In this document: positions 1 to 64,000 of the stretch, in pieces | Layout of the letters: each line of letters opens with the position of its first letter | Position numbering within the stretch: position 1 is the first letter of the stretch | Program-made: the position numbers and the translations under genes | The notes under the pieces: model-generated | Databases searched by the model: none | The model's input: only the letters and a program-made list of their open reading frames with translations | Told to the model about the DNA's origin: nothing | Source of the DNA: Planctomycetota bacterium | Lineage (GTDB): Bacteria; Planctomycetota; UBA1135; UBA2386 | Length of the DNA stretch: 64,000 nucleotides | Reading direction: 5' to 3' | Assembly: GCA_965228735.1 (NCBI GenBank) | Contig: OZ245838.1 | Coordinates: 7,129,929-7,193,928 of the forward strand

Positions 1-362
1 GAAGGCAGCTTCTCGACGAGCTCCCAGACCCAGTGGCCCGGCACCTCGTCGACCACCTCGTCGTCGAGCGGTGCGAACCGCTGTTGACGCTGACCGCGCC
101 GGTGATGATCGGTGACGCAGTTGCGGGCGATGCGGCCGATCCAGCGGTCGGCCAGGCGCACGTCGAGCAACTTCGCTAGCTGGTCGTAGACGCGAATCCA
201 GATCTCCTGGATCACGTCCTCGCGCGCGTGCGGGTCGCGCAGGCGTCGCCCGACGATTCGTCGCACCGGGGCGTCGAACGCGCTCACGATCTCCCCGAAC
301 CGGGAATCGTCACCGGCCAACACGGCCTGGACGGCAGCGGGAATTGGATCGGGGCGCGCCAC
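1..362 (-). CDS. ECF RNA polymerase sigma factor (3' end runs off the window)
   Basis: Manual translation from GTG at 362 gives ...AVLAGDDSRFGEIVSAFDAPVRRIVGRRLRDPHAREDVIQEIWIRVY..RWIGRIARNCVTDHHRR, a sigma region 2 pattern. Not in the ORF track because no stop lies in the window. Confidence 0.75.
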   Translation of the reverse strand, partial: MARPDPIPAAVQAVLAGDDSRFGEIVSAFDAPVRRIVGRRLRDPHAREDVIQEIWIRVYDQLAKLLDVRLADRWIGRIARNCVTDHHRRGQRQQRFAPLDDEVVDEVPGHWVWELVEKLP

Positions 363-467
363 GAGGATCTTGACGACGGCGAGCGCCGGGTCGTCAGAGA
401 AATCGTATCGCCCATCCAGGGTCGGCCCGGCGAGCGAGCGCGGTGGGCGTGATAGACTGCACGCTCG

Positions 468-701
468 ATGCCCGATCCCCGGATCGAACCCCAACCGACA
501 CCGCTCACGACGCAGCCGCGCAGTCGGCCGCTGCGTGCACACAGCTACAACCTGCCGCCGACCGGCCCGCTGCGCGGGCGCCACCGGCGGCACTTCGCAC
601 GCCAGGAAGGCACGGGCGTGCTCTTCCTGATGTTGATCGCGAGCGTCGGGGTCTACCTGCTCGGCGTCGGGTTCGGCTGGTGGGAGACGGTGTTCGGCTG
701 A
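468..701 (+). CDS. Small membrane protein (single C-terminal TM helix)
   Basis: 77 aa with a hydrophobic stretch after RQEG; a TAGACT -10-like box lies just before the ATG. Confidence 0.45.
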   Translation: MPDPRIEPQPTPLTTQPRSRPLRAHSYNLPPTGPLRGRHRRHFARQEGTGVLFLMLIASVGVYLLGVGFGWWETVFG

Positions 702-783
702 GCCGCCGAGCCTCGCGTCGAGCCGGCAAACCTGCCTGGGTCGGCCCCGACACGGATGCCTCGCGCCGAGCTATCCTGAGCTC

Positions 784-1821
784 ATGGTTCGCTTCGCCGC
801 TGCCGCTCTCGCTCTCTTGGCCGGGGTCCTCTCGGCCCAGACCCTCGTCGGCATCAAGACGGTGGGCAGCATGTTCCGGCTGGAGCGCGGCACCGGCACC
901 GCCTACCGGGCGGGCACGGTGGTTGGCCTCGGCAACGCGATCGTGCAGGAGCTGGCATACGACTCCGCGACCCGAACGGCGTGGCTGACGACATCGACCG
1001 ATCAGCTGTGGACCGTCGACCTCGCGACGGGCGCGGCGACGCTCGTCGGAACGTACGCGCCGGGCGGGATGAACGGTCTCGACTGGGACGGTTCGCGAGG
1101 GCTGCTCTACGGCGTGGCCGCGGACAACCGCCTCTACACGATCGACCCGGCGACGGCGGCGACGACGTCGGTCGGTCCGACGGGTCTGAGCGGCACCGTC
1201 AACATCGCATACGACTCGACGCGGGACGAACTGCTCGCGGTCGACAGCAGCACGATCAGTCTCCATCGACTCGATCGCGCACTCGGTCTGGCGAGCACGA
1301 TCTCCGCATTCAACGGTCCGGGGAGCCCCGGCAGCCTCGCCTACGGCGCCGCGGCGGACACCCTGTATCTCGCCGACGGCCTGACGCGCAATCTGTATCG
1401 CGTCGACCCGGCGACCGGGTTGGCGAGCCTGATCGGACCCTATGGCGGCCTCGTGGTGTCGGCCACCGCCGTGCTGCCCGCCGCCGACTCGACGCGACGA
1501 CCGCACGGCTGCGGCGTGACGCTGCGCGTGGACGGGTTGCCGTTGCTCGGCGGCAGCCTCGCGGCGGAAGTGCCCAACCCCGCGTACCCGACCTTCATCG
1601 GACTCGGTCTCCGCTCACTCACGATCCCGTTCTGCGCCTGCACGCTCGGGCACGGCTGGATCGCGAGCCGACTCGGTGACAGCGCGACGCTGCCGATCCC
1701 GAGCACCGCGACGTTCCGCGGCGTGCAGGTCGCGTTCCAGGCCGGTCAGGTGCTGACACCCTTCGGGTGCACGGTGCCGCAGGTGGCCTTCAGCGACACG
1801 TTCGTCTTCGTGATCGACTAG
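784..1821 (+). CDS. Secreted beta-propeller-like protein with the shared C-terminal domain
   Basis: Signal peptide; repeated LAYD...LY.VDPATG.A..VG blades; C-terminal LPIP...FRG...FQA motif. Confidence 0.75.
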   Translation: MVRFAAAALALLAGVLSAQTLVGIKTVGSMFRLERGTGTAYRAGTVVGLGNAIVQELAYDSATRTAWLTTSTDQLWTVDLATGAATLVGTYAPGGMNGLDWDGSRGLLYGVAADNRLYTIDPATAATTSVGPTGLSGTVNIAYDSTRDELLAVDSSTISLHRLDRALGLASTISAFNGPGSPGSLAYGAAADTLYLADGLTRNLYRVDPATGLASLIGPYGGLVVSATAVLPAADSTRRPHGCGVTLRVDGLPLLGGSLAAEVPNPAYPTFIGLGLRSLTIPFCACTLGHGWIASRLGDSATLPIPSTATFRGVQVAFQAGQVLTPFGCTVPQVAFSDTFVFVID

Positions 1822-2885
1822 CGGCACGAGGCTCGCAGGATCGCGCGCGCGGTCTCGGAGTGCGTCGCGAACAGGAAGTGGTCCGCGTCCAGCGCGTGGA
1901 GGTTCACCTCGGCGCCCGCCCCCCGCAATAGCTTCGCCACGGCTCGCACTCGTTCGATCGGGATGCGTCGATCCCTCGTGCCGGTGAGCAACACGATCGC
2001 CGCGCCGCGCATCTTGGACGGGTCGAACTTCTCGAGCGGCACGCCCGAGATCGCGATGCACGTGCGGAAGCGCGTCGGGTTCGCGGCGTAGTGTTCGAGC
2101 GCGCCGATGGCGCCAGCGGAGAGCCCGCCGATCACGGTGTGCCCCGGACGAATCGGGAAGTTCGCGAGAACGTGCCGGTGGACCGACTCGATGCGTTCGG
2201 TCGCGGTTGGTCCGTGCCAGTCACCGAACCCGAACGTGGGCAGCGCGACGGCGATCCCGTGCTCCTCGGCCAGCTCGAGCAGGGTGACGGCATACGATTG
2301 GAAAGGGCCGCCGTTGCCGTGCAGGAACAGCAGGAGCGGGAACGGGCCGGCCCCATCGGGCAGGACGAGACGGTAGTGCGGCCGATCGACGAGCCAGGCA
2401 TCGACGACGCGCGACGCCGATCGTTGGAGGACGGGTTTCCTGGACAGCTCGGTGTAGATCTGCTCGAGCGCAGCACCGTTCCGGATGGACGCGCGTTCAT
2501 CCGGCGTGAGCCCGAGCGCGGCCCCGACGCGCACGAGTTCGATCTCGGGAACGAGGCCGAACCATGGCGCCGGCGGCTCCTCTCCGGTCGTGAGGACTTC
2601 GCGCACCGGGGCGGCAGTGGTCACGGTTTCGGGCCACGGCAGCACCATCGCCGCGGCGCCGGCCGCTGTGACGAGCGCGACCGCCACCGACGCGTATCGA
2701 TGTCGTCGCGCGCTTGCCGCGATGATGCTCACGAGGCAGGCCGTGGTCAGCGCGGCGAGCCCGCCGATCGTCGGGCCGCCGAGGACCAGACACAGAACGG
2801 CGAGAGTTCCCCCGAGACTGATCATCGTGGCGGCCGCGGCCAGCCGGCCGCGGCCGGCCCAGGTCCTGACTCGGGTGGTCGGCAT
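1818..2885 (-). CDS. Membrane-anchored alpha/beta hydrolase (esterase-like)
   Basis: Three N-terminal TM segments; FLHGNGG, GGLSAGA nucleophile elbow, GTRD, DH. Confidence 0.8.
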   Translation of the reverse strand: MPTTRVRTWAGRGRLAAAATMISLGGTLAVLCLVLGGPTIGGLAALTTACLVSIIAASARRHRYASVAVALVTAAGAAAMVLPWPETVTTAAPVREVLTTGEEPPAPWFGLVPEIELVRVGAALGLTPDERASIRNGAALEQIYTELSRKPVLQRSASRVVDAWLVDRPHYRLVLPDGAGPFPLLLFLHGNGGPFQSYAVTLLELAEEHGIAVALPTFGFGDWHGPTATERIESVHRHVLANFPIRPGHTVIGGLSAGAIGALEHYAANPTRFRTCIAISGVPLEKFDPSKMRGAAIVLLTGTRDRRIPIERVRAVAKLLRGAGAEVNLHALDADHFLFATHSETARAILRASCR

Positions 2886-3054
2886 GGCGCAACGTCGAGG
2901 AACAGGATGATCGACTTGCCTCGTTCCTGCCGCAATAGGCTATGGGACCCGGCCAGCGTTCCGGTTGCGGCTCGTCCTTTCGCACGTGCGTCCTGGTATT
3001 CTCGGGAACCTCGGCGGCGCTCGCGACACCACTGCTCTGGTCGTTCGAAGGGCG

Positions 3055-3630
3055 ATGCACTCTCCCGAGCCAACCCGAACTCCGGCGTGCGCGAACTCGA
3101 CGCGCCGCGTCGCCGCCGTCTTCATCGCGCTCGCGGTGGGGCCGGTCGTCGCCCTCGATCTGACGGCGGGCCTGCTCGGCGTCGCGCTGCTGGCCGGGTT
3201 CCTGCTCTTTCGCGTGACGTTCGCCGTGCGGTTGCCGTCGTGCCGCGCGACCGCGGCGCCATACCTCGTGGCCATTGCGTGGCAGGTCGCGCACTTCCTC
3301 GAGGAACTCACGCAGGGGTTCGCAGAGCTCTTCCCGCGGCAGTTTGGCTGCCCGGCGTGGGCCGAATCGAGGTTCGTGACGTTCAACGTCGTCTACTACG
3401 CGATCTTCGGGCTCGCGCTGGCGGGCTTCCTCGTGCGGCGAGCGTCGCTCGCGGCGCCGGCGTGTGCGTTCGTCACCGCGACGCTGGTCGGTGGGCCGGC
3501 CCACACCGTGATGGCGCTGCGGGCCGGGGGCTACTTCCCCGGACTCATCACGAGCTGGGTCGGCAGCGGGTTGGCGGTGTGGCTGATCCGGCGTTGGCGC
3601 CGTCTCGCCGCCGGCGAGTGCCGCCGCTGA
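3055..3630 (+). CDS. HXXEE-domain membrane protein
   Basis: HFLEE motif, several TM helices, GGYFPGL motif. Confidence 0.75.
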   Translation: MHSPEPTRTPACANSTRRVAAVFIALAVGPVVALDLTAGLLGVALLAGFLLFRVTFAVRLPSCRATAAPYLVAIAWQVAHFLEELTQGFAELFPRQFGCPAWAESRFVTFNVVYYAIFGLALAGFLVRRASLAAPACAFVTATLVGGPAHTVMALRAGGYFPGLITSWVGSGLAVWLIRRWRRLAAGECRR

Positions 3631-3632
3631 GC

Positions 3633-4049
3633 TCACTTGCCCGGGTCGGTCGAGAAGAGCACCTCGAAGCGCGCGTCGCGCAGTTGCTCAGGCGTCATGT
3701 CCGGCGGCAGCTCGACCCGGAACTCGACCGGACCGCGATCGGGCAGGTCGACGACGATGGGGCGGGGGCCGTGCTCGTCGAGTCGGAGAACGTGCATGCC
3801 GGTGTCGAGCGTCCCGGTCCCGTCGTCGACGCGGATGCGGACCGGGACGTGCAGCACGTGCTGCACTGCCACGTAGCTCGCCCCGGCGCAGGCCGCGAGC
3901 AGCGGCGTCAGCACCCAGATCGGCCATCGCGGCGAGCTGCGAGTGGCGGAGAATCGGGCGGTCATCGCCGCAGTCCGTGGCCGTTCGAACCAGTGCCGTG
4001 CAGCGACCCTGGTCAGCAGGTCGTCGAGCTCGCGGTCCTGCAGGGTCAT
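3633..4049 (-). CDS. Putative single-TM anti-sigma factor
   Basis: ATGA overlap with the stop of the upstream ECF; one TM helix (WPIWVLTPLLAAC). Confidence 0.6.
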   Translation of the reverse strand: MTLQDRELDDLLTRVAARHWFERPRTAAMTARFSATRSSPRWPIWVLTPLLAACAGASYVAVQHVLHVPVRIRVDDGTGTLDTGMHVLRLDEHGPRPIVVDLPDRGPVEFRVELPPDMTPEQLRDARFEVLFSTDPGK

Positions 4050-4702
4050 CGCTCGCCTCCGCCTCCGCCTTCGCCTCTGCCTTCGTCCCGGCCGAGCGCG
4101 CGCCGCAACTTCGCGCGCGCGCGCGAGAGCCGCGACTTCGCGGTCCCCTCGGCGATGCCGAGGATGGCCGCCGCGTCCTTGAGCGGGACGCCGTCGAGGC
4201 AGTGCAACGAGACGATCGCCTGCTGCGCGACGGGCAGCGCGTCGATCGCGATGCGCGTGTGCCGGAGTTCGTCGCTCTCGTCGAACGTGTGGTCGGGGTG
4301 CTCGTGCGCGGGGAACAGCGGCGCGAGCAGTCGCCGGGCCCGGCGCTCGAGTGCACGGCGCCGCAGCAGGCGGCACACGGTGTAGGTCGCGATGCCGAGC
4401 AGCCAGGACTCGACCGGGACGTCGCCGCGATACTGCGACCGACTGCGGAACGCGCGCAGGAAGACCTCGGCCGTGATCTCCTCGGTCTCGTCGCGGTCGG
4501 CGAGGCGGCGATACACGTGCGACGCGATGCGGCGGTAGCTGCGTTCGTAGATCGCGACGAAGCCGGCGATGTCCGTAGCGTCAGTTTCGCCGCTCTCCGT
4601 CCGGGGATCCGAGGCGCCGCGTTGGCTGGCGGGGCGCGAGCTGGTCGGCCTCGGGTCTGGCCAGGGGGCGCTCGGCATCGCGGAGTCGGACATCGTCACC
4701 AT
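4046..4702 (-). CDS. ECF sigma factor
   Basis: EEITAEVFLRAF, WLLGIA, and region 4 AAAILGIAEGTAKSRLSRAR. Confidence 0.9.
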   Translation of the reverse strand: MVTMSDSAMPSAPWPDPRPTSSRPASQRGASDPRTESGETDATDIAGFVAIYERSYRRIASHVYRRLADRDETEEITAEVFLRAFRSRSQYRGDVPVESWLLGIATYTVCRLLRRRALERRARRLLAPLFPAHEHPDHTFDESDELRHTRIAIDALPVAQQAIVSLHCLDGVPLKDAAAILGIAEGTAKSRLSRARAKLRRALGRDEGRGEGGGGGER

Positions 4703-4825
4703 ATGGTGTCACGGATCGCCGTCGGGTTCCGGGGGCGGGGGGATTTCCCTGCCCGGTCGAACCCGCGGGGCGCCGAGTCCGAATTGCCGTGGAACCTCGG
4801 GCCCTTCGGCGACACTTCACCCGTG

Positions 4826-6172
4826 ATGAACCACCGGTCCCGGCGCGTGTTCCTGACCCGTTTCGTTGCTGCCCTGCTCGCGTTGCCGATCGTGGGCCAG
4901 GACCCTGCCAGCGAGGAGGCGGGCAAGCCGTGGCGCGAGATGCTCGCCGCGAAGCCCGGCGCATGGGCTGCGCCCGCCGCCGAAGTCGTGTGGCGCACGG
5001 ACCTGCGCGCAGCGCTGCGCGAGGCGGCGGCGGCCGATCGGCCGCTGTTCGTCACGCTGCGGTGTCTGCCGTGCAAGCAGTGTGCGTCGTTCGACCAGGA
5101 CGTGCTCGAGGGCGGGCCCGAACTGACACCGCTGTTGCGGCAGTTCGTGACGGTTCGTCTGACGGATGCGATGCAGATCGACCTCGCACGACTGCCGGTC
5201 GAAGGGTTTCAGGACTTCGACATGTCGTGGTGGGGTTGGTTCCTGTCGCCGGAGTCGCAGGTGTACGGCGTGTTCGGCGGCCGCGACGAGGTGTCCGACA
5301 CGACGCGGATCAGCAGCGCGGCGCTCGCCGCGACGATGCGACGCGTCCTCGATCATCACCACACGCCCGGTCGCCGCGAGTGGAACGTCGACGGGCCGGC
5401 TGTCGCGGACGATGTGGCCCCGACCTCGCCGGGTCAGTTGCCGGGTTACGAGTCGTGGCGGCGGCAGTCGCTCGAGGCGCCGAAGCAATCGTGTCTCCAT
5501 TGCCACCAGGTCGCCGAGATCCTGCGGCAGCCGGCAATCGATGCCGACGAGTTCGACAAGGCGGCGCTCGCGCCGTGGCCGCTGCCCGAGAACGTCGGGC
5601 TGAAGGTCGACCGCGACGACGGTCTGCTCGTGACCGAGGTGCAGGAGGGTTCGCCCGCGGCGCGGATCGGTGTCGCGGCCGGTGATCGACTCGCCGTGGC
5701 GGATGGCCGTCGACTGTTCGGTCAGGCTGACCTGCGCGCGGCGTTGCATCGCCACGAAGAACCCGACCCGCGCATCGGGCTCGGGTGGCGGCGCGGCGAC
5801 GAGTTCCTGACCGGATCCCTGACGCTGACGGGAGAGTGGCGCAAGACCGTGCTCGACTGGCGGATGTCGGTATCGCAGGGCAACCTCGGCGTGGGGCCCG
5901 GGTTCTTCCCGCTGCGGGCGCGAGGGGGCGGCGGCGACGGCATGGCGATCCGGCCGTTCTTCGGCCGCGACGTGCACCGCAGCGCGTCGCATGCGGCCGG
6001 CTTGCGGCAGCATCACACGATCGTCGCGGTCGACGGCGAGCGTCGACGCATGAACGGACGGACGTTCCTCACGTGGTTTCGGCTGCGCTACGGGCCGGGC
6101 GATACGGTCGTGTTCACGGTGCGCGAGGGCAACGCCGAGCGCGATGTGCGCGTCGTGTTGAGGAAGCCGTGA
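4826..6172 (+). CDS. Secreted thioredoxin-fold/PDZ protein with a CxxCH motif
   Basis: Signal peptide; RPLFVTLRCLPCKQC; SCLHCHQ; two PDZ-like segments (EGSPAARIGVAAGD; SHAAGLRQHHTIVAVDG). Confidence 0.8.
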   Translation: MNHRSRRVFLTRFVAALLALPIVGQDPASEEAGKPWREMLAAKPGAWAAPAAEVVWRTDLRAALREAAAADRPLFVTLRCLPCKQCASFDQDVLEGGPELTPLLRQFVTVRLTDAMQIDLARLPVEGFQDFDMSWWGWFLSPESQVYGVFGGRDEVSDTTRISSAALAATMRRVLDHHHTPGRREWNVDGPAVADDVAPTSPGQLPGYESWRRQSLEAPKQSCLHCHQVAEILRQPAIDADEFDKAALAPWPLPENVGLKVDRDDGLLVTEVQEGSPAARIGVAAGDRLAVADGRRLFGQADLRAALHRHEEPDPRIGLGWRRGDEFLTGSLTLTGEWRKTVLDWRMSVSQGNLGVGPGFFPLRARGGGGDGMAIRPFFGRDVHRSASHAAGLRQHHTIVAVDGERRRMNGRTFLTWFRLRYGPGDTVVFTVREGNAERDVRVVLRKP

Positions 6173-6251
6173 TGCGGTCGGTCGTCGTCGGATGCGGGCA
6201 CACAAGCTCCGTGTTGCGCCCGCCGAGATCGGTCGTGGCGGGCCGATCGGC

Positions 6252-6914
6252 TCAGCCGTTGGGCTGAGCGACGGTCCGCAGGTAGGGCTTGATGGTCTTG
6301 AAGCCGGCGGGGAACCGCTTCTTGGCCTCTTCGTCGCTCACCGTCGGCGGGATGATGACGTCGTTGCCCTGCTGCCAGTTGACCGGCGTGGCGACTTTGT
6401 GCTTCTCGGTGAGCTGGATCGCGTCGAGGGCGCGCAGGATCTCCTGGAAGTTGCGGCCGACGCTCATCGGATACGTCATCGTGAGCTTGAGCTTCTTGTC
6501 GGGACCGATGATGAACACCGTGCGCACGGTCGCGTTGGTCGCCGCCGTCCGGCCTTCGCTGGTGCCGGATTCATCCGCCGGCAACATGTTGTAGAGCTTG
6601 GCGACGTTCAGGTCGGTGTCGCCGATCATCGGATAGCCGGGCAGGGCACCCTGGGTCTCCTCGATGTCCTTGGCCCACGCGTCGTGCTGATCGACGGGAT
6701 CGATGCTCAGGCCGATCAGCTTGCAGTTGCGCTGCGCGAACTCGCCTTCCAGCCTGGCCGCGGCGCCCAGTTCGGTCGTGCAGACCGGCGTGAAGTCCTT
6801 GGGGTGGGAGAACAGGATGCAGTAGCTGTCGCCGATCCAGTCGTGGAAGCGGATCTCGCCCTGGGTGGTCTGGGCTGCGAAGTCGGGGACGGTGTCTTGG
6901 ATGCGGAGGCTCAT
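6252..6914 (-). CDS. 1-Cys peroxiredoxin (Prx6 class)
   Basis: LFSHPKDFTPVCTTELG, GRNFQEILR, ATPVNW. Confidence 0.95.
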   Translation of the reverse strand: MSLRIQDTVPDFAAQTTQGEIRFHDWIGDSYCILFSHPKDFTPVCTTELGAAARLEGEFAQRNCKLIGLSIDPVDQHDAWAKDIEETQGALPGYPMIGDTDLNVAKLYNMLPADESGTSEGRTAATNATVRTVFIIGPDKKLKLTMTYPMSVGRNFQEILRALDAIQLTEKHKVATPVNWQQGNDVIIPPTVSDEEAKKRFPAGFKTIKPYLRTVAQPNG

Positions 6915-7190
6915 GGCAATCGGAAGGGCTCGGGGAGGACGCGACCGGGGGGTGGGTCGCCGTCGGCGGACGTCGGATGATCCCGGTTCCGGCACCAGAA
7001 ACAAAGGGACTCTCGCGTTGCGGATCAGCTCGGCGGGCAAGCGCGGCGGTGCGGTCGTCGAATCGGTGCGGTTGGCGGCCGGCGTTGGCCCCGGCGGCGC
7101 TCCGGTGCGGTAGAATCCCGCGACCGTCCCAGCCGTGGTTCCGGCCGTTCGTCGGATCACGTGGCGACGATTCGTCGAAGGAGATCGCTT

Positions 7191-8555
7191 ATGTCACTGC
7201 GTTTCGTGGTCCGTATCGCTCCCGCGTTGCTCGTCACCGCGCTCGCCGTTGCCCAGCGGCCGACCGTCGGGGCCGCGGCGCCGCCGATCGTCGCTGACGA
7301 CTGGCTCAACTGGGAGGGCGATGGGCCGACGCTCGAGTCGCTGGCGGGGCGCGTCGTGCTGCTCGAGTTCTGGGGCACGTGGTGTGGTCCCTGCGTGCGC
7401 GCCATGCCGGGGATCCAGAAGCTCCATGATCGGTACGCCGATCGCGGACTCACGGTGCTCGCGATCTCCTACGAACCCGCTGCCACGATGCGGCCGTTCC
7501 TGACCAAGAACGGCTACACGATGGCGGTCGGCTCCGACCCGGGGAAGCGAACGATCGCGGCCTATGGTGTGAGTGGCTGGCCGATGACGGTCGTGATCGA
7601 CAAGCAGGGCAAGATCGCGCACGTCGGTTCGCCCTACGACGCCGAGGTCCAGGTCGAGAAGGCGCTGGGGCTCGAAGCCGGGCCGGCCGCGCTGCTGAAT
7701 CTGTATCTCGACTCGGTGGCGGGCAGTGACGAGGCGGCGCAGCGCGACGCTCTCGAACGGCTCACCCAGAAGGCGACGAACGACTTCGATCTGCAGGCGT
7801 GGGCTCGGAGTCACACCGGGGTCGAGACCGTTGCCGACGGAGGTTCGGAGCCGAGTCCGCGTCAGGCCGGCGGCAGAGCAACTGGCAACGCCGGCGATGG
7901 AATCGCTGTTCTCGAGCGTTGCATCAAGTCCTGGACCGACGAATCACGACGTGCGTCGCTGCTGCAGCAGCTCGCGGATACCGGGCCCGCGAAGTTCGAT
8001 CTCGCGAGCTTCGCACGCGACCGGTTCGCGGACGCCTACCCGTTCAAGGCGAGCGAGCTGAAGGCCATGCTCGAAGCCAAACGGTACTCGGGAGTGGTCG
8101 ATGCGATCGCCGAGCGCAGACCTTCCTCGAAGGTGCTCGCGACGGCTGCCAAGCACCGCGACTTCGCCACGTTCTGCGAGGACAAGAGCGGGGCCGCCCG
8201 GACGATGGCCAAGAAGGGGCTCATGGCGCAGTGCTGGGTGTTCCCCGGCGCGTTGCCGGCGGACGAAGAGCTGAACGGCAAGTTCTTCGGCGAGCTCGCC
8301 ATCAGCGGGATCGCGACCAGCAAGGACAAGAAGACGATCACGGGCATCATGCTCGGTGGTGAGCTCGTCAAGAGCGACGAGGTCGAACGCTTCATCGTGA
8401 GCCACCTCACGCAAGCGCTCTTGATGGAGAGTCTGGGGGCCGGCAAGGCGCCGAAGCTGGGCAGGCTCGACAAGCAGTTGGCGAAGGAGCGCAAGTCGAT
8501 CGTGCGCGACCTCGAGAGCCGCTATGGCAAGCCGAGGTCGCGCGGCAAGGAGTAG
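7191..8555 (+). CDS. TlpA/ResA-like thiol-disulfide oxidoreductase with a long C-terminal extension
   Basis: Signal peptide; VVLLEFWGTWCGPCVRAMP; YGVSGWP. Confidence 0.85.
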   Translation: MSLRFVVRIAPALLVTALAVAQRPTVGAAAPPIVADDWLNWEGDGPTLESLAGRVVLLEFWGTWCGPCVRAMPGIQKLHDRYADRGLTVLAISYEPAATMRPFLTKNGYTMAVGSDPGKRTIAAYGVSGWPMTVVIDKQGKIAHVGSPYDAEVQVEKALGLEAGPAALLNLYLDSVAGSDEAAQRDALERLTQKATNDFDLQAWARSHTGVETVADGGSEPSPRQAGGRATGNAGDGIAVLERCIKSWTDESRRASLLQQLADTGPAKFDLASFARDRFADAYPFKASELKAMLEAKRYSGVVDAIAERRPSSKVLATAAKHRDFATFCEDKSGAARTMAKKGLMAQCWVFPGALPADEELNGKFFGELAISGIATSKDKKTITGIMLGGELVKSDEVERFIVSHLTQALLMESLGAGKAPKLGRLDKQLAKERKSIVRDLESRYGKPRSRGKE

Positions 8556-8623
8556 GGCCGCGCGACCCTCGATATCGAGGCGCGCAGCGAAGCGGACGAG
8601 CTCGTCGGTTGGCGTCGTCGCCG

Positions 8624-11600
8624 TCAGCGATGGCGCCGGATCAGATACCGTGATCCTGCGAGCAACTCGCGGTCGAGTCTCGTGACTTCGCCGGTCGACC
8701 AACGAATCTCGACGCCGGCGATGCGCTCGTATTCGCCGAGGCCGAACCACGCGATCGGCGCATCGAACGACACGAAGCCGCCGCTGGCCTGGATCTCCCG
8801 GATCTGCTGCCGGGCGCCGTCAGGGCCGTAGCGGATGACGATCTTCGCGCCGATGCCGAAGTGGTTCCCACGCTCGTCCCGCAGTTCGAACGCAACGCTG
8901 CGATTGCCTGCGAGGTTGTTCCGATAGGTCAGCACGGGGCCGACCGCGGGCAGGGCAATGATGTCGAGGTCGCCGTCGTTGTCGAAGTCGACGTAGGTGT
9001 AGGAGCTCGTCGCCAGCAGCGAAGTCAGGCCGCTCGTCGCGGTGGTGTCGACGAAGCGTCGGCCGCCCTCGTTGCGGAAGAGCATGTTCGTCTCGCGCGT
9101 TCTCGTCGTGAACTCGCCGTTCACCACGAACAGGTCCTGCCATTCGTCGTTGTCGAGGTCCGCGAACTTCGCGTTCCAGGTCCAGCCGACAACCCCGAGC
9201 CCGAGTTCGCCGGCGACGTCGACGAACCCGCCGTTGCCGTTCGATCGGAGCAGTACGTTGTCGCCGGCGCGGGCCGGGATGCTGTCCTTTCGCTCGGCTT
9301 CCGTCTGTTCGACCCGCTCGCCGAAGACCAGGCCGCACGCGAAGCCGAACGGCTCCCAGTTGCCCCGAAACAGCTCGCACAGCTGCGGGTCGGGGTTCCA
9401 GTTGGTCGCGTGGTAGAGCAGGAACAGCGCGATGCTGTCCTCGCGGTACCGCGGGTCGATACTCGTCGTGATCGTGAGATCCTGCTGCTTCGCGATGCGG
9501 AGAAGCTGCTCCTGCACGGCGAGGACGTGCCGGCAGTGCTCCCGATGCGCCGGCTCGATCATCTCGTCGGCGATCGCGTCACCGATCGGAGTCAGCGTTG
9601 GGCCGCCGCTGCCGCTCCGGCCAGTGATCTGCCCGATGTACATCTCGGGAACGAGATCGTTGTCGAGGTCCGCCGTCGCGAACGACATCGTCGTCACCGT
9701 GGAGTGCGGGATCACGCCGTCGCCGCGACGGATTCGGCTGAGGCTGCCCGAGCCGTCGCCGCGGTAGAACGTGTCCGGCGGCCCGAAGTCGTTGGCCATC
9801 ACGAGGTCCAGGTCGCCATCGTTGTCGAAGTCGGACAGCAGCGACGCAAGCGACTCGCCGACGGCGCCGGGCAGCAGGCGAACGTCGAACGCGCCACCGC
9901 CGTGGTTCATCAGCACGACGTTCCGGCTCGACGACAGACCGCCGACGGCGCCGCGCACCTGGCCGATCTGCCCGATCGACCAGTTCCCGACGGCGACGTC
10001 GAGGTCGCCGTCGCGATCCAGATCACCGAACGACATCGTGCCCGACATGATGGCGGTGTCGTGATTGGGCAGCTCGAACAGTCGCGTCGCATCGAACCGC
10101 CCGTCCTGGTTGTAGAGGACGAAGTTGCCGCGGCGATAGCAGCAGAACACGATGTCCAGCCAGCCGTCGTCGTCGAGGTCGACCAACGCCGCGTTCACGA
10201 CGCGGCAGTCGCGCAGGTCCCCGAGGTCGATCGGTTGGCGTCGGAACCGCGCGCCGGCTTCGTTGCGATAGAGGGTCAGGCCACGGTCCGACGTGATCAC
10301 GACGTCCGGCCAGCCGTCGTGGTGCACGTCGCCCGATGCGATCGCGCGGAAACGGTGCAGCGAGAGGAAGTTCGTGACGTCGAACGCGTAGGGCTCGTCG
10401 AACCCGAACATGTCGCCTTCCAGGCGCGTGAACTGCGGACCGAGCTCGCCGACGCGCGGCCGGAAGGCGGTTCGTTCGATGGTGATCCCCGGTCGGGTGA
10501 CGTCGACGAGAGGTGCGCGAGCGAGCGGTTCGACGGGGCGGGCAGGAGGTGCGGGCGTGGCCTTCGCTTCGCGATAGCGCATCGGGCCGCGCGGTGCCGT
10601 CGTCTCGCCGAACGTCGCGAGGAACAGCTGATGCTGCTCCCGCAACTGCATCTTGTGGAAGCCCTCGGCGAGCACGCCGGCGATCACTCCGAGGCCCGCG
10701 AGAACGACGAACAGCACGACGGACAGCCGCCGAGAGATCCCGGTCCACACGATGGCCAGCGAGTAGATGCTGTAGATGCCGAGCGTGAACAGCAGGATGA
10801 CCGCGTAGCGCATCGGCATCCCGGCCGCGAGCAGGATCGCCGTGACGAGGACGTCGAACGCGATCGGCACCGGGAGCGTGATCCCGATCAGCGCGACGAC
10901 GAGCATGCTCGCGAGCACGCCGGTCATCGTGGTGTCCGGGATCAGTGTCGCGACCGAGCTCCACGGCACGAACGTCACGAGCACCGCGCCGAGGAAACCG
11001 GCGAGCACCATGAGCGGAACGGTCGTCCTGCAGATGAACCAGAGGTTCTTCGCGTAGGAGCGGAGCAGCCAGGCGACCGCTGCTCCCCACCCGGGGCCGG
11101 CCAACGTGTTCGTGGGTGCGGTATCGAGCAGGTTGGTGGGGGAGCCGGAGGGGAGTGGTTGCCGGACGTCGCCGCCAAAAAGGCGCCCGAGCAGCGGCAG
11201 GACGACCAGGACGAAGCCGATCGTGAGCCCGAGCTTGATCGCCACGATGTAGCCCGGGAGCAACGCGAAGAGCATGCTCAACACGATGATGTTGAGCGTC
11301 GGCGAACTGAGCATCGCAGCGAGCGTGGTCTCGACGCGCGCGCCGCCAGCGTGCAGTCCGCGCGCGATCGGCGCCGCGCAGTTCACGCAGACGCCGAGCG
11401 GTGCACCGATCGCCATGCCGAGCGCGGAGTTCGCGAACCGACTCTCGAAGCTGCGCGTCTTCGACCGGGTGAGCAGCAACATCAGCGCTGCCGCGAACAG
11501 CAGGCCGAACGTCATCCCCTTCTTGTTCGTGTCGAGCCAGTTCACCGTCGTGAACAGGATCCGCTGCATCGCCGGGTCGTCCGGCTGAACTGTCAGGACC

Positions 11601-11740
11601 GTTTCGAACCCCAGCTCGTCGAGCTGCACGGTCCCGCCCATGAGGGCCTTCTCGTTGAGCTGCGGCACGCGGGACTGCGTCCAGAACGTGCCCGCGAGGC
11701 CGGCGATCAGCAGGATCGACAGGATCAGGCGCTTGTCCAT
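8624..11740 (-). CDS. Permease (DUF318/ArsP-like) fused to an FG-GAP/CRTAC1 ASPIC-UnbV domain
   Basis: N-terminal multi-TM region with PLGVCVNCAAPI and SSPTLN; repeated DxDxDGxxD motifs; C-terminal GIGAKI..QIREIQASGGFVSFD..WFGLG...EIRWSTG. Confidence 0.8.
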   Translation of the reverse strand: MDKRLILSILLIAGLAGTFWTQSRVPQLNEKALMGGTVQLDELGFETVLTVQPDDPAMQRILFTTVNWLDTNKKGMTFGLLFAAALMLLLTRSKTRSFESRFANSALGMAIGAPLGVCVNCAAPIARGLHAGGARVETTLAAMLSSPTLNIIVLSMLFALLPGYIVAIKLGLTIGFVLVVLPLLGRLFGGDVRQPLPSGSPTNLLDTAPTNTLAGPGWGAAVAWLLRSYAKNLWFICRTTVPLMVLAGFLGAVLVTFVPWSSVATLIPDTTMTGVLASMLVVALIGITLPVPIAFDVLVTAILLAAGMPMRYAVILLFTLGIYSIYSLAIVWTGISRRLSVVLFVVLAGLGVIAGVLAEGFHKMQLREQHQLFLATFGETTAPRGPMRYREAKATPAPPARPVEPLARAPLVDVTRPGITIERTAFRPRVGELGPQFTRLEGDMFGFDEPYAFDVTNFLSLHRFRAIASGDVHHDGWPDVVITSDRGLTLYRNEAGARFRRQPIDLGDLRDCRVVNAALVDLDDDGWLDIVFCCYRRGNFVLYNQDGRFDATRLFELPNHDTAIMSGTMSFGDLDRDGDLDVAVGNWSIGQIGQVRGAVGGLSSSRNVVLMNHGGGAFDVRLLPGAVGESLASLLSDFDNDGDLDLVMANDFGPPDTFYRGDGSGSLSRIRRGDGVIPHSTVTTMSFATADLDNDLVPEMYIGQITGRSGSGGPTLTPIGDAIADEMIEPAHREHCRHVLAVQEQLLRIAKQQDLTITTSIDPRYREDSIALFLLYHATNWNPDPQLCELFRGNWEPFGFACGLVFGERVEQTEAERKDSIPARAGDNVLLRSNGNGGFVDVAGELGLGVVGWTWNAKFADLDNDEWQDLFVVNGEFTTRTRETNMLFRNEGGRRFVDTTATSGLTSLLATSSYTYVDFDNDGDLDIIALPAVGPVLTYRNNLAGNRSVAFELRDERGNHFGIGAKIVIRYGPDGARQQIREIQASGGFVSFDAPIAWFGLGEYERIAGVEIRWSTGEVTRLDRELLAGSRYLIRRHR

Positions 11741-11885
11741 CGAGGCGGCGACGTGCTTCCGGGAACGGCCCCGCCTGCCCGGTGCGAGGCGCTGCCGTCG
11801 GCCTCATCGGCAGGACGGGCGGTTCAGACGAGGCGGGTTCCCTGGCAACCGCGGCACCGGCGGCGCGTCGCCCGGTCCGGCAGCG

Positions 11886-14885
11886 TCAGCCGCCCAGGGT
11901 CATCACGAGCCCGTTGCTGACCGAGATCGGGGTCGAGGCGTGCACGGTCTGCACCGTGAACCGCACGCCCGTGAACGTCGACGAGGCCGGGATGTTGAGG
12001 GCGTAGGACCACTGCGGCCCGAACTGCAACACGGACGCCGTCGGTCGCAGGAGGTGGGGCCAGCTCACGCAGTCGGCGGGCAGGACGCCGGGCAGCGCGA
12101 TCGGACCGGTGACGAGGCCGATCACGAGCGCGCTCACGTTGCCCGTCGGCACCGTGCCTCGAACCGGAATCGCGCCGCCGAGGACCGGGTGGCCGGCGCG
12201 CAGCGTCGGTGGGTCGACGTGGCCGCAGCCGTTGCCGAGTCGGTCGACCGTCGCGCGGCCGCGGATGACGCGCAGCTCGACGCCCTTCAGCGGTTCGAAT
12301 GCCGGGAACCAGACACCGCCGCGATGCGCGAGGAGGTCGGTGACGTGACCGATTGCGGCGCCGGGGTCCAGGTCCGCGACCAGGACCGTGCCGGCCGCGG
12401 TGCCGTCCGAGAACCACAGCTCCTTGCCGTGCGTGCCGTCGTCGGCGCGGAAGAACACGCCGCCGGATGCCGGCGTCAGCAGCAGCGGGTCGGAGGCTCC
12501 CGAGCCAGGCCGGATGTCGGCGACCAGTCCCGTTCCCGCGGCGGTGCCGTCGCTCGCGAACAGTTCCCTGCCGCCGCCGGGGCCCGGCGCGACGAAGAAC
12601 AGCCGGTCGTTCGAGACGTTCAGGGTGCCGGCCGTCACGGCGAGGGAGGCGATCTGGATCGTGCCCGCCGCGGTGCCGTCGGTCTTCCAGAGGCCGCTGC
12701 CCGCCGTGAACCACATCTCGCCCGCAAACGCCGTGAAGCCGCTCGGGTTGCCGTTGCCCGGGCCGGGCACGAGGTCCTCAACGAGCGTGGTGCCGGCGCT
12801 GGTGCCGTCGGATCGGAACAACTCGGTGCCGAGCGACGGGTGCCTCGCGTAGAACAGCACCTCGTCGCCAAACGCCGTCACGCTGCCGGGCGCCGGGGCT
12901 GCGCCGGGCTGCAGATCGTGCACCTGGTAGGTGCCGGCGACGGTGCCGTCGGTGGCCCAGAGCTCGTGGCCGTCATGCCAGTGCAGGGCGGTGAAGAACA
13001 GCTTGCCGCCGGCGACGCAGTACGGCCGCGCGTGCGAGGACGCCCCGCCCGGGTTGATGTCGGCGAACTGCATCGTGCCGGCCGCGGTACCGTCGGTGAC
13101 CCAGAGCTCGCGGCCGTCCTGGCCGCCGTCGGCGGTGAAGAACACGCGGCCGTCGAACGCGACGAGGTCGCGCGGATCGCTCGTCGCGGCGCCGGGCCGG
13201 ATGTCGCGTAGCAGGATCGTGCCGGCGGGCGTGCCGTCGGTGCGCCAGACTTCGCGGCCGTTCGTGCCGTCATCGGCGACGAACAGCGTCACGGTCGCGG
13301 CGCCGCGACGGAGGTCGACGAAGGTCGTCGGCGCGCTGCCGCCGGCGCCGGGTTGGAGGTCCGCCAGCAGCGACGTCTGGCCGCCGTCGTGGACCCAGAG
13401 CTCGAAGCCGGTCGCTGGCTGGTAGGCGGCGAAGTACAGCGCGCCCGTGGTGCTGCCGAACAGCTGGCCCGGATAGGCGTCCTCGGTCTGGAAGCCCGGG
13501 TTGCAGTCGAACAGCAGCTGGGTGCCGGCGCTCGTGCCGTCGGTGATCCAGAGTTCGCTGCCACCCTGCCCCTCGCGCGGGTCGTCGGCGCGGAACAGCG
13601 CCGTCAGACCGTTGCCGGTCGGCGTGAGCTCGAGCGGCGAGCCGCCGGTCGCGCCCGGCACGATCTCGCGCACGCGCAGAGTGCCCGCTGCGGTGCCGTC
13701 GGTGTGCCAGAGCTCGGGTCCGCCGCTGCCGTCGTCGGCCGACAACAGGAACGACCCGCCCGGCATCGCGGTCAGGCCGCTGGGATCGCTGTCACCGACG
13801 CCGGGGTGGATGTCGGCGACGAGGCTCACGGTGTTGCCGACGAGTCGATAGAGCTCGGTGCCGGTGCTCGGCTGTGTGCCGGCGAGATAGAGCGTCGCGC
13901 CGTCCAGCAGCATCAGCCGCACGTCCGTCATCATCGGCAGCGGGATCACGGACGTGCCAGCCGCGGTGCCGTCGGTGCGCATCAGGCGGTTGGCGACGCC
14001 GTCGGACGCGCGGAAGAACAGCTGGCCGCCGAGCACCGCGGGCGGACCGCGATCGGGATGGAGCTGCGGGAGCGACCAACCGCTGCCGGGATCGAGGTCC
14101 GCGAGCAGGTTCGTTCCAGCGCTCGTGCCATCGGTCCGCCAGAGCTCGACGCCGTGTATGCCGTCGTTGGCCCGGAACATCATCCCGCCGCCGAGCGCGA
14201 CGAACTGCTCGGGCTGGCTGCTCGCGACGAGGCCGGTGCCCGGGCGGATGTCCTTCAGCCGGAACGTGCCGGCCGCGGTGCCGTCGGTGCGCCACGGTTC
14301 GTCACCGGCCTGGTCGCGCCCGCTGAAGTAGACCACCGTCCCGGCCTGATCAGCCGCGAAGTGTTGCGCCGAGGACACGCCCGAGAACAACGCAACCGTG
14401 CCGTTCGCCGTGCCGTCGCTGAGGTAGAGCGTGTTGCCGGCCGAGAACAGCAGCGCGCCGTTCCATTCGAACAGCTCCGGGCAATGGCCGGACTGCACGA
14501 TCGACGTGCCGGCCGCGGTGCCGTCGGTTCGCAGCAGCCCGTTCGACGTCGCGGCGTAGACGATCGAACCGAGGCAGATCAGCGAACGCGGGTTCGCGCT
14601 GGCCTGCCCGGGCGCGAAGTCGACGACCATGCTGGTGCCGGCGGCGGTGCCGTCGGTCTTCCAGATCTCGTTCCGCTCGTCGAACGTCGTCGCGACGAAG
14701 AACCACTCGTTGCCGCACCGCACGAACCCGTGCGGGCTGCCGTCGCGCTCGAAGCCGACCTGGTTGACATCGTGGACGAGCTCGATCGGTCCGATCGGGC
14801 CCTGCGCCGCCAGTAGCTGGGAGGCGATGACGAGGGCGACGAGGACGACGAGAACGGGGGGAGAACGGTGGGGGCGCGGGCTCAT
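11886..14885 (-). CDS. ELWxxDGT repeat protein, secreted, with the shared C-terminal domain
   Basis: Many ELWxTDGTAAGT repeats; signal peptide. Confidence 0.92.
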   Translation of the reverse strand: MSPRPHRSPPVLVVLVALVIASQLLAAQGPIGPIELVHDVNQVGFERDGSPHGFVRCGNEWFFVATTFDERNEIWKTDGTAAGTSMVVDFAPGQASANPRSLICLGSIVYAATSNGLLRTDGTAAGTSIVQSGHCPELFEWNGALLFSAGNTLYLSDGTANGTVALFSGVSSAQHFAADQAGTVVYFSGRDQAGDEPWRTDGTAAGTFRLKDIRPGTGLVASSQPEQFVALGGGMMFRANDGIHGVELWRTDGTSAGTNLLADLDPGSGWSLPQLHPDRGPPAVLGGQLFFRASDGVANRLMRTDGTAAGTSVIPLPMMTDVRLMLLDGATLYLAGTQPSTGTELYRLVGNTVSLVADIHPGVGDSDPSGLTAMPGGSFLLSADDGSGGPELWHTDGTAAGTLRVREIVPGATGGSPLELTPTGNGLTALFRADDPREGQGGSELWITDGTSAGTQLLFDCNPGFQTEDAYPGQLFGSTTGALYFAAYQPATGFELWVHDGGQTSLLADLQPGAGGSAPTTFVDLRRGAATVTLFVADDGTNGREVWRTDGTPAGTILLRDIRPGAATSDPRDLVAFDGRVFFTADGGQDGRELWVTDGTAAGTMQFADINPGGASSHARPYCVAGGKLFFTALHWHDGHELWATDGTVAGTYQVHDLQPGAAPAPGSVTAFGDEVLFYARHPSLGTELFRSDGTSAGTTLVEDLVPGPGNGNPSGFTAFAGEMWFTAGSGLWKTDGTAAGTIQIASLAVTAGTLNVSNDRLFFVAPGPGGGRELFASDGTAAGTGLVADIRPGSGASDPLLLTPASGGVFFRADDGTHGKELWFSDGTAAGTVLVADLDPGAAIGHVTDLLAHRGGVWFPAFEPLKGVELRVIRGRATVDRLGNGCGHVDPPTLRAGHPVLGGAIPVRGTVPTGNVSALVIGLVTGPIALPGVLPADCVSWPHLLRPTASVLQFGPQWSYALNIPASSTFTGVRFTVQTVHASTPISVSNGLVMTLGG

Positions 14886-15181
14886 GTCGTCGACTCGCGC
14901 GGAGCGGCCGGCAGGGGCAGTCGGCAGGACGGTTTCTTGGTTCGGCCTGTTCCAGCGCTACTGACTCCGGCCGTTCGTAGGTCGCAAAATACTGCTATTG
15001 TGCAACTTGCGTTGAGCGCTGCAAGGTCCTTGCCGCCGGCGAGCCGTCCGTTCGGGTTCGACTTCTAGCGTCGTCAAGGGGAGGTTCGTTGAGCATCCTG
15101 CTCGAACCGTGAGAGAGCGACCGCCCGCGCGCGTCGGTAACCCGAGCGCCGTTTCACGTTGCGACGACGGAGCAATCCCGT

Positions 15182-15871
15182 TCAGGGGAGGGTGCCACCG
15201 TTCTGCTGCAAGTGGCGTGCTGCCTTGCGGCGGCGCTTCGGGGTGCGATCGACGGAGTGCATCCTGGACCGGTTGTCGGCGTTGGCGTTGAGCGCGAGTA
15301 CGGCGGCCATGACCAGCTCCATCGCCGTTTCGTCGGGAATGTCTCCGTTCGCCAGAGCAGCCAGAATGTCCTCGTCCCGCCGCTCTCGAAGACGGGCACG
15401 AACCGTGTCGGAACCGGAGTTCCCATCGACGAGGTGCACGCCGAGCAGCATGACCTTCAGTATGAACGATACATCGAGGACTTCTGCGCTCCGTGGCGCC
15501 TCTCGCGAGTCTGCGTGCCGGTATCGCCGCCGGTCTCGACCGACCTCTACGAGCAACCGCCCAGCATCCTCGATCGCGCCGCCGAGTAGCTGCGGGTTGG
15601 ATGCGGCAACCATGCGAATCGCGTGAAGCCTGTCGTGAGCGGACACGCCGCGTGCTTCGCCGACCTGACACTTGTGCGACTGGTACGAGCCCCACAGGCC
15701 CCGAGGCAGGCTCTTCTGCAGCACGTGCTGGTGGTACTTGATCGCAGCCTCATCGACGAGGAGGTTGCCGCGCGCTACCCGACCGTCGAGCAGCAGCGGA
15801 TAGATCACTACGCCGACGAGCAGCAACAGCAGGATCGTGATTCCCGAGATCAAAACGAGGCCGATTGGCAT
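15182..15871 (-). CDS. Membrane-anchored hypothetical protein
   Basis: N-terminal TM helix; start overlaps the stop of the response regulator gene. Confidence 0.55.
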   Translation of the reverse strand: MPIGLVLISGITILLLLLVGVVIYPLLLDGRVARGNLLVDEAAIKYHQHVLQKSLPRGLWGSYQSHKCQVGEARGVSAHDRLHAIRMVAASNPQLLGGAIEDAGRLLVEVGRDRRRYRHADSREAPRSAEVLDVSFILKVMLLGVHLVDGNSGSDTVRARLRERRDEDILAALANGDIPDETAMELVMAAVLALNANADNRSRMHSVDRTPKRRRKAARHLQQNGGTLP

Positions 15872-16320
15872 TACTGCTCTCCGTTCTCTGATCGGTCTAG
15901 TTTCAGCATGTCGCGGACCTTCTCGACGATCACCCTGGGGCTGTCTTGGCGTCGGAACACGGCCACGCGAACGTCGAGCCCTCGGGAGTCAGCGTGCAGC
16001 TCCAGTTCCTGCTGGATCCGGTTGACATCGCCGCCATCCAGCACCGTGTACAGGATCACGTTCGATACGCCTCGGTCGAGTGCTTCACGCGCCAGTCGTG
16101 CTCCAAGTCGCCGCTCGAGGGAAAACTCGCCTCGGGCTCGCATCAAGACCACGTCGAGCAGTACGAGGTCGACGTGCTTCTCCAAACGGTCTCGCCCTTC
16201 GTCGTAGGCCTCCGCCCGGTGTAGCCGAATCGCGAGTTGATCCAGGTACGAACGCAAACCGGTCATGACGCGCATGTCGTCGTCGACCCATAGGACTACT
16301 GGGATCAGCTCCTCGGTCAT
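15871..16320 (-). CDS. Single-domain response regulator (receiver), atypical
   Basis: VLWVDDD, DLVLLDV (phospho-Asp), VILYT; the conserved Lys is not evident (VFRRQ). Confidence 0.75.
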   Translation of the reverse strand: MTEELIPVVLWVDDDMRVMTGLRSYLDQLAIRLHRAEAYDEGRDRLEKHVDLVLLDVVLMRARGEFSLERRLGARLAREALDRGVSNVILYTVLDGGDVNRIQQELELHADSRGLDVRVAVFRRQDSPRVIVEKVRDMLKLDRSENGEQ

Positions 16321-17456
16321 TTGCCACTCCACTCTGCAGACATGTGAGCCTCGGCTTCCAGTACGGGAAACAACAACGAACACTTGGTCAGGTGCGGGAC
16401 GTCCTCATCGTCACCGTCTCGTGTCGAGTCCGTCGCGGGGCGTGACTGGATGCGAACCTCGCCGTCGTGCAGTGACATGATCTCATTGACGACGTACATC
16501 CCGATGCCGAAGCCCGGTCTGCCGCTGTTCTGGGCCGCGCTGCCGCGGAACCCGAAGCTTCCGATCCGCGAGATCTCGTCCTTGTCGATCGCGATCCCGT
16601 AGTTCTGGACGCTGATTTCGACTCTGCGTTGACGAAAGCCTGGGTCGAACAACTTGGCTCGAACGTCGACGTGGCGCGTCTTCGACGTGGCGGTGGAGAA
16701 GTACGAGTACTTGATCGCGTTGGATACGACGTTGCTGAGAGCTTGTTTGATCATCTGAGGATCGGCGCGAATCAGGATCGGTTCGGTGATATGGCTGCGC
16801 AACTCGATGCCCTTCGAGTCGGCCATGGCTCGCCAGGTCCGAACCACCGACGTGAGTATCTCGGAGAGATCCAAAGTTGACGTCCGGGGGCGCGAGCGCT
16901 TCTCACCCCGCCGTGCGCTGTAGTAGCGCATCAGGTTCTCGAGATGCCAAAGGCCGATCTCGGCCTGCTCGCCGGCGACTCTGACGTTCGCGGCGATCGG
17001 ACGAGGCAGGGAGGCGTTCGGGGAGAAGGCGTCGTCGCCGGCGTCGAGAAGGAACTCCGCGGCTCCTTGGATGGCCGACAGGGAGACCCCGATCTCATGC
17101 ATCGTGTTCTCGCGCGCAACCTGGTCACCAAGGGTCAGCTGGGTAACCTCCAACAACGCGAGACCGAGCAGATCCACGGTTTCGGCAGCGGATTCGCTCG
17201 AAGTGCCACGCAGTCGCACCTGTCCCAGTCCGGGAACGGTCTCCGAGCGCTCGATTGCTTTCGGGAATGTCCCGGGTTTGCCGAACGTGGCGATCGTTCG
17301 GCCATCGACGTCGAGGGTCAGATGTAGGCCGTGACCTGCGACCGACTGCATGATGGCCGTGAACTTGGGAAGGACGCGGCTCTGGAACTCGGCGAGAGCC
17401 CAGCTCGAAGGATCGCCGGGCCCGCTGGTTCCGGCACCGTCACTGAAGTAGCTCAT
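16317..17456 (-). CDS. Histidine kinase (no obvious TM segment)
   Basis: H-box HEIGVSLSAIQG, N-box ALSNVVSNAIKYS, G1 VQNYGIAI, G2 GFGIGMYVV. Confidence 0.9.
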   Translation of the reverse strand: MSYFSDGAGTSGPGDPSSWALAEFQSRVLPKFTAIMQSVAGHGLHLTLDVDGRTIATFGKPGTFPKAIERSETVPGLGQVRLRGTSSESAAETVDLLGLALLEVTQLTLGDQVARENTMHEIGVSLSAIQGAAEFLLDAGDDAFSPNASLPRPIAANVRVAGEQAEIGLWHLENLMRYYSARRGEKRSRPRTSTLDLSEILTSVVRTWRAMADSKGIELRSHITEPILIRADPQMIKQALSNVVSNAIKYSYFSTATSKTRHVDVRAKLFDPGFRQRRVEISVQNYGIAIDKDEISRIGSFGFRGSAAQNSGRPGFGIGMYVVNEIMSLHDGEVRIQSRPATDSTRDGDDEDVPHLTKCSLLFPVLEAEAHMSAEWSGK

Positions 17457-19024
17457 TGTCCCCTCGCTTCCGTGAGAAGCTTCCGCACGCGATCTCCGAC
17501 CACGGCGCAATCGAGCAGGGGTTGCATGCCCATGTAGCGGAGGTCGGAGAAGAAGGCCGAATCAGCGAACCCGCGATAGAGCGCTCGTTGCAGGGAGTCG
17601 TACGCAAGATCGCCGTGCTCGCACTCCTCGTGGTTGTCCCCGCGGCATGCGCTGCCGGGAATAGCCATGCGAAGAGCGATCAGCTGAGCCCGCGTGATGA
17701 GGTATGCAGGTTGTGGGTTCTTCTGGAAGTCGTCGAATAGCAGCTTGATGTGCTTGTCGATCCAGTCCCGACACTCTTGATCGTCCGTGAGGATCTGCGC
17801 CAGTAGTCGGTGTGCTTCCTTCGAGAGGCGAGCCGGTTCGATCCGCGGCCCGTCGCCTGGGTCCCGTTCACCTTCGTAGCGGATCCGGAGAATGCGATAG
17901 ATCAGATCCGCGATGTTGTTGCTGTGAGCGCCTACGGACGCTCCGGTGTCGGCGCGGTATCGCTTGACGGCCTCGTTGATCGCGGCCTCGAACGGGATCG
18001 TCGATTTGGTGGCGTTCGTCGGAGTCGGGGCCTGAGTCTCACTGGGCCAGTCGTAGTCCGACTTGATGAGCCGCCACTGTTGGATGTAGTGCGCGATGCA
18101 GTTGCCGATGAGCGAGTCGATTCGCCTTCGATCCTTGTCGCCCGCCTCGCCCTCGGGCGTGACCTCGCGTGCGCGAAGTAGCAGCGCATGGGCCTTGGCG
18201 GTGTAGCGCACGTGGAGCCCCTGTGCTCCGAGGGCGAGGCATCCGCGCGCGCGCATGACCAGCAACTGTCCGGCCGCTCCCGGAGCCTCGTTGCCGGTGG
18301 GGACCATCGGCTCGTAGCAGTGACTCTCGAGATGCTGGTAATACTCTTCTTTCGTCTTGGTTGCGGCGAGGGCACGGAGCTTCTTGATACCGATGTCGTA
18401 CGCCGGATCGACGACCGTGAAGCTGCGGCACATTGGCCAGCTGGCATGCGCGGAGTCTTCGGCAAGAAGCGTCTTCATTGGCGCACTGGGCCGCTCGTCG
18501 AAGTTCCGGATGTAGACGAGGTCCTTGAACTGCTCCTCGAGCGCCTCCTGTCGAGTTTGGAGGACGCCGGAGTACCAAGTGGCAGTGATCGTGACCGCGA
18601 TCGCCGCAGTCGCGATCATGACGAGGCCGATCGCAGGTCCTTCGATGCGGGACTTCCGGTCGACCATCCAGCCAGCGAAGCGCGACTGCACCTTGAAGAG
18701 CAGGTCGCAGAAGTTCATCCACATGCGGCCGAGGAATTGGCGACTACTCTTGGTGACCGCGGCGAGCAGGAGCGCGACGGTCAGACTGCCGAGCAAGAGT
18801 TCGACGTAGCCCCAGCTCGGTGGCGCCTTCGCCGAGCCGTCTTGCAGGAGCTTGGCTGCGATGGCACGGACGAGGTAGGCGTCGCCGATCAGCGCGAAGT
18901 AGATCACGCTGACCGTGCAGACGAGCAGCACGAGCATGGCGTACGAGCGGTTGAGCACGACGACCTTCGGCCGACCCGCACCGTAGAGATACGTCAACCA
19001 CACTCGGTAGGTGGCGTTGAACAT
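17453..19024 (-). CDS. Membrane protein with a large helical soluble domain
   Basis: Three TM segments followed by ~350 aa; ATGA-coupled to the kinase gene. Confidence 0.65.
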   Translation of the reverse strand: MFNATYRVWLTYLYGAGRPKVVVLNRSYAMLVLLVCTVSVIYFALIGDAYLVRAIAAKLLQDGSAKAPPSWGYVELLLGSLTVALLLAAVTKSSRQFLGRMWMNFCDLLFKVQSRFAGWMVDRKSRIEGPAIGLVMIATAAIAVTITATWYSGVLQTRQEALEEQFKDLVYIRNFDERPSAPMKTLLAEDSAHASWPMCRSFTVVDPAYDIGIKKLRALAATKTKEEYYQHLESHCYEPMVPTGNEAPGAAGQLLVMRARGCLALGAQGLHVRYTAKAHALLLRAREVTPEGEAGDKDRRRIDSLIGNCIAHYIQQWRLIKSDYDWPSETQAPTPTNATKSTIPFEAAINEAVKRYRADTGASVGAHSNNIADLIYRILRIRYEGERDPGDGPRIEPARLSKEAHRLLAQILTDDQECRDWIDKHIKLLFDDFQKNPQPAYLITRAQLIALRMAIPGSACRGDNHEECEHGDLAYDSLQRALYRGFADSAFFSDLRYMGMQPLLDCAVVGDRVRKLLTEARGQ

Positions 19025-19130
19025 GACCGACCTCCTTCCCGACTCTCGAATGAATCGCGCTACGAAAAGCGCGCGACTACCCAACAGAGGATGCCGGCTG
19101 CGCACGGAGTAAGTCAAGTGGCGGGAGCGG

Positions 19131-19328
19131 TTGCCCCGAGACGAGTCGCAATCGGGAGTCGGTCTCCACGCTCGATGGACGCTCGTAACGACTTTCGAAC
19201 TCTTCAACTACGGCGTTCCCCTCGAGCTCGCAGACGATCGCGGCGGATCGCGTTTCGATGTCGACGACATGCTCGCGATCTACCCGATCACGGGGGAGGT
19301 GCTGTTCGACGGCATCGTTGGTAAGTAG
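19131..19328 (+). pseudogene. Possible 3' gene fragment
   Basis: Coding-like codon usage (FELFNYGVPLELADD..LAIYPITGEVLFDGIVGK*) but no convincing start. Confidence 0.25.
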
Positions 19329-19513
19329 CTGCCTCGTCTTCGGGAGTTTGCTGGCGCGAGCGTCGCCCGGGAACGTGGGGTGCGGCGCGGCTCGGGCGGA
19401 ACGCCCGGAGGGAAATCGTCGCGGCATATCGGTTCGCGTTTGGCGTCACCGGCATCACGCGTGTTCTCGCGGTTTTCCGCACCCTCTGCCCGCGTTCGCG
19501 CATCCTGTTCGAT

Positions 19514-20050
19514 GTGACCCGAACCTTCGAGCACGACGACCCCATCGCGCGCTCCGGACGAAGCGATCCGCTGTCGCCCGCCTGGTTGGACCGCCATCGC
19601 GATCGCGTTTACTGGTACCTGCGGTTCTTGCGCTGTCCGCACGACCTCAGTGAAGACCTGACGCAGGACGCCCTGCACCGCGGCTGGCGAAATCACGAAC
19701 CGCTCGCCGGGGATGAGCGGACCGCCGATGCCTGGCTGCGCACGACGGCGCGCAATCTGTACTTCGAACACCTCCGTCGCATGCGGCGGCGCATCGAGTT
19801 CGAGGACACCGACATGCTCGAGCGCGTCTGGCAGGAGGAGGTCGAAGCCGATTCACGACGCCATGCGCTGGGCACGTGCCTGGATGCGCTCGGCGGGCGG
19901 GCGCGGCGCGCGTTGGAGATGCACTACGTCGAAGGCCAGGGCCGCGAGGCGATCGGCCGTGAGCTCGGCATCGGCGTTCATGGCGTCAAGAGCATGTTGC
20001 GCCGGCTGCGGCAGAGCCTGAAGGAATGCACCGAGAGGAGACTGCGATGA
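19514..20050 (+). CDS. ECF sigma factor
   Basis: EDLTQDAL, AWLRTTARN, EAIGRELGIGVHGVKSMLRRLR. Confidence 0.88.
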   Translation: MTRTFEHDDPIARSGRSDPLSPAWLDRHRDRVYWYLRFLRCPHDLSEDLTQDALHRGWRNHEPLAGDERTADAWLRTTARNLYFEHLRRMRRRIEFEDTDMLERVWQEEVEADSRRHALGTCLDALGGRARRALEMHYVEGQGREAIGRELGIGVHGVKSMLRRLRQSLKECTERRLR

Positions 20051-21777
20051 AGATCGACGAAACGGTGTGCCGCGATGCGGCGTTCGATGTGTTGCTGGCA
20101 CGCACGCTCGCCGCAGGGCGTCGCACCGACGTGGCCGCGGCAGTCCGAGCGGACCACCCGCGACCCGCGCGGCAGAACCTCCTGCAGACGCTGGCCATCG
20201 TCGCCGGTATCGCGGTCGTCGTCCTCACCGCGTGGCGATCGTCCCTGCCCGCATCCCCGGTCCAGGACCCGCAGCGCCCGCTTCGCGAGATCACGTTGCA
20301 GGATGCGGAGCACCTGCGGCGTCTCGCCGACGACGTGCACGATGCGTTCGCGCAGTTCGTCCAGGTCGTGACCATTCGCTTCCCGATCGGCCGCCAGTTC
20401 GGCCAGCAGGTCGACTTCGTCGAAGTACCGGACGCACGAATCGAGGTTGCGAACGGTGCGGCGTTGGCCCGCGAACTGGCCACCGCATTCGCCAGACCGC
20501 GCGATGCATCGGCCTCGCACCAGGACGCGCTGCTCGATCTCCACCTGCCCGTCGATGACGATCGATGCATCGTGGTGCGTTGCCACCGGACCGGCGGCAA
20601 GGTGTCGATCTCGACCGTCGGACTCGGCCTGCGGCACGTCGACGGCGAACTCGCGAACCGCGTGCGGGAGTGGATGAACCGCGCCAAGGAAGCTGCCGCC
20701 CCGACGTTCGTCTTCGCGACGACCGCGCCGGACCTGCGCAATGCACCCGAGACCGTCACTCAGCTAATCGGCTACGGGGTCGACGACGAGGCGCTGCCTG
20801 CCACCAAGCACATGCCGTTGCTGCAGCGCGTCAGGCTCGTCGGCCGCCACACCGACGAGTACCCGCAGGACTACGTCGGCGTCGAGCTGTCGGCCACCGG
20901 GTTGGCAGAGCTGGCCGCGTGCCCACGGATCACGCACCTGCACCTCGAGAGCGCTGTCCTCGATGATCGCGCGCTCGGCATCGTTGCCGGGTTCGCCGAT
21001 CTGCGTGAACTGGTCATCGATGACGGCCGTCGTTGCACGTTCGGCCGCGGGGGAATCGCCCTGTTGGCCAACCTGCCGCGCCTCCGCAGCGTGCACATCG
21101 ACGGTTGCGACGGCCTGACCGACAGCGCGCTGGCGGCGCTGGCGCGCAGCCGCACTCTCACGGAGGTTCGACTCGTGGACTGCAATCGCGTGAGCGGGCG
21201 TGGTATCCGGGCCCTGCTCGGGGCGACGGCACTGCGTCGACTCGAGCTCGTTCGCGTCGATGTCAGCGGCGACGACGACGAGGTCGACACCGATGCATCG
21301 GGGCTGCGCGAGCTCGAGCTCGTCAAGTGCACCGGCCGCTTCTCGGCCTGGGAGGTGACCCCGAACATCGCCCGCCTGAGCCTCTCCGACCAATCGCTCG
21401 ACGCCGGCGGGATCGAGTCGCTGTGTCGACTGCCGCTGCGGGAGCTGAGGATCTCGCGTTGTCCGGGCGCCGCGCCGCACCTCGAGCGACTGGCGGCGCT
21501 GCCGCGTCTGGAGTCGCTGACGATCCTGGGCATGCGCGCCGGTGCGGATTGGCCGTCGACGTTCGCGAAGCTGCGTCACGCCGAGTCGCTGCGTCGACTG
21601 AGCCTGGTGCAGAACGGGCTGGCCGATGACCACGCCGTGCACCTGCGCCACCTGCAGCAGCTCGACCGGCTCGACCTGAGATACAACCAGATCCGGCCGA
21701 AGCGGCTCGACGAGCTGCGGCAGTGGCTGCCGGGCGTCGCTGTGTTCGGCGACGATTCCCGAGCTGGACCCAAGTGA
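20047..21777 (+). CDS. Putative anti-sigma factor: TM helix plus leucine-rich repeats
   Basis: ATGA overlap with the ECF gene; TM segment; LxxLxL repeats. Confidence 0.75.
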   Translation: MKIDETVCRDAAFDVLLARTLAAGRRTDVAAAVRADHPRPARQNLLQTLAIVAGIAVVVLTAWRSSLPASPVQDPQRPLREITLQDAEHLRRLADDVHDAFAQFVQVVTIRFPIGRQFGQQVDFVEVPDARIEVANGAALARELATAFARPRDASASHQDALLDLHLPVDDDRCIVVRCHRTGGKVSISTVGLGLRHVDGELANRVREWMNRAKEAAAPTFVFATTAPDLRNAPETVTQLIGYGVDDEALPATKHMPLLQRVRLVGRHTDEYPQDYVGVELSATGLAELAACPRITHLHLESAVLDDRALGIVAGFADLRELVIDDGRRCTFGRGGIALLANLPRLRSVHIDGCDGLTDSALAALARSRTLTEVRLVDCNRVSGRGIRALLGATALRRLELVRVDVSGDDDEVDTDASGLRELELVKCTGRFSAWEVTPNIARLSLSDQSLDAGGIESLCRLPLRELRISRCPGAAPHLERLAALPRLESLTILGMRAGADWPSTFAKLRHAESLRRLSLVQNGLADDHAVHLRHLQQLDRLDLRYNQIRPKRLDELRQWLPGVAVFGDDSRAGPK

Positions 21778-21954
21778 GGCGAACTCGCGAACCCTTCGTC
21801 GCAGCGACGGCAGCGTTGGCTCTGGGAGGGGCGCACCTGTCTTGATGGTCTCACCAGCCAAGCGAATCCACCATGCTCTCCTTGGGGCGTTCTTCGGAAT
21901 GGGCTGGTCGTGGGGGAGCCCGGTGGCGCGGACCGGCGAAGCGGCCGCGCGGCA

Positions 21955-22518
21955 TCACTGCGCTGTCGGCGGCAGCGGCTCGGGCACCTTGTTGACGATG
22001 GCCGGGATCGACTGCAGGAACGCGAACACCGCGCGCAGGTCGGCATCCGTCAGTTGGCGGATCATCTCGTACGGCATCGGGGGCAGGATCTGACGCCCGC
22101 GACCCTGGTGCCGGCCGGTGCGCATGGCGGCGATGAACTCGTCGCCGGTCCAGCTGCCGAGGCCGGTCTCCGCGTCGGGCGTCAGGTTGGCGGTGTAGCT
22201 CGTCCCCCACGGGCCGCTCCACGCCGTCATCGTGCCGGCGACCGCCGTCGGCCACTCCGGCGTGCCGCGCGGTGCCGGCGGCAACTCGACGTCGTTCGGG
22301 TGGCCGGAGAGCATGCGCGCCATGTCGGGCGCCGGGCCGTGCGGCCCCAGGTGCCACGGCGTGTGGCAGTCGTTGCACCCCATCGCGGTGACGAGATAGC
22401 GCCCCCGGTCGACGGGATCGTGGTGCTCCGCGCGCGGCGCCAGCGAGAAGCCGACGGTGCCCGCGACGAGGGTGAGAGCCAGGGAGGAGACTAGAATCTT
22501 GGTCATCATGTTCTGCAT
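21955..22518 (-). CDS. Secreted c-type cytochrome
   Basis: Signal peptide; RGRYLV..GCNDCHTP; ANLTPDAETGLGSW; PPMP. Confidence 0.85.
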   Translation of the reverse strand: MQNMMTKILVSSLALTLVAGTVGFSLAPRAEHHDPVDRGRYLVTAMGCNDCHTPWHLGPHGPAPDMARMLSGHPNDVELPPAPRGTPEWPTAVAGTMTAWSGPWGTSYTANLTPDAETGLGSWTGDEFIAAMRTGRHQGRGRQILPPMPYEMIRQLTDADLRAVFAFLQSIPAIVNKVPEPLPPTAQ

Positions 22519-23609
22519 CAGGGTTTCTTTCTGTTGGTGAGGTTGGTTTCGAGGCGGCGGTCGCCGTCCAGGTCGTCGCGGATCCAGCGCTCGATGAGTT
22601 GCACCGCGACGGGGTCCGTCAGGTGGCGACCGAACGGTGGCATCTGCGTGATCGGGTCGTCCGCGGCGATGCGCAGCGCGAGGACCGAGTGTTCCGGGGC
22701 ACCGGCGGCGACCCGCAGGCGGTTCCCCGGCCGTTCGAAGCGACTCGCGACGGCCAGCGTCGTGACGATGGCGGGCGCCGGCCCACGGTGCGACAGCGGG
22801 AAATCCAACCGGAGGCCGAGGCGGCGCAGCGGACCGGCGTCGTTGTGACAGTTCGCGCAGTTGCCGTGCAGGTAGCCGAGCGCGGCCCGCTCGACGGCGC
22901 TCCGGCCGTCGATGCGCGGCGGCTGCCGCAGCCACTCGGCGGCCAGCCCGGTGAGGAGCCCGCGGTCCACGAGCGCGCGAAGGCCGACGTCTCCGGGACG
23001 CCGCGGTTCGCCGTTCGGGGCGAGCGGGTCGACATCGTCGGAGAGCTGCAGGGCCGAGAAGCCGAGCACGGGCGAACGGCCGGCCTCGTGGCACGCGCGG
23101 CAGTCCGCGAGCGACGGCAGATCGTGGTGCCGATCGCCGCGCGTGCGGCAGGCATCGCGCACACCCCCGTCGGACGCGAGCTCGGCCGTTGCGCCATCGA
23201 CCGCCCAGAGATACGTCGCGTAGCGCCACGTGCCGTCGGCCAGCAGCTCCATGAACCTCGTCTCGACCGGGCGACCGAAGTCGAACTGCTTCCAGATCTT
23301 CGTGCCGACGGGGAACTGCCAATCGTCGACGGCGCTCGCGTCGATGCTCAGCCCCGGCGGCAGGGCGATGTAGCGGCGCTTGACCGCGCCGTCCGTCCAC
23401 AGCGGATACTGCGGCGTGAACGTCAGCACCCCGGCCTGGATCGTGCGGCTCGCGAAGTCCGCGTAGAGCCCGGTGTCGGCCAGCCGCGCCGGCGCGGTCA
23501 CGGCCTGGTCCGGCCGCGGCGGTGCGCAGCCCGCCAGCAGGCCGACCAGGACCGCGGCGATGGCGCGGCCGGACCGGGTCTCGGGCGACGGCAGTGGTCG
23601 GTTGGACAT
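22518..23609 (-). CDS. Diheme c-type cytochrome lipoprotein (SO2930-like)
   Basis: Lipobox LLAGC; PLWTDGAVKRR, FPVGT; CRACH and YLHGNCANCH; QMPP. Confidence 0.8.
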   Translation of the reverse strand: MSNRPLPSPETRSGRAIAAVLVGLLAGCAPPRPDQAVTAPARLADTGLYADFASRTIQAGVLTFTPQYPLWTDGAVKRRYIALPPGLSIDASAVDDWQFPVGTKIWKQFDFGRPVETRFMELLADGTWRYATYLWAVDGATAELASDGGVRDACRTRGDRHHDLPSLADCRACHEAGRSPVLGFSALQLSDDVDPLAPNGEPRRPGDVGLRALVDRGLLTGLAAEWLRQPPRIDGRSAVERAALGYLHGNCANCHNDAGPLRRLGLRLDFPLSHRGPAPAIVTTLAVASRFERPGNRLRVAAGAPEHSVLALRIAADDPITQMPPFGRHLTDPVAVQLIERWIRDDLDGDRRLETNLTNRKKP

Positions 23610-23694
23610 GCCGTTCCGAGTGCCCGGCCGACGAATCCGTCACACCGACGTCACGGTTTTTCTGGGGACCCGGTCGCCGTTACGATCCACGTTC

Positions 23695-24309
23695 GTGACC
23701 GACGGCCCGATCGCCAGCGCAACAACGGCAGAGCTCGTGGCCGCGGCCCGGCAGCAGGACCGACCGGCGATCGAACAGCTGTTGATCCGTCATCTGCCGG
23801 GGCTGGAGGCGTTCGTCCGGCTGCGGATGGGCGCCCGGCTGCGCGGCCTCATGACGGCCCCGGACCTCGTGCAGTCCGTGTGCCGCGAGGTGCTCGAGGA
23901 CCTCACCGCGTTCGAGTTCCGCGGCGAGGCGCCGTTCCGGCATTGGCTGTACGTCCGCGCCGAGAACAAAATGCGGGCGCGCCACCGCTACCATCGCGCG
24001 AGCAAACGCAACCAGGAGAACGAGGTCGCGTTGCCCGAACCGAGCCAGCTCGCGGCGACGTACCGCGGCGTCTGCACGCCGAGCCAGGACCTCGAGGCGC
24101 GGGAGACGATGGAGCGCGTCGAGGCCGCGTTCGACCAACTGCCCGACGACTACCGCGAGGCGGTCATCCTCCACAAGCTGTGCGGCCTGTCGCACAAAGA
24201 GATCGCCGAACGCATGCAGCGCAGCGAAGGCGCGGTCCGCAACCTGGTGTACCGCGGCATCTCGCGACTGGCGCTGCTCGTCGACGACGACATCACCGCG
24301 TCGGATTGA
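23695..24309 (+). CDS. ECF sigma factor (kinase-associated type)
   Basis: DLVQSVCREV, FRHWL, TPSQ, LPDDYREAVIL..EIAERMQRSEGAVRNL. Confidence 0.9.
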   Translation: MTDGPIASATTAELVAAARQQDRPAIEQLLIRHLPGLEAFVRLRMGARLRGLMTAPDLVQSVCREVLEDLTAFEFRGEAPFRHWLYVRAENKMRARHRYHRASKRNQENEVALPEPSQLAATYRGVCTPSQDLEARETMERVEAAFDQLPDDYREAVILHKLCGLSHKEIAERMQRSEGAVRNLVYRGISRLALLVDDDITASD

Positions 24310-26956
24310 CGCGGGCCGCGAGGCGCTGCAGCAGTTCCCCGAACTCGGGAAGTCCGCGCAGCGGATCGTAGACGCGGTCGTTGAACGCGCTGCCCGAGCC
24401 CCAACCGAGGGCCTCGGCCGCGAGCAGGTTCGCCATCGCCTCGCGCACGAACCGCTCCCGACGAACGCCGCTGCCCTCCGGCTGCGGCACGATGGCATCG
24501 AGCACCGCAACGCACCGCAGCCAGAGCCGCGCGCTGCGCCGGCGCGCGACCGGTCGATCGGCGAGCTCGGCGAGCTCGCCGGCCGTGACCTCGAGCGCAT
24601 CGAGCCGGCCCATCTGCGCGAGCGTCGAGCCCCGCACGGTGAGGTGGTTCATGAGGTAGTCGCTCGCCTGTTCGAACGTCGGCATCGCCGCGAGCACCTC
24701 GCGCTGCAGTGTGACCGCGCGTCCGAGCAGCTCCAACGACTCTTCGTCCCGCGCCTGCCGGTAGTAGAGGTTGGCGAGGTTGTGCAACGCGCCCGCGAGG
24801 TCGCTCTTCAACATGACGTCGCTCGGGTGTTCGCGCAGGACCGCCTCGCGCAACGCGACGGCCTCGAGCAGCGGCGCCGACGCGCGCTCGTCGCGGCGCG
24901 CCACGTGCAGGTTGCCGATCGACGTGAGCACGACGCTGACGAGGAACGGCTGCGGCGGCCAGATCGTCGCGTCCGCGGGGATCTCGCGCGCGTTCGCGAG
25001 CCCCTCGTCGAGGAGCGCGAGCGCGTCGTCGTGGCGACCGGTCCGCGTCAGCAACGTGCCGAAGTTGTCGAGCACGTCGACGAGCACCTGCCGGTCCGCG
25101 GCATCGAAGGGCCGCTCGGCGCAGATTGCCCGAGCCTGCAGGAGCGCCGCGCGATACTCGCGTTCCATCCGATCGCCCTCGACCAGATGGTCGCCGATCG
25201 CGGCCGCCGCGAGGCAGCGCTGGACGTCGACGCGCCGCCGATCCAGTTCGAACTCGGGATGGTGCGCGAGCACCGCGAGATCGGCCACGACCGCGTCGAG
25301 CGCCAGCTCCGCCGCCGGCCGATCGCCGCGCTGGACCGCGTTCCGGGCGATTCCGAGGTGAACGTACGAACGGGCGTTGACGAACGATGCCGGGATGTCG
25401 TTCGACCCGTTGCCCAGCACCCGGAGCCCCTCGCGCAGGGCGGCCCGTGCGCCGGCTTCGTCCCCGTCACGCACGAGCAGGTCCGCATACCGGTAGAGCG
25501 CCTTCGCGGCGTCGACGCGCAGACTCGCGTGACCCGGGTGATCGCGCAGCAGGCGGTCGTACATGTTGCAGGCATCGCGCAGCGATGCGATCGCCATGCC
25601 GCGCGCCGCCGGCACGTAGCGCAGGCGGTCCTCGCCGACGCGGACGAGCAGCGACTCGATCGCGTCGAGGGTCGTTCCGAGGCTGCGGTCGGCCTGCTCG
25701 ACCGCGCTCTGCAGGTCGCGGTTGATGCCGCGTTCACGCCACGCAACGACGGCCGGCAGCAGGGCTCCGACGACCACGATGCACGCGATGATCGTCGCGG
25801 CGGCACGATGCCGCTGACTCCAACGCAACAGCCGCAGTCCCGGTCCCGGGTCGCGCGCCCGGATCGGCCGCCGCGCGAGGATCGCCTGCAGGTCGTCGAG
25901 GAACGCCTGCATGTCCGGGTAGCGCCGGTCGCGCTCGATGTCCATCGCGACGCGCAGCACGATCACGAGCTCGCGCGGCAGATCGCGGTTGTGGAGCCGC
26001 GGGTTCGCCTTCTCGCCGGCCAGGACCCTGGACGGATCGTCCCCCGGCGCGAACGGCGGCATCAGCGTCACGAGCTGCCACAACGTCGCGCCGAGCGAAT
26101 AGACGTCGGTCCGCTCGTCGACGGCGTCGCCGCGGAGCTGCTCCGGCGACATGAACGCGGGCGAGCCGAGCGCGTGGCCCGTGCGCGTCAGGTCACTGCC
26201 GACGCCGACTCGCGCGACGCCGAAGTCGAGCAGGACGGCGCGACCGTCCGTCGTGAGCATCACGTTCGAGGGTTTGATGTCACGATGCACGATGCCGCGC
26301 ATGTGCGCGTGGCGGACGCCGATCGCGACCGCGTGCACGACGTGGACGGCGGCCTGCCACCACGGCCCGGAGTACGGCGACGGCATCGCGCCGGCCACGC
26401 CGAGCGCGGTCCACAGGTCGTCCCCGGTCAGCGTCGCCGGGTCGCGCCCTGCGACCGCCGCCGTCACCTCGTGCAGCGTACGGCCGGGCAGCAGTTCCAT
26501 CGCGTAGTACGGGATCCCGTCCTGTTCGCCGGACGCGAGGATGGGCACGATCGCGGGATGTGACAGCCGGGCGACGGCTTCGATCTCCCGGCGGAACCGC
26601 TCGCGTGCGCCCTCGAAATAGAGCAGCTCAGGCCGCACGACCTTGAGCGCGACCGGCCGATCGAGCGAGAGCTGTCGGGCCTCGTAGACGACTCCCATGC
26701 CGCCGCTGCCGAGCCGGCGCAGCAGGCGGAACTCCCCGAGGCGATCGGGGAAGTCGGCGCGCTCGGCGGGACCAGCGAGCCCCATCTGCAGCGCGCGCTG
26801 CAGACCGCGCTCGAGCGCCGCGCGGTGGGTCGGATGAGCGTCGACGAAGCGCTGCAGCGCCGCGTCACCGCCGACGTCGAACGCAGCCAGCGCGCCGGCG
26901 AGCAACTCTTCGAGCCGTTCGGGAACGGGCGTGGGCATCGGGTCGGCCGTGATCAT
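24293..26956 (-). CDS. Ser/Thr protein kinase with TM helix and TPR-like repeats
   Basis: GSGGMGVV, VALK, HRDIKPSN, DFG, FMSPEQ, DVYSLG. Confidence 0.95.
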   Translation of the reverse strand: MITADPMPTPVPERLEELLAGALAAFDVGGDAALQRFVDAHPTHRAALERGLQRALQMGLAGPAERADFPDRLGEFRLLRRLGSGGMGVVYEARQLSLDRPVALKVVRPELLYFEGARERFRREIEAVARLSHPAIVPILASGEQDGIPYYAMELLPGRTLHEVTAAVAGRDPATLTGDDLWTALGVAGAMPSPYSGPWWQAAVHVVHAVAIGVRHAHMRGIVHRDIKPSNVMLTTDGRAVLLDFGVARVGVGSDLTRTGHALGSPAFMSPEQLRGDAVDERTDVYSLGATLWQLVTLMPPFAPGDDPSRVLAGEKANPRLHNRDLPRELVIVLRVAMDIERDRRYPDMQAFLDDLQAILARRPIRARDPGPGLRLLRWSQRHRAAATIIACIVVVGALLPAVVAWRERGINRDLQSAVEQADRSLGTTLDAIESLLVRVGEDRLRYVPAARGMAIASLRDACNMYDRLLRDHPGHASLRVDAAKALYRYADLLVRDGDEAGARAALREGLRVLGNGSNDIPASFVNARSYVHLGIARNAVQRGDRPAAELALDAVVADLAVLAHHPEFELDRRRVDVQRCLAAAAIGDHLVEGDRMEREYRAALLQARAICAERPFDAADRQVLVDVLDNFGTLLTRTGRHDDALALLDEGLANAREIPADATIWPPQPFLVSVVLTSIGNLHVARRDERASAPLLEAVALREAVLREHPSDVMLKSDLAGALHNLANLYYRQARDEESLELLGRAVTLQREVLAAMPTFEQASDYLMNHLTVRGSTLAQMGRLDALEVTAGELAELADRPVARRRSARLWLRCVAVLDAIVPQPEGSGVRRERFVREAMANLLAAEALGWGSGSAFNDRVYDPLRGLPEFGELLQRLAARVNPTR

Positions 26957-27068
26957 AGCGCCGTGGGGCGGACCGGAAACCAGCGGGCACCGCCCGCACG
27001 GCGGGGCCACCCGAGGAAGTCGCACCGCCGGTGGGACGATCGGCCCGCCCCGGAACCCGTGCGCCGGC

Positions 27069-28490
27069 CTACCGGCCCGCGCCGAACGCCGGCGGCGGCG
27101 CGACCAGCCGGGTGACGCCGGCCGCCTCGCCCGCGAGGAACCGCGCGATCGTGGGCACGACGTCCGGGTGATCGAAGAACAGGTTGTGCCCGCCGTTCTC
27201 CACCGTCACGAGGGTGCCGTGCTCGAGCCGCTGCGCGAGCTCCTGGTGCGACTCGACGTAGGTGCGCCCATCGAGCGTGCCGCTCAGGATCAGCGTCGGG
27301 CGATCGCCGGCCGACGGCGCGCGGAACGCGTCGTCGAGCTCGAGCCCGCCGACGACGCCGCGCAGGTGCGGCATCGGGAAGTTGAGCGCGTCGTCGAGCA
27401 GCGCGCTTCGCCGCTGCTCCTCGACGACCGCGAGCCGCGCTGCCGAGATGCCCGACGCCAGATCCATCGCTTCGGGCATGCCGCGCAGCCGGATCGCGGT
27501 CGGCGAGATCCATCCCAGCCATCGCCCGAACCAGGCGAAGTCACCGTCCGCGGCGCGATCGATCGCGCCGAGCAACGTCGCGATGTCGTCGGGGTCGGCG
27601 ATCGAGTAGCCGATGGCGATCTGCATGTCGAACCGCCCGAGCACGCGCGCGCCCCCGGCGCTGCCGCGGCGTCGCAATGCGAACTCCGGCCGGTCGCGGT
27701 CGCAGCGGGCGAGCGCCGCGGCGATGCGCCCGGCGACGTCGGGAAAGCGCGCCTTCGCCGCCGGCTCGGCGTCGATCGCGGCCTGCAGCCGGGCGAAGTA
27801 GGCGTCCGTGCGGCGCGGTAGCTTGACCGTCTCGTCCAGACCTTCCGGACTGACGAGCACGACCCGGTCGACGTGGTCGGGAAAGAGCTTCGCGTAGGCG
27901 AGCGCGAGATGCGTGCCGTAGCTGATGCCGAGCAGCGAGAGCCGCTCGACACCGAGCGCCTGCCGGAGGTCGTCGAGATCGCGTGCGCTCTCCGCCGTGG
28001 TGTAACCGCGGATGTCGATTCCCGTCTCGGCCCAGTGCGCGACGGCCTGCCGCATCGCCTCGCGATGGAGTCTGGTCCACAGCGCCCGCGTGCCCGGCTC
28101 GCCGGCCGGGAATCCGACCGACGACGTGAACGCTCCCGGGCCGTCCGAGTCCCCGGTGCCGCGCTGATCGAACGCGATGACGTCGCGATCCTGCATCAGG
28201 GCCGCGAACAGCGGCCACCTGCGGCCGCGTGCCGTCGCGATCCCCGACCCGCCCGGCCCGCCGGCCAGGTAGACCACCGGCGTCAAGTCGGCGTCTTGCT
28301 GCCGGGACGGGAACCTGACGAAGCGCAGCTTCAGGACCCGGCCGTGCTCGGCGGCGCGCCGCTCCGGCACGGTGAAGGTCACGCGCTCGGCGGCGACGGC
28401 GTCGTGGCCGTTGGGCTCGAACTCGATGGGCTCCCGAACCTGGGCCGAGGCCAGGCCGCAGAGCAGACACAGCGCGGGGATCGTTCGCAT
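27069..28490 (-). CDS. Secreted alpha/beta hydrolase (TAP-like peptidase)
   Basis: YLAGGPGGSG, FDQRGTG, GISYGT, GTLD, GGH. Confidence 0.88.
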   Translation of the reverse strand: MRTIPALCLLCGLASAQVREPIEFEPNGHDAVAAERVTFTVPERRAAEHGRVLKLRFVRFPSRQQDADLTPVVYLAGGPGGSGIATARGRRWPLFAALMQDRDVIAFDQRGTGDSDGPGAFTSSVGFPAGEPGTRALWTRLHREAMRQAVAHWAETGIDIRGYTTAESARDLDDLRQALGVERLSLLGISYGTHLALAYAKLFPDHVDRVVLVSPEGLDETVKLPRRTDAYFARLQAAIDAEPAAKARFPDVAGRIAAALARCDRDRPEFALRRRGSAGGARVLGRFDMQIAIGYSIADPDDIATLLGAIDRAADGDFAWFGRWLGWISPTAIRLRGMPEAMDLASGISAARLAVVEEQRRSALLDDALNFPMPHLRGVVGGLELDDAFRAPSAGDRPTLILSGTLDGRTYVESHQELAQRLEHGTLVTVENGGHNLFFDHPDVVPTIARFLAGEAAGVTRLVAPPPAFGAGR

Positions 28491-28541
28491 ATCGGGAGCG
28501 CGAGGCGTTGGATGCGCTAGGGCCTGATGTGGCGCGCGGCG

Positions 28542-29150
28542 TCAGCGGTCCTCGGAGTCCGGCTCGTCCTCGTCGACGATCTCGTCACCGGCGATGTCGA
28601 TGCCGAACCAACCCAGCAGGAAGTCGACGAACTCGCCGGGAGAGACGCCGACGTGCAGACCGACGCCGAGGGACACCTCGGCGTAGACGTCGAACGTGCG
28701 GTGCAAGCGCTGCTCCCAACGCTCCCCCTGGTTGAACAACCGGGTGCGCGGCCGGGCTCCCATCAACGGCACGGGGATCACGTTCGAGAGTGGATCGCTG
28801 ACCGTCAGATAGGGGGGCATCGGTCCGTCGTAGTAGCCTTCGCTCCCGACGAGCGCGACCATCTCCGCGCCCGAGTCCTGGATCCACGACTGCGCCAGCA
28901 CCAGCGCCCCTCGCGAGGTCCGGGTTGCCGTGCCCGCATAGCGGCCATGCAGCGCGTACACGTCCTGCTCGTTGTAGCCGATCACGATGCCGACCGCGTC
29001 CGTCGCTTTCAGCCCGACGTGTGCGCCCGCGCCGGCGCCGACCTCGAACGTCACGATGTCGAGCAGGTCCGCCACGCGGTTCTTGAGGTAGGAGCAGCCC
29101 CCCGTGGCGAGCAGCAGCAGCAGGCAGCCGATCGTGGAGCGCATTCTCAT
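28542..29150 (-). CDS. Lipoprotein of unknown function
   Basis: Lipobox TGGC; NRVADLLDIV and GEFVDFLLGWFGIDIAGD motifs. Confidence 0.7.
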   Translation of the reverse strand: MRMRSTIGCLLLLLATGGCSYLKNRVADLLDIVTFEVGAGAGAHVGLKATDAVGIVIGYNEQDVYALHGRYAGTATRTSRGALVLAQSWIQDSGAEMVALVGSEGYYDGPMPPYLTVSDPLSNVIPVPLMGARPRTRLFNQGERWEQRLHRTFDVYAEVSLGVGLHVGVSPGEFVDFLLGWFGIDIAGDEIVDEDEPDSEDR

Positions 29151-29362
29151 GTCGGACATGGTAGCCGGGTGCCGGCGCAGCGCCGACCGCCTTCGGCGTG
29201 CCGTGTCGGAGCAAGCGATGGCGGGGTTGTTGTCAGCCGACCGACATCGGGAGCGCAACCGCCTGGCGCGATCACCCAGCGGGCGTTCGGTTGCACCGTG
29301 AACGCTCGACTGGGGCCGAGGAGCGACTCGGGGCGCGGTCACGATGACCGGCGTCCGCGCAC

Positions 29363-29453
29363 AAGAACGCCCCGCGGCTCTCAACCGCGAGGCGTTCTCA
29401 TCCGCATCATCTGCGGCGACTGGCTCCCGAGAGCGGTCGTGGATGCGAAGTTC
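29363..29453. repeat. ~90-bp structured repeat, copy 1
   Basis: Shares the 46-bp core aaccgcgaggcgttctcatccgcatcatctgcggcgactggctccc with copies 2 and 3. Confidence 0.95.
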
Positions 29454-29538
29454 GGTTGGAGTGACTGGCGTCCGGAGTCGCCGGTGACATGGGGCGCTCG
29501 CGGCCCAGGTCTCATGCCGGCTTGCGCCCGCGCCGATG

Positions 29539-29558
29539 TGTTATAACATGGTGATAAC
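29539..29558 (+). promoter_or_regulatory. -10 box and palindromic operator of the TA operon
   Basis: TGTTATAACA palindrome plus a second GATAAC half-site directly before the ATG. Confidence 0.55.
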
Positions 29559-29807
29559 ATGACCGACTCCCTCATCGAGCTGCGACTGCGGCGAGTGGGC
29601 AACTCCCTGGGCGTCATCTTGCCCAGGGAGGCGCTCGAGGCCCTCGGCGTCGACGCCAAGGAAGGGGCAAAGCTGGCGCTCGTCCGGTTGCCCGACGGCA
29701 GCGGGCTCGAGCTGCGCCACGAGGACGCGAAGTTCGAGCGCAAGCTCGCCCTGCTGCGCGACACGATGCAGAAGTACAAGAACACGCTCCGGTCGCTGGC
29801 GAAGTGA
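29559..29807 (+). CDS. AbrB/MazE-fold antitoxin
   Basis: LRRVGNSLGVILP; overlaps the start of doc. Confidence 0.9.
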   Translation: MTDSLIELRLRRVGNSLGVILPREALEALGVDAKEGAKLALVRLPDGSGLELRHEDAKFERKLALLRDTMQKYKNTLRSLAK

Positions 29808-30187
29808 CCGCCGAGCCGGAGTGGATCGAGCTGGCAGATGCCCTGCTGTTCCACGGCCGGTTGATCGCGGTGTTCGGCGGCGCCTCGGGCATCAGTGACA
29901 AGGGACTGCTCGAGTCGGCGCTGAGTCGCCCACGAAACCTGTTCGGCTACGGTACGACCGATCACTTCGAACTGGCTGCCGCGTATGCGCACGGCATCGT
30001 CCAGAATCACCCGTTCGTGGACGGCAACAAGCGAGCGGCCTTCGTGATTGCGCGTGTCTTCCTCGGCATCAACGAGCTTGCGTTCGATCCGCCGGAGGAG
30101 GAAGCGGTCGTCATGGTGGAGGGGCTTGCGGCGGGTGAGGTGTCGCAGGCGCTGTTCGCCGAATGGCTGCGGAAGCACACCAAGTAG
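29804..30187 (+). CDS. doc: Doc (death-on-curing, Fic-fold) toxin
   Basis: HPFVDGNKR motif; GLLESALSRP. Confidence 0.92.
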   Translation: MTAEPEWIELADALLFHGRLIAVFGGASGISDKGLLESALSRPRNLFGYGTTDHFELAAAYAHGIVQNHPFVDGNKRAAFVIARVFLGINELAFDPPEEEAVVMVEGLAAGEVSQALFAEWLRKHTK

Positions 30188-30244
30188 TCGGGGCGGCCTC
30201 GTCATGGTATTGCGATCGCCGTCTGCGTCTGGCAAGACGCCACC

Positions 30245-30491
30245 GTGTCCGACCTGCTGCCGCTTCGCCTCCTGCTGCTTGCCTTCGCCGGCCTCGTCAA
30301 CCGCGATCAGGCCCGTCTGCTTGCCTACACTCTCGAAGAGAACCGTATCCTGCGCGAGCAGATCGGTTCACGCCGACTTGCACCTGACCGCGGAGCAGCG
30401 CCGCCGATTGGCCAGGCTCGGGAAGGCGCTCGGTCGCAAGGTGCTGAGCCGGGTCGCGACGATCGTCACGCCCGACACCATCCTGAGGTGG
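30245..30491 (+). pseudogene. Frameshifted, truncated N-terminus of an integrase-core transposase
   Basis: YTLEENRILREQ then, in another frame, LTAEQRRRLARLGKALGRKVL..IVTPDTILRW; cut by the IS21 end. Confidence 0.7.
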
Positions 30492-31030
30492 TGTCATGGA
30501 CCGCCCTATGAGAGCCACTCCGGTTCGGCCAAGCGGAGCCACCTCCAGTTCGGCCAAGCGGAGCCAGGGCAGTTCGGCGAAGCGGAGCCACCCTGGTTCG
30601 GCCAAGCGGAGCCAGCCGAGTTCGGTCGGGCCGGAAGTCAGATCTGAAACTGGGTGAGCCCCCTGCCGCCCGGGATCCTCGCGGGAATCACCAAACCCCC
30701 AAGAGGACCAGATGGGCTTCAGGAGGCTCTCGATGCATCGTCTACAAGATCTCGTTCGACTTCACCGTCAAGGTCAGCCAAACCGCGCAATCTCGCGCTT
30801 GTTGCGCATGGGGCGCAACACGGTCGCCCGCTACCGCAGTGCGCTACTGGCTGCAGGTCTGCTGGACGGCAACACCGAGGAGCTGCCGGGCATGGAGGAG
30901 CTGCGCGCGGCCGTGGACACGCACGCGCCATCGGCACTGCCCCCGCAGCAGCGGTCCTCGATCGAGCGTTGGCTGCCGATCATCGACGAGAAGCATGCGG
31001 CTGGCGTGAAGCCGACCGCGATCTACCGGT
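30492..31030 (+). mobile_element. IS21-family remnant (left end plus istA 5' fragment)
   Basis: TGTCA terminus; 19-bp subterminal repeats; HTH MHRLQDLVRLHRQG..AISRLLRMGRNTVARY, then homology is lost. Confidence 0.75.
30523..30614 (+). repeat. Four 19-bp repeats GTTCGGC(C/G)AAGCGGAGCCA at 24-25 bp period (transposase binding sites)
   Basis: Copies start at 30523, 30548, 30572 and 30596. Confidence 0.9.
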
Positions 31031-31231
31031 GGTCAGCCGCTGGCAGTTTGCGAGCCGCAGAGCGATGCTCAGCAAGAGACGTTGCTGCGGGCTTGGAGGC
31101 AGGCCCAGGCCGGCGAGGGCCGCCGCGCCGACGACGTGCTCGACGATCTCGGGCGCAAGTGATTTCGTTCGTTGGCACCCGGCGAGTCCGCCCGCTTGCG
31201 GAAGCACCGGCGAGGGGTAATCTTGCCCTTC

Positions 31232-31459
31232 ATGTCCTGGACCGACCGCATCACGATCGAGCCCGGCAAGCGTGGCGGCAAGCCGTGCATTCGCGGGCTT
31301 CGCATCACCGTGTCGGACATCCTCGAGTACCTCGCATCAGGCATGTCGGAAGACGAGATCCTCGCCGACTTCCCCGACCTGGAGCGCGCTGACATCCGCG
31401 CGGCCCTCGCGTTCGCGGCGGAGCGGGAGCGACGGCTCGTGGAAGTCCGGCCCGCGTGA
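31232..31459 (+). CDS. DUF433 antitoxin-like protein
   Basis: RGGKPCIRGLRITVSDIL..EILADFPDL; TAATCT box 8 nt before the ATG. Confidence 0.9.
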   Translation: MSWTDRITIEPGKRGGKPCIRGLRITVSDILEYLASGMSEDEILADFPDLERADIRAALAFAAERERRLVEVRPA

Positions 31460-31660
31460 AACTCCTGTTCGACGAGAACCTCGCCCCGCGGCTCGCCGTG
31501 GGGTTGCAGGACCTGTTTCCCGAATCGCAGCACGTCCGCGATGCCGGACTTGCCGGTGCCTCGGATGCCGAGGTGTGGGACTACGCCAAGACACGAGGGT
31601 TCGCGATCGTGTCGAAGGACTCTGACTTCCAGCGCATCCATCGCCTGCGAGCCCTCACGT
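31456..31660 (+). pseudogene. DUF5615 PIN-like toxin, C-terminally truncated
   Basis: MKLLFDENL..ASDAEVWDYA..IVSKDSDF, then reads into the antisense strand of the convergent gene. Confidence 0.7.
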
Positions 31661-31674
31661 TTCCGCAAGCGGCG

Positions 31675-32592
31675 CTAAGTTTGAACTACGACGCCGTTCG
31701 TCCCAATGAACGTGCCGCCACTGATCGCGATGCCTTGCGTGTAGAACGTCAGGCCCGGGATCGGAGGAAAGGTCGCCTCGAAGTCGACGAACTTGCGGTT
31801 GTTTGGTCCGTCGAGGAGCGGCACTCCGAGGATGAACTGGGGCTGTACGAGTAACGGACAGGCGAAGCTGGGCAACTGGACGTTCCACTGCGTGTCGCCG
31901 CCCATAAGCCAGGCGAACGTCGCGTCGCTGGGTAGGGAAGCCACGAACACTCGGTCGAACGTTGCGTCGCCGTGCTGACAGCCCAGTTCACCGGCGCAGT
32001 TGGGACCGAACACGGGCTCCAGGTTTGGCTCGACGAAATCGAGGACGATGGCCGAACTCACGGCGGAGGCGCCCGAGGAAGGGGAGCTCGCAGAGTCGAT
32101 CGTCCAACGCACTTCCGTGCCGCGGCGATCGCAAAGCACCGGGAGCGTCGTTTGCGGCGTCGATGTGAGCCCGGATGCGCTGTGCTCCAGGATTCCGTCA
32201 GCTCCGACGTCGATCTCGGATTGCGCACCGACTGCGAGAGGCGATAGCCAGAGGTTGTAGTCCACCTGCACGTCGAACTCGAGGTGAACGCGGCTTGGTG
32301 CTGGCGCGGTCACGACAGTGGTCAGCGATGTGCGCGCCGCAGTGTAGAAGTGGTGCAGTTGCGACGCGCGCTGTCGTGCCTCCAAGCGGTTGCCTGCCCG
32401 ATCGAGACTAATCACTCCGAGATAGACGAAGCTCGGAAATGTCACGGGTCCGGGCGGAAGGTAGTGGTACTGGCCCGAGCCCTCCGACGTGAAGTACCAG
32501 GTGGCCTGAGGCGCGTTGCGAGTATCGAGTTGCAAGCCTTGCGCCGGCAAGCTGGCGAGTGACATCGATACCGCGATAAGCGAGTTCCGCAT
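31675..32592 (-). CDS. Secreted protein with the shared C-terminal domain
   Basis: Signal peptide ending PAQ; ends FPPIPGLTFYTQG..TNGVVVQT. Confidence 0.75.
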   Translation of the reverse strand: MRNSLIAVSMSLASLPAQGLQLDTRNAPQATWYFTSEGSGQYHYLPPGPVTFPSFVYLGVISLDRAGNRLEARQRASQLHHFYTAARTSLTTVVTAPAPSRVHLEFDVQVDYNLWLSPLAVGAQSEIDVGADGILEHSASGLTSTPQTTLPVLCDRRGTEVRWTIDSASSPSSGASAVSSAIVLDFVEPNLEPVFGPNCAGELGCQHGDATFDRVFVASLPSDATFAWLMGGDTQWNVQLPSFACPLLVQPQFILGVPLLDGPNNRKFVDFEATFPPIPGLTFYTQGIAISGGTFIGTNGVVVQT

Positions 32593-32643
32593 TCGTCAGA
32601 TTCTACAGGCAATGTGACGTGCGTTCTCTCTCATGGCGCCGGG

Positions 32644-34677
32644 TTAGCGAGGCGGAAGGACGATGGTTTGCTCCGAGACTTCGTTCGCCCGAATGACGAC
32701 ATCCACGATGGCGGTCTTGCGCCCATTGGCGGTGACGAAGAGGCGTTGCGCACCAAGCCTCAACCCGTGGAAAGTGGTCATGTCGTCCTCGACGAGATCG
32801 AATACCTGATCGCCGATGATGACCGTCGCGCTTTCGATTGGCGCGCCGGCATCGTCCTTTGCCGCGAGTCGGATCCGGCCGCTGGGAATACGCAACTGCC
32901 ACGGGCCGGCGCCCTGTAGTGGGAACCGCTGCGTCAGGTGGCGCGCCGTCAGGTCGTCGGACTCCGGCGGATACACGACCAGCGTGTCGCTGGCGCGTGC
33001 GTCGATACCGAGCCAGCCGCCGAGATCGTCGAGCGGAACCGTGTCCGGTGTCTCGCGCACGTTCTGCCAACCCGGGCGCAAGAGCGCGGCCTCGAGCCAG
33101 GCGCAAGGCTTGCCGTCGGCGAAGGTGACGCTCACGTTGGGCTTTGTGCCGAGTCGAATCGTCCCGACGTCGACCACGACATCGACGCCGCGCGGTGGCA
33201 GGACAACGGGTAGCAGGCGTGCCCACTCGCTGCCGTCGAGCGGACGGACGACGAGGATCGAGAGGCCTTCCAGCGTCGTGGGAAGCGAGAAGGCGCCGTC
33301 GGTCTGCAGTTCCGCGTCGAACTCATCGTTCTCAGGGTGCACGCAATCGCGATGGCCGCGCCACGACCGCAGGCCCACTCGCGATGCCACTGGTTCGCCG
33401 TTCGCGTCGACGACCTGGCCTTCGACTCGGCTCGGAGGGAACGGGTGGAGGCGTATCGGGGCCGCAGCCAACGCCTCGGCCTGGGTGAGGCGGAAGGGGC
33501 GGCGAGCTTCACCGAGCTCGAACGTGAGTGAGCCCGGCGGTAACGCGATCGGAAGCCCGAGCCGGATTTCCTCCGAGATGTCGCGGACGCCGCTGGCGGA
33601 CCAGAGCGCCACCTCGATCGGCGGGTCGCCGGCGACGCGGACCAGGATCTCGGTCGACGCCGCGTTCGTCTCTTCCTGCGCTGCGGCTGGTGCACTCTCA
33701 CGTGGTGCCGTTGGGCGGGCCACGAACTGCTCGGGATCCTGATCTGGTTCGGGAAGGCGCAGGACGAACGGTTCGGCTGCCGGGCGCTCGAACCACACGC
33801 GTTGTCGGCCGTGGACGACAACGAGGTTGTTGGCAACTTCGGGGCCGAACAGCGCGAACGAACCGTCACGCTTTGTTCGGGTCCAGGGACCTCGGTGGTC
33901 GCCCGAATCGCACCCGACGTAGGCGTCGCGAACCGCTGTTCCTGCCGCATCGAGAACGCGACCGATGGCTGGTTTGCCGGGTGGTGTTCGGAACGTCAAC
34001 GGCGGCTCGTCGGGATGCCACGTCGCATCATCGAAGTAGCCGAGTGCGAGCGCGGGGTGCTCGAGGTAGATGTCGCCGATGCCGTCGTGCGGGTCGACTC
34101 CGGTCAGGGTGACGAGGCCAGTCGCGTCGGTGCGACCCCAGGCCAGATCCGGGGTATGCCCACAACCGCCGCAGAACCCGACGAGCACGTTGGGGACCGG
34201 CTCATGGCGCCAGTCGAGGATCCTGACTGGAACCGGGATCGCGGGGGCGAGGGCCGTGATGCCTTGATCGACGGATCCCATGCTGACCGTCGCGGCGTAG
34301 CCGGGTGCGCGAACGATCGTCCAGCCCCAGGGTCGGTAGTTCGGAGCCCGCTCATCGCATCGCAGTCTCACGAAGCCGTCGGCGTCCGCCGTCGCGCGCA
34401 TCGAGAACCAGAACTCACCGCGAAGTGGCGTCGGGCTTTCCGCATCGAGCAACAACTCTGCCGTCGGAACCGGGGCCCCCGTCATGCCATCGACGACCCT
34501 CGTGACCAGCCACGATTGGTCGTTCGTGTAGACGCGGCCGTCCCAGCCGGTCGGATACATCTTGGGCGTGATCGATACTTGTGCAGCTACCGCCGTCGTG
34601 AGCGCGAGTAGGCAGACCGCTGCTGAAGGGAGCGAGCTCGCAAGGCTCTGGGCTCGTGGGGCGCAGCGGTTCGGCAT
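32644..34677 (-). CDS. Secreted protein with carboxypeptidase-regulatory-like repeats
   Basis: GRVLDAAG.AV and EGQVVDANGEPV..TD..G.F repeats; a CGGCGH motif. Confidence 0.7.
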   Translation of the reverse strand: MPNRCAPRAQSLASSLPSAAVCLLALTTAVAAQVSITPKMYPTGWDGRVYTNDQSWLVTRVVDGMTGAPVPTAELLLDAESPTPLRGEFWFSMRATADADGFVRLRCDERAPNYRPWGWTIVRAPGYAATVSMGSVDQGITALAPAIPVPVRILDWRHEPVPNVLVGFCGGCGHTPDLAWGRTDATGLVTLTGVDPHDGIGDIYLEHPALALGYFDDATWHPDEPPLTFRTPPGKPAIGRVLDAAGTAVRDAYVGCDSGDHRGPWTRTKRDGSFALFGPEVANNLVVVHGRQRVWFERPAAEPFVLRLPEPDQDPEQFVARPTAPRESAPAAAQEETNAASTEILVRVAGDPPIEVALWSASGVRDISEEIRLGLPIALPPGSLTFELGEARRPFRLTQAEALAAAPIRLHPFPPSRVEGQVVDANGEPVASRVGLRSWRGHRDCVHPENDEFDAELQTDGAFSLPTTLEGLSILVVRPLDGSEWARLLPVVLPPRGVDVVVDVGTIRLGTKPNVSVTFADGKPCAWLEAALLRPGWQNVRETPDTVPLDDLGGWLGIDARASDTLVVYPPESDDLTARHLTQRFPLQGAGPWQLRIPSGRIRLAAKDDAGAPIESATVIIGDQVFDLVEDDMTTFHGLRLGAQRLFVTANGRKTAIVDVVIRANEVSEQTIVLPPR

Positions 34678-34889
34678 CGTGTCATGGTAGCGAAGCTGCT
34701 CAGGCTCGACTGTTAACCAGAATCCGAGCTCTCTCCCCGTCCGCAGAGAGCATCCGCCCTGGTGCCACTCAGGCCGACCCCGTTCCCGGGTGGGGACCCG
34801 CAGCACCCCGGTCTCGCGAACACCCGCCCCAAGCCCAGCGACCGCCCACAACCGCCCCCGACACCCCCGCCTACGCCACTCCCCGCTCC

Positions 34890-34984
34890 AAAAGAAAACG
34901 CCCCGCGGCTGCTAACCGCGAGGCGTTCTCATCCGCATCATCTGCGGCGACTGGCTCCCCAGAGCGGGCGTGGATGCGAACTTC
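34890..34984. repeat. ~90-bp structured repeat, copy 2 (terminator-like on the minus strand)
   Basis: Same core; hairpin GAAAACGCCCCGCGG/CCGCGAGGCGTTCTC with a T-rich tail on the minus strand, shortly downstream of the selenoprotein gene stop. Confidence 0.95.
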
Positions 34985-34997
34985 GGGGCCGTAGGGC

Positions 34998-35900
34998 TCA
35001 CTTCTTCTGGTCGTCCGGGACGAACAGTTTGGTCCATCGCGAGCCTTGGAACTCCTTCGCGGTTCGGGAGCGCAGGTCCGTGGCCGCGCCGCCGCGCGTC
35101 TCGACGGCACGGATGCGGTTGAGACGACCGAGGGCCTTGATGCCGAGCTTGGCCGCGTCGGCTTCCGGCTCTCGGGCGAACGCACCCGCGAGCGTCCGCA
35201 GGCGTTTGATCTCCGGAGTCAGGTCGGCGCCCTTGGCGGCGGCTTCGAACACGGACGCGAACTGGGCTTCGGCCCAGTCTCGAGCCTTCTTCGTCGCGGC
35301 AACGATCAGGTCGCGTTCTTCGCAGCGGCCAAACGTGTCATCGGCCGTCTTGGCGGCCTTGAGCACGGCCCGCCAGTCTTGCTTCTCCGCGGCCTTCTGC
35401 GCCTCGGTGGCGAGCTTGGCGAGGCGTTTGCGGAGTTCCGGAGGTGCGTCGAGCTTGCCGAGCTTCTCGACTTTGTCGAGCATCTCCGCGAACTGCACGC
35501 GGGAAACCCCGCCCGAGTAGCCGGTGACCCATTCGCCCTCGTGCGTGAGGATGGCAACGAAGGGCAGGCTGGTCGCTCCCGCCAGGTTCGCGTCCATGAT
35601 GCCCGCAACGTCGGAGTCCGGATCGTCACAGTCAGCCGCCAGGCCGACCGCGAGATCGCCGATTCGCCCGTGCACGGGAGCGACGCCGAGGATGCCCTCC
35701 ACGAGGGCACGGCACATGCCTCAAGCCTGGCGGCCGTACTCGACGAGCACGAACTTCTGCTGCTTCCTTGCGGCCGCCTGCGCGTCCGCCAGCTTCTTGT
35801 GCCACTGCAGGGCGCCGTTGTCGGCGAAATGCGGATGACCTTGCGCTGGCGCCTGGGCGATGAGTGATGCCAGAGCGATCGTGAGGATGGGCTTGAGCAT
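34998..35900 (-). CDS. Secreted thioredoxin-fold selenoprotein (UxxC), 300 aa by UGA read-through
   Basis: Track ORFs 35721-35915 and 34998-35717 are in frame, joined by TGA at 35721-35723: FVLVEYGRQA-U-GMC; a hairpin follows; later SLPFV (cis-Pro-like). Confidence 0.8.
35685..35713 (-). promoter_or_regulatory. Candidate bacterial SECIS element
   Basis: GCCG-UGCCCUC-(GUG)-GAGGGCA-uccu-CGGC; the apical loop starts with G, 18 nt after the UGA. Confidence 0.6.
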
Positions 35901-36075
35901 GGCTACCTCTTCCATGTTGGGAAGAGTAGGGCAACTCGCCGAGTTAGGCTAGTCGCGTGCAGTCGTTGGAGGTGCAGTCGGTCGGCGGCGTGAGGGGTTG
36001 TCGTCGGTTGCTGATCTGGCCGACGCACGGGCTCTTGCGGCCGGGGTGACCGTCAACCAGAATCCGAGTGCCGAC

Positions 36076-36290
36076 ATCCTCGCTGACTTCCCCGACCTGG
36101 AGCGCGCTGACATCCACGCGGCCCTCGCGTACGCGACGGAGCGGGAGCGACGGTCTGTGGAAGTCCCGCCCGCGTGAAGCTCCTGTTCGACGAGAATCTG
36201 GCGCCGCGGCCCGCCGCGGCATTGCAGGACCTGTTTCCCGAATCGCAGCACGTCCGCGATGCCGGACGTGCCGTCGCTTCGGACGCGCAG
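36076..36290 (+). pseudogene. Degenerate second copy of the DUF433/DUF5615 junction
   Basis: Diverged direct repeat of ~31358-31572. Confidence 0.85.
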
Positions 36291-36291
36291 A

Positions 36292-37773
36292 TCAGTTGAA
36301 GATCGGCAGCTCGGTGACGCGGCCGACGAAGAAGTTGTCGTTCGAGTCGATCCAGCCAGCCTGCAGGTAGAGGTTCTGCGCCACGAAGGCCGGCGAGGTC
36401 GGCACTTGCAGCGTGATGGTCTGCGAGGCGTTGAATGGGAAGCCGATGCCGGCGACGATCACCGGGTCGGTGAGCACGGGGTTGTCGAGGTAGGCGCCCG
36501 GCGTGTTGGTGCGAGAGAACGAGGCGCCGAGGGCCCAGATCTGGTCGAGCACGTTGAAGTGGGCGTCGACCTCGAACGAGAAGCTCTGGCCAGGCGCCGC
36601 GGCGACGACTCGGTCGTGAATCGAGACCTCGCGCTCCATACCGGTGCGGTAGAAGCTGAGCGGGTCGTTGGGACCCTGCCCGAAGAAGAAGATGGTCGGG
36701 TCGAGCTCGTTCGGCTGAGCGTTCGGATCCTGCTGGACGAACGGTGGGATGGAGTAGACGAACAGCTCCAACGGGGTCAGGACCGTGTAGGCGCCACCCG
36801 GTTCGGTGGTGAGACCGTCCCGCACGTGCATTACCGACGCGCTGCGTTCGGGGGTGCCGGCGACGATCTGTCGAGTGATGAACGACAGCCATTGACGGTC
36901 GCCGCTGACCTCCAGCGTTTCTACATCCACACCGATCGTGAGGTCACGGATCGCGAGCGGGTTGTTGCGGTTGAAGCGCACGATCTTGTGGATCGAGGGC
37001 GTCGCGTTGTTCGACATGCGCGCGACCAGATACTGCGTGTCGATCCACTTCAGGTCGGTCATCGTGTGATTGGCCGGCACGTTGAAGCTCACGACGCCGC
37101 CCGGAACGCTGCCGTTGAAGTTCACGAACGAGACCTGCTGACCGGTCGTGCCGTTGCTGAGGAACGCGATCTGCGATAGCGAGCCGTTGTCGATCACGGT
37201 CAACGGTTCAGTCGCGGCCGGGCCCGAGGTGGGGGTGAGTCGAGGCGGGTTGCCCGCGATCCCGCTGCGGCCGGTGTAGAAGAGGTTGCCGACGGAGTTG
37301 CCCGGCTGCGTGTTGGCGCGCCGCAGGAAGAACGTGTTGTTGCCGGTGCGCACGCCCTCGACGCGCCAGCTCTCGTTGGTCGCGAACGACAAGGTCGGCA
37401 GCTGAGTCGCTCCGCCGACGAGGTATCGTTCGACGAGCACGGCGTTGCCATTGACGTCGTTCTGCACATCGTAGGTCGTGGTCGGCGTCGCCGTGCTGCG
37501 TTCCCAGATGATCGAATCGACCGAGCCGGCGGCGAACGGGTCGATGATCTGCACGAAGGTCGGGTTGCCGCCGGTCGCGAGGTCGAAGTAGCCGTAGGCG
37601 CCGTTCGTCGCGCGCAGTAGAACCCGCAAGCCGGCGTCGCCGAAGCCGAACGAGGTCCCGCCCTGCGAGGTGAGGTTGTTGACGGTGAATGGGGTCAGAT
37701 ACTGCGCCGCCAGTGGGCTGCAGCAGGCGAGGGCGAACGCCGTAGCGGCGATCGAAGGAAGTCGTGTAGTCAT
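36292..37773 (-). CDS. Secreted beta-rich protein with the shared C-terminal domain
   Basis: Signal peptide ending AAQ; ends LQVPTSPAFVAQNLYLQAGW. Confidence 0.8.
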   Translation of the reverse strand: MTTRLPSIAATAFALACCSPLAAQYLTPFTVNNLTSQGGTSFGFGDAGLRVLLRATNGAYGYFDLATGGNPTFVQIIDPFAAGSVDSIIWERSTATPTTTYDVQNDVNGNAVLVERYLVGGATQLPTLSFATNESWRVEGVRTGNNTFFLRRANTQPGNSVGNLFYTGRSGIAGNPPRLTPTSGPAATEPLTVIDNGSLSQIAFLSNGTTGQQVSFVNFNGSVPGGVVSFNVPANHTMTDLKWIDTQYLVARMSNNATPSIHKIVRFNRNNPLAIRDLTIGVDVETLEVSGDRQWLSFITRQIVAGTPERSASVMHVRDGLTTEPGGAYTVLTPLELFVYSIPPFVQQDPNAQPNELDPTIFFFGQGPNDPLSFYRTGMEREVSIHDRVVAAAPGQSFSFEVDAHFNVLDQIWALGASFSRTNTPGAYLDNPVLTDPVIVAGIGFPFNASQTITLQVPTSPAFVAQNLYLQAGWIDSNDNFFVGRVTELPIFN

Positions 37774-38195
37774 CTCTGTCGTGGGTTCGTTGTCGAGCCG
37801 TCGAACGCGGAGGTCGCGAGACGGGATGACGTTGGTGTCTCGGGGCGTCGCGGCGGCTGGCGCAGTCCTCGGATTTTCGCGAACGGCTGCGTCGTCGTTG
37901 CTGTTCGTGCCGCAGCGCTTCGCCCGCGCCCATCGCCGTGGCGCGCGAACTCGGTCTACACGAATGCGAACGGGCCGCGCGTCGGAGGCGACGCCGTCGA
38001 TCCTGACAACGGAACCGCGATAGTCGCGGCCGCTCTGGTCGAGCGACCGCCTGTGTCAGGCTCCGCCGGGAATCGAGGTGACGGTCCCACTCCCTTCGAG
38101 TCGGATCCGTTGCCTCGTCCCCGTTTCAACGCATTGCGGACGATCACCTCGATCCGTTCGCCGATCGAGGTGCGATCGTCAGCGCGGCGCGCTTG

Positions 38196-41100
38196 TTACC
38201 AGCCGACCGTGATATCGAGAACCTGGCCGCTCGGCCGGATCTGCAGGGTGCCGCTGACATCCGACACCAGCATCGCCTGCTGGAAGTAGCGGGTCCCGAG
38301 CACGCTCGCGGACAGCGGCAGCGGGATGTCGATCGCGATCGCGCTCTCCTGCAACGAGGGACCGAAGAAGTAGGTGCCCGAGGTGCTGCTGCCGGGCTTG
38401 TTGATGCTCCAGCAGGCGGGGGTGCCGGAGGAGGTCTGGAGGCTGCCGAAGGCCTGCTCGGTGCTAGAGAAGTCCGACACGATCACGGCCGAGTTCCAGT
38501 TGAGACCCGGCCCCTGCTCGGCGCCTTCGATGACGAGCGAGTAGGTGCGGCCCGGCATGGCGTCGCCGAGCGCGCGCAGGCGTGGCATGCCCTGCGTCAT
38601 CGTCAGCGTCGGGATGCCCGACGGACTCGAGTAAGCGCCGCGCGTTACCGACAGGTCGTAGTAGAGCGACCCGACGTTCCACATCGGACAGCCGGACAGT
38701 GGCCACGCAGCGCGGTAGGCCGCCCACGTGTTGCCGCCGACGGAGGTGCTCGGCACCGGACCGAACGGCACCGCGGCGGGCGTGCCCGGCGGCCGCGGCA
38801 TGAAGATCGCCATCTCGGGCGTCGCCGTGAATACGAGGAAGCGTGGGCCGTTGCCGCCCGAGATGGCGGCGAACTCGGCGCGGGCGACGCCCGCGTCGGC
38901 GTCGATCACCAGTGTCGAGTCCCAGCTCGTGCCGTTGTTGTCCGGCTGCCAGACGACGCCGGAACCAGGCGAGGCGCAGCCGGGGCTGGAGCCCGCGCTG
39001 GTGGACGTCCCGACCTGCAGGCTGCACGGGATGCTCATATTGCGGGCGAAGCGGCCGCGCACCTCGAGCGTGATGGCGTTGTCCGTCACGAACGCGGTCT
39101 CTTGAGCGAAGGCGAGTGCGATTTCACGCCTGCTGGTGATCGGCTCTGGATCGAGCGTCACGCCGGCGGGCAACGTCGAACTCGTCGAGCTAGGGGTCGT
39201 TTGGGCGACGTCGCACGGCGGCGCGCTGAGGCTGGTGATCGTGGCTACGGCGGCGTTCGGACCGGGAGTCACCGGGCCGAGGCGAGTCGCCGCGAAGCCG
39301 ACGTCGATCGACGTCGGTGCCGGCGTTCCTGCCTCGGCGCGGTTGACGAAGGCGACGACGTTGATCGTCTCGTTGGCGGTAGCGACGAACTCGGCCCGTT
39401 CCCACGTGCGGTTGCCAAAGGTGTCGGCCGGGTTGACGAGCGAACGCGCGGTGAGGATCTGGCCGCTCACCGAGCCGAACAGCATGAGGTCGATGTCGGC
39501 CCAGACCGGCTGGCCTGCGACCAGGCCTGGGTTGAGGTTGGTGCGGAACCAGGTCAGGACGACCGCGTGCCTTTCACCGGCGGTGACTGGGAACGATGCG
39601 ACCATCGGACGCAGGCCCGTCGTGTTTCCGATCGACACCACGTTGTGCGTCGTGGCGGCGTCGGTCAGCGGGTCGTTGGTCAGTCGATCCGTGCGCAGGA
39701 AACCTGCGCCCTTCTCGTTGTCGCCGGCGCCATCGGCGTTGCCGTTGACTGCGGTCGCCAGCATCATCGCCTTGGCCTCGAGCACGGTGGTGACGGTCGG
39801 CGCGCCACCGTCGCGGCCGTTCATCATCAGCGTCGCGGCGCCAGCGACGATCGCGCCCGAGATCGAGGTGCCCTCGACCCGCGTCGACGTGCTCTCGTTG
39901 AGGTGCACCGCTGCCGTCACCTGGCTGGCGACTGCGGCGATATCCGGATACTCCCGTCGGTAGGCGTCGCCGGCGCCCGTCACGTTCGGCATCCGCCACT
40001 GCGAGTCGTTCCAGGCGGCAAAGCCGATCGAGCACGGCACGCTGGTGCGCGCATTGGTCAGCGGACCGGTGCCGGTGCCCGGCCAGAGCGGATGCGCGTC
40101 GGTCGCCGACGGGGCGCGGCCGGTGCCGCCGACGCACAGGCCGTTGCACTGATTGAAAGCCTCGTACGGGTTCTGGCTGAAGTCGTCGTAGTTGCCGGTC
40201 GGCGTGACTACGAGGATGTCGGCGTCACGCGCGAGCTGATCGACGGTGAGTGCGAGCGGGTGATCGGGGTTGGTGGGACCGCCGAACGACAGGCAGGCGA
40301 CGCGGACGGCCGCGCCGGCGGCGGTCGGGTTGTTGAGCAGCCAGTTGAGGCCAGCCAGCGTGTCTGACGTCTGGGCGAAGTAGCCGACGTCGTTGTAGAG
40401 CACACCTCCGCAGTTGTAGTAGGTGTCCCAATACTGCGTGATGTTGACGCCGACGATCGAGGCGCCGGGGGCCTGGCCGTCGGTCAACGGCTCGGTCGTC
40501 GGCTGGTTGCATGCCGCACCCGCCGCGAAAGCCGCCATGCCGGTGCCGTGATCGACGCCCCAGGGCTTGTTCGGAATCGCCAAGGTCGGCGTCCACGGCG
40601 TGCCGCTCGGCACCGAGTTGTTCTGCAGCAGGACGCGGCTCGGATTGGCGGTGTCGCCGCCCTCGAACAGCGTCTGGTGCGCGCGCTGAGTGCCGCCATA
40701 GTCGTCGACCAGCCAGTAGTCGAGCACTGCGAGCAGAGCAGCGCCGTTGGCGCCGGTGTAGCCGAGCTTGTGGGCGATGTTCGCGGCGTGGTGCTCGGGC
40801 GCGAGCAGGTCGCCGTCGCTCGGCGCGAATGCTCGCAGCTGGGCCCGGTGCACGGCATCACGCGCGACGCAGGCGATCGCCGGGTGCAACTTCAGGGCTT
40901 CGACGCGGGCGTCGGGCAGCTCCAGCACCAGCGTGTTGATCTGCGGCAGGTGACGGATGATGCGGGCGCCGATGCCGTCGAGATGATCGCCGATCGCCGC
41001 CACCTTCTCGTTGTAGCGTTGCGCCCGTTGCCGCTTCTCTTCGTGGCGCAGCTCGAGGCTCTGCTGGGGCGTGAGGCCGCGGTGTCGCGCGTGGAACGGC

Positions 41101-41327
41101 TGTGGCGGCGCGCCGCTCTCGATCAGGCGGACGATCCAGCGGGTCGCGCCGTGAGCAGGGGGCGTCACTGATGGCGTTGCCGTGGTGGTTGCGGCGACGT
41201 CGAGCAGCGCGGGATCCGGGCGGATCTGTGCCGGGAGGGCGATGGTGAACATCGGCAGGAGGAACGCGGCGCGTAGCGCCGATCGGGCGGTGCGGCTGGT
41301 TGCGTACGTACGGGTGTCGGACTTCAT
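38196..41327 (-). CDS. Secreted S8 (subtilisin-like) serine protease with the shared C-terminal domain
   Basis: Triad AVLD / DHGTGMA / EGTSISGAIVAG; propeptide-like region; YPDIAA. Confidence 0.85.
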   Translation of the reverse strand: MKSDTRTYATSRTARSALRAAFLLPMFTIALPAQIRPDPALLDVAATTTATPSVTPPAHGATRWIVRLIESGAPPQPFHARHRGLTPQQSLELRHEEKRQRAQRYNEKVAAIGDHLDGIGARIIRHLPQINTLVLELPDARVEALKLHPAIACVARDAVHRAQLRAFAPSDGDLLAPEHHAANIAHKLGYTGANGAALLAVLDYWLVDDYGGTQRAHQTLFEGGDTANPSRVLLQNNSVPSGTPWTPTLAIPNKPWGVDHGTGMAAFAAGAACNQPTTEPLTDGQAPGASIVGVNITQYWDTYYNCGGVLYNDVGYFAQTSDTLAGLNWLLNNPTAAGAAVRVACLSFGGPTNPDHPLALTVDQLARDADILVVTPTGNYDDFSQNPYEAFNQCNGLCVGGTGRAPSATDAHPLWPGTGTGPLTNARTSVPCSIGFAAWNDSQWRMPNVTGAGDAYRREYPDIAAVASQVTAAVHLNESTSTRVEGTSISGAIVAGAATLMMNGRDGGAPTVTTVLEAKAMMLATAVNGNADGAGDNEKGAGFLRTDRLTNDPLTDAATTHNVVSIGNTTGLRPMVASFPVTAGERHAVVLTWFRTNLNPGLVAGQPVWADIDLMLFGSVSGQILTARSLVNPADTFGNRTWERAEFVATANETINVVAFVNRAEAGTPAPTSIDVGFAATRLGPVTPGPNAAVATITSLSAPPCDVAQTTPSSTSSTLPAGVTLDPEPITSRREIALAFAQETAFVTDNAITLEVRGRFARNMSIPCSLQVGTSTSAGSSPGCASPGSGVVWQPDNNGTSWDSTLVIDADAGVARAEFAAISGGNGPRFLVFTATPEMAIFMPRPPGTPAAVPFGPVPSTSVGGNTWAAYRAAWPLSGCPMWNVGSLYYDLSVTRGAYSSPSGIPTLTMTQGMPRLRALGDAMPGRTYSLVIEGAEQGPGLNWNSAVIVSDFSSTEQAFGSLQTSSGTPACWSINKPGSSTSGTYFFGPSLQESAIAIDIPLPLSASVLGTRYFQQAMLVSDVSGTLQIRPSGQVLDITVGW

Positions 41328-41537
41328 GTTGGAAGCGGGTTCGGACGGATATCGTCGAGCGGAGAGTGCGCGCGACGTGATGGCTCTTGGTGTCGCCGCG
41401 AGTCGCGGCGGTTGAGGCAGTTCTCCGATTTCCGCGAGCGACGTCCCGCCGGCGTTCGCAGGCCGCCGTTGCCCGCGCACGCGTCGCCGCGTCCTCCCGC
41501 AACCGTGTCAGCACTTCAGCGCCCGCGAGCCCGCGCC

Positions 41538-41631
41538 AAAAGAAACGCCCCGCGGCTGCTAACCGCGAGGCGTTCTCATCCGCATCATCTGCGGCGACTG
41601 GCTCCCCAGGGCGTTTGTAGATGCGAACTTC
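41538..41631. repeat. ~90-bp structured repeat, copy 3
   Basis: Same 46-bp core. Confidence 0.95.
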
Positions 41632-41801
41632 CGAAAGAAGGCGTGTATTTTCCCTGACTCGCAGGATGCTCCGCAGCTAGTTGGGCGTGGCTTGGTGGTG
41701 CGTTCTCGGACGGAACGGGCGCGTGTGGGGCCCGTGCGCGGCGATCTTGCCGGGTCCGCCATATCCGCTTTGCGACCTCCGGGTGCCCGCATCGAGTGAA
41801 G

Positions 41802-41821
41802 TGGTAGACTGCGGTCCCATG
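41802..41821 (+). promoter_or_regulatory. Extended -10 promoter with a leaderless ATG
   Basis: TGgTAGACT (41802-41810), 8 nt, ATG at 41819-41821. Confidence 0.5.
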
Positions 41822-43824
41822 GTGTGTCCTGAACGCCAATCCTCACCCGAGGTGAGGCGATGCTGTGTCGAACCAGCGGGTGCGAGTCCCGTCGCGGTAA
41901 GCGCCGAGCGCCGCGTAGCAGGCTCCAGCCGTCGCGAGAGATCGCGCCGGCCACAGCGGAGCGTCGAAAGCCCGCGTCGGGGTGTATGCCCCAGACGGGG
42001 GGAGCAAAGTCGCAGGCCCAATCCGAAAGGGTGAACCTTGCAGCCTCGTGAGAGTAGAGACCCGAAAGGTGGGAAGGCCGAGCCGATCATGTCGCGGCGA
42101 AGGCAACAGACTGCGTCCGAGTACGGAGCGGCGCAGGACTTCCCCGGGGTAGGGAGGAGGGCATGCGACGAAGGCTCGACACGGACCAGGAGAGGCCCTA
42201 CCCAGCAGCCGACGTCAGGCGAAGCGCGCGTCCATAAGCCGAGTGCGAAAGGACGCCGTGCTGGGAGGGAGTCCGAGGGGTTCGTAGTACCGACGAAGCC
42301 GGCGGCCACAACGCCGGCAGAGGGAAGGGGCCCTGCTTTGGTCGCGCGCGTGTCTGGGGGTAAGTGCGAGGGCATGGCCGCAAGGCCCAACAACCCCGTA
42401 GACAAAGTACGAGAACTCCAACACGCGCTCTTTCGTGCCGCCAAGCGCAACCCAGGGCGGCGTTTCCACGCGCTATCTGATCGGATCTGCCGGGGTGACG
42501 TCCTGCAGAGGGCGTGGAAGCGAGTGCGGAGCAATGGTGGAGCTGCCGGCATCGATGGCTTGTCGCTGTCGATGATCGAGCAGCGGGGCGTCGAGCACTT
42601 CCTCGCGGAGGTGTGCGACGAGATCGGGTCCGGGCGCTACCGACCGCAGCCGGTGCGGCGCGTGTGGATCCCGAAGCCGGACGGCAGGCAGCGACCGTTG
42701 GGCATCCCGACGGTCAAGGATCGGGTGGTGCAGATGGCGGCGAAGCTCGTGATCGAGCCGATCTTCGAGGCTGGTTTCGAAGCGTGCAGCTATGGCTTCC
42801 GTCCTCGACGGAGTGCCACGGACGCACTGGAGAAATTGCGCATCGAAGGCGGGCGAGGTTGCCGCTTCGTCGTCGACGGCGACATCCAGAGCTTCTTCGG
42901 CACGATCGACAAGGTCGTGCTGATGGATCTGGTGAGCCGGCGAATCTGCGATCGCCGCGTGCTGAAGCTGCTGCGGAAGTGGCTGGACGCAGGCGTGATG
43001 GAGGAAGGCAATGTGAAGCACGATGCCACGGGCACTCCCCAGGGCGGCGTGATCTCGTCGTTGCTCGCCAACATCTACCTGCACGAACTCGATCGCGAGT
43101 GGCAGCGCGACTGCCAGCATCTCGGCGTCCTGGTGCGATACGCGGACGATTTCGTGGTGCTGTGCAAGAGCGAGTCGCAAGCGAACGAGGCGATGCGACG
43201 GCTGCGCGCGATCTTCGCGCGGTTGAAGCTCACGCTGCATCCGGAGAAGACGAAGCTCGTGCAGATCGGGCTCGGCAAGGACGGCTTCGACTTCCTCGGC
43301 TGTCACCTGCGGATCGTGAAGTCCCACTTCAAAGGGCGCACGTATCTGTTTCGGTGGCCGTCGGTGAAGTCGAAGAAGGCGGTCCGCAGCCGGGTGCGCG
43401 AACTGACGGACCGCCGCCACCGTGCTGGTCTGAAGGACGTCGACGAGGTGATCGCTGACCTCAACCCCGTGCTGAAGGGCTGGGGGAACTACTTCAAGAC
43501 CGGCAACGCGAGCAAGCAGTTCAACCAGATCGACTACTACGTCTGGCGGCGCATCACGCGCATGCTTGGCAAGCAGCGTGGCTTTCATGGTCATCGGCTT
43601 GCCTGGCGCGTGGCGCACCAACGGGCTGCGTGGCCGCTGGAGAAGCTGCGTGAGCGTGGCCTGCACAAGCTGCTCGGCACGATCCAATACCCAGGGAGCA
43701 AGACGGCATGAACAAGACCATCGGTCAGCCGTGTGCGGGAAAACCGCATGCACGGTTGGAAAGGGGGGCTTGGTTGCTGCGGGCTTGCTTCTTCAACAAG
43801 GTCCAGTAACCAAGCTCTACCAAT
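41822..43824 (+). mobile_element. Group II intron
   Basis: 5' GTGTG; domain V agccgtgtgcgggaaaaccgcatgcacggtt; domain VI with bulged A ending ctctAccaat; internal RT ORF. Confidence 0.92.
42374..43711 (+). CDS. ltrA: Group II intron reverse transcriptase/maturase (no endonuclease domain)
   Basis: RPLGIPTVKDR, SYGFRP, GTPQGG, YADD, domain X LNPVLKGWGNYF. Confidence 0.95.
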   Translation: MAARPNNPVDKVRELQHALFRAAKRNPGRRFHALSDRICRGDVLQRAWKRVRSNGGAAGIDGLSLSMIEQRGVEHFLAEVCDEIGSGRYRPQPVRRVWIPKPDGRQRPLGIPTVKDRVVQMAAKLVIEPIFEAGFEACSYGFRPRRSATDALEKLRIEGGRGCRFVVDGDIQSFFGTIDKVVLMDLVSRRICDRRVLKLLRKWLDAGVMEEGNVKHDATGTPQGGVISSLLANIYLHELDREWQRDCQHLGVLVRYADDFVVLCKSESQANEAMRRLRAIFARLKLTLHPEKTKLVQIGLGKDGFDFLGCHLRIVKSHFKGRTYLFRWPSVKSKKAVRSRVRELTDRRHRAGLKDVDEVIADLNPVLKGWGNYFKTGNASKQFNQIDYYVWRRITRMLGKQRGFHGHRLAWRVAHQRAAWPLEKLRERGLHKLLGTIQYPGSKTA

Positions 43825-45068
43825 GCGCAATCTGCTCCTGGCAGCAACTCTGGTTCTTGTCGTTGTGGTCGTTTGGCTCTGTGTGGAAGCGGGCGCGGGC
43901 GTCACCAACGGCCCGCTGCCGGGGGGGGGGGCAGAATCCGGGGCATAGTCGCGAGGATGTTGGGGGGGCGGCGCCTTCGCTGTCTGACGAATCCGGCAGC
44001 GGAGTGCGTGACCGCGCGCCTGTCATCCCGGGTCCGTCCGCCAAGCGGGCCCGATCGGCCACCGTGCGAGTCGTTGTGGTTGATGAAGTTGACAAGCTGC
44101 CCGTCAAGGACATACCCGTCATCCTGCGGCGCGCTTCTGGAACCCCAGTCACCTTCCTTGGTTCAACTGGAGACGGGGGGGATGTCGAGTTCGCGGCCGT
44201 TCCGCACGGGACTTATCGGCTCGTGGAGCCGAAGCGAACTGAAGCACCGATCCGCGAGTTGCAAGGTCTTGGTAATGCGTCGCGGACGTACGACTGGAAG
44301 GTCGAGGCTTCGCCTTATCACGATAAGGTGATCGAAGTTGTTGACGAGTCGGGGGCGCCCGTCGGGCAAGCTCAGCTTTGGGTGGACAGCGAGGTGCCCG
44401 TGCGTATCGGGTGTACCGATGCTTCTGGCCGCGCGAGCTTGCGCATGCAAGCCAACTCGCCTGGGCTGACCGTTCGGCGGCTTGGTTTCAAGGTTCGCAG
44501 GCTTGTGCCTTCGGCTCTGGGGCAGCGGGAGTTGTCAGTGTCCTTGGAGCGCGGAGGTGCCGCGATTTCGGGGCGACTCATGGGCGGGGGCGGCCTGCGC
44601 GGAAAGTCCGTGCAGGTGACTCTCTTGTCGTTGAGTAGCCTGCCGCCAAAGGTAGTTGCAGTGCAGAGTATCCCGCTTGGTCAAGTATTCGAGTTCGTTG
44701 GCCTTGAGGCAGGAGACTACCGCGTGATTGCCACAGTCGATTCTCTGGCGGCGGCGACGACGGAGGCGGCCTGTGCGGAGCGCGGTCTGACTGCTTGCGA
44801 CCTATTTGTTGCTCCTGTGGAGCCACTGATGGGATCGGTGGCGGGGCCCGATGGTCGCCCGATCGCAGGGGCTTTCGTTACGATCTACCTCGGTGGCCAC
44901 TCGGCCGCAGAGTGTCGAACTGGTGAGGATGGTCGCTTTGTCGTGTCGGGCTTGCCGTTGGCGCCGCTGCGGGTCTTCGCGGCGATCGCTGGGACGGATC
45001 GCTGTGGGAGCACCGATGTTGTTCGGTCCAAGGCGTGTGGCAAAGCCGTGCAGGTTGTTGTTCCGTGA
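43823..45068 (+). pseudogene. Carboxypeptidase-regulatory-like membrane protein frameshifted at a G11 tract
   Basis: MRNLLLAATLVLVVVVVWL.. joins GGGQNPGHSRED...VVVP* if G11 (43921-43931) is read as G10. Confidence 0.7.
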
Positions 45069-45172
45069 TAGCCTGTCGCCCACGCCGAAACCCCTGCACA
45101 CCGTAGCCGTTAATCCCGGCACCAAAGTCATCGCTCTCCTCAACCCCGGCAGAGAGCCGGAAAGGCAGACCG

Positions 45173-46642
45173 ATGACCGATTCGCAGAGACCAGAAGACA
45201 ACGCTGACCAGCCGACCATTCCGATCGGGCCCGAGCCGACCTCGCAGTTCCCGCTGACGCCGCAGGCGCCCGGGATCGGCGGCGGAGAGGAGACGCACGG
45301 CGAAGCCGGGCGACTCCTCGGAGCCGGCGATCCCGGGCGGGCGCCAACCCCCTCGACGACAGGCGACCTGCCGCCCGAGCTCGCAGGCCGTCGTCGCTCG
45401 CGCACGCGCCGCCGTGTCGTGCCGCAACCGCGTCAGCATTTCAGCGCCCGCGAGCGCCTGCTGATCCTGGACACCTGGCAGCGCTCGAAGCTGCCGGCAA
45501 AGGACTTCGCTGCGCTCGTCGGAGTGTCGCCGCATTCGCTCTACAAGTGGCGCAGCCGCTTCCAGGAGGAAGGGCCGGCGGGCCTCGAGGATCGCCCGAA
45601 GGGCCCCGGGCCCGGCAGCCGCCTGTCGGACGAGACGAAGCGCGCGATCCTGATGATGAAGCAGGCGCATCCCGAGTGGGGCCAGGATCGCCTGCACTCG
45701 ATGCTCATGCGCACGCAGGGCCTCGCTGCGAGCCCAGGTGCGATCGGTCGCTACCTGGAGGAAGAGGGCTACGTCGTCGAGGACGTGCCGACGAAGCCGC
45801 ACCCGGACAAGCCACGACGCTTCGAGCGCAGCAAGCCGAACCAGATGTGGCAGACGGACCTGTTCACCTTCGTCTTGAAGCGTCAGAACCGACGTGTGCA
45901 CCTGGTCGGCTTTCTCGACGACTACAGCCGCTACCTCGTCGGCTTCGGACTGCACGCGAGCAGCTCCGGTGCGATGGTGCGCGAGGCGCTGGAGTCGGCG
46001 ATCGCCAACTACGGTGCGCCCGACGAAGTGCTGACCGACAACGGGACGCAGTACAAGACCTGGCGCGGCAAGAGCGCCTTCACCAAGTTGCTCGAGCGTC
46101 GCGGGATCAAGCAGATCGTCGCCAGCCCGCGGCATCCGCAGACGCTGGGCAAGATCGAGCGCTTCTGGGGGACGCTGTGGCGCGAGTGCGTGCAGCAGGC
46201 AGTGTTTCGCGATCTCGACGACGCGCGTGATCGCATTCGTCAGTTCGTCGATCACTACAACTTCCAGCGCACGCATTCGGGGATCGACGGCATGGTGCCG
46301 GCGGATCGCTACTTCGAATCAGCGCCGCAGGTGCTGGAGACGCTGCGCGAGCAGGTGAAGGCCAACGCCAAAGAACTCGCGCAGAACGGCGCACCGCGCA
46401 AGACCTTCTACCTGACGGGTCGAGTCGGTGACTCCAACATCTCGCTGCATGCCGAGGGCGAGCGGGTCGTGCTGACGAAGGAGGACGGCAGTCGCGAAGA
46501 GGTCGACCTCGGCGCGACCGGCCGGCGGGCCGAAGTCGGGAGCGAATCTGACGTCGAAGGGCCCGGCGAGTCTCCCCTCGATGCCGCTCTGCAGGACCTG
46601 TCCGACGGTCTCGATTCGGAGACCGGGGAGGACGACTCGTGA
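45173..46642 (+). CDS. IS481-like DDE transposase
   Basis: HTH; WQTD, LTDNGTQY, GKIERF. Confidence 0.9.
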   Translation: MTDSQRPEDNADQPTIPIGPEPTSQFPLTPQAPGIGGGEETHGEAGRLLGAGDPGRAPTPSTTGDLPPELAGRRRSRTRRRVVPQPRQHFSARERLLILDTWQRSKLPAKDFAALVGVSPHSLYKWRSRFQEEGPAGLEDRPKGPGPGSRLSDETKRAILMMKQAHPEWGQDRLHSMLMRTQGLAASPGAIGRYLEEEGYVVEDVPTKPHPDKPRRFERSKPNQMWQTDLFTFVLKRQNRRVHLVGFLDDYSRYLVGFGLHASSSGAMVREALESAIANYGAPDEVLTDNGTQYKTWRGKSAFTKLLERRGIKQIVASPRHPQTLGKIERFWGTLWRECVQQAVFRDLDDARDRIRQFVDHYNFQRTHSGIDGMVPADRYFESAPQVLETLREQVKANAKELAQNGAPRKTFYLTGRVGDSNISLHAEGERVVLTKEDGSREEVDLGATGRRAEVGSESDVEGPGESPLDAALQDLSDGLDSETGEDDS

Positions 46643-47169
46643 CGGCGAAGAAGCCACGCCCGAAGCCGGCGGGGCCGAAGGCCCTGACCGGCAGCGACGA
46701 GGCCAAGCGCCGCGCCACGGTCATCCTCGAAGCGATGTGTGGGCTTCGCACCACGCAGTCCGCCAGCGATGAGCTGCGCATCGCGCTCGTGCGCTACTAC
46801 GTGCTCGAGACGCGCATGCTGCAGGCGATGATCGACGCGCTGGAGCCGCGTGCGCGCGGTCGCAAGCGCGACATCGAGGCGGAACTCAAGCAGGTCCGCG
46901 AGGACGCCAAAAAGACGCAGCGCGAGCTGATGCGTCTGCAGGCGTTGCACCGCGTCACGCAGCGCGCTGTGTGCGTCAAACCGGACAAGCCCGCCAAGTC
47001 GGCCAATTCAAAAGGCGGAGCCCCGGTGAAGAAGCGTCGCACCCGCAAGCAGTCACGCGGTGAGCGCGTGCTCGCGGCGATGAAGGCTGCCGAGTCCGAC
47101 GCTGCACCGGCGTCCTTGCCCGCGCCGAGTGCTATCGTGACGCGACAACCAGACGAGGGAGTGGCGTGA
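46639..47169 (+). CDS. OrfA-like HTH/coiled-coil protein 1
   Basis: Aligns by eye with the next ORF; basic tail. Confidence 0.7.
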   Translation: MTAKKPRPKPAGPKALTGSDEAKRRATVILEAMCGLRTTQSASDELRIALVRYYVLETRMLQAMIDALEPRARGRKRDIEAELKQVREDAKKTQRELMRLQALHRVTQRAVCVKPDKPAKSANSKGGAPVKKRRTRKQSRGERVLAAMKAAESDAAPASLPAPSAIVTRQPDEGVA

Positions 47170-47170
47170 C

Positions 47171-47578
47171 ATGACGATGGGACGGCCGAACAAAGGACTG
47201 GATCACCTCGACAAGTACGACGTCTCCGAGCAGAGCCAGCTGCGCGGTCGCATCGTCATGCAGACCATCACGGGCGAGCTCTCGGTGGCAGATGCGTGCG
47301 AGCAGCTCGGTGTCGATCGCTCGCGCTTCTGGCGTCTGCGTGACCAGGCGCTGCAGTGGTATCTGGAGTCCTTCGAACCTGGCCGTCCCGGTCGTCCTCG
47401 GAAGCGAGACGCGGATGCCGAGACCGAAGAGCAAGCTCTGCGTGATCGTGTCGCGCAGCTCGAGCGTGAGCTCCGTCTCGCGGAAGCGCGGGCGGATCTC
47501 GCCGGTCTCGATCCAAAAAAAGTGACGCCGGAACCACGGCGCATGAGCCGACAGGAGCGGCGACGAAGAAGCCGGTGA
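47171..47578 (+). CDS. OrfA-like HTH/coiled-coil protein 2, with a -1 frameshift site
   Basis: LSVADACEQLGVDRSRFWRLR; A7 tract at 47515-47521. Confidence 0.8.
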   Translation: MTMGRPNKGLDHLDKYDVSEQSQLRGRIVMQTITGELSVADACEQLGVDRSRFWRLRDQALQWYLESFEPGRPGRPRKRDADAETEEQALRDRVAQLERELRLAEARADLAGLDPKKVTPEPRRMSRQERRRRSR

Positions 47579-48651
47579 ACGCCACTGCGGGCAAGCGCTG
47601 GGCTGCGATCGACGTATCGCGTCAGGTGATCGCGAACGTCGTGCGCGACCTCGGCGTGACCTGTCGTCGTGCCGGCGAGTTACTGCGCTGCTCCGCGTCG
47701 ACAGTGTCCGCCTGGATGCAGCGCGCGGCGCGCGCTGCCATCGGCACGCCCTATCGCAGGCCAGGTCGTCCGACTCTGGCCGCCGATCGACTGGCCCGCA
47801 ACGACGTCTACGCCACGCTGCAGGCGCACGGCGGTCGCATCTCGGATCAGGAGCTCAAGCAGGCATACCCGGACGTCGGTCGCGCGGAGCTGCGGCGACT
47901 CAAGGCGCGATGGCGTCGGCTGTCGGCCCGGCTGCGCCGTCGCCGTCTCGAGCAGTTGACCTGGGAGTGCCCGGGCGCGATCTGGGCGATGGACTTCGCC
48001 GAGTTACCCGGCGGCATCGAAGACCTCGGCAAGCACCTGCTCGTCGTGCGCGACCTCGCCAGCGGCGCTGTGCTCGAGGCTGCCGCGTGCCGGGCGCAAG
48101 ATGCCGCGCACGTCGTCCGTGTGCTCCGCCGACTGTTTGCCGAGCATGGCGCCCCGCTCGTCCTCAAGAGCGACAACGGGAGCGCCTTCGTCAGCCATGC
48201 TGCGCAGGCGCTGCTCGCCGCACACGGCGTGCTGCCGCTCTTTTCGCCCCCCGGGACGCCGGCATACAACGGTGGCTGTGAGGCCGGCGTCGGCAGCGTG
48301 AAGTCGCGCGCTGTGGCCATCGCGAGCATGCGCGGCGTCGACTGTGGTGTCACGCTCGACGACTTGCACGACGCGGTCGCGCAGAGCAACGCGCAGCCGA
48401 TCGCGCGGCGCGCCGGCTCGCCGCTGCGCGGGCCAACGTGGCTTGCTCGGGCGCCGCTAACGGCCGCGATGCGAGCTGGCCTGTGCCGCCGCGTCGAGCG
48501 GCATCGCGGGAGCGCCTGCCGTGCTCGGGGGATTGCCTGGGGCGCCGACCTCCCGCATCATCTACGGGCTTCGATTGATCGCTTCGCGATCGGTCGAGCG
48601 CTTCGTGAACTCCGTTTCCTATCAACCCGGAGAGCCGACTTTGCTGCCTGA
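47575..48651 (+). CDS. Second DDE (rve) transposase, OrfB-like
   Basis: WAMDF, LKSDNGSAF, PAYNGGCE; in the -1 frame relative to the upstream ORF. Confidence 0.88.
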   Translation: MNATAGKRWAAIDVSRQVIANVVRDLGVTCRRAGELLRCSASTVSAWMQRAARAAIGTPYRRPGRPTLAADRLARNDVYATLQAHGGRISDQELKQAYPDVGRAELRRLKARWRRLSARLRRRRLEQLTWECPGAIWAMDFAELPGGIEDLGKHLLVVRDLASGAVLEAAACRAQDAAHVVRVLRRLFAEHGAPLVLKSDNGSAFVSHAAQALLAAHGVLPLFSPPGTPAYNGGCEAGVGSVKSRAVAIASMRGVDCGVTLDDLHDAVAQSNAQPIARRAGSPLRGPTWLARAPLTAAMRAGLCRRVERHRGSACRARGIAWGADLPHHLRASIDRFAIGRALRELRFLSTRRADFAA

Positions 48652-48691
48652 TTGCTCAGCCAGGGTGTGCAGTGTTTGGCGGGGGCGTACA

Positions 48692-49065
48692 CAAGCGACG
48701 GAGTTCAGCGGGTCGTACGGTTGAAGGCAATCGGTCGACCCAAAGTCGAGGTCTTTCCACAGCCGCTTGTGCTCGTGGGGGGGGCGGGGCAGCGAGCCGA
48801 GGACGCTTTTGAGCTACGTGTGACCGTGCCGGTTGACTGTCCGGCCCCGACCGTGTCGGGGGTGGAGGTCGGCGCTGAGTGGGGGGTGGTCCCTACCACA
48901 GCGAGGCTGCGGTCCCGCACGGACGGCGATCAGGTTTGGAGCTTGCCGTTCAGCGTTGCTTTCTCGGATTCGGCCGGCACGCATACTGCGAGCTGGAGTG
49001 CGTCGCTCGAGTTTGGTGATTCGCAGGCTTCCTTTCGCGGGACCCTGATCGCTGTTGTGCGCTGA
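48692..49065 (+). pseudogene. 3' fragment of a beta-rich protein gene cut by the element
   Basis: Open frame from the element end to the stop at 49065. Confidence 0.5.
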
Positions 49066-49414
49066 GTAGCAGCGGTACCCGAGTTGTTCGCGGCTGAGCT
49101 ACTCAGCCGCCCACCGTGAAGCCGCCGAGGCAAGCGCACGGGATCCTGGCTCCGCGGCCTGATCCAGCCGCGTCCGGGCCACGGCTTGGCCTTACGTCGA
49201 CTGGTCGCAGCAGGAGTTCGGCATTGCCGCAGCACTGTCGGGGGACGAGGCGATGCTTCGAAGCGTGCTTGTCCGCTCGTCTGGGGATCCGTACCTGGCG
49301 TTTCGCCAAGCAGGTCGGCGCGGCACCGGCCGCGCAACTTCGGGATTGGGGTCGGTCGGCAGCGTCGTCGGGCAGCGAGTAGGCCGAATCGTGTTCACGC
49401 ATTTTCGGACACTA

Positions 49415-49471
49415 CAGGGTCAGAGGATCCTACCAGCCGTCACGCGAATACACCGTCCATCACACACTCCC
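49415..49471 (-). mobile_element. 57-bp isolated IS256 left end flanked by a 7-bp direct repeat
   Basis: Reverse complement matches 57921-57977 with a few differences; GACACTA at 49408-49414 and 49472-49478. Confidence 0.75.
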
Positions 49472-49658
49472 GACACTAGTCATTGCGGGCCAAGTAAGAG
49501 TTTCTTGTGCCGACCTAAGTGGTTCTTCCGAATCGAGTTAACTGACGGTCGGCACCCTGCCACCACTATCCGGTTTTAAGATGCAGGCGTACCGTGGGTG
49601 GGGCGCGAGTGCTGTACCCGCGTCCAACATTCGCAAAAGTCAAAACGACAGGAAAATC

Positions 49659-49787
49659 ATGATAAAGAGTTTTGCTCTGAGTTTAATCACTCTCTTTGTT
49701 ACTGCGGGGGCGGCCTCCGCTCAGTGGTCTAGCTGGTCCGTCAGCGATGCGCAGAAGTCCATGGAGCTAACGCCCATCACTCATAAC
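49659..49787 (+). pseudogene. 5' fragment of a secreted-protein gene truncated by IS3
   Basis: MIKSFALSLITLFVTAGAASAQW.. ends exactly at the IS terminus. Confidence 0.6.
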
Positions 49788-51704
<1,917 letters not shown>

Positions 51705-51803
51705 TGTCGCCCACGCCGAAACCCCTGCACACCGTAGCCGTTAATCCCGGCACCAAAGTCATCGCTCTCCTCAACCCCGGCAGAGAGCCGGAAAGGCAGA
51801 CCG

Positions 51804-53273
51804 ATGACCGATTCGCAGAGACCAGAAGACAACGCTGACCAGCCGACCATTCCGATCGGGCCCGAGCCGACCTCGCAGTTCCCGCTGACGCCGCAGGCGC
51901 CCGGGATCGGCGGCGGAGAGGAGACGCACGGCGAAGCCGGGCGACTCCTCGGAGCCGGCGATCCCGGGCGGGCGCCAACCCCCTCGACGACAGGCGACCT
52001 GCCGCCCGAGCTCGCAGGCCGTCGTCGCTCGCGCACGCGCCGCCGTGTCGTGCCGCAACCGCGTCAGCATTTCAGCGCCCGCGAGCGCCTGCTGATCCTG
52101 GACACCTGGCAGCGCTCGAAGCTGCCGGCAAAGGACTTCGCTGCGCTCGTCGGAGTGTCGCCGCATTCGCTCTACAAGTGGCGCAGCCGCTTCCAGGAGG
52201 AAGGGCCGGCGGGCCTCGAGGATCGCCCGAAGGGCCCCGGGCCCGGCAGCCGCCTGTCGGACGAGACGAAGCGCGCGATCCTGATGATGAAGCAGGCGCA
52301 TCCCGAGTGGGGCCAGGATCGCCTGCACTCGATGCTCATGCGCACGCAGGGCCTCGCTGCGAGCCCAGGTGCGATCGGTCGCTACCTGGAGGAAGAGGGC
52401 TACGTCGTCGAGGACGTGCCGACGAAGCCGCACCCGGACAAGCCACGACGCTTCGAGCGCAGCAAGCCGAACCAGATGTGGCAGACGGACCTGTTCACCT
52501 TCGTCTTGAAGCGTCAGAACCGACGTGTGCACCTGGTCGGCTTTCTCGACGACTACAGCCGCTACCTCGTCGGCTTCGGACTGCACGCGAGCAGCTCCGG
52601 TGCGATGGTGCGCGAGGCGCTGGAGTCGGCGATCGCCAACTACGGTGCGCCCGACGAAGTGCTGACCGACAACGGGACGCAGTACAAGACCTGGCGCGGC
52701 AAGAGCGCCTTCACCAAGTTGCTCGAGCGTCGCGGGATCAAGCAGATCGTCGCCAGCCCGCGGCATCCGCAGACGCTGGGCAAGATCGAGCGCTTCTGGG
52801 GGACGCTGTGGCGCGAGTGCGTGCAGCAGGCAGTGTTTCGCGATCTCGACGACGCGCGTGATCGCATTCGTCAGTTCGTCGATCACTACAACTTCCAGCG
52901 CACGCATTCGGGGATCGACGGCATGGTGCCGGCGGATCGCTACTTCGAATCAGCGCCGCAGGTGCTGGAGACGCTGCGCGAGCAGGTGAAGGCCAACGCC
53001 AAAGAACTCGCGCAGAACGGCGCACCGCGCAAGACCTTCTACCTGACGGGTCGAGTCGGTGACTCCAACATCTCGCTGCATGCCGAGGGCGAGCGGGTCG
53101 TGCTGACGAAGGAGGACGGCAGTCGCGAAGAGGTCGACCTCGGCGCGACCGGCCGGCGGGCCGAAGTCGGGAGCGAATCTGACGTCGAAGGGCCCGGCGA
53201 GTCTCCCCTCGATGCCGCTCTGCAGGACCTGTCCGACGGTCTCGATTCGGAGACCGGGGAGGACGACTCGTGA
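51804..53273 (+). CDS. IS481-like DDE transposase (copy 2)
   Basis: Translation identical to 45173-46642. Confidence 0.9.
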   Translation: MTDSQRPEDNADQPTIPIGPEPTSQFPLTPQAPGIGGGEETHGEAGRLLGAGDPGRAPTPSTTGDLPPELAGRRRSRTRRRVVPQPRQHFSARERLLILDTWQRSKLPAKDFAALVGVSPHSLYKWRSRFQEEGPAGLEDRPKGPGPGSRLSDETKRAILMMKQAHPEWGQDRLHSMLMRTQGLAASPGAIGRYLEEEGYVVEDVPTKPHPDKPRRFERSKPNQMWQTDLFTFVLKRQNRRVHLVGFLDDYSRYLVGFGLHASSSGAMVREALESAIANYGAPDEVLTDNGTQYKTWRGKSAFTKLLERRGIKQIVASPRHPQTLGKIERFWGTLWRECVQQAVFRDLDDARDRIRQFVDHYNFQRTHSGIDGMVPADRYFESAPQVLETLREQVKANAKELAQNGAPRKTFYLTGRVGDSNISLHAEGERVVLTKEDGSREEVDLGATGRRAEVGSESDVEGPGESPLDAALQDLSDGLDSETGEDDS

Positions 53274-53800
53274 CGGCGAAGAAGCCACGCCCGAAGCCGG
53301 CGGGGCCGAAGGCCCTGACCGGCAGCGACGAGGCCAAGCGCCGCGCCACGGTCATCCTCGAAGCGATGTGTGGGCTTCGCACCACGCAGTCCGCCAGCGA
53401 TGAGCTGCGCATCGCGCTCGTGCGCTACTACGTGCTCGAGACGCGCATGCTGCAGGCGATGATCGACGCGCTGGAGCCGCGTGCGCGCGGTCGCAAGCGC
53501 GACATCGAGGCGGAACTCAAGCAGGTCCGCGAGGACGCCAAAAAGACGCAGCGCGAGCTGATGCGTCTGCAGGCGTTGCACCGCGTCACGCAGCGCGCTG
53601 TGTGCGTCAAACCGGACAAGCCCGCCAAGTCGGCCAATTCAAAAGGCGGAGCCCCGGTGAAGAAGCGTCGCACCCGCAAGCAGTCACGCGGTGAGCGCGT
53701 GCTCGCGGCGATGAAGGCTGCCGAGTCCGACGCTGCACCGGCGTCCTTGCCCGCGCCGAGTGCTATCGTGACGCGACAACCAGACGAGGGAGTGGCGTGA
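53270..53800 (+). CDS. OrfA-like protein 1 (copy 2)
   Basis: Translation identical to 46639-47169. Confidence 0.7.
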   Translation: MTAKKPRPKPAGPKALTGSDEAKRRATVILEAMCGLRTTQSASDELRIALVRYYVLETRMLQAMIDALEPRARGRKRDIEAELKQVREDAKKTQRELMRLQALHRVTQRAVCVKPDKPAKSANSKGGAPVKKRRTRKQSRGERVLAAMKAAESDAAPASLPAPSAIVTRQPDEGVA

Positions 53801-53801
53801 C

Positions 53802-54209
53802 ATGACGATGGGACGGCCGAACAAAGGACTGGATCACCTCGACAAGTACGACGTCTCCGAGCAGAGCCAGCTGCGCGGTCGCATCGTCATGCAGACCATC
53901 ACGGGCGAGCTCTCGGTGGCAGATGCGTGCGAGCAGCTCGGTGTCGATCGCTCGCGCTTCTGGCGTCTGCGTGACCAGGCGCTGCAGTGGTATCTGGAGT
54001 CCTTCGAACCTGGCCGTCCCGGTCGTCCTCGGAAGCGAGACGCGGATGCCGAGACCGAAGAGCAAGCTCTGCGTGATCGTGTCGCGCAGCTCGAGCGTGA
54101 GCTCCGTCTCGCGGAAGCGCGGGCGGATCTCGCCGGTCTCGATCCAAAAAAAGTGACGCCGGAACCACGGCGCATGAGCCGACAGGAGCGGCGACGAAGA
54201 AGCCGGTGA
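53802..54209 (+). CDS. OrfA-like protein 2 (copy 2)
   Basis: Translation identical to 47171-47578. Confidence 0.8.
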   Translation: MTMGRPNKGLDHLDKYDVSEQSQLRGRIVMQTITGELSVADACEQLGVDRSRFWRLRDQALQWYLESFEPGRPGRPRKRDADAETEEQALRDRVAQLERELRLAEARADLAGLDPKKVTPEPRRMSRQERRRRSR

Positions 54210-55282
54210 ACGCCACTGCGGGCAAGCGCTGGGCTGCGATCGACGTATCGCGTCAGGTGATCGCGAACGTCGTGCGCGACCTCGGCGTGACCTGTCGTCG
54301 TGCCGGCGAGTTACTGCGCTGCTCCGCGTCGACAGTGTCCGCCTGGATGCAGCGCGCGGCGCGCGCTGCCATCGGCACGCCCTATCGCAGGCCAGGTCGT
54401 CCGACTCTGGCCGCCGATCGACTGGCCCGCAACGACGTCTACGCCACGCTGCAGGCGCACGGCGGTCGCATCTCGGATCAGGAGCTCAAGCAGGCATACC
54501 CGGACGTCGGTCGCGCGGAGCTGCGGCGACTCAAGGCGCGATGGCGTCGGCTGTCGGCCCGGCTGCGCCGTCGCCGTCTCGAGCAGTTGACCTGGGAGTG
54601 CCCGGGCGCGATCTGGGCGATGGACTTCGCCGAGTTACCCGGCGGCATCGAAGACCTCGGCAAGCACCTGCTCGTCGTGCGCGACCTCGCCAGCGGCGCT
54701 GTGCTCGAGGCTGCCGCGTGCCGGGCGCAAGATGCCGCGCACGTCGTCCGTGTGCTCCGCCGACTGTTTGCCGAGCATGGCGCCCCGCTCGTCCTCAAGA
54801 GCGACAACGGGAGCGCCTTCGTCAGCCATGCTGCGCAGGCGCTGCTCGCCGCACACGGCGTGCTGCCGCTCTTTTCGCCCCCCGGGACGCCGGCATACAA
54901 CGGTGGCTGTGAGGCCGGCGTCGGCAGCGTGAAGTCGCGCGCTGTGGCCATCGCGAGCATGCGCGGCGTCGACTGTGGTGTCACGCTCGACGACTTGCAC
55001 GACGCGGTCGCGCAGAGCAACGCGCAGCCGATCGCGCGGCGCGCCGGCTCGCCGCTGCGCGGGCCAACGTGGCTTGCTCGGGCGCCGCTAACGGCCGCGA
55101 TGCGAGCTGGCCTGTGCCGCCGCGTCGAGCGGCATCGCGGGAGCGCCTGCCGTGCTCGGGGGATTGCCTGGGGCGCCGACCTCCCGCATCATCTACGGGC
55201 TTCGATTGATCGCTTCGCGATCGGTCGAGCGCTTCGTGAACTCCGTTTCCTATCAACCCGGAGAGCCGACTTTGCTGCCTGA
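54206..55282 (+). CDS. Second DDE transposase (copy 2)
   Basis: Translation identical to 47575-48651. Confidence 0.88.
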   Translation: MNATAGKRWAAIDVSRQVIANVVRDLGVTCRRAGELLRCSASTVSAWMQRAARAAIGTPYRRPGRPTLAADRLARNDVYATLQAHGGRISDQELKQAYPDVGRAELRRLKARWRRLSARLRRRRLEQLTWECPGAIWAMDFAELPGGIEDLGKHLLVVRDLASGAVLEAAACRAQDAAHVVRVLRRLFAEHGAPLVLKSDNGSAFVSHAAQALLAAHGVLPLFSPPGTPAYNGGCEAGVGSVKSRAVAIASMRGVDCGVTLDDLHDAVAQSNAQPIARRAGSPLRGPTWLARAPLTAAMRAGLCRRVERHRGSACRARGIAWGADLPHHLRASIDRFAIGRALRELRFLSTRRADFAA

Positions 55283-55322
55283 TTGCTCAGCCAGGGTGTG
55301 CAGTGTTTGGCGGGGGCGTACA

Positions 55323-55957
55323 GCGTCGGGAGAATGACTGATGAAGCCGGGCAATTCAGTTTTGACGGCATTTACGCGAGGGATGTATTGGAGATTGCGG
55401 TTGACGCGTCGGGTTTCAGAAGTGCTCAAAAGACTATAGGGCCGGGCGAAGGTGATGGAGTAGACTTTGTCTTAGATTGTGGGCATAGCGTGACAGTGGA
55501 AGTTGTAGAGCAGGGAGGTAGAGCCGCGCCGTTCTATGCAGTTCCGCTTGGTGGTGGTGGGCATTCGGACCGTATGGGGAAGGGGATAGTGGTTTGGCGC
55601 CAGCTGCCAGACGTCGTCACTTTTGGGGTGCAAGTTAGTGGTTGTCGATTTGAGGTTGTGCACAGGGCGGAAGAGTCAAGGGCGAGGATCGAAATACCGC
55701 CGCTTGGAAGTCTGAAAGCGCAAGCACGTGGCCTCTCTACTAGGATGTTGCAGCACGCAGATCATGTACGAGTGGAGTTGCAGCTGCTCGACAGGGCGCC
55801 GGCGGAGCCATTTCAAATTGTGCTGGATGAGGCAGTAGACGTATTGGCAGGGCGATACAGAGCGCGACTAATAGGTGGCGAGATCGGTGAGTCAGCGGCG
55901 GTGGTTCAGGACGTGGACGTGCTTCCGGGGCGCTTGGTGGAGATTACGTTCAAGTAG
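55323..55957 (+). pseudogene. 3' fragment of a carboxypeptidase-regulatory-like gene, lower GC
   Basis: MTDEAGQFSFDG..DASGF; begins at the element end. Confidence 0.6.
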
Positions 55958-56353
55958 AGCGGCCCCGGGTAGTCCGATGAACGGCGTGCGTCGCCGTTGA
56001 CCAACGGTATTTGAACGCCGCCGGCGTGGAGAATGCCGGGGAAAGGCGTCGTTTCGGGGAGATGGCGCATGGGGTGTTTTACGTCGATGTGCCACTGGAG
56101 ATGTGGGTTGGGGCGGTGACGAAAGTTTCGCCAGAATCGCTCGGGCTTCGGCGCCTGCGGTAGCGGCGTCGCAATCTGCGAGTTCGCCTGACTTCAGCCC
56201 CCCGAGTGAATCTCGAATCTCGGATGTCACATTTCCTCTGGCATGTGACTCCCGGACGGGCGCCCGCCACCGTTGACCAACGGTGTTTCAACGGTGGATC
56301 GGCCGGTTGTCGCCCCGATCGTCGCCGCTGGTTAACAGTTGGTGGCGGGCGGC

Positions 56354-56890
56354 CTATTCGCGGAGGAGAAGCTTTGCGACGACGAGCGCAGTCTCATTCT
56401 GGTAGCTGTCGTGAGCGGTTGTCGCGAGGCGTTGGCGTACCCACGCGTCGTCGAACAGTCGCCAGCTATTCTCCTCGAACGTGGCGGTCAGACCGCGCTT
56501 GTCGGTGGCCTTCGCGATCTTGCCGGTAGCCAAGCATAGGGTCACTGTCGGGTTGGGCTGGCAGGACCCGGACTTCGCGAACTGATCGGCAAGTGCTGGC
56601 AGCACGACGTCGCGCACAGCTCGATCTGTGAACAGCTTGTAGTGGTCCGGGTCGTGGAAAACGCCGGCCTTGAACCGAACCCCATAGGAGTCGAGGTAGG
56701 ACTCGCACTCGACGACGAGCAGCTCGTTGGTCGAGCCCTTGTAGCCCACGACGTCGACTTCCCAGCGTGGAGACGACGGCTTGCCCATCGCGGCCTTCTG
56801 GCGCTTGGTCAGCGCGACTTTGACGGAGGTGTCGGTCCAGTAGCCGTCACGTCGCAGCAGCAGGGCGATCAGGTTCTCGAAGGCATCCAT
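56354..56890 (-). CDS. PD-(D/E)XK-like nuclease-fold protein
   Basis: FENLIA, WEVDVVGY..LLVVECES. Confidence 0.6.
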   Translation of the reverse strand: MDAFENLIALLLRRDGYWTDTSVKVALTKRQKAAMGKPSSPRWEVDVVGYKGSTNELLVVECESYLDSYGVRFKAGVFHDPDHYKLFTDRAVRDVVLPALADQFAKSGSCQPNPTVTLCLATGKIAKATDKRGLTATFEENSWRLFDDAWVRQRLATTAHDSYQNETALVVAKLLLRE

Positions 56891-57127
56891 GCAGGTCCCA
56901 GACAATAACTCGCGGTGCATGGCCAGACGCGATACGATCGATCTCGGAGGCGATTCCTATGAAACTGCACTCCATCCCAAACACCCCAGGACATCGGGGA
57001 TAACCACAGGCCGGGATGCCGGGTAGCCGGCTCGGTGACCAGCCACCGAAAGGGCCGTAGATGATGTGGTAACGAGGCAACGCGTTGCGCCCCGCGCCGA
57101 GCTGGGTCGGCCGGGGCAGACTTTGAA

Positions 57128-57577
57128 CTACGCGACTGCCGCTGCGAGGAGATCGATCGCCTTCCGCATCGCGACTCGCAACCGTTCAGCTTCCGCGTCG
57201 CCCTCGGCCCGAATCTTGTCAGCGACCTGCCTGATCATGGACTCGACATCGGTCGGCGCGCTGCTGGCCCTGGGACGGCGTGTCGTGGGCTTCTTCGGGG
57301 CCGGCCTGGTCAGAGCGCCGGTTGCCGTCGCGTCGTCCTGGCGGGACAGGAGCCGCTTGGCGGCGCTCACGCTGGCGGCAGTGATCCGCGTGCCATGCAC
57401 CGCAGCTTGGGCCTTGGCGTCGTCGATGCTGATCTCGGGGTTCTGCGTGATGATGTGCAGCGCTACGAGGATCGGCTCGCGGACCTTCGGGTAGCGCGCC
57501 TTCAGCTCGGCGAACTGCTCGGTCCAGGTGTCGTTGGTGGTGGGGATGGTGGCTTCTGCGGTTTCAGTCGTGGTCAT
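57128..57577 (-). CDS. Hypothetical protein
   Basis: 149 aa; AAGGA RBS upstream; host-like codon use. Confidence 0.65.
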   Translation of the reverse strand: MTTTETAEATIPTTNDTWTEQFAELKARYPKVREPILVALHIITQNPEISIDDAKAQAAVHGTRITAASVSAAKRLLSRQDDATATGALTRPAPKKPTTRRPRASSAPTDVESMIRQVADKIRAEGDAEAERLRVAMRKAIDLLAAAVA

Positions 57578-57920
57578 GGTGGTCCTTCAGGACGTTGGGG
57601 AACATACGGTGGAAGGCGCGCCGCTGGTCGTCCCAGAGCGGATGCCTTCCGACTTCGCGTAGGTGGCGATCGCGAGGCTCGACGTCGCCGAGCAACACGG
57701 CCGCCTGGATGTCAGGGGCGAGAAGCGCCAGGTCGCAGACCTGGGTGATGCGGGCGCGTGTGATCCCGAGCCGGCGACTGGCTTCGGCGTAGCCGTCCAG
57801 GCTGCCCCTTTCGACGAGGTCCTCGATGTGGTGGGCAAGGGCCACTCGGCGCGCGATCGCGGTCGGCCCCGCAGGCTGCGGCTCAGGCGGCGCCTCGGGC
57901 CGTCGGCGGCAGGTGCGGAA
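57564..57920 (-). pseudogene. Integrative-element HTH protein truncated by IS256
   Basis: ALAHHIEDLVERG..YAEASRRLGITRARITQVCDLALLAPDIQ, a pattern typical of serine-recombinase-associated genes. Confidence 0.65.
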
Positions 57921-59284
57921 GGGAGTGTGCGATGAACGGTGTATTCGCGTGACGGCTGGTGGGATCCTCTGACCCGTAGGGAGCCCACCGATGACCCCGA
58001 AGAAGAATGACCGCCACCGAATCCCGGACGAGCTGATCGACCAGCTCCTCGCCAACTACGAGAAGCCAGAAGACCTGACAGGAAAGGACGGCATCCTCAA
58101 GGAGCTGACGGCCCGGCTGCTCGGCCGAGCCCTCGAAGGCGAGATGACCGAGCACCTCGGCTACGAGAAGCACGCACCGCGTGCCGAGGGCACGAGCAAC
58201 GCGCGCAACGGATCACGCAGCAAGACGATCAAGGTCGAGGACGGCGAGCTCGAGATCGAGGTGCCGCGCGATCGCGACAGCACGTTCGAGCCCGAGATCG
58301 TCAAGAAGCGCCAGAGACGCTTCGCGGGCTTCGACGAGAAGATCCTGGCGCTCTACGCCCGCGGCATGACCGTCCGCGACATCCAGGGCCACCTGGAGGA
58401 GCTGTACGGCGTCGAGGTCTCGCCATCGCTGATCTCGAGCGCCACGTCGGCGGTCCACGAAGACGTCCTGGCCTGGCAGAGCCGGCCGCTCGAGCCGGTC
58501 TACCCGATCGTCTTCCTCGATGCGCTCGTCGTGAAGGTGCGCGACGAAAGCGTCGTCCGAAACAAGTCGGTTTACCTGGCGATCGGCGTCACGCTCGACG
58601 GCCGCCGCGAAGTCCTCGGGATCTGGATCGAGCAGACGGAGGGCGCCAAGTTCTGGCTGAAGGTCATGAACGAGCTGAAGACGCGGGGCGTCCAGGACAT
58701 CCTGATTGCGTGCTGCGATGGCCTGAAGGGCTTCCCGGACGCGATCGAGCACGTGTTCCCGCAGGCCACCGTGCAGACCTGCATCGTGCACATGATCCGG
58801 AACTCGCTGCGCTTCGTCAGCTACAAGGATCGCAAGGCCGTCGCCAAGGACCTCAAGCCGATCTACACGGCGGCCAACCGTGAAGCCGCCGAGGCAGCGC
58901 TGGATGCCTTCGACAAGAAGTGGGGCCGCCGCTACGAGATGATCACCTCGTCCTGGCGAGCGAACTGGGAGCGTGTCGTGCCGTTCCTCGACTTCCCGCC
59001 CGAGGTCCGGCGCGTGATCTACACGACCAACCAGATCGAGGCGCTCAACTCGAGCCTGCGCAAGCTGCTGCAGTACCGCGGCCACTTCCCGGACGACAAG
59101 TCCGTCACCAAGCTGCTCTACCTCGCGCTGCGTCGCTTCGAGAAGAAGTGGACGCGTGCGCTCTGGAATTGGAGCGCCGTCCTCGGGCAGCTCGCTATCT
59201 TCTTTCAAGGCAGGATACCTGCCCTGTAACCGTGACCTCACTCCGCCAGCTGGTCGCCGTTTACACCGTTAGCTGCACACTCCC
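57921..59284 (+). mobile_element. IS256-family element (complete, 1364 bp)
   Basis: IRs GGGAGTGTGCGATGAACGGTGTA / GGGAGTGTGCAGCTAACGGTGTA; no matching TSD. Confidence 0.95.
57991..59229 (+). CDS. IS256 transposase
   Basis: VPRDR..FEP, VFLDA, CCDGLKG, QTCIVH, YTTNQIE. Confidence 0.97.
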   Translation: MTPKKNDRHRIPDELIDQLLANYEKPEDLTGKDGILKELTARLLGRALEGEMTEHLGYEKHAPRAEGTSNARNGSRSKTIKVEDGELEIEVPRDRDSTFEPEIVKKRQRRFAGFDEKILALYARGMTVRDIQGHLEELYGVEVSPSLISSATSAVHEDVLAWQSRPLEPVYPIVFLDALVVKVRDESVVRNKSVYLAIGVTLDGRREVLGIWIEQTEGAKFWLKVMNELKTRGVQDILIACCDGLKGFPDAIEHVFPQATVQTCIVHMIRNSLRFVSYKDRKAVAKDLKPIYTAANREAAEAALDAFDKKWGRRYEMITSSWRANWERVVPFLDFPPEVRRVIYTTNQIEALNSSLRKLLQYRGHFPDDKSVTKLLYLALRRFEKKWTRALWNWSAVLGQLAIFFQGRIPAL

Positions 59285-59383
59285 CCTTCGGAGTTCGAGA
59301 GCAACTACTACAATCAACAACGAGCTGCTGCCGCGGTGGTGGCACTCAACTAACCGAGCCTCCGGAGAACCCGGGGCGGTTCA
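59285..59383 (+). mobile_element. IS3-family right-end remnant
   Basis: Inverted copy of 49788-49886 ending CCGGGGCGGTTCA. Confidence 0.9.
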
Positions 59384-59419
59384 GCAGCCGCTGACTACCC
59401 TGGACTGTGGGGTTCTGAG

Positions 59420-60730
59420 TTAGCGCAGATCGAGCTTTGCCCACCGCAACTCCCGATCAACGCGGCAACCGAACCAGATGGTCTCGCCCTTTCGATCCCA
59501 CCATGGTCTCCCGACGTCATCGTACGGCGGAGACTTGTGATTGCCGGCGACAATTCGCCACCCACCGTTGTGGAGAACGGCGCACGCGATTGCGCCCTGC
59601 GGTCCGAATGTGACGTGTTCGATGTCCTCGACATTCTCGATCAGAGTGTTCGCCGGCTCTCCCTTGCGTCGGCGATGGAGCGACCACCGCCCTCCGCGAA
59701 TAAGGCGCTCACCTTCCCGATGTAGGCGAGTGACGGGACCGATCGGGCCACCGGAGCAGGTCGCGAATGCGACCTCGTCACGCTTTGGATGAAACACGGG
59801 ATTGCCTACGAACTCGAACTCGGGCGCGGGCAGCTCTTCGCCATCGAACGCGAGGTTCAGTCGGTCGCCCTTCAGATAGCGGAAGACGAACGTCTTGCTG
59901 TTCGGTGAGAAGTCGGCCAGGAATGCAGCGTCGACTCCTTCGCCGTAGGTCGACTCGCCTACTCGGACGCGGTACTTCCCGGCTTCGACGCCGGCCGGAA
60001 CGCGGATGCCCGGCGGAATGACCGGGCCGCCTTCGACAATCGTCAAGGCAACGCGCTTTCCGTTGGGGGACAGCGCGATGTCCTGGATTTCGGATTCGCT
60101 TGGCAGGGCCGTTGGCGTGCCGCGTTTGAACAACAGGGGTATGTAGGAGCGTTCGCGTCGGTGCAGGGTCAGCACCGTGCGTCCATCCAGGCTGAGGCGT
60201 GGCGGCATCAGAGCGACTGGGGCATGGTACGGTTCGCTCTTCTTGCGGCCGGTGTGGAACACCATGTCGACGTACTCGATGAATTCGGGTTCACTCGGCC
60301 GCTCCCAGAACGCCAGGTCGCCGCCGCGGTTGATCACGATCTCACCGAGCCACCCGAAGCCGGCGTCTAGGGTGCCGTTCTTGATGATCCACCACCCCTC
60401 GTCGTGTCCTTCGCGGTGCGCTGCGCGGAATGCGTAGTGGCGAGCCGCTTCGTCCATCACGGGCTGATCGAGGACTCGGAACTTGCCGAGCTCAGTGTCT
60501 CCGACCATCGCGACCCAAGATCCGGATCGGAACGCGCCGTAGGCGACGAACTTGCCTTCGGCGCCAAACGCAAATTGCGTTCGGATGGGTTCCCGGCTCG
60601 CGAACCGATTCCGGTTAGGTCCTTCCAGCGCCATGCCATCGGGAATCGTGGCAAGTAGCCGTTCGCCGGCGCCCTGTTGCGCGCCCAGCGAGATTGCCCA
60701 GAGGAGCCCCCAGCACGTTCGAGCCATCAT
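59420..60730 (-). CDS. Secreted TolB/WD40-like beta-propeller protein
   Basis: Signal peptide; LSPNGKRVA, FSPNSK, TFGPQGAIA blades. Confidence 0.7.
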   Translation of the reverse strand: MMARTCWGLLWAISLGAQQGAGERLLATIPDGMALEGPNRNRFASREPIRTQFAFGAEGKFVAYGAFRSGSWVAMVGDTELGKFRVLDQPVMDEAARHYAFRAAHREGHDEGWWIIKNGTLDAGFGWLGEIVINRGGDLAFWERPSEPEFIEYVDMVFHTGRKKSEPYHAPVALMPPRLSLDGRTVLTLHRRERSYIPLLFKRGTPTALPSESEIQDIALSPNGKRVALTIVEGGPVIPPGIRVPAGVEAGKYRVRVGESTYGEGVDAAFLADFSPNSKTFVFRYLKGDRLNLAFDGEELPAPEFEFVGNPVFHPKRDEVAFATCSGGPIGPVTRLHREGERLIRGGRWSLHRRRKGEPANTLIENVEDIEHVTFGPQGAIACAVLHNGGWRIVAGNHKSPPYDDVGRPWWDRKGETIWFGCRVDRELRWAKLDLR

Positions 60731-61086
60731 TGAGTCGCATGCTACCGGGAATGGGACGTCGCTGCAGCGGGGCGTCGCGGTCGGCTTCCCGTGTATGCTG
60801 GCTGAGTGCGAACACTGGCAGGCCGTTTCCTGAGTTGGGCGGTGCGGTGCATCACCTGCATTGGTGTCGCCGTGTGCGTGGTGTGTTCGCTCTCGCCTGG
60901 CCAAACCGGCATCGAATGGCCTCCCCCGGTTTCTGCGAAACCTCAGTTCAAACCGGGTCAGCAGGCTACGGCACTCGAGAACGTTGGCCCGAGCTACACG
61001 TTCAAGATTACGATTGTGGAGCGTTCGACGGGGAAGCCCCTGGCGGGCGCCGAGCTGCTCTATCTGCCAGACGACTTCGGACGCGA

Positions 61087-62511
61087 GGTAGTGCAGCATG
61101 CGTTCTGTAAACCGCCCGAGGCAGCTTGACGCAGTCGGCGGTGGTCGTCGCGGTCGGTCTGGGCGCTGCACCCTGGGTGCAGTGGCCAGGCCGACCGCGA
61201 CGACCACCGCCGGCGCGGACGGATGCTTCAAGTCGGCGAGTCACGACGCTCAGCTTTTGTTAACCACAACGAAAGCAGAACGAAGTGACCCACCAATCCG
61301 AAAGTAGCACGCTCGACACCGTCTTGGAATCCATCGCAACGCAGGGTCTGGGAGGGATCGCGGACGCGATCCGCGTCCTCGTGAACGAGGCCATGAAGAT
61401 CGAGCGATCCGCGTTCCTGGGCGCCGGCCCAAACGAGCGTACCGAGTCACGACGGGGCTACGCCAACGGCTTCAAGCCGAAGACCGTGGCGACTCGCGTC
61501 GGCGCGATCGAGTTCGCCGTCCCGCAGGTCCGCGAGGCCGTCGACGGCGAACGCTTCTATCCGACGGCACTCGAACGCGGGATTCGCTCGGAGCGCGCCC
61601 TGAAGCTCGCGGTCGCCGAGATGTACGTCCAGGGCGTCTCGACCCGCAAGGTCGCCGCGATCACCGAGGAGCTCTGCGGAGTACAGGTGTCGTCCCAGCA
61701 GGTCTCCCGGGCCGCCGCGGCACTCGACGACGAGCTGCAGCAGTGGCGGATGCGCGAGCTCGGCCGGTGCCGCTACCTGGTCCTCGATGCCCGCTACGAA
61801 AAGGTCCGGCACGCCGGCTCCGTCATGAGCGCCGCCGTCCTGATCGCGACGGGCGTCGATGATGCAGGCCATCGCTCGGTCCTCGGCGTCAGCGTGTCGC
61901 GCTCGGAAGCCGAGGTCCACTGGCGCGACTTCCTCGACAGCCTGCGTGAACGTGGCCTGCACGGGCTCGGACTCATCGTCAGTGACGACCACTCTGGCCT
62001 CCGCCAAGCTTTGGCGGCGAGCTTTCCCGGAGTCGCTTGGCAACGCTGCCAGTTCCACCTGCAACGCAACGCCGCTCCACGAGTGCCGACCGTCTCGTTG
62101 CGCCCGTCGATCGCTCGTGGACTTCGTGCGGTCTTCAACGCTCCAGACCGACCTGAGGCCGAACGGCTTCTTGATAGGCTTCTGGAGGATCACGCGGAAA
62201 CCGCTCCCGACTTTGTCCGGTGGGCTCGCGACAACGTCCCCGACGGCTTCGCTGTCTTCGCGATCCCGGCGACGCACCGTCGCTGCCTTCGCACGACCAA
62301 CATGCTCGAGCGCCTCAACAAGGAGCTCCTGCGCCGCACCCGCGTTGCGACGCTCTTCCCCAACGACGCCTCTCTTCTCCGGCTCGCCACCGCGGTCCTC
62401 ATGGAGATCAGCGAGGACTGGGTGACTGGCCGTCGCTATCTCTCCATGGACGCTGAGTGAAATGATTCGCCGACTATGGGCTCGCTCTTACAGAACGAAT
62501 GTTGCTTTGCC
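61087..62511 (+). mobile_element. Second IS256-family element (1425 bp) with an 8-bp TSD
   Basis: IRs GGTAGTGCAGCATGCGTTCTGTAA / GGCAAAGCAACATTCGTTCTGTAA; TSD GGACGCGA at 61079-61086 and 62512-62519. Confidence 0.95.
61285..62460 (+). CDS. IS256 transposase
   Basis: EMYVQGVSTRKV, LVLDARYEK, VSDDH, WQRCQFH, RTTNMLERLN. Confidence 0.97.
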   Translation: MTHQSESSTLDTVLESIATQGLGGIADAIRVLVNEAMKIERSAFLGAGPNERTESRRGYANGFKPKTVATRVGAIEFAVPQVREAVDGERFYPTALERGIRSERALKLAVAEMYVQGVSTRKVAAITEELCGVQVSSQQVSRAAAALDDELQQWRMRELGRCRYLVLDARYEKVRHAGSVMSAAVLIATGVDDAGHRSVLGVSVSRSEAEVHWRDFLDSLRERGLHGLGLIVSDDHSGLRQALAASFPGVAWQRCQFHLQRNAAPRVPTVSLRPSIARGLRAVFNAPDRPEAERLLDRLLEDHAETAPDFVRWARDNVPDGFAVFAIPATHRRCLRTTNMLERLNKELLRRTRVATLFPNDASLLRLATAVLMEISEDWVTGRRYLSMDAE

Positions 62512-64000
62512 GGACGCGAGCGCCTGACGTTCGCCGAGCGCATTCATGCCGACCGCTTGCGGCAAGGTGACCTGGAGCAGTACTACCGGCGGTACGGTAG
62601 GGCTCTCACTACTGGCGCGGATGGGATCGTGTCGCTCACTTTGCGCAACAGGTGCCCGCGCCTGCTCGCCAGGCACGGCAGGCTCCGCGGGCATCTGTAC
62701 GTCTTCGACCGACCGGAGCCCGACGTTTCGACGACCGAGCACCGATTCGAACTCGAACCGGAGCGATCGATCGTTGTGCAGGTGGTGGGTGCCGATGGTC
62801 ACCCCGCACCTGGCGCGGCAATCGATGCCGCGTTCGGCGCGTCGCACGGTGGCACCTACTACGCCAGTGGGCGTGAGGCGACCGCGACCATCCATCGCCC
62901 CCTGGATTCGTCGGATGCGAACGATGAATGGCGGATGTTGCGGCTTGGCGTGCCGATTCTGGGGGCGACGATGCCGCCCGTCGTCGTGGACATGAAGGAA
63001 CCGCCGGAGCAACCCGTTCGCATCGTGCTACCTGCCACCGGATCCATGGTAGTGCGGGTCGCCGGGGAGCCTGGGGCGGCTCGACTATGGTTGCACCACC
63101 TGTTGCTTGCTACCGAGGGCGCTGCGAAGAAAGGCATGCGCCCGAGAGACGAATACGCGGTGGGTGAACTGGCCTTTGGCCAGGTTCTTCCTGATGGTGG
63201 TTTCCTGTTTCCCTGTGTGGCGCTGGGCGGCCGCTTTCGGGTCGTGCCACCAACGCCGTACACCCCTCATCCCGCTTTCCCGATGCGGCCCGGCGGCCTC
63301 GACCCGGGCACCTTTCTTGGGCCGAAGGCGGTTGGGGAGAGTGTCGAGGTCGATTTGCTTGGCGACGCGCAAGCACCGGTGGTCAGGGGGCGTCTCGTGC
63401 GTGCCGACGGACGAGCTTGGAGTGACCGTCAGATCGAGTTCGATCTTGGGGTCCTCGTCGTCGACGCACGGGATTGTCGACCGTTCTTTCATATCCGCAC
63501 GGATTCGCTCGGCAGGTTCGCGTTGCCGTTGCCGCGCTACGCCGTGGGGCAGTCGGCGGGGACGCGCACTTTCCGGGTTCTGGACGGATACGGGATCCGT
63601 TCCGGACCGTTTGCCACGGTGAAGCTGCCGACGCTCGTTGCTGGTGAGATCGATCTCGGTGCCGTGATCGCCGAGCGACCGCCGCGGGTGGTTACGGCCT
63701 ATCTGAGAAAGGCGGATGGGACGCTGCACCGCGGTTTGTGCCAGCTGGAGGTCTGGGATGACGATCTCCTGAGCGGACCGAAATGGGCCGTTGTCATCCC
63801 GGAACACGTCGAGACTGCGGCGGACGGTGCAACGGTCTTCTACGCGCCGCCGCGACCGGGTCGATGGCGTCTGGTTTCAGGTAACCACCCCCGCATGGCC
63901 GTCGACTTCGAGTTTGGCGCTGTTGGCGTCGAGGTGGTTTGCCACCAGTAGCGCGTTCGCGGCAGGTAGGCAGGCAGGCAGACGACGCCATGAAGTTCGG

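What the first reader, a model, noticed from the sequence alone, without database searches (positions are those of the whole stretch)
34998..35900. Hidden UxxC selenoprotein split by ORF callers
Seen: a signal peptide and Trx-type start (WHKKLADAQAAARKQQKFVLVEYGRQA), then an in-frame TGA, then GMC and a long open frame. The TGA occupies the first position of a CxxC-type motif, and a G-loop hairpin lies 18 nt downstream. Known: bacterial Sec insertion uses UGA plus an adjacent SECIS, often in UxxC thioredoxin folds. Inference: an exported Sec-thioredoxin with a helical C-terminal domain, located in an accessory region.
Basis: partly seen in the sequence, partly recalled or inferred. Interest (0 to 1): 0.72.

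Follow-up and report, generated by a model that had tools for sequence, protein, structure and literature searches.

The report
Exported selenocysteine thioredoxin of Planctomycetota
Gene callers cut this gene in two at a TGA 'stop' codon, but relatives keep that TGA or a cysteine codon at the same place, with a co-varying RNA hairpin behind the TGA, so it very likely encodes one selenocysteine-containing, probably exported thioredoxin-like redox enzyme: an uncatalogued subfamily of a well-known kind of selenoprotein.

Summary
Observation confirmed, on the minus strand (35900 to 34998; TGA at 35723-35721, residue 60 of U-G-M-C). The genome has selA, selB, selD and tRNA-Sec(UCA). Of 60 loci covering the column, 43 have TGA and 17 a Cys codon; the hairpin fits bacterial SECIS rules in 43 of 43 versus 1 of 17, and covaries (22 double changes, 0 of 500 shuffles; Cys control none). 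Databases hold the gene as 59-aa and 239-aa pieces. The model shows a Trx7/DsbH-like domain (18-152) plus an unassigned helical domain; a third cysteine (C91) is kept in 50 of 51 family members and aligns weakly with CnoX Cys63. No NCBIfam model or entry in a 2026 inventory fits this family, but UxxC thioredoxins are the commonest selenoprotein type, and this scan has reported similar exported thioredoxin-plus-helical selenoproteins on other DNA. The gene ends beside a tRNA-Asn att-like scar and is patchy (7 of 72 family genomes). In passing: about 42 candidate selenoprotein genes in this oxidase-encoding genome. Selenium incorporation, export and activity are inferred. Real; new subfamily of a known kind; modest interest.

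The parts
34998..35900 (-). Whole gene, 300 codons plus TGA stop, read through one in-frame TGA
   Evidence: full-length homology across the TGA
35844..35900 (-). Predicted Sec-pathway signal peptide, residues 1-19 (K3, hydrophobic core, A-P-A cleavage motif; no twin-arginine or lipobox seen)
   Evidence: sequence; heuristic met in 30 of 32 full-length TGA forms; cleavage site inferred
35901..35914 (-). SD-like GAGG 5 nt before the ATG at 35900
35721..35723 (-). In-frame TGA = selenocysteine 60, first position of UxxC (inferred)
   Evidence: 43 TGA, 17 TGY at this column
35712..35714 (-). Cys63, resolving position of UxxC
   Evidence: Cys in 53 of 54 rows
35692..35710 (-). bSECIS-like hairpin, 8 pairs, loop GUG at 35702-35700, 18 nt after the UGA; codes for R-A-L-V-E-G-I
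35445..35843 (-). Thioredoxin-like domain (Trx7/DsbH type), residues 20-152, starting with the family motif H-P-H-F
35628..35630 (-). Cys91 in AADCD after the second strand; conserved third cysteine
   Evidence: 50 of 51 family rows; aligns with E. coli CnoX Cys63 at low probability
35562..35564 (-). Pro113 in LPFV, the expected cis-proline loop of the thioredoxin fold (cis state inferred)
   Evidence: invariant in alignment A1
35001..35444 (-). All-helical C-terminal domain, residues 153-300, with G-R-C193 and terminal R-W-x-x-x-F motifs; no clear structural match
34891..34984 (-). att-like 94-nt repeat (3' end of tRNA-Asn plus its downstream terminator-like region) beginning 14 nt after the stop codon; context, not part of the gene

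Best explanation
This is one gene whose in-frame UGA is very likely read as selenocysteine, giving a probably exported thioredoxin-fold enzyme with a U60-G-M-C63 active site that is predicted to reduce or reshuffle disulfides of envelope proteins. Shown: open frame on both sides, complete selA/selB/selD/tRNA-Sec set, TGA-or-Cys column, covarying hairpin at fixed spacing, thioredoxin-like model plus helical domain. Inferred steps: (1) SelB loaded with Sec-tRNA binds the GU-loop hairpin 18 nt downstream and decodes the UGA; without selenium, translation would stop and give only a 59-aa stub; (2) the N-terminal signal peptide sends the unfolded chain through the Sec translocon and is cut after A19; (3) the Sec60 selenolate attacks a disulfide or oxidised cysteine of a client, Cys63 resolves it, and the selenenyl-sulfide is re-reduced by a membrane electron donor (a large protein with a C-terminal UxxC DsbH-like domain at C1:4263499 is a candidate by layout only); (4) the helical domain probably binds or selects clients. 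The client is unknown; the gene has no conserved neighbours among Sec forms.
For: Machinery: SelA E 1.2e-109, tRNA-Sec 76.6 bits over the 47 cut-off with UCA anticodon, SelB 336.6 bits over cut-off, SelD with its own TGA. SelB in 15 of 15 and SelA in 14 of 15 genome handles carrying the TGA form (two handles are one genome). Column 60: 43 TGA, 16 TGC, 1 TGT in 60 loci, no other codon (32 distinct TGA sequences); Cys in 111 of 114 database proteins covering it, and 34 of 159 database homologues start just after it, as truncation at a TGA would give. All 8 full-length matches in the own family carry exactly one TGA. Covariation on 32 distinct TGA sequences: 95.3% paired, 22 cells changed on both sides, score 0.334, 0 of 500 shuffles, best slid control 0.075; RNAalifold finds the same helix unaided; 14 Cys sequences: 54.5% paired, 221 of 500 shuffles as high. 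Some double changes alter the protein (A-L-V-E-R, -E-G, -E-S). AlphaFold2 pLDDT 94 with U60/C63 at the start of the helix after strand 50-56; Z 14.1, rmsd 3.0 A over 133 residues to a DsbH-type domain (3ira), Z 13.0 to an exported Bacteroides DsbD-type domain.
Against: No protein, selenium or RNA data (no RNA holder listed). The hairpin alone is not significant. The structure counted was derived from these sequences and kin are not independent. The signal peptide call is a heuristic. The protein itself scores 19.9 bits on PF13899, under the 27-bit cut-off. Genomes with Cys forms also carry sel genes (7 of 8 SelB, 8 of 8 SelA), so machinery does not discriminate the forms. Reductase versus isomerase versus oxidase cannot be told from sequence.
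Confidence: 0.8

Rival explanations
1. Same selenoprotein, but it works like an exported chaperedoxin: the UxxC site reduces, the third cysteine C91 traps oxidised clients as mixed disulfides as Cys63 of CnoX does, and the helical domain holds unfolded clients.
For: The three top Foldseek rows for the whole model are Salmonella and E. coli YbbN/CnoX (E about 2e-5). hhalign puts C91 on CnoX Cys63 (AADCD with KLDCD) and runs on into the first helices of its TPR part, 123 columns, against 22 columns for plain TrxA. C91 is kept in 50 of 51 family rows, also in single-domain forms and in forms lacking C193, so it is not simply a structural partner of C193 (26 of 32 full-length TGA forms). Arrays of Cys paralogues lie next to groEL, with or without groES, in 6 loci of related genomes (names read from the sequence by recall). 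CnoX features from PMC8129009 (first part of the text) and PMC10998233 (passages).
Against: hhalign probability only 10.9%, BLASTP nothing; whole-chain fits to YbbN have rmsd 15-19 A and TM about 0.28; spacing C63-C91 is 27 residues, CnoX 24; CnoX works with cytoplasmic GroEL/DnaK whereas this protein has a predicted signal peptide; the groEL neighbours occur only in the Cys forms of kin, never beside a TGA form seen here. PMC10998233 reports that CxxC plus the third Cys (Pseudomonas YbbN) goes with no bleach-induced holdase activity.
Confidence: 0.15
2. UGA is a real stop or a nonsense mutation: two small genes or a pseudogene.
For: An ATG lies 3 nt after the TGA and gene callers annotate 59-aa and 239-aa proteins; the gene sits among toxin-antitoxin remnants and insertion-sequence-like genes.
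Against: The TGA is kept at the same column in sequences only 36-59% identical, never TAA or TAG; the Met after it is found only in this gene and its closest relative; the break would cut a thioredoxin domain at its active site; the hairpin covaries; no other stop or frameshift in 38 full-length TGA loci.
Confidence: 0.02
3. The UGA is read through as Cys or Trp (genome-wide code change or a special suppressor tRNA) instead of Sec.
For: None found; other tRNA-Sec-like Rfam matches exist but all 11 are under the cut-off.
Against: TGA ends this gene and 1860 long coding frames in the genome; the UCA tRNA found has tRNA-Sec structure; hairpin tracks TGA. A genome-wide tRNA scan timed out, so a second UCA tRNA is not excluded.
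Confidence: 0.03

Closest known systems
UxxC thioredoxin-fold bacterial selenoproteins in Table 1 of PMC13188914: thioredoxin (PF00085), thiol:disulfide interchange protein (PF13098), thiol-disulfide isomerase-like (cd02966), VPGUxxT (NF041383), HUIPC (NF047660), TsoB (NF045694)
   Same: Sec at the first position of the CxxC motif of a thioredoxin fold; adjacent bSECIS meeting all four rules quoted in that review (loop 3-9 nt, G first, spacer 16-37, at most -7.5 kcal/mol).
   Different: No NCBIfam model reaches its cut-off for this protein or for any of 64 aligned members (best E 8.7e-10); distinct motifs (HPHF, EYGRxxUGxC, GLAADCD, LPFV); extra helical domain and third cysteine. cd02966 and BSepDB sequences could not be searched.
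Trx7/PDZ domain-containing (seleno)protein, NF041199
   Same: Trx7-type N-terminal domain; 14 of 64 members match weakly.
   Different: 13.4 bits against a 300-bit cut-off over residues 32-68 only; no PDZ match in Pfam; listed motif is CxxU, here UxxC.
DsbH-like / DsbD-gamma-like thioredoxin domains (PF03190, PF13899; PDB 3ira, 7tkv, 3f9u, 2ju5)
   Same: Best structural matches of residues 18-152 (Z 12-14.4) and best sequence matches in the PDB.
   Different: Those use Cys; none has this helical C-terminal domain.
CnoX/YbbN chaperedoxin (PDB 3qou, 3qdn)
   Same: Thioredoxin domain followed by a helical domain, similar length; a cysteine in D-C-D after the second strand.
   Different: CnoX is cytoplasmic, uses Cys or Ser, and has a TPR domain; here Sec, a predicted signal peptide, a Trx7-type domain, and a helical part that does not superpose as a whole (rmsd 15-19 A).

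Membership tests
Bacterial selenoprotein gene (UGA-Sec) | In-frame UGA inside a continuous homologous frame | tested here: met
Bacterial selenoprotein gene (UGA-Sec) | selA, selB, selC, selD in the genome | tested here: met
   all over curated cut-offs
Bacterial selenoprotein gene (UGA-Sec) | Cys at the aligned column in homologues | tested here: met
   17 of 17 non-TGA loci; 111 of 114 database proteins
Bacterial selenoprotein gene (UGA-Sec) | bSECIS hairpin 16-37 nt downstream with G in the loop, conserved as a structure | tested here: met
   43 of 43 versus 1 of 17; covariation
Bacterial selenoprotein gene (UGA-Sec) | Selenium in the protein product | not testable with these tools
   needs 75Se labelling or mass spectrometry
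Thioredoxin-fold U/CxxC oxidoreductase (Trx7/DsbH-like) | Thioredoxin fold with the motif at the start of the helix after the first core strand | tested here: met
Thioredoxin-fold U/CxxC oxidoreductase (Trx7/DsbH-like) | Conserved proline of the cis-Pro loop | tested here: met
   P113 invariant and in all family rows; cis geometry itself not inspected
Thioredoxin-fold U/CxxC oxidoreductase (Trx7/DsbH-like) | PF13899 gathering score of 27 bits | tested here: inconclusive
   this protein 19.9 bits; its 47%-identical Cys orthologue P0005 32.4 bits
Thioredoxin-fold U/CxxC oxidoreductase (Trx7/DsbH-like) | Thiol-disulfide exchange activity | not testable with these tools
   bench assay
Trx7/PDZ selenoprotein NF041199 | Model score of 300 bits and a PDZ domain | tested here: not met
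   13.4 bits, residues 32-68; C-terminal part all-helical
CnoX/YbbN chaperedoxin | N-terminal thioredoxin domain | tested here: met
CnoX/YbbN chaperedoxin | Cys equivalent to E. coli Cys63 | tested here: inconclusive
   C91 aligns with it, probability 10.9%
CnoX/YbbN chaperedoxin | C-terminal TPR domain | tested here: inconclusive
   only generic helix-pair matches, Z at most 9 over about 60 residues, from a single-sequence model of pLDDT 72
CnoX/YbbN chaperedoxin | Cytoplasmic, no signal peptide | tested here: not met
   signal-peptide-like N-terminus in 30 of 32 full-length TGA forms (heuristic)
CnoX/YbbN chaperedoxin | Holdase activity and hand-over to GroEL/DnaK | not testable with these tools
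   bench assay

The most novel reading that the evidence does not exclude
The family is a selenium-armed, exported counterpart of the CnoX chaperedoxin: a periplasmic UxxC reductase with a third trapping cysteine and a client-holding helical arm, moved between Planctomycetota on tRNA-Asn cassettes, and one of some 40-50 mostly unannotated selenoproteins with which an oxygen-respiring planctomycete runs its envelope redox chemistry, against the published view that aerobes rarely keep selenoproteins.
Probability: 0.15. Interest if true: 0.65.

Novelty: new variant of a known kind. Interest (0 to 1): 0.36.

Why it matters
It adds an uncatalogued, widespread selenoprotein subfamily (two-domain exported form in 8 of 73 genomes of the own family; a single-domain form without signal peptide in 83 of 115 genomes of a sister family, many with TGA) that databases split at the active site. 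The matched Sec and Cys orthologues, with at least three and probably more switches on the tree, and a short SECIS whose pairing forces amino-acid changes, make a clean system for studying Sec gain and loss. The recoding mechanism itself is textbook. The larger point is the host: about 42 candidate selenoprotein genes in a genome with haem-copper oxidases, close to the published top ten (46-63, PMC13326102 Table 2, which lists no Planctomycetota).

Tried and rejected
Rfam on window 30000-40000: 4 matches, all far under cut-off. The search for related loci with the single protein in genome contigs found nothing; the alignment query did. Folding the hairpin alone gave no signal. Exact-sequence cluster 1 is a chaining artefact through a 2671-aa record, not a family. 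Helical domain: no Foldseek match under E 0.001, best Z 9.0, no shared Pfam family among 64 members: neither TPR nor a new fold is shown. ESM Atlas gave Planctomycetota hypothetical and Trx7 clusters for the full Cys orthologue; the search with the helical part did not complete. No conserved neighbour among TGA forms. No tyrosine integrase among 24 genome matches lies in the window; serine recombinases were not searched. No promoter consensus near the gene. No RNA holder listed. Run X11 does not cover the TGA. The tree is a quick tree of 118 columns with 33 of 77 forks open; no order of events is claimed. Five literature searches listed no paper on this family; 'Planctomyc' occurs 0 times in the main texts of PMC13188914 and PMC13326102; the BSepDB website and supplement were not searched and may hold members under a broader thioredoxin label. 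No complex prediction was run: no partner is claimed.

Full report
Observation. The gene is on the minus strand. With TGA read as U, window 35900-35001 gives 300 residues with a single TGA, at residue 60 (35723-35721) in VEYGRQA-U-GMC; the stop is the TGA at 35000-34998. An SD-like GAGG precedes the ATG at 35900 by 5 nt. The hairpin GUGCCCUC-GUG-GAGGGCAU (35710-35692) has its loop 18 nt after the UGA. The exact 59-aa and 239-aa pieces are in the protein collection and the 300-aa product is not. Contigs from three runs of three studies span the codon with no difference; a fourth run, labelled coral metagenome, matches other parts of the gene but not the codon.

Machinery. The 7.19-Mb genome (93% complete) has SelA, SelB and SelD over their curated cut-offs, SelD with its own in-frame TGA, and one tRNA-Sec over the Rfam cut-off with a UCA anticodon. 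Of 23 genome handles tested, the 15 with the TGA form have SelB in 15 and SelA in 14; the 8 with only a Cys form have SelB in 7 and SelA in 8. So the machinery is necessary context and does not explain which form a genome has.

The column. I aligned the protein to 64 loci (L021-L084, including this gene and some duplicates); 60 cover residue 60. 43 have TGA (32 distinct 42-nt sequences), 16 TGC, 1 TGT; three of the Cys rows are generic thioredoxins. Among 159 database homologues, 114 cover the column: 111 Cys, 1 Ser, 2 Asp; 34 start at query positions 62-85, as truncation at a TGA would give, and 11 are later fragments. I did not check the DNA of most truncated records. In a profile search of 251 genomes of the order, the full-length form occurs in this genome and 7 of 72 others of its family, all 8 with exactly one TGA; a single-domain form occurs in 83 of 115 genomes of another family, many with TGA. 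18 of 20 named genome loci are titled Planctomycetota, Planctomycetia or Planctomycetaceae, 2 'uncultured bacterium'; the host's phylum is inferred from this.

The SECIS. The 2026 review PMC13188914 (sections 5, 7 parts 1-2, and 10 read) gives four rules for the bacterial element; this hairpin meets all. So do 14-18% of control positions here, and its z-score is -0.8, so one sequence proves nothing. Across relatives, 43 of 43 TGA loci pass at spacer 17-18 with a GU loop, against 1 of 17 Cys loci. On 32 distinct TGA sequences 95.3% of cells pair, 22 cells change on both sides, covariation score 0.334, 0 of 500 shuffles reach it and the best slid register gives 0.075; RNAalifold finds the same helix. 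On 14 Cys-form family sequences the same columns pair in 54.5%, indistinguishable from shuffles. Caveats: the structure was taken from these sequences, and kin share changes.

The protein. AlphaFold2 with 64 sequences gives pLDDT 94: low-confidence residues 1-20, a thioredoxin-like domain with U60/C63 at the start of the helix after strand 50-56 and LPFV (P113) before the next strand, then about seven helices. Residues 18-152 match DsbH/Trx7-type domains best (Z 14.4 to 7tkv, 14.1 to 3ira, rmsd 2.6-3.0 A). Pfam gives PF13899 below cut-off for this protein and above it for the Cys orthologue P0005. No NCBIfam model fits. The helical part, folded alone (pLDDT 72), matches only generic helix pairs. 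A simple hydrophobicity rule finds a signal-peptide-like N-terminus in 30 of 32 full-length TGA forms and 0 of 4 single-domain TGA forms. C91 (AADCD) is kept in 50 of 51 family rows; C193 in 26 of 32 full-length TGA forms and 1 of 9 full-length Cys forms.

Mechanism. Most likely SelB with Sec-tRNA reads the UGA through the hairpin, the chain is exported, and Sec60 with Cys63 acts as the nucleophile and resolving pair of a thiol-disulfide oxidoreductase for envelope proteins, the helical domain choosing or holding clients. This follows from general knowledge of UxxC thioredoxins and is untested here. The main rival keeps all of that and adds a chaperedoxin role: Foldseek's top whole-chain rows are YbbN/CnoX and C91 aligns with CnoX Cys63 over a 123-column alignment, against 22 columns for TrxA, but the probability is 10.9%, the whole-chain rmsd is 15-19 A and CnoX is cytoplasmic (PMC8129009, first third read; PMC10998233, passages read). 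A true stop is excluded by conservation at 36-59% identity without TAA or TAG and by the Met after the TGA being restricted to two genomes.

Evolution. On a quick tree of 80 thioredoxin-domain rows with the Sec column and the hairpin-coding residues masked, the Sec/Cys label needs 8 changes, at least 3 forced by well-supported branches; P0005 (Cys) sits inside a Sec group with support 96. Many forks are open and no direction is claimed.

Context. A 94-nt repeat begins 14 nt after the stop codon (34984-34891), with copies at 29360-29453 and 41538-41631. It is the last 8-9 nt of tRNA-Asn plus the sequence behind it; the intact tRNA-Asn is at C1:1689-1764, just across the contig end if the contig is circular. 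The three copies share a different upstream arm. This looks like tandem integration scars; the gene would be the last of a 6.6-kb module with a subtilase-family gene, a 493-aa unknown and DUF433/DUF5615 remnants. No tyrosine integrase lies in the window, the gene's GC (67%, third position 83%) is ordinary, and the closest relative has other neighbours. 'Accessory' is reasonable; active mobility is not shown.

Selenoproteome, in passing. A codon-usage scan listed 209 TGAs with coding-like frames on both sides. I picked 60 by eye and scanned them read through. A family model spans the TGA in 33 of 60: 31 TGAs in 29 genes of redox or metal-binding type, one FG-GAP repeat protein, and one Uma2 gene that I count as broken. 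With SelD and this gene that is 31 genes. Eleven more lack a specific model but share the TGA at one motif among paralogues or have UxxC or a hairpin, giving about 42; the other picks are mostly ordinary stops between genes. This is a rough lower bound, not a validated count. The genome has two strong COX1 matches. The review states that aerobic bacteria rarely retain selenoproteins; the BSepDB top ten run from 46 to 63 genes (PMC13326102, section 11 and passages read).

Novelty. UxxC thioredoxin-fold selenoproteins are the commonest kind, and the recoding is canonical. This family has no NCBIfam model and no matching row in Table 1 of the review as far as domain identifiers show; BSepDB and CDD could not be searched. 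The scan's look-up by sequence found no earlier report of it, but earlier notes describe other exported thioredoxin-plus-helical selenoproteins in Planctomycetota (unchecked).

Noticed in passing
G000 whole genome (L087-L146, L018): About 42 candidate selenoprotein genes (31 with a family model spanning the TGA or shown directly) in a genome with two strong COX1 matches; many are exported thioredoxin-fold proteins, and three genes carry two TGAs each. Near the published top ten (46-63).
   Followed up: partly
L096 (G000:C1:1762143, +): Cobalamin-independent methionine-synthase-like protein with an in-frame TGA in T-F-M-U and a hairpin 18 nt downstream; the Pfam match spans the TGA; 'methionine synthase' occurs 0 times in the 2026 review. 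Possible uncatalogued selenoprotein; homologues not checked.
   Followed up: partly
L105, L115, L127, L128 (C1:3484699, 4855623, 6929513, 7087946): Four paralogues with G-H-P-L-G-x-T-U at a thioredoxin-like active-site position; no Pfam or NCBIfam match.
   Followed up: partly
L091, L103, L123 (C1:406817, 3065085, 5872224); also L120: FG-GAP repeat proteins with a U-C pair before P-Q-F-V-D and the same AGUUC-loop hairpin 19 nt after the UGA; 'FG-GAP' occurs 0 times in the 2026 review. L120 has C-U in an FG-GAP protein.
   Followed up: partly
L100, L121 (C1:2546238, 5497385); L087/L088 (C1:2372, 2123): Two thioredoxin-like proteins with L-G-x-x-D-x-x-x-U (C-U in one), and a two-TGA protein of metal-binding-like layout next to tRNA-Asn; no family match.
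   Followed up: partly
window 29360-29453, 34891-34984, 41538-41631; tRNA-Asn at C1:1689-1764: Three att-like copies of the tRNA-Asn 3' end with its downstream terminator-like region and a shared foreign arm, dividing the region into modules of 5.5 and 6.6 kb without a tyrosine integrase; the arm also occurs in G001 away from a tRNA end.
   Followed up: partly
window 45073-48691 and 51704-55322: Exact 3.6-kb duplication 6631 bases apart holding a transposase-like gene; further insertion-sequence-like and reverse-transcriptase-like ORFs at 42572-62457 (labels recalled from sequence, not scanned).
   Followed up: no
window 29559-30184, 31172-31854, 35998-36296: MazE-like/Fic pair and two DUF433/DUF5615 pairs, the second a truncated 90%-identical copy just upstream of the selenoprotein gene.
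   Followed up: partly
L077, L078, L080, L081, L082, L084 (and L062): Tandem arrays of 2-3 exported Cys paralogues of this family, divergent from groEL (with groES in three) in related Planctomycetota genomes.
   Followed up: no
G045, G078 and family f10 (L024, L061, L063, L083): Single-domain 131-134-aa form without signal peptide, in 83 of 115 genomes of one family, using TGA with the same hairpin or Cys.
   Followed up: partly
P0014: A public 2671-aa record joins four neighbouring genes of this locus by splice-style gene calling and skips the 29 residues around the TGA: an annotation artefact that also corrupts a 90% identity cluster.
   Followed up: yes
window 30512-30614: Four short direct repeats of about 24-25 nt spacing behind an integrase-core-like fragment.
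   Followed up: no

Follow-up and report, generated by a model that had tools for sequence, protein, structure and literature searches.

An insertion sequence family with two different DDE transposases that lacks target-site duplications and may replace DNA where it inserts

The occurrence of two unlike DDE transposases within one pair of inverted repeats raises the question of whether they belong to a single mobile element and, if so, how that element might use both of them. The window, the whole 64,000-nt stretch of Planctomycetota DNA analysed here, contains two such units (copies A and B, Table 1), which an earlier note had described as apparently identical 3618-bp copies holding four coupled genes; they show 0 mismatches, have different flanks, and both carry TGT..ACA ends and imperfect inverted repeats of about 29 bp. 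A third identical copy (C) is present in the same genome (G000 C1:4801594-4805211). An assembly artefact is excluded by public sequencing data, as one 3618-nt contig represents the whole element in each of three runs from three studies (X5, X6 and X7), although the X7 study is a possible source of the genome. The left junction of copy A and the right junction of copy B are crossed by separate contigs in the same runs, and the right flank of copy C is visible in runs X8 and X9. The element is a real, multi-copy 3.6-kb unit.

Table 1. Coordinates of the element copies, their genes and ends, and the adjoining DNA (positions in the window)
Feature	Position	Strand	Description
Element copy A	45074..48691	+	3618 bp, TGT..ACA ends, no target duplication
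Left inverted repeat (IRL)	45074..45102	+	Inner motif one base further from tip than in IRR
ORF1	45173..46642	+	489 aa; HTH, HTH, rve, C-terminal beta domain; IS481-type DDE transposase
ORF2	46639..47169	+	OrfA-like HTH/coiled-coil protein, ORF3 paralogue
ORF3	47171..47578	+	IS3-type OrfA, HTH and coiled coil; NF033516 positions 5-85
A7 run	47515..47521	+	Where ORF3 and ORF4 overlap; putative site of -1 frameshifting or transcriptional slippage
ORF4	47575..48651	+	358 aa, rve, IS3-type OrfB DDE enzyme; NF033516 positions 101-334
Right inverted repeat (IRR)	48663..48691	-	
Copy A left flank	43566..45068	+	Carboxypeptidase-regulatory-domain gene, stop codons just before element
Copy A right flank	48692..49065	+	Open frame without own start; apparent 3' gene fragment
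Element copy B	51705..55322	+	Identical to copy A
Copy B ORF1	51804..53273	+	
Copy B ORF2	53270..53800	+	
Copy B ORF3	53802..54209	+	
Copy B A7 run	54146..54152	+	
Copy B ORF4	54206..55282	+	
Copy B left flank	50536..51704	-	IS256-family element cut inside transposase gene
Copy B right flank	55323..55957	+	3' part of unrelated carboxypeptidase-regulatory-domain gene, cut inside domain, GC 0.55

The first gene, ORF1, encodes a protein with the triad D229/D289/E329, which scores above the NCBIfam NF033577 cut-off (233.2 bits versus 224) and whose modelled fold appears nearest to IstA and TnsB. ORF4 has the triad D140/D200/E236, and its frame is already open from 47470, in phase -1 relative to ORF3; ORF3 and ORF4 reach 22 and 80 bits against the NF033516 cut-off of 160, the halves being scored separately and not as a fusion. 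A run of A near the end of ORF3, overlooked in the earlier note, is present in 43/50 and 46/50 elements of two sets (89/100), and at the other gene ends in 0/50, 1/48 and 3/50 only. Relative to ORF3, ORF4 is in the -1 frame in 44/50 and 38/50 elements. The conserved A-run joining ORF3 to ORF4 suggests that the two are probably expressed as an OrfAB fusion of IS3 type (predicted length about 493 aa), which would be the second enzyme and of which ORF3 is most likely the N-terminal half; a +1 frame of ORF4, found in 5/50 and 12/50 elements, speaks against it. The window's own copy has a frameshift hairpin (z -2.6), which was rejected as a conserved feature because none is found downstream of the slip site across the family (mean z -0.19, n=43).

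ORF2 resembles ORF3 (blastp 26% over 88 aa, E 1e-9; profile-profile probability 99.5), and on this sequence similarity the two are paralogues. The earlier description of two OrfA-like paralogues thus stands for their resemblance and not for ORF3 as a simple free OrfA, given the A-run and the -1 frame. No conserved slip site towards the neighbouring genes was found in ORF2, and a predicted complex that joins ORF2 to ORF1 and ORF3 (score 0.01) is uninformative either way. No AAA+ ATPase is present among the four ORFs, and a sigma-70 promoter scan gave no match.

The two halves separately resemble IS481 and IS3, and an ORF1-like gene stands solo at one locus (L155, 35% identity), as might be expected if an IS3 element had inserted into an IS481 element or if one enzyme were a decaying passenger. 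The unit contains neither internal ends nor intergenic space, and its gene order is a family trait, in agreement with the earlier proposal that it moves as a whole. The four-gene arrangement is complete in 58/80 loci selected by ORF4, the remainder being cut by contig edges (13) or internally truncated (9), and in 49/80 loci selected by ORF1; ORF1 is always upstream in complete elements. Away from contig ends, none of the 80 ORF1-selected loci has a lone ORF1, the six loci with ORF4 only have all lost their 5' part, and no locus examined has just one half flanked by ends of its own; convincing family-type ends were not found for the solo ORF1 candidates (31-35% identity). The second DDE gene is present in all 63 dereplicated elements, and the triads, noted earlier as intact, are conserved in 63/63 and 62/63. 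Gene order, triads and selection are kept across many phyla, many of them uncultured. These observations, together with the rebuilding of the 3618-nt unit in independent runs and the agreement of 36 insertions on contigs of at least 170 kb, make nesting, a passenger enzyme or an assembly artefact very improbable, and these explanations are largely refuted.

Both DDE genes are, judging by their substitution patterns, under purifying selection, with dN/dS of 0.06-0.51 for ORF1 (13 pairs) and 0.14-0.63 for ORF4 (14 pairs), and ORF4 evolves faster, with a mean identity of 33% versus 55% for ORF1. The co-divergence proposed as a check in the earlier note was found, the ORF1 and ORF4 trees sharing 15/23 splits at support of at least 0.95 (0.2 expected by chance) with 1 conflicting, whereas 9/33 splits conflict at support of at least 0.9. 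This agreement follows from physical linkage, and the trees do not show cooperation of the enzymes. The family is a widespread insertion sequence with two DDE enzymes, and no description of it was found among the papers searched; the phrase 'two different transposases' in PMC2909200 proved a false match.

The ends of the element are unequal. IRL is one base longer than IRR in 42/52 and 29/32 elements of the family (71/84), and TGT..ACA termini are also found in those relatives for which an alignment of several copies defined the ends. Three junctions are typical of single-strand end transfer: IRR-C-IRL with a 1-nt spacer, at the end of one short-read contig (L229), IRR-AT-IRR (L038) and a 37-bp tandem IRR (L150). 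A circle junction of the present element was not found in eight runs of contigs.

No copy has a target-site duplication, a feature that the earlier note had overlooked. Duplications of at least 3 bp occur in 2/63 (about 1.7 expected from shuffled pairing) and 0/25 insertions, so that 2 of 88 is at chance level, and none reaches 5 bp; L174p was left out of these counts because its left end is misplaced. The result is unchanged for the 36 insertions on long contigs, and none of 38 insertions tested has a long duplication of up to 400 bp. Swapping of flanks among copies was rejected as a cause, with only 5/86 cross pairs reaching 3-4 bp, again chance level. In the same genome, an IS256 element has its duplication in 8/10 copies and an IS3-like element in 3/5 (3-4 bp). 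The sole target motif seen is a weak G beside the tip.

The flanks are also discontinuous in sequence, consisting of parts of unrelated genes. The IS256 element at copy B lacks its first 195 bp, which are nowhere in the genome as an orphan, and comparable cuts join a beta-CASP nuclease to the middle of an RHS gene (L146) and the middle of an IS256 element to another gene (L166, as at copy B). The copy-A left and copy-B right flanks, both CarboxypepD_reg, were considered as two halves of one gene and rejected since the gene on the left reaches its stop codons ahead of the element; the same Pfam family was on both sides in 0/18 relatives with a Pfam match in a flank, and the frame to the right of copy A has no Pfam or NCBIfam match. 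GC is lower in the right flank in 33/36 genomes (p 2e-7) and in 17/21 of a second set, fading by 1.5 kb, although copy A lacks this asymmetry over the first 500 bp (0.63 left, 0.67 right). The right-flank gene lies on the element's strand in 10/10 callable cases, but 44/54 were not callable and the bias was set aside. An empty site was sought in eight runs of contigs, among 30 relatives that carry the frame found to the right of copy A, and via paralogues in G402 and G276, without success; the size of the loss is therefore known as a lower bound, 195 bp at copy B. In G294, the 5' half of an IS256 element stands as an orphan and breaks within 2 nt of the L166 cut; it was rejected as the partner in a reciprocal exchange, being the other IS256 variant, with a new neighbour that is not the upstream part of the L166 right-flank gene.

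These features would be consistent with an element whose genes specify one transposase of IS481 type and another of IS3 type, the latter likely fused by frameshifting. By analogy with IS911, such an element would likely leave the donor as a copied circle and then have its two unequal ends joined to two separate sites, probably with one enzyme per end, the DNA between the sites being lost rather than duplicated; ORF2 may act as an OrfA-like regulator or bridge. The absence of the usual insertion footprint would then likely reflect the joining of each end to its own site and the loss of the intervening DNA. This mechanism, with separate sites for the two ends, probably a separate enzyme for each, and replacement of the DNA between, appears about as likely to be right as wrong. 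A little less probable is that the two DDE enzymes, unrelated to each other, are each dedicated to one end and that the two sites, of which the right one is AT-rich, are chosen independently, in which case every insertion would be a replacement and transposition would proceed in a new mode. A heteromeric transposase with one enzyme per end, as suggested in the earlier note, would fit both the unequal ends and the unequal flanks. We infer that ORF3 and ORF4 form a fusion product, that a circle is made, which enzyme serves which end, and that the loss occurs during insertion rather than later.

A possible but less probable explanation is ordinary coupled insertion into AT-rich DNA, with the enzymes splitting the work by step or both acting on both ends, followed in nearly every copy by an adjacent deletion that starts at one end, in most cases the left. 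Such a deletion would take away the duplication and make the left flank resemble host DNA, thereby accounting for the GC asymmetry and the cut IS256 at copy B, and the Introduction of PMC11708052 describes adjacent deletion as a known cause of missing duplications that rises with fused OrfAB in IS3 elements. It is favoured by the one-ended products L150 and L038, and by the pairs L237/L238 and L226/L230, which have one flank in common and the other different and, like L150, show or allow one-ended changes after insertion, although short-read chimaeras are possible in these pairs. Against this, nearly all copies must have undergone deletion, even in young sets of identical copies (3 here, 4 in G401, 5 in G294 and 7 in G402), leaving duplications at chance level while the IS256 and IS3 copies of the same genome mostly keep theirs.

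It is unlikely that one enzyme makes the circle and the other opens it, with the linear copy then patched into existing breaks or rearrangement junctions without cutting of the target. The lack of a target motif beyond the weak G agrees with this, and PMC11708052 (abstract and Introduction) proposes such a route after finding duplication-free IS481 and IS5 insertions where deletions or duplications are joined. Those events are exceptional in that paper, whereas they would be the rule here, and patching by itself leaves the AT-richer right flank and the family-wide one-base end difference unexplained.

The family differs from known systems in several respects. Tn7 and IS21 also need more than one protein, and the predicted ORF1 fold is near TnsB and IstA, but the partner protein in those systems is either TnsA, a restriction-like nuclease, or one of the ATPases IstB and TnsC, whereas the partner here is a second DDE enzyme and there is no ATPase. 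IS481 elements have a single transposase gene, and prokaryotic IS481 ends begin TGT. ORF1 and the TGT..ACA ends are IS481-like, and the second DDE enzyme, the two OrfA-like genes and the lack of duplication are not. TGT also begins IS481EU ends, and IS481 duplications are 2-15 bp, mostly 6 bp, according to portions of PMC10045372. Likeness to IS3 elements, with IS911 as the model (PMC2909936, in part), includes consecutive NF033516 parts in phase 0/-1 with an A-run in the overlap, an OrfA with HTH and coiled coil, and possibly, from one contig end, an abutted IRR-IRL junction; the differences are the below-cut-off scores of the two halves taken separately, the full transposase and OrfA paralogue upstream, so that OrfAB is not the only transposase, a junction spacer of 1 nt rather than 3-4, and no 3-5-bp duplication. 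Spy transposons, eukaryotic DDE elements described in part of PMC4122938, also lack target duplications, but belong to another superfamily with one DDE enzyme, and the flanks here are non-contiguous, not just blunt.

Insertion sequences are viewed as using one transposase symmetrically and leaving a short duplication, and this family breaks both rules. It makes testable how proteins can share out the symmetric and the asymmetric steps of copy-out/paste-in, and whether an IS that inserts at a deletion junction does so as a by-product or can follow a dedicated pathway. If replacement is true, deletions caused by the family would have gone unnoticed in Planctomycetota and similar genomes; the element would act as a mobile deletion tool that trims AT-rich islands of foreign origin, RHS loci among them, and its ends could be aimed separately. 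Its genes are presently labelled as two neighbouring transposases. PLSDB plasmids contained neither a full-length ORF4 nor an ORF2 relative, and the nearest annotated plasmid relatives are the IS481-like ISEc19 and IS3-labelled genes, at 30-34% identity.

The 3618-bp element encodes an IS481-type DDE transposase (ORF1), two OrfA-like proteins (ORF2 and the IS3-type ORF3) and an IS3-type OrfB DDE enzyme (ORF4). An earlier note on this DNA had described copies A and B as the same over 3618 bp with unlike flanks, with four ORFs, both DDE triads and a resemblance between ORF2 and ORF3, all of which agrees with the present analysis. A third identical 3618-bp copy (copy C) lies 2.4 Mb distant in the genome, which is a single contig. 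The element was rebuilt as a single contig of exactly 3618 nt in three public sequencing runs, in which further contigs span the junctions of copies A and B, so the repeat is genuine and not the assembly artefact for which the note had allowed. The right flank of copy C is present in two additional runs. A variant about 98.5% identical across the first 2.4 kb occurs without the window's flanks in a macroalgae metagenome (run X14), and thus resides in another host.

The four-gene order is a family trait, which bears out the earlier suggestion that the unit moves as a whole. Among the best 80 of 191 loci retrieved with ORF4 (alignment of 41 of 120 listed homologues), the order was full in 58, interrupted at the edge of the contig or locus in 13 and internally truncated in 9; the genomes are labelled Planctomycetota, Acidobacteriota, Myxococcales, Gemmatimonadota, NC10, Elusimicrobiota, Desulfobacterales, Betaproteobacteria and others. 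Six loci retained only ORF4, its N-terminus missing in all six, and four of these align with the right end of full-length relatives. In the reverse search, an ORF1 alignment against metagenomes, the best 80 of 531 loci comprised 49 complete, 3 in which ORF2 could not be detected, 26 running off a contig and 2 internally truncated; no locus clear of contig ends had ORF1 by itself. Within the phylum, ORF4 matches were found in 43/401 genomes and ORF1 matches in 41/401. Remoter ORF1 relatives (38-45%) form a three-gene group of 2.8-3.35 kb that shares these ends and carries both DDE genes plus a single accessory gene, which overlaps the end of ORF1 in 13/14 loci; solo IS481-like genes turn up at lower ORF1 identity (31-35%). 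In the three-gene subgroup L141-L154, ORF1 has a long C-terminal extension in which this overlap lies; the step from the accessory gene to ORF4 is in the +1 frame in 10/12.

ORF1 passes the IS481 family model, while ORF3 and ORF4 match successive parts of the IS3 model with scores under the cut-off; the closest plasmid matches of ORF4 are IS3 transposases. ORF4 lies in the -1 frame relative to ORF3 in 44/50 ORF4-selected and 38/50 ORF1-selected elements. Within its final 120 nt, ORF3 has a run of the form A6+ or A5G3 in 43/50 and 46/50 of them; the remaining gene ends have one in 0/50, 1/48 and 3/50. These sequence features make it probable that the second enzyme is an OrfAB of IS3 type, made as a putative ORF3-ORF4 fusion. 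Because most runs contain 7-9 A and no conserved hairpin was found at them, transcriptional slippage would be as plausible as ribosomal frameshifting. Elements whose ORF4 lies in the +1 frame may reflect homopolymer variation or error.

Both enzymes are maintained. The triad is conserved in 63/63 (ORF1) and 62/63 (ORF4) dereplicated elements; the respective dN/dS values are 0.06-0.51 and 0.14-0.63. The comparison of DDE trees that the earlier note had proposed gave agreement, with 15/23 splits in common and 1 conflicting at support of at least 0.95 (20/33 and 9 at at least 0.9; chance expectation for common splits, 0.2), which shows joint inheritance of ORF1 and ORF4, not interaction. Both have predicted integrase-like folds, nearest to retroviral integrases and TnsB for ORF4 and to IstA and TnsB for ORF1.

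Passenger genes are present in some of the IS481 entries of ISfinder. The element is built from parts like both IS481 and IS3, but departs from two defining features of these families, the single transposase and the target duplication (PMC10045372 for the IS481 duplication). No description of such an element was found in the openly searchable literature; the accessible portion of 10.1101/2024.01.22.576637 mentions neither IS481 nor IS3, and the 'two different transposases' of PMC2909200, judged from the portion available, proved a false match.

Target duplication was assessed at ends set by within-genome alignment of copies and extended by similarity to those ends, with TGT/ACA required. In 63 insertions (one of 64, with a misplaced left end, was left out), flank overlaps of 0/1/2/3/4 bp numbered 36/19/6/1/1, compared with 43/14/5/1.3/0.3 under shuffled pairing; 36 insertions on contigs of at least 170 kb behaved like the whole, and a second set of 25 gave 17/6/2 for 0/1/2 bp. 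As controls in the same genome, a duplication of 8 bp is retained by 8/10 IS256 copies and one of 3-4 bp by 3/5 copies of an IS3-like element. Cross-paired flanks within multi-copy genomes overlapped no more than by chance. Flank translations, read by eye, show an interrupted gene facing an unrelated one across the element, and in Pfam scans covering 84 + 109 flank frames none of the 18 relatives with flank matches had one family on both sides. At copy B, neither the first 195 bp of the interrupted IS256 nor the remaining 558 bp of the IS3-like element hosting it exists in the genome as an orphan, so this DNA was lost rather than relocated. A search for empty sites found none in contigs of the public runs, relatives with the copy-A right-flank frame or paralogues in genomes G402 and G276. 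In genome G294 (L184:4002-4643 and L186:7835), IS256 variant 1 has left an orphan 5' half that breaks at most 2 nt from the point where an element copy cut IS256 variant 2; a target hot spot, a precise-excision trace and chance are candidate readings.

The two element ends are not equivalent. An inner CGAAAT-like motif common to both inverted repeats lies one base farther from the tip in the left (IRL) than in the right (IRR) in 42/52 and 29/32 end pairs, and GC over the first 500 bp is lower in the right flank than in the left in 47/53 insertions (0.57 vs 0.63), 33/36 genomes and 17/21 of the second set, a gap that is gone by 1.5 kb and to which copy A is an exception. RHS-type genes occur in several right flanks; those of L007, L021, L060, L080, L146, L150 and L167 often begin within RHS/YD or associated genes reading away from the element. 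At three junctions (IRR-C-IRL, IRR-AT-IRR and a 37-bp tandem IRR) an end has attacked another end or a point close to it, as would be given by copy-out/paste-in, which proceeds by single-strand transfer according to the parts consulted of PMC2909936 and PMC7780238. The favoured reading, to which we give an even chance, is that the element would be copied out as a circle, whose two ends would be joined to two separate target sites, probably by one enzyme per end, with the DNA lying between both sites replaced by the element. Its main rival, in which the element would insert in the usual way and then almost always undergo an adjacent deletion, appears distinctly less probable, although the genomic data are compatible with both; adjacent deletion is a known route to absent target duplications (PMC11708052).

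Other features of the window are listed below. The 94-bp and 215-bp repeats may mark ends of integrated elements, and the coding tandem repeats are probably beta-propeller surface proteins.

Features of the window and one related locus of the same genome
Feature	Position	Remarks
Coding tandem repeats	12340-14700	spacing ~144 bp
Coding tandem repeats	8950-10340	spacing 150-190 bp
94-bp sequence	29360, 34891, 41538	three occurrences
215-bp sequence	31354, 36072	two occurrences
Remnant, related two-transposase element	41438-41530	short, 5' region, 85%
Remnant, related two-transposase element	C1:4784539-4784622 (own genome, G000)	short, 5' region, 89%
Group II intron	41874-43820	Rfam RF02003, RF00029
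Reverse transcriptase/maturase of intron	42038-43711	apparently intact
Copy A	45074-48691	
A7 run	47515-47521	copy A; predicts ORF3-ORF4 fusion of ~493 aa
Nested chain	49787-51704	IS3-like element (3' 748 bp) cut by IS256, in turn cut by copy B
Copy B	51705-55322	
Full IS256 copy	57921-59384	without target duplication; adjoins 109-bp end fragment of IS3-like element
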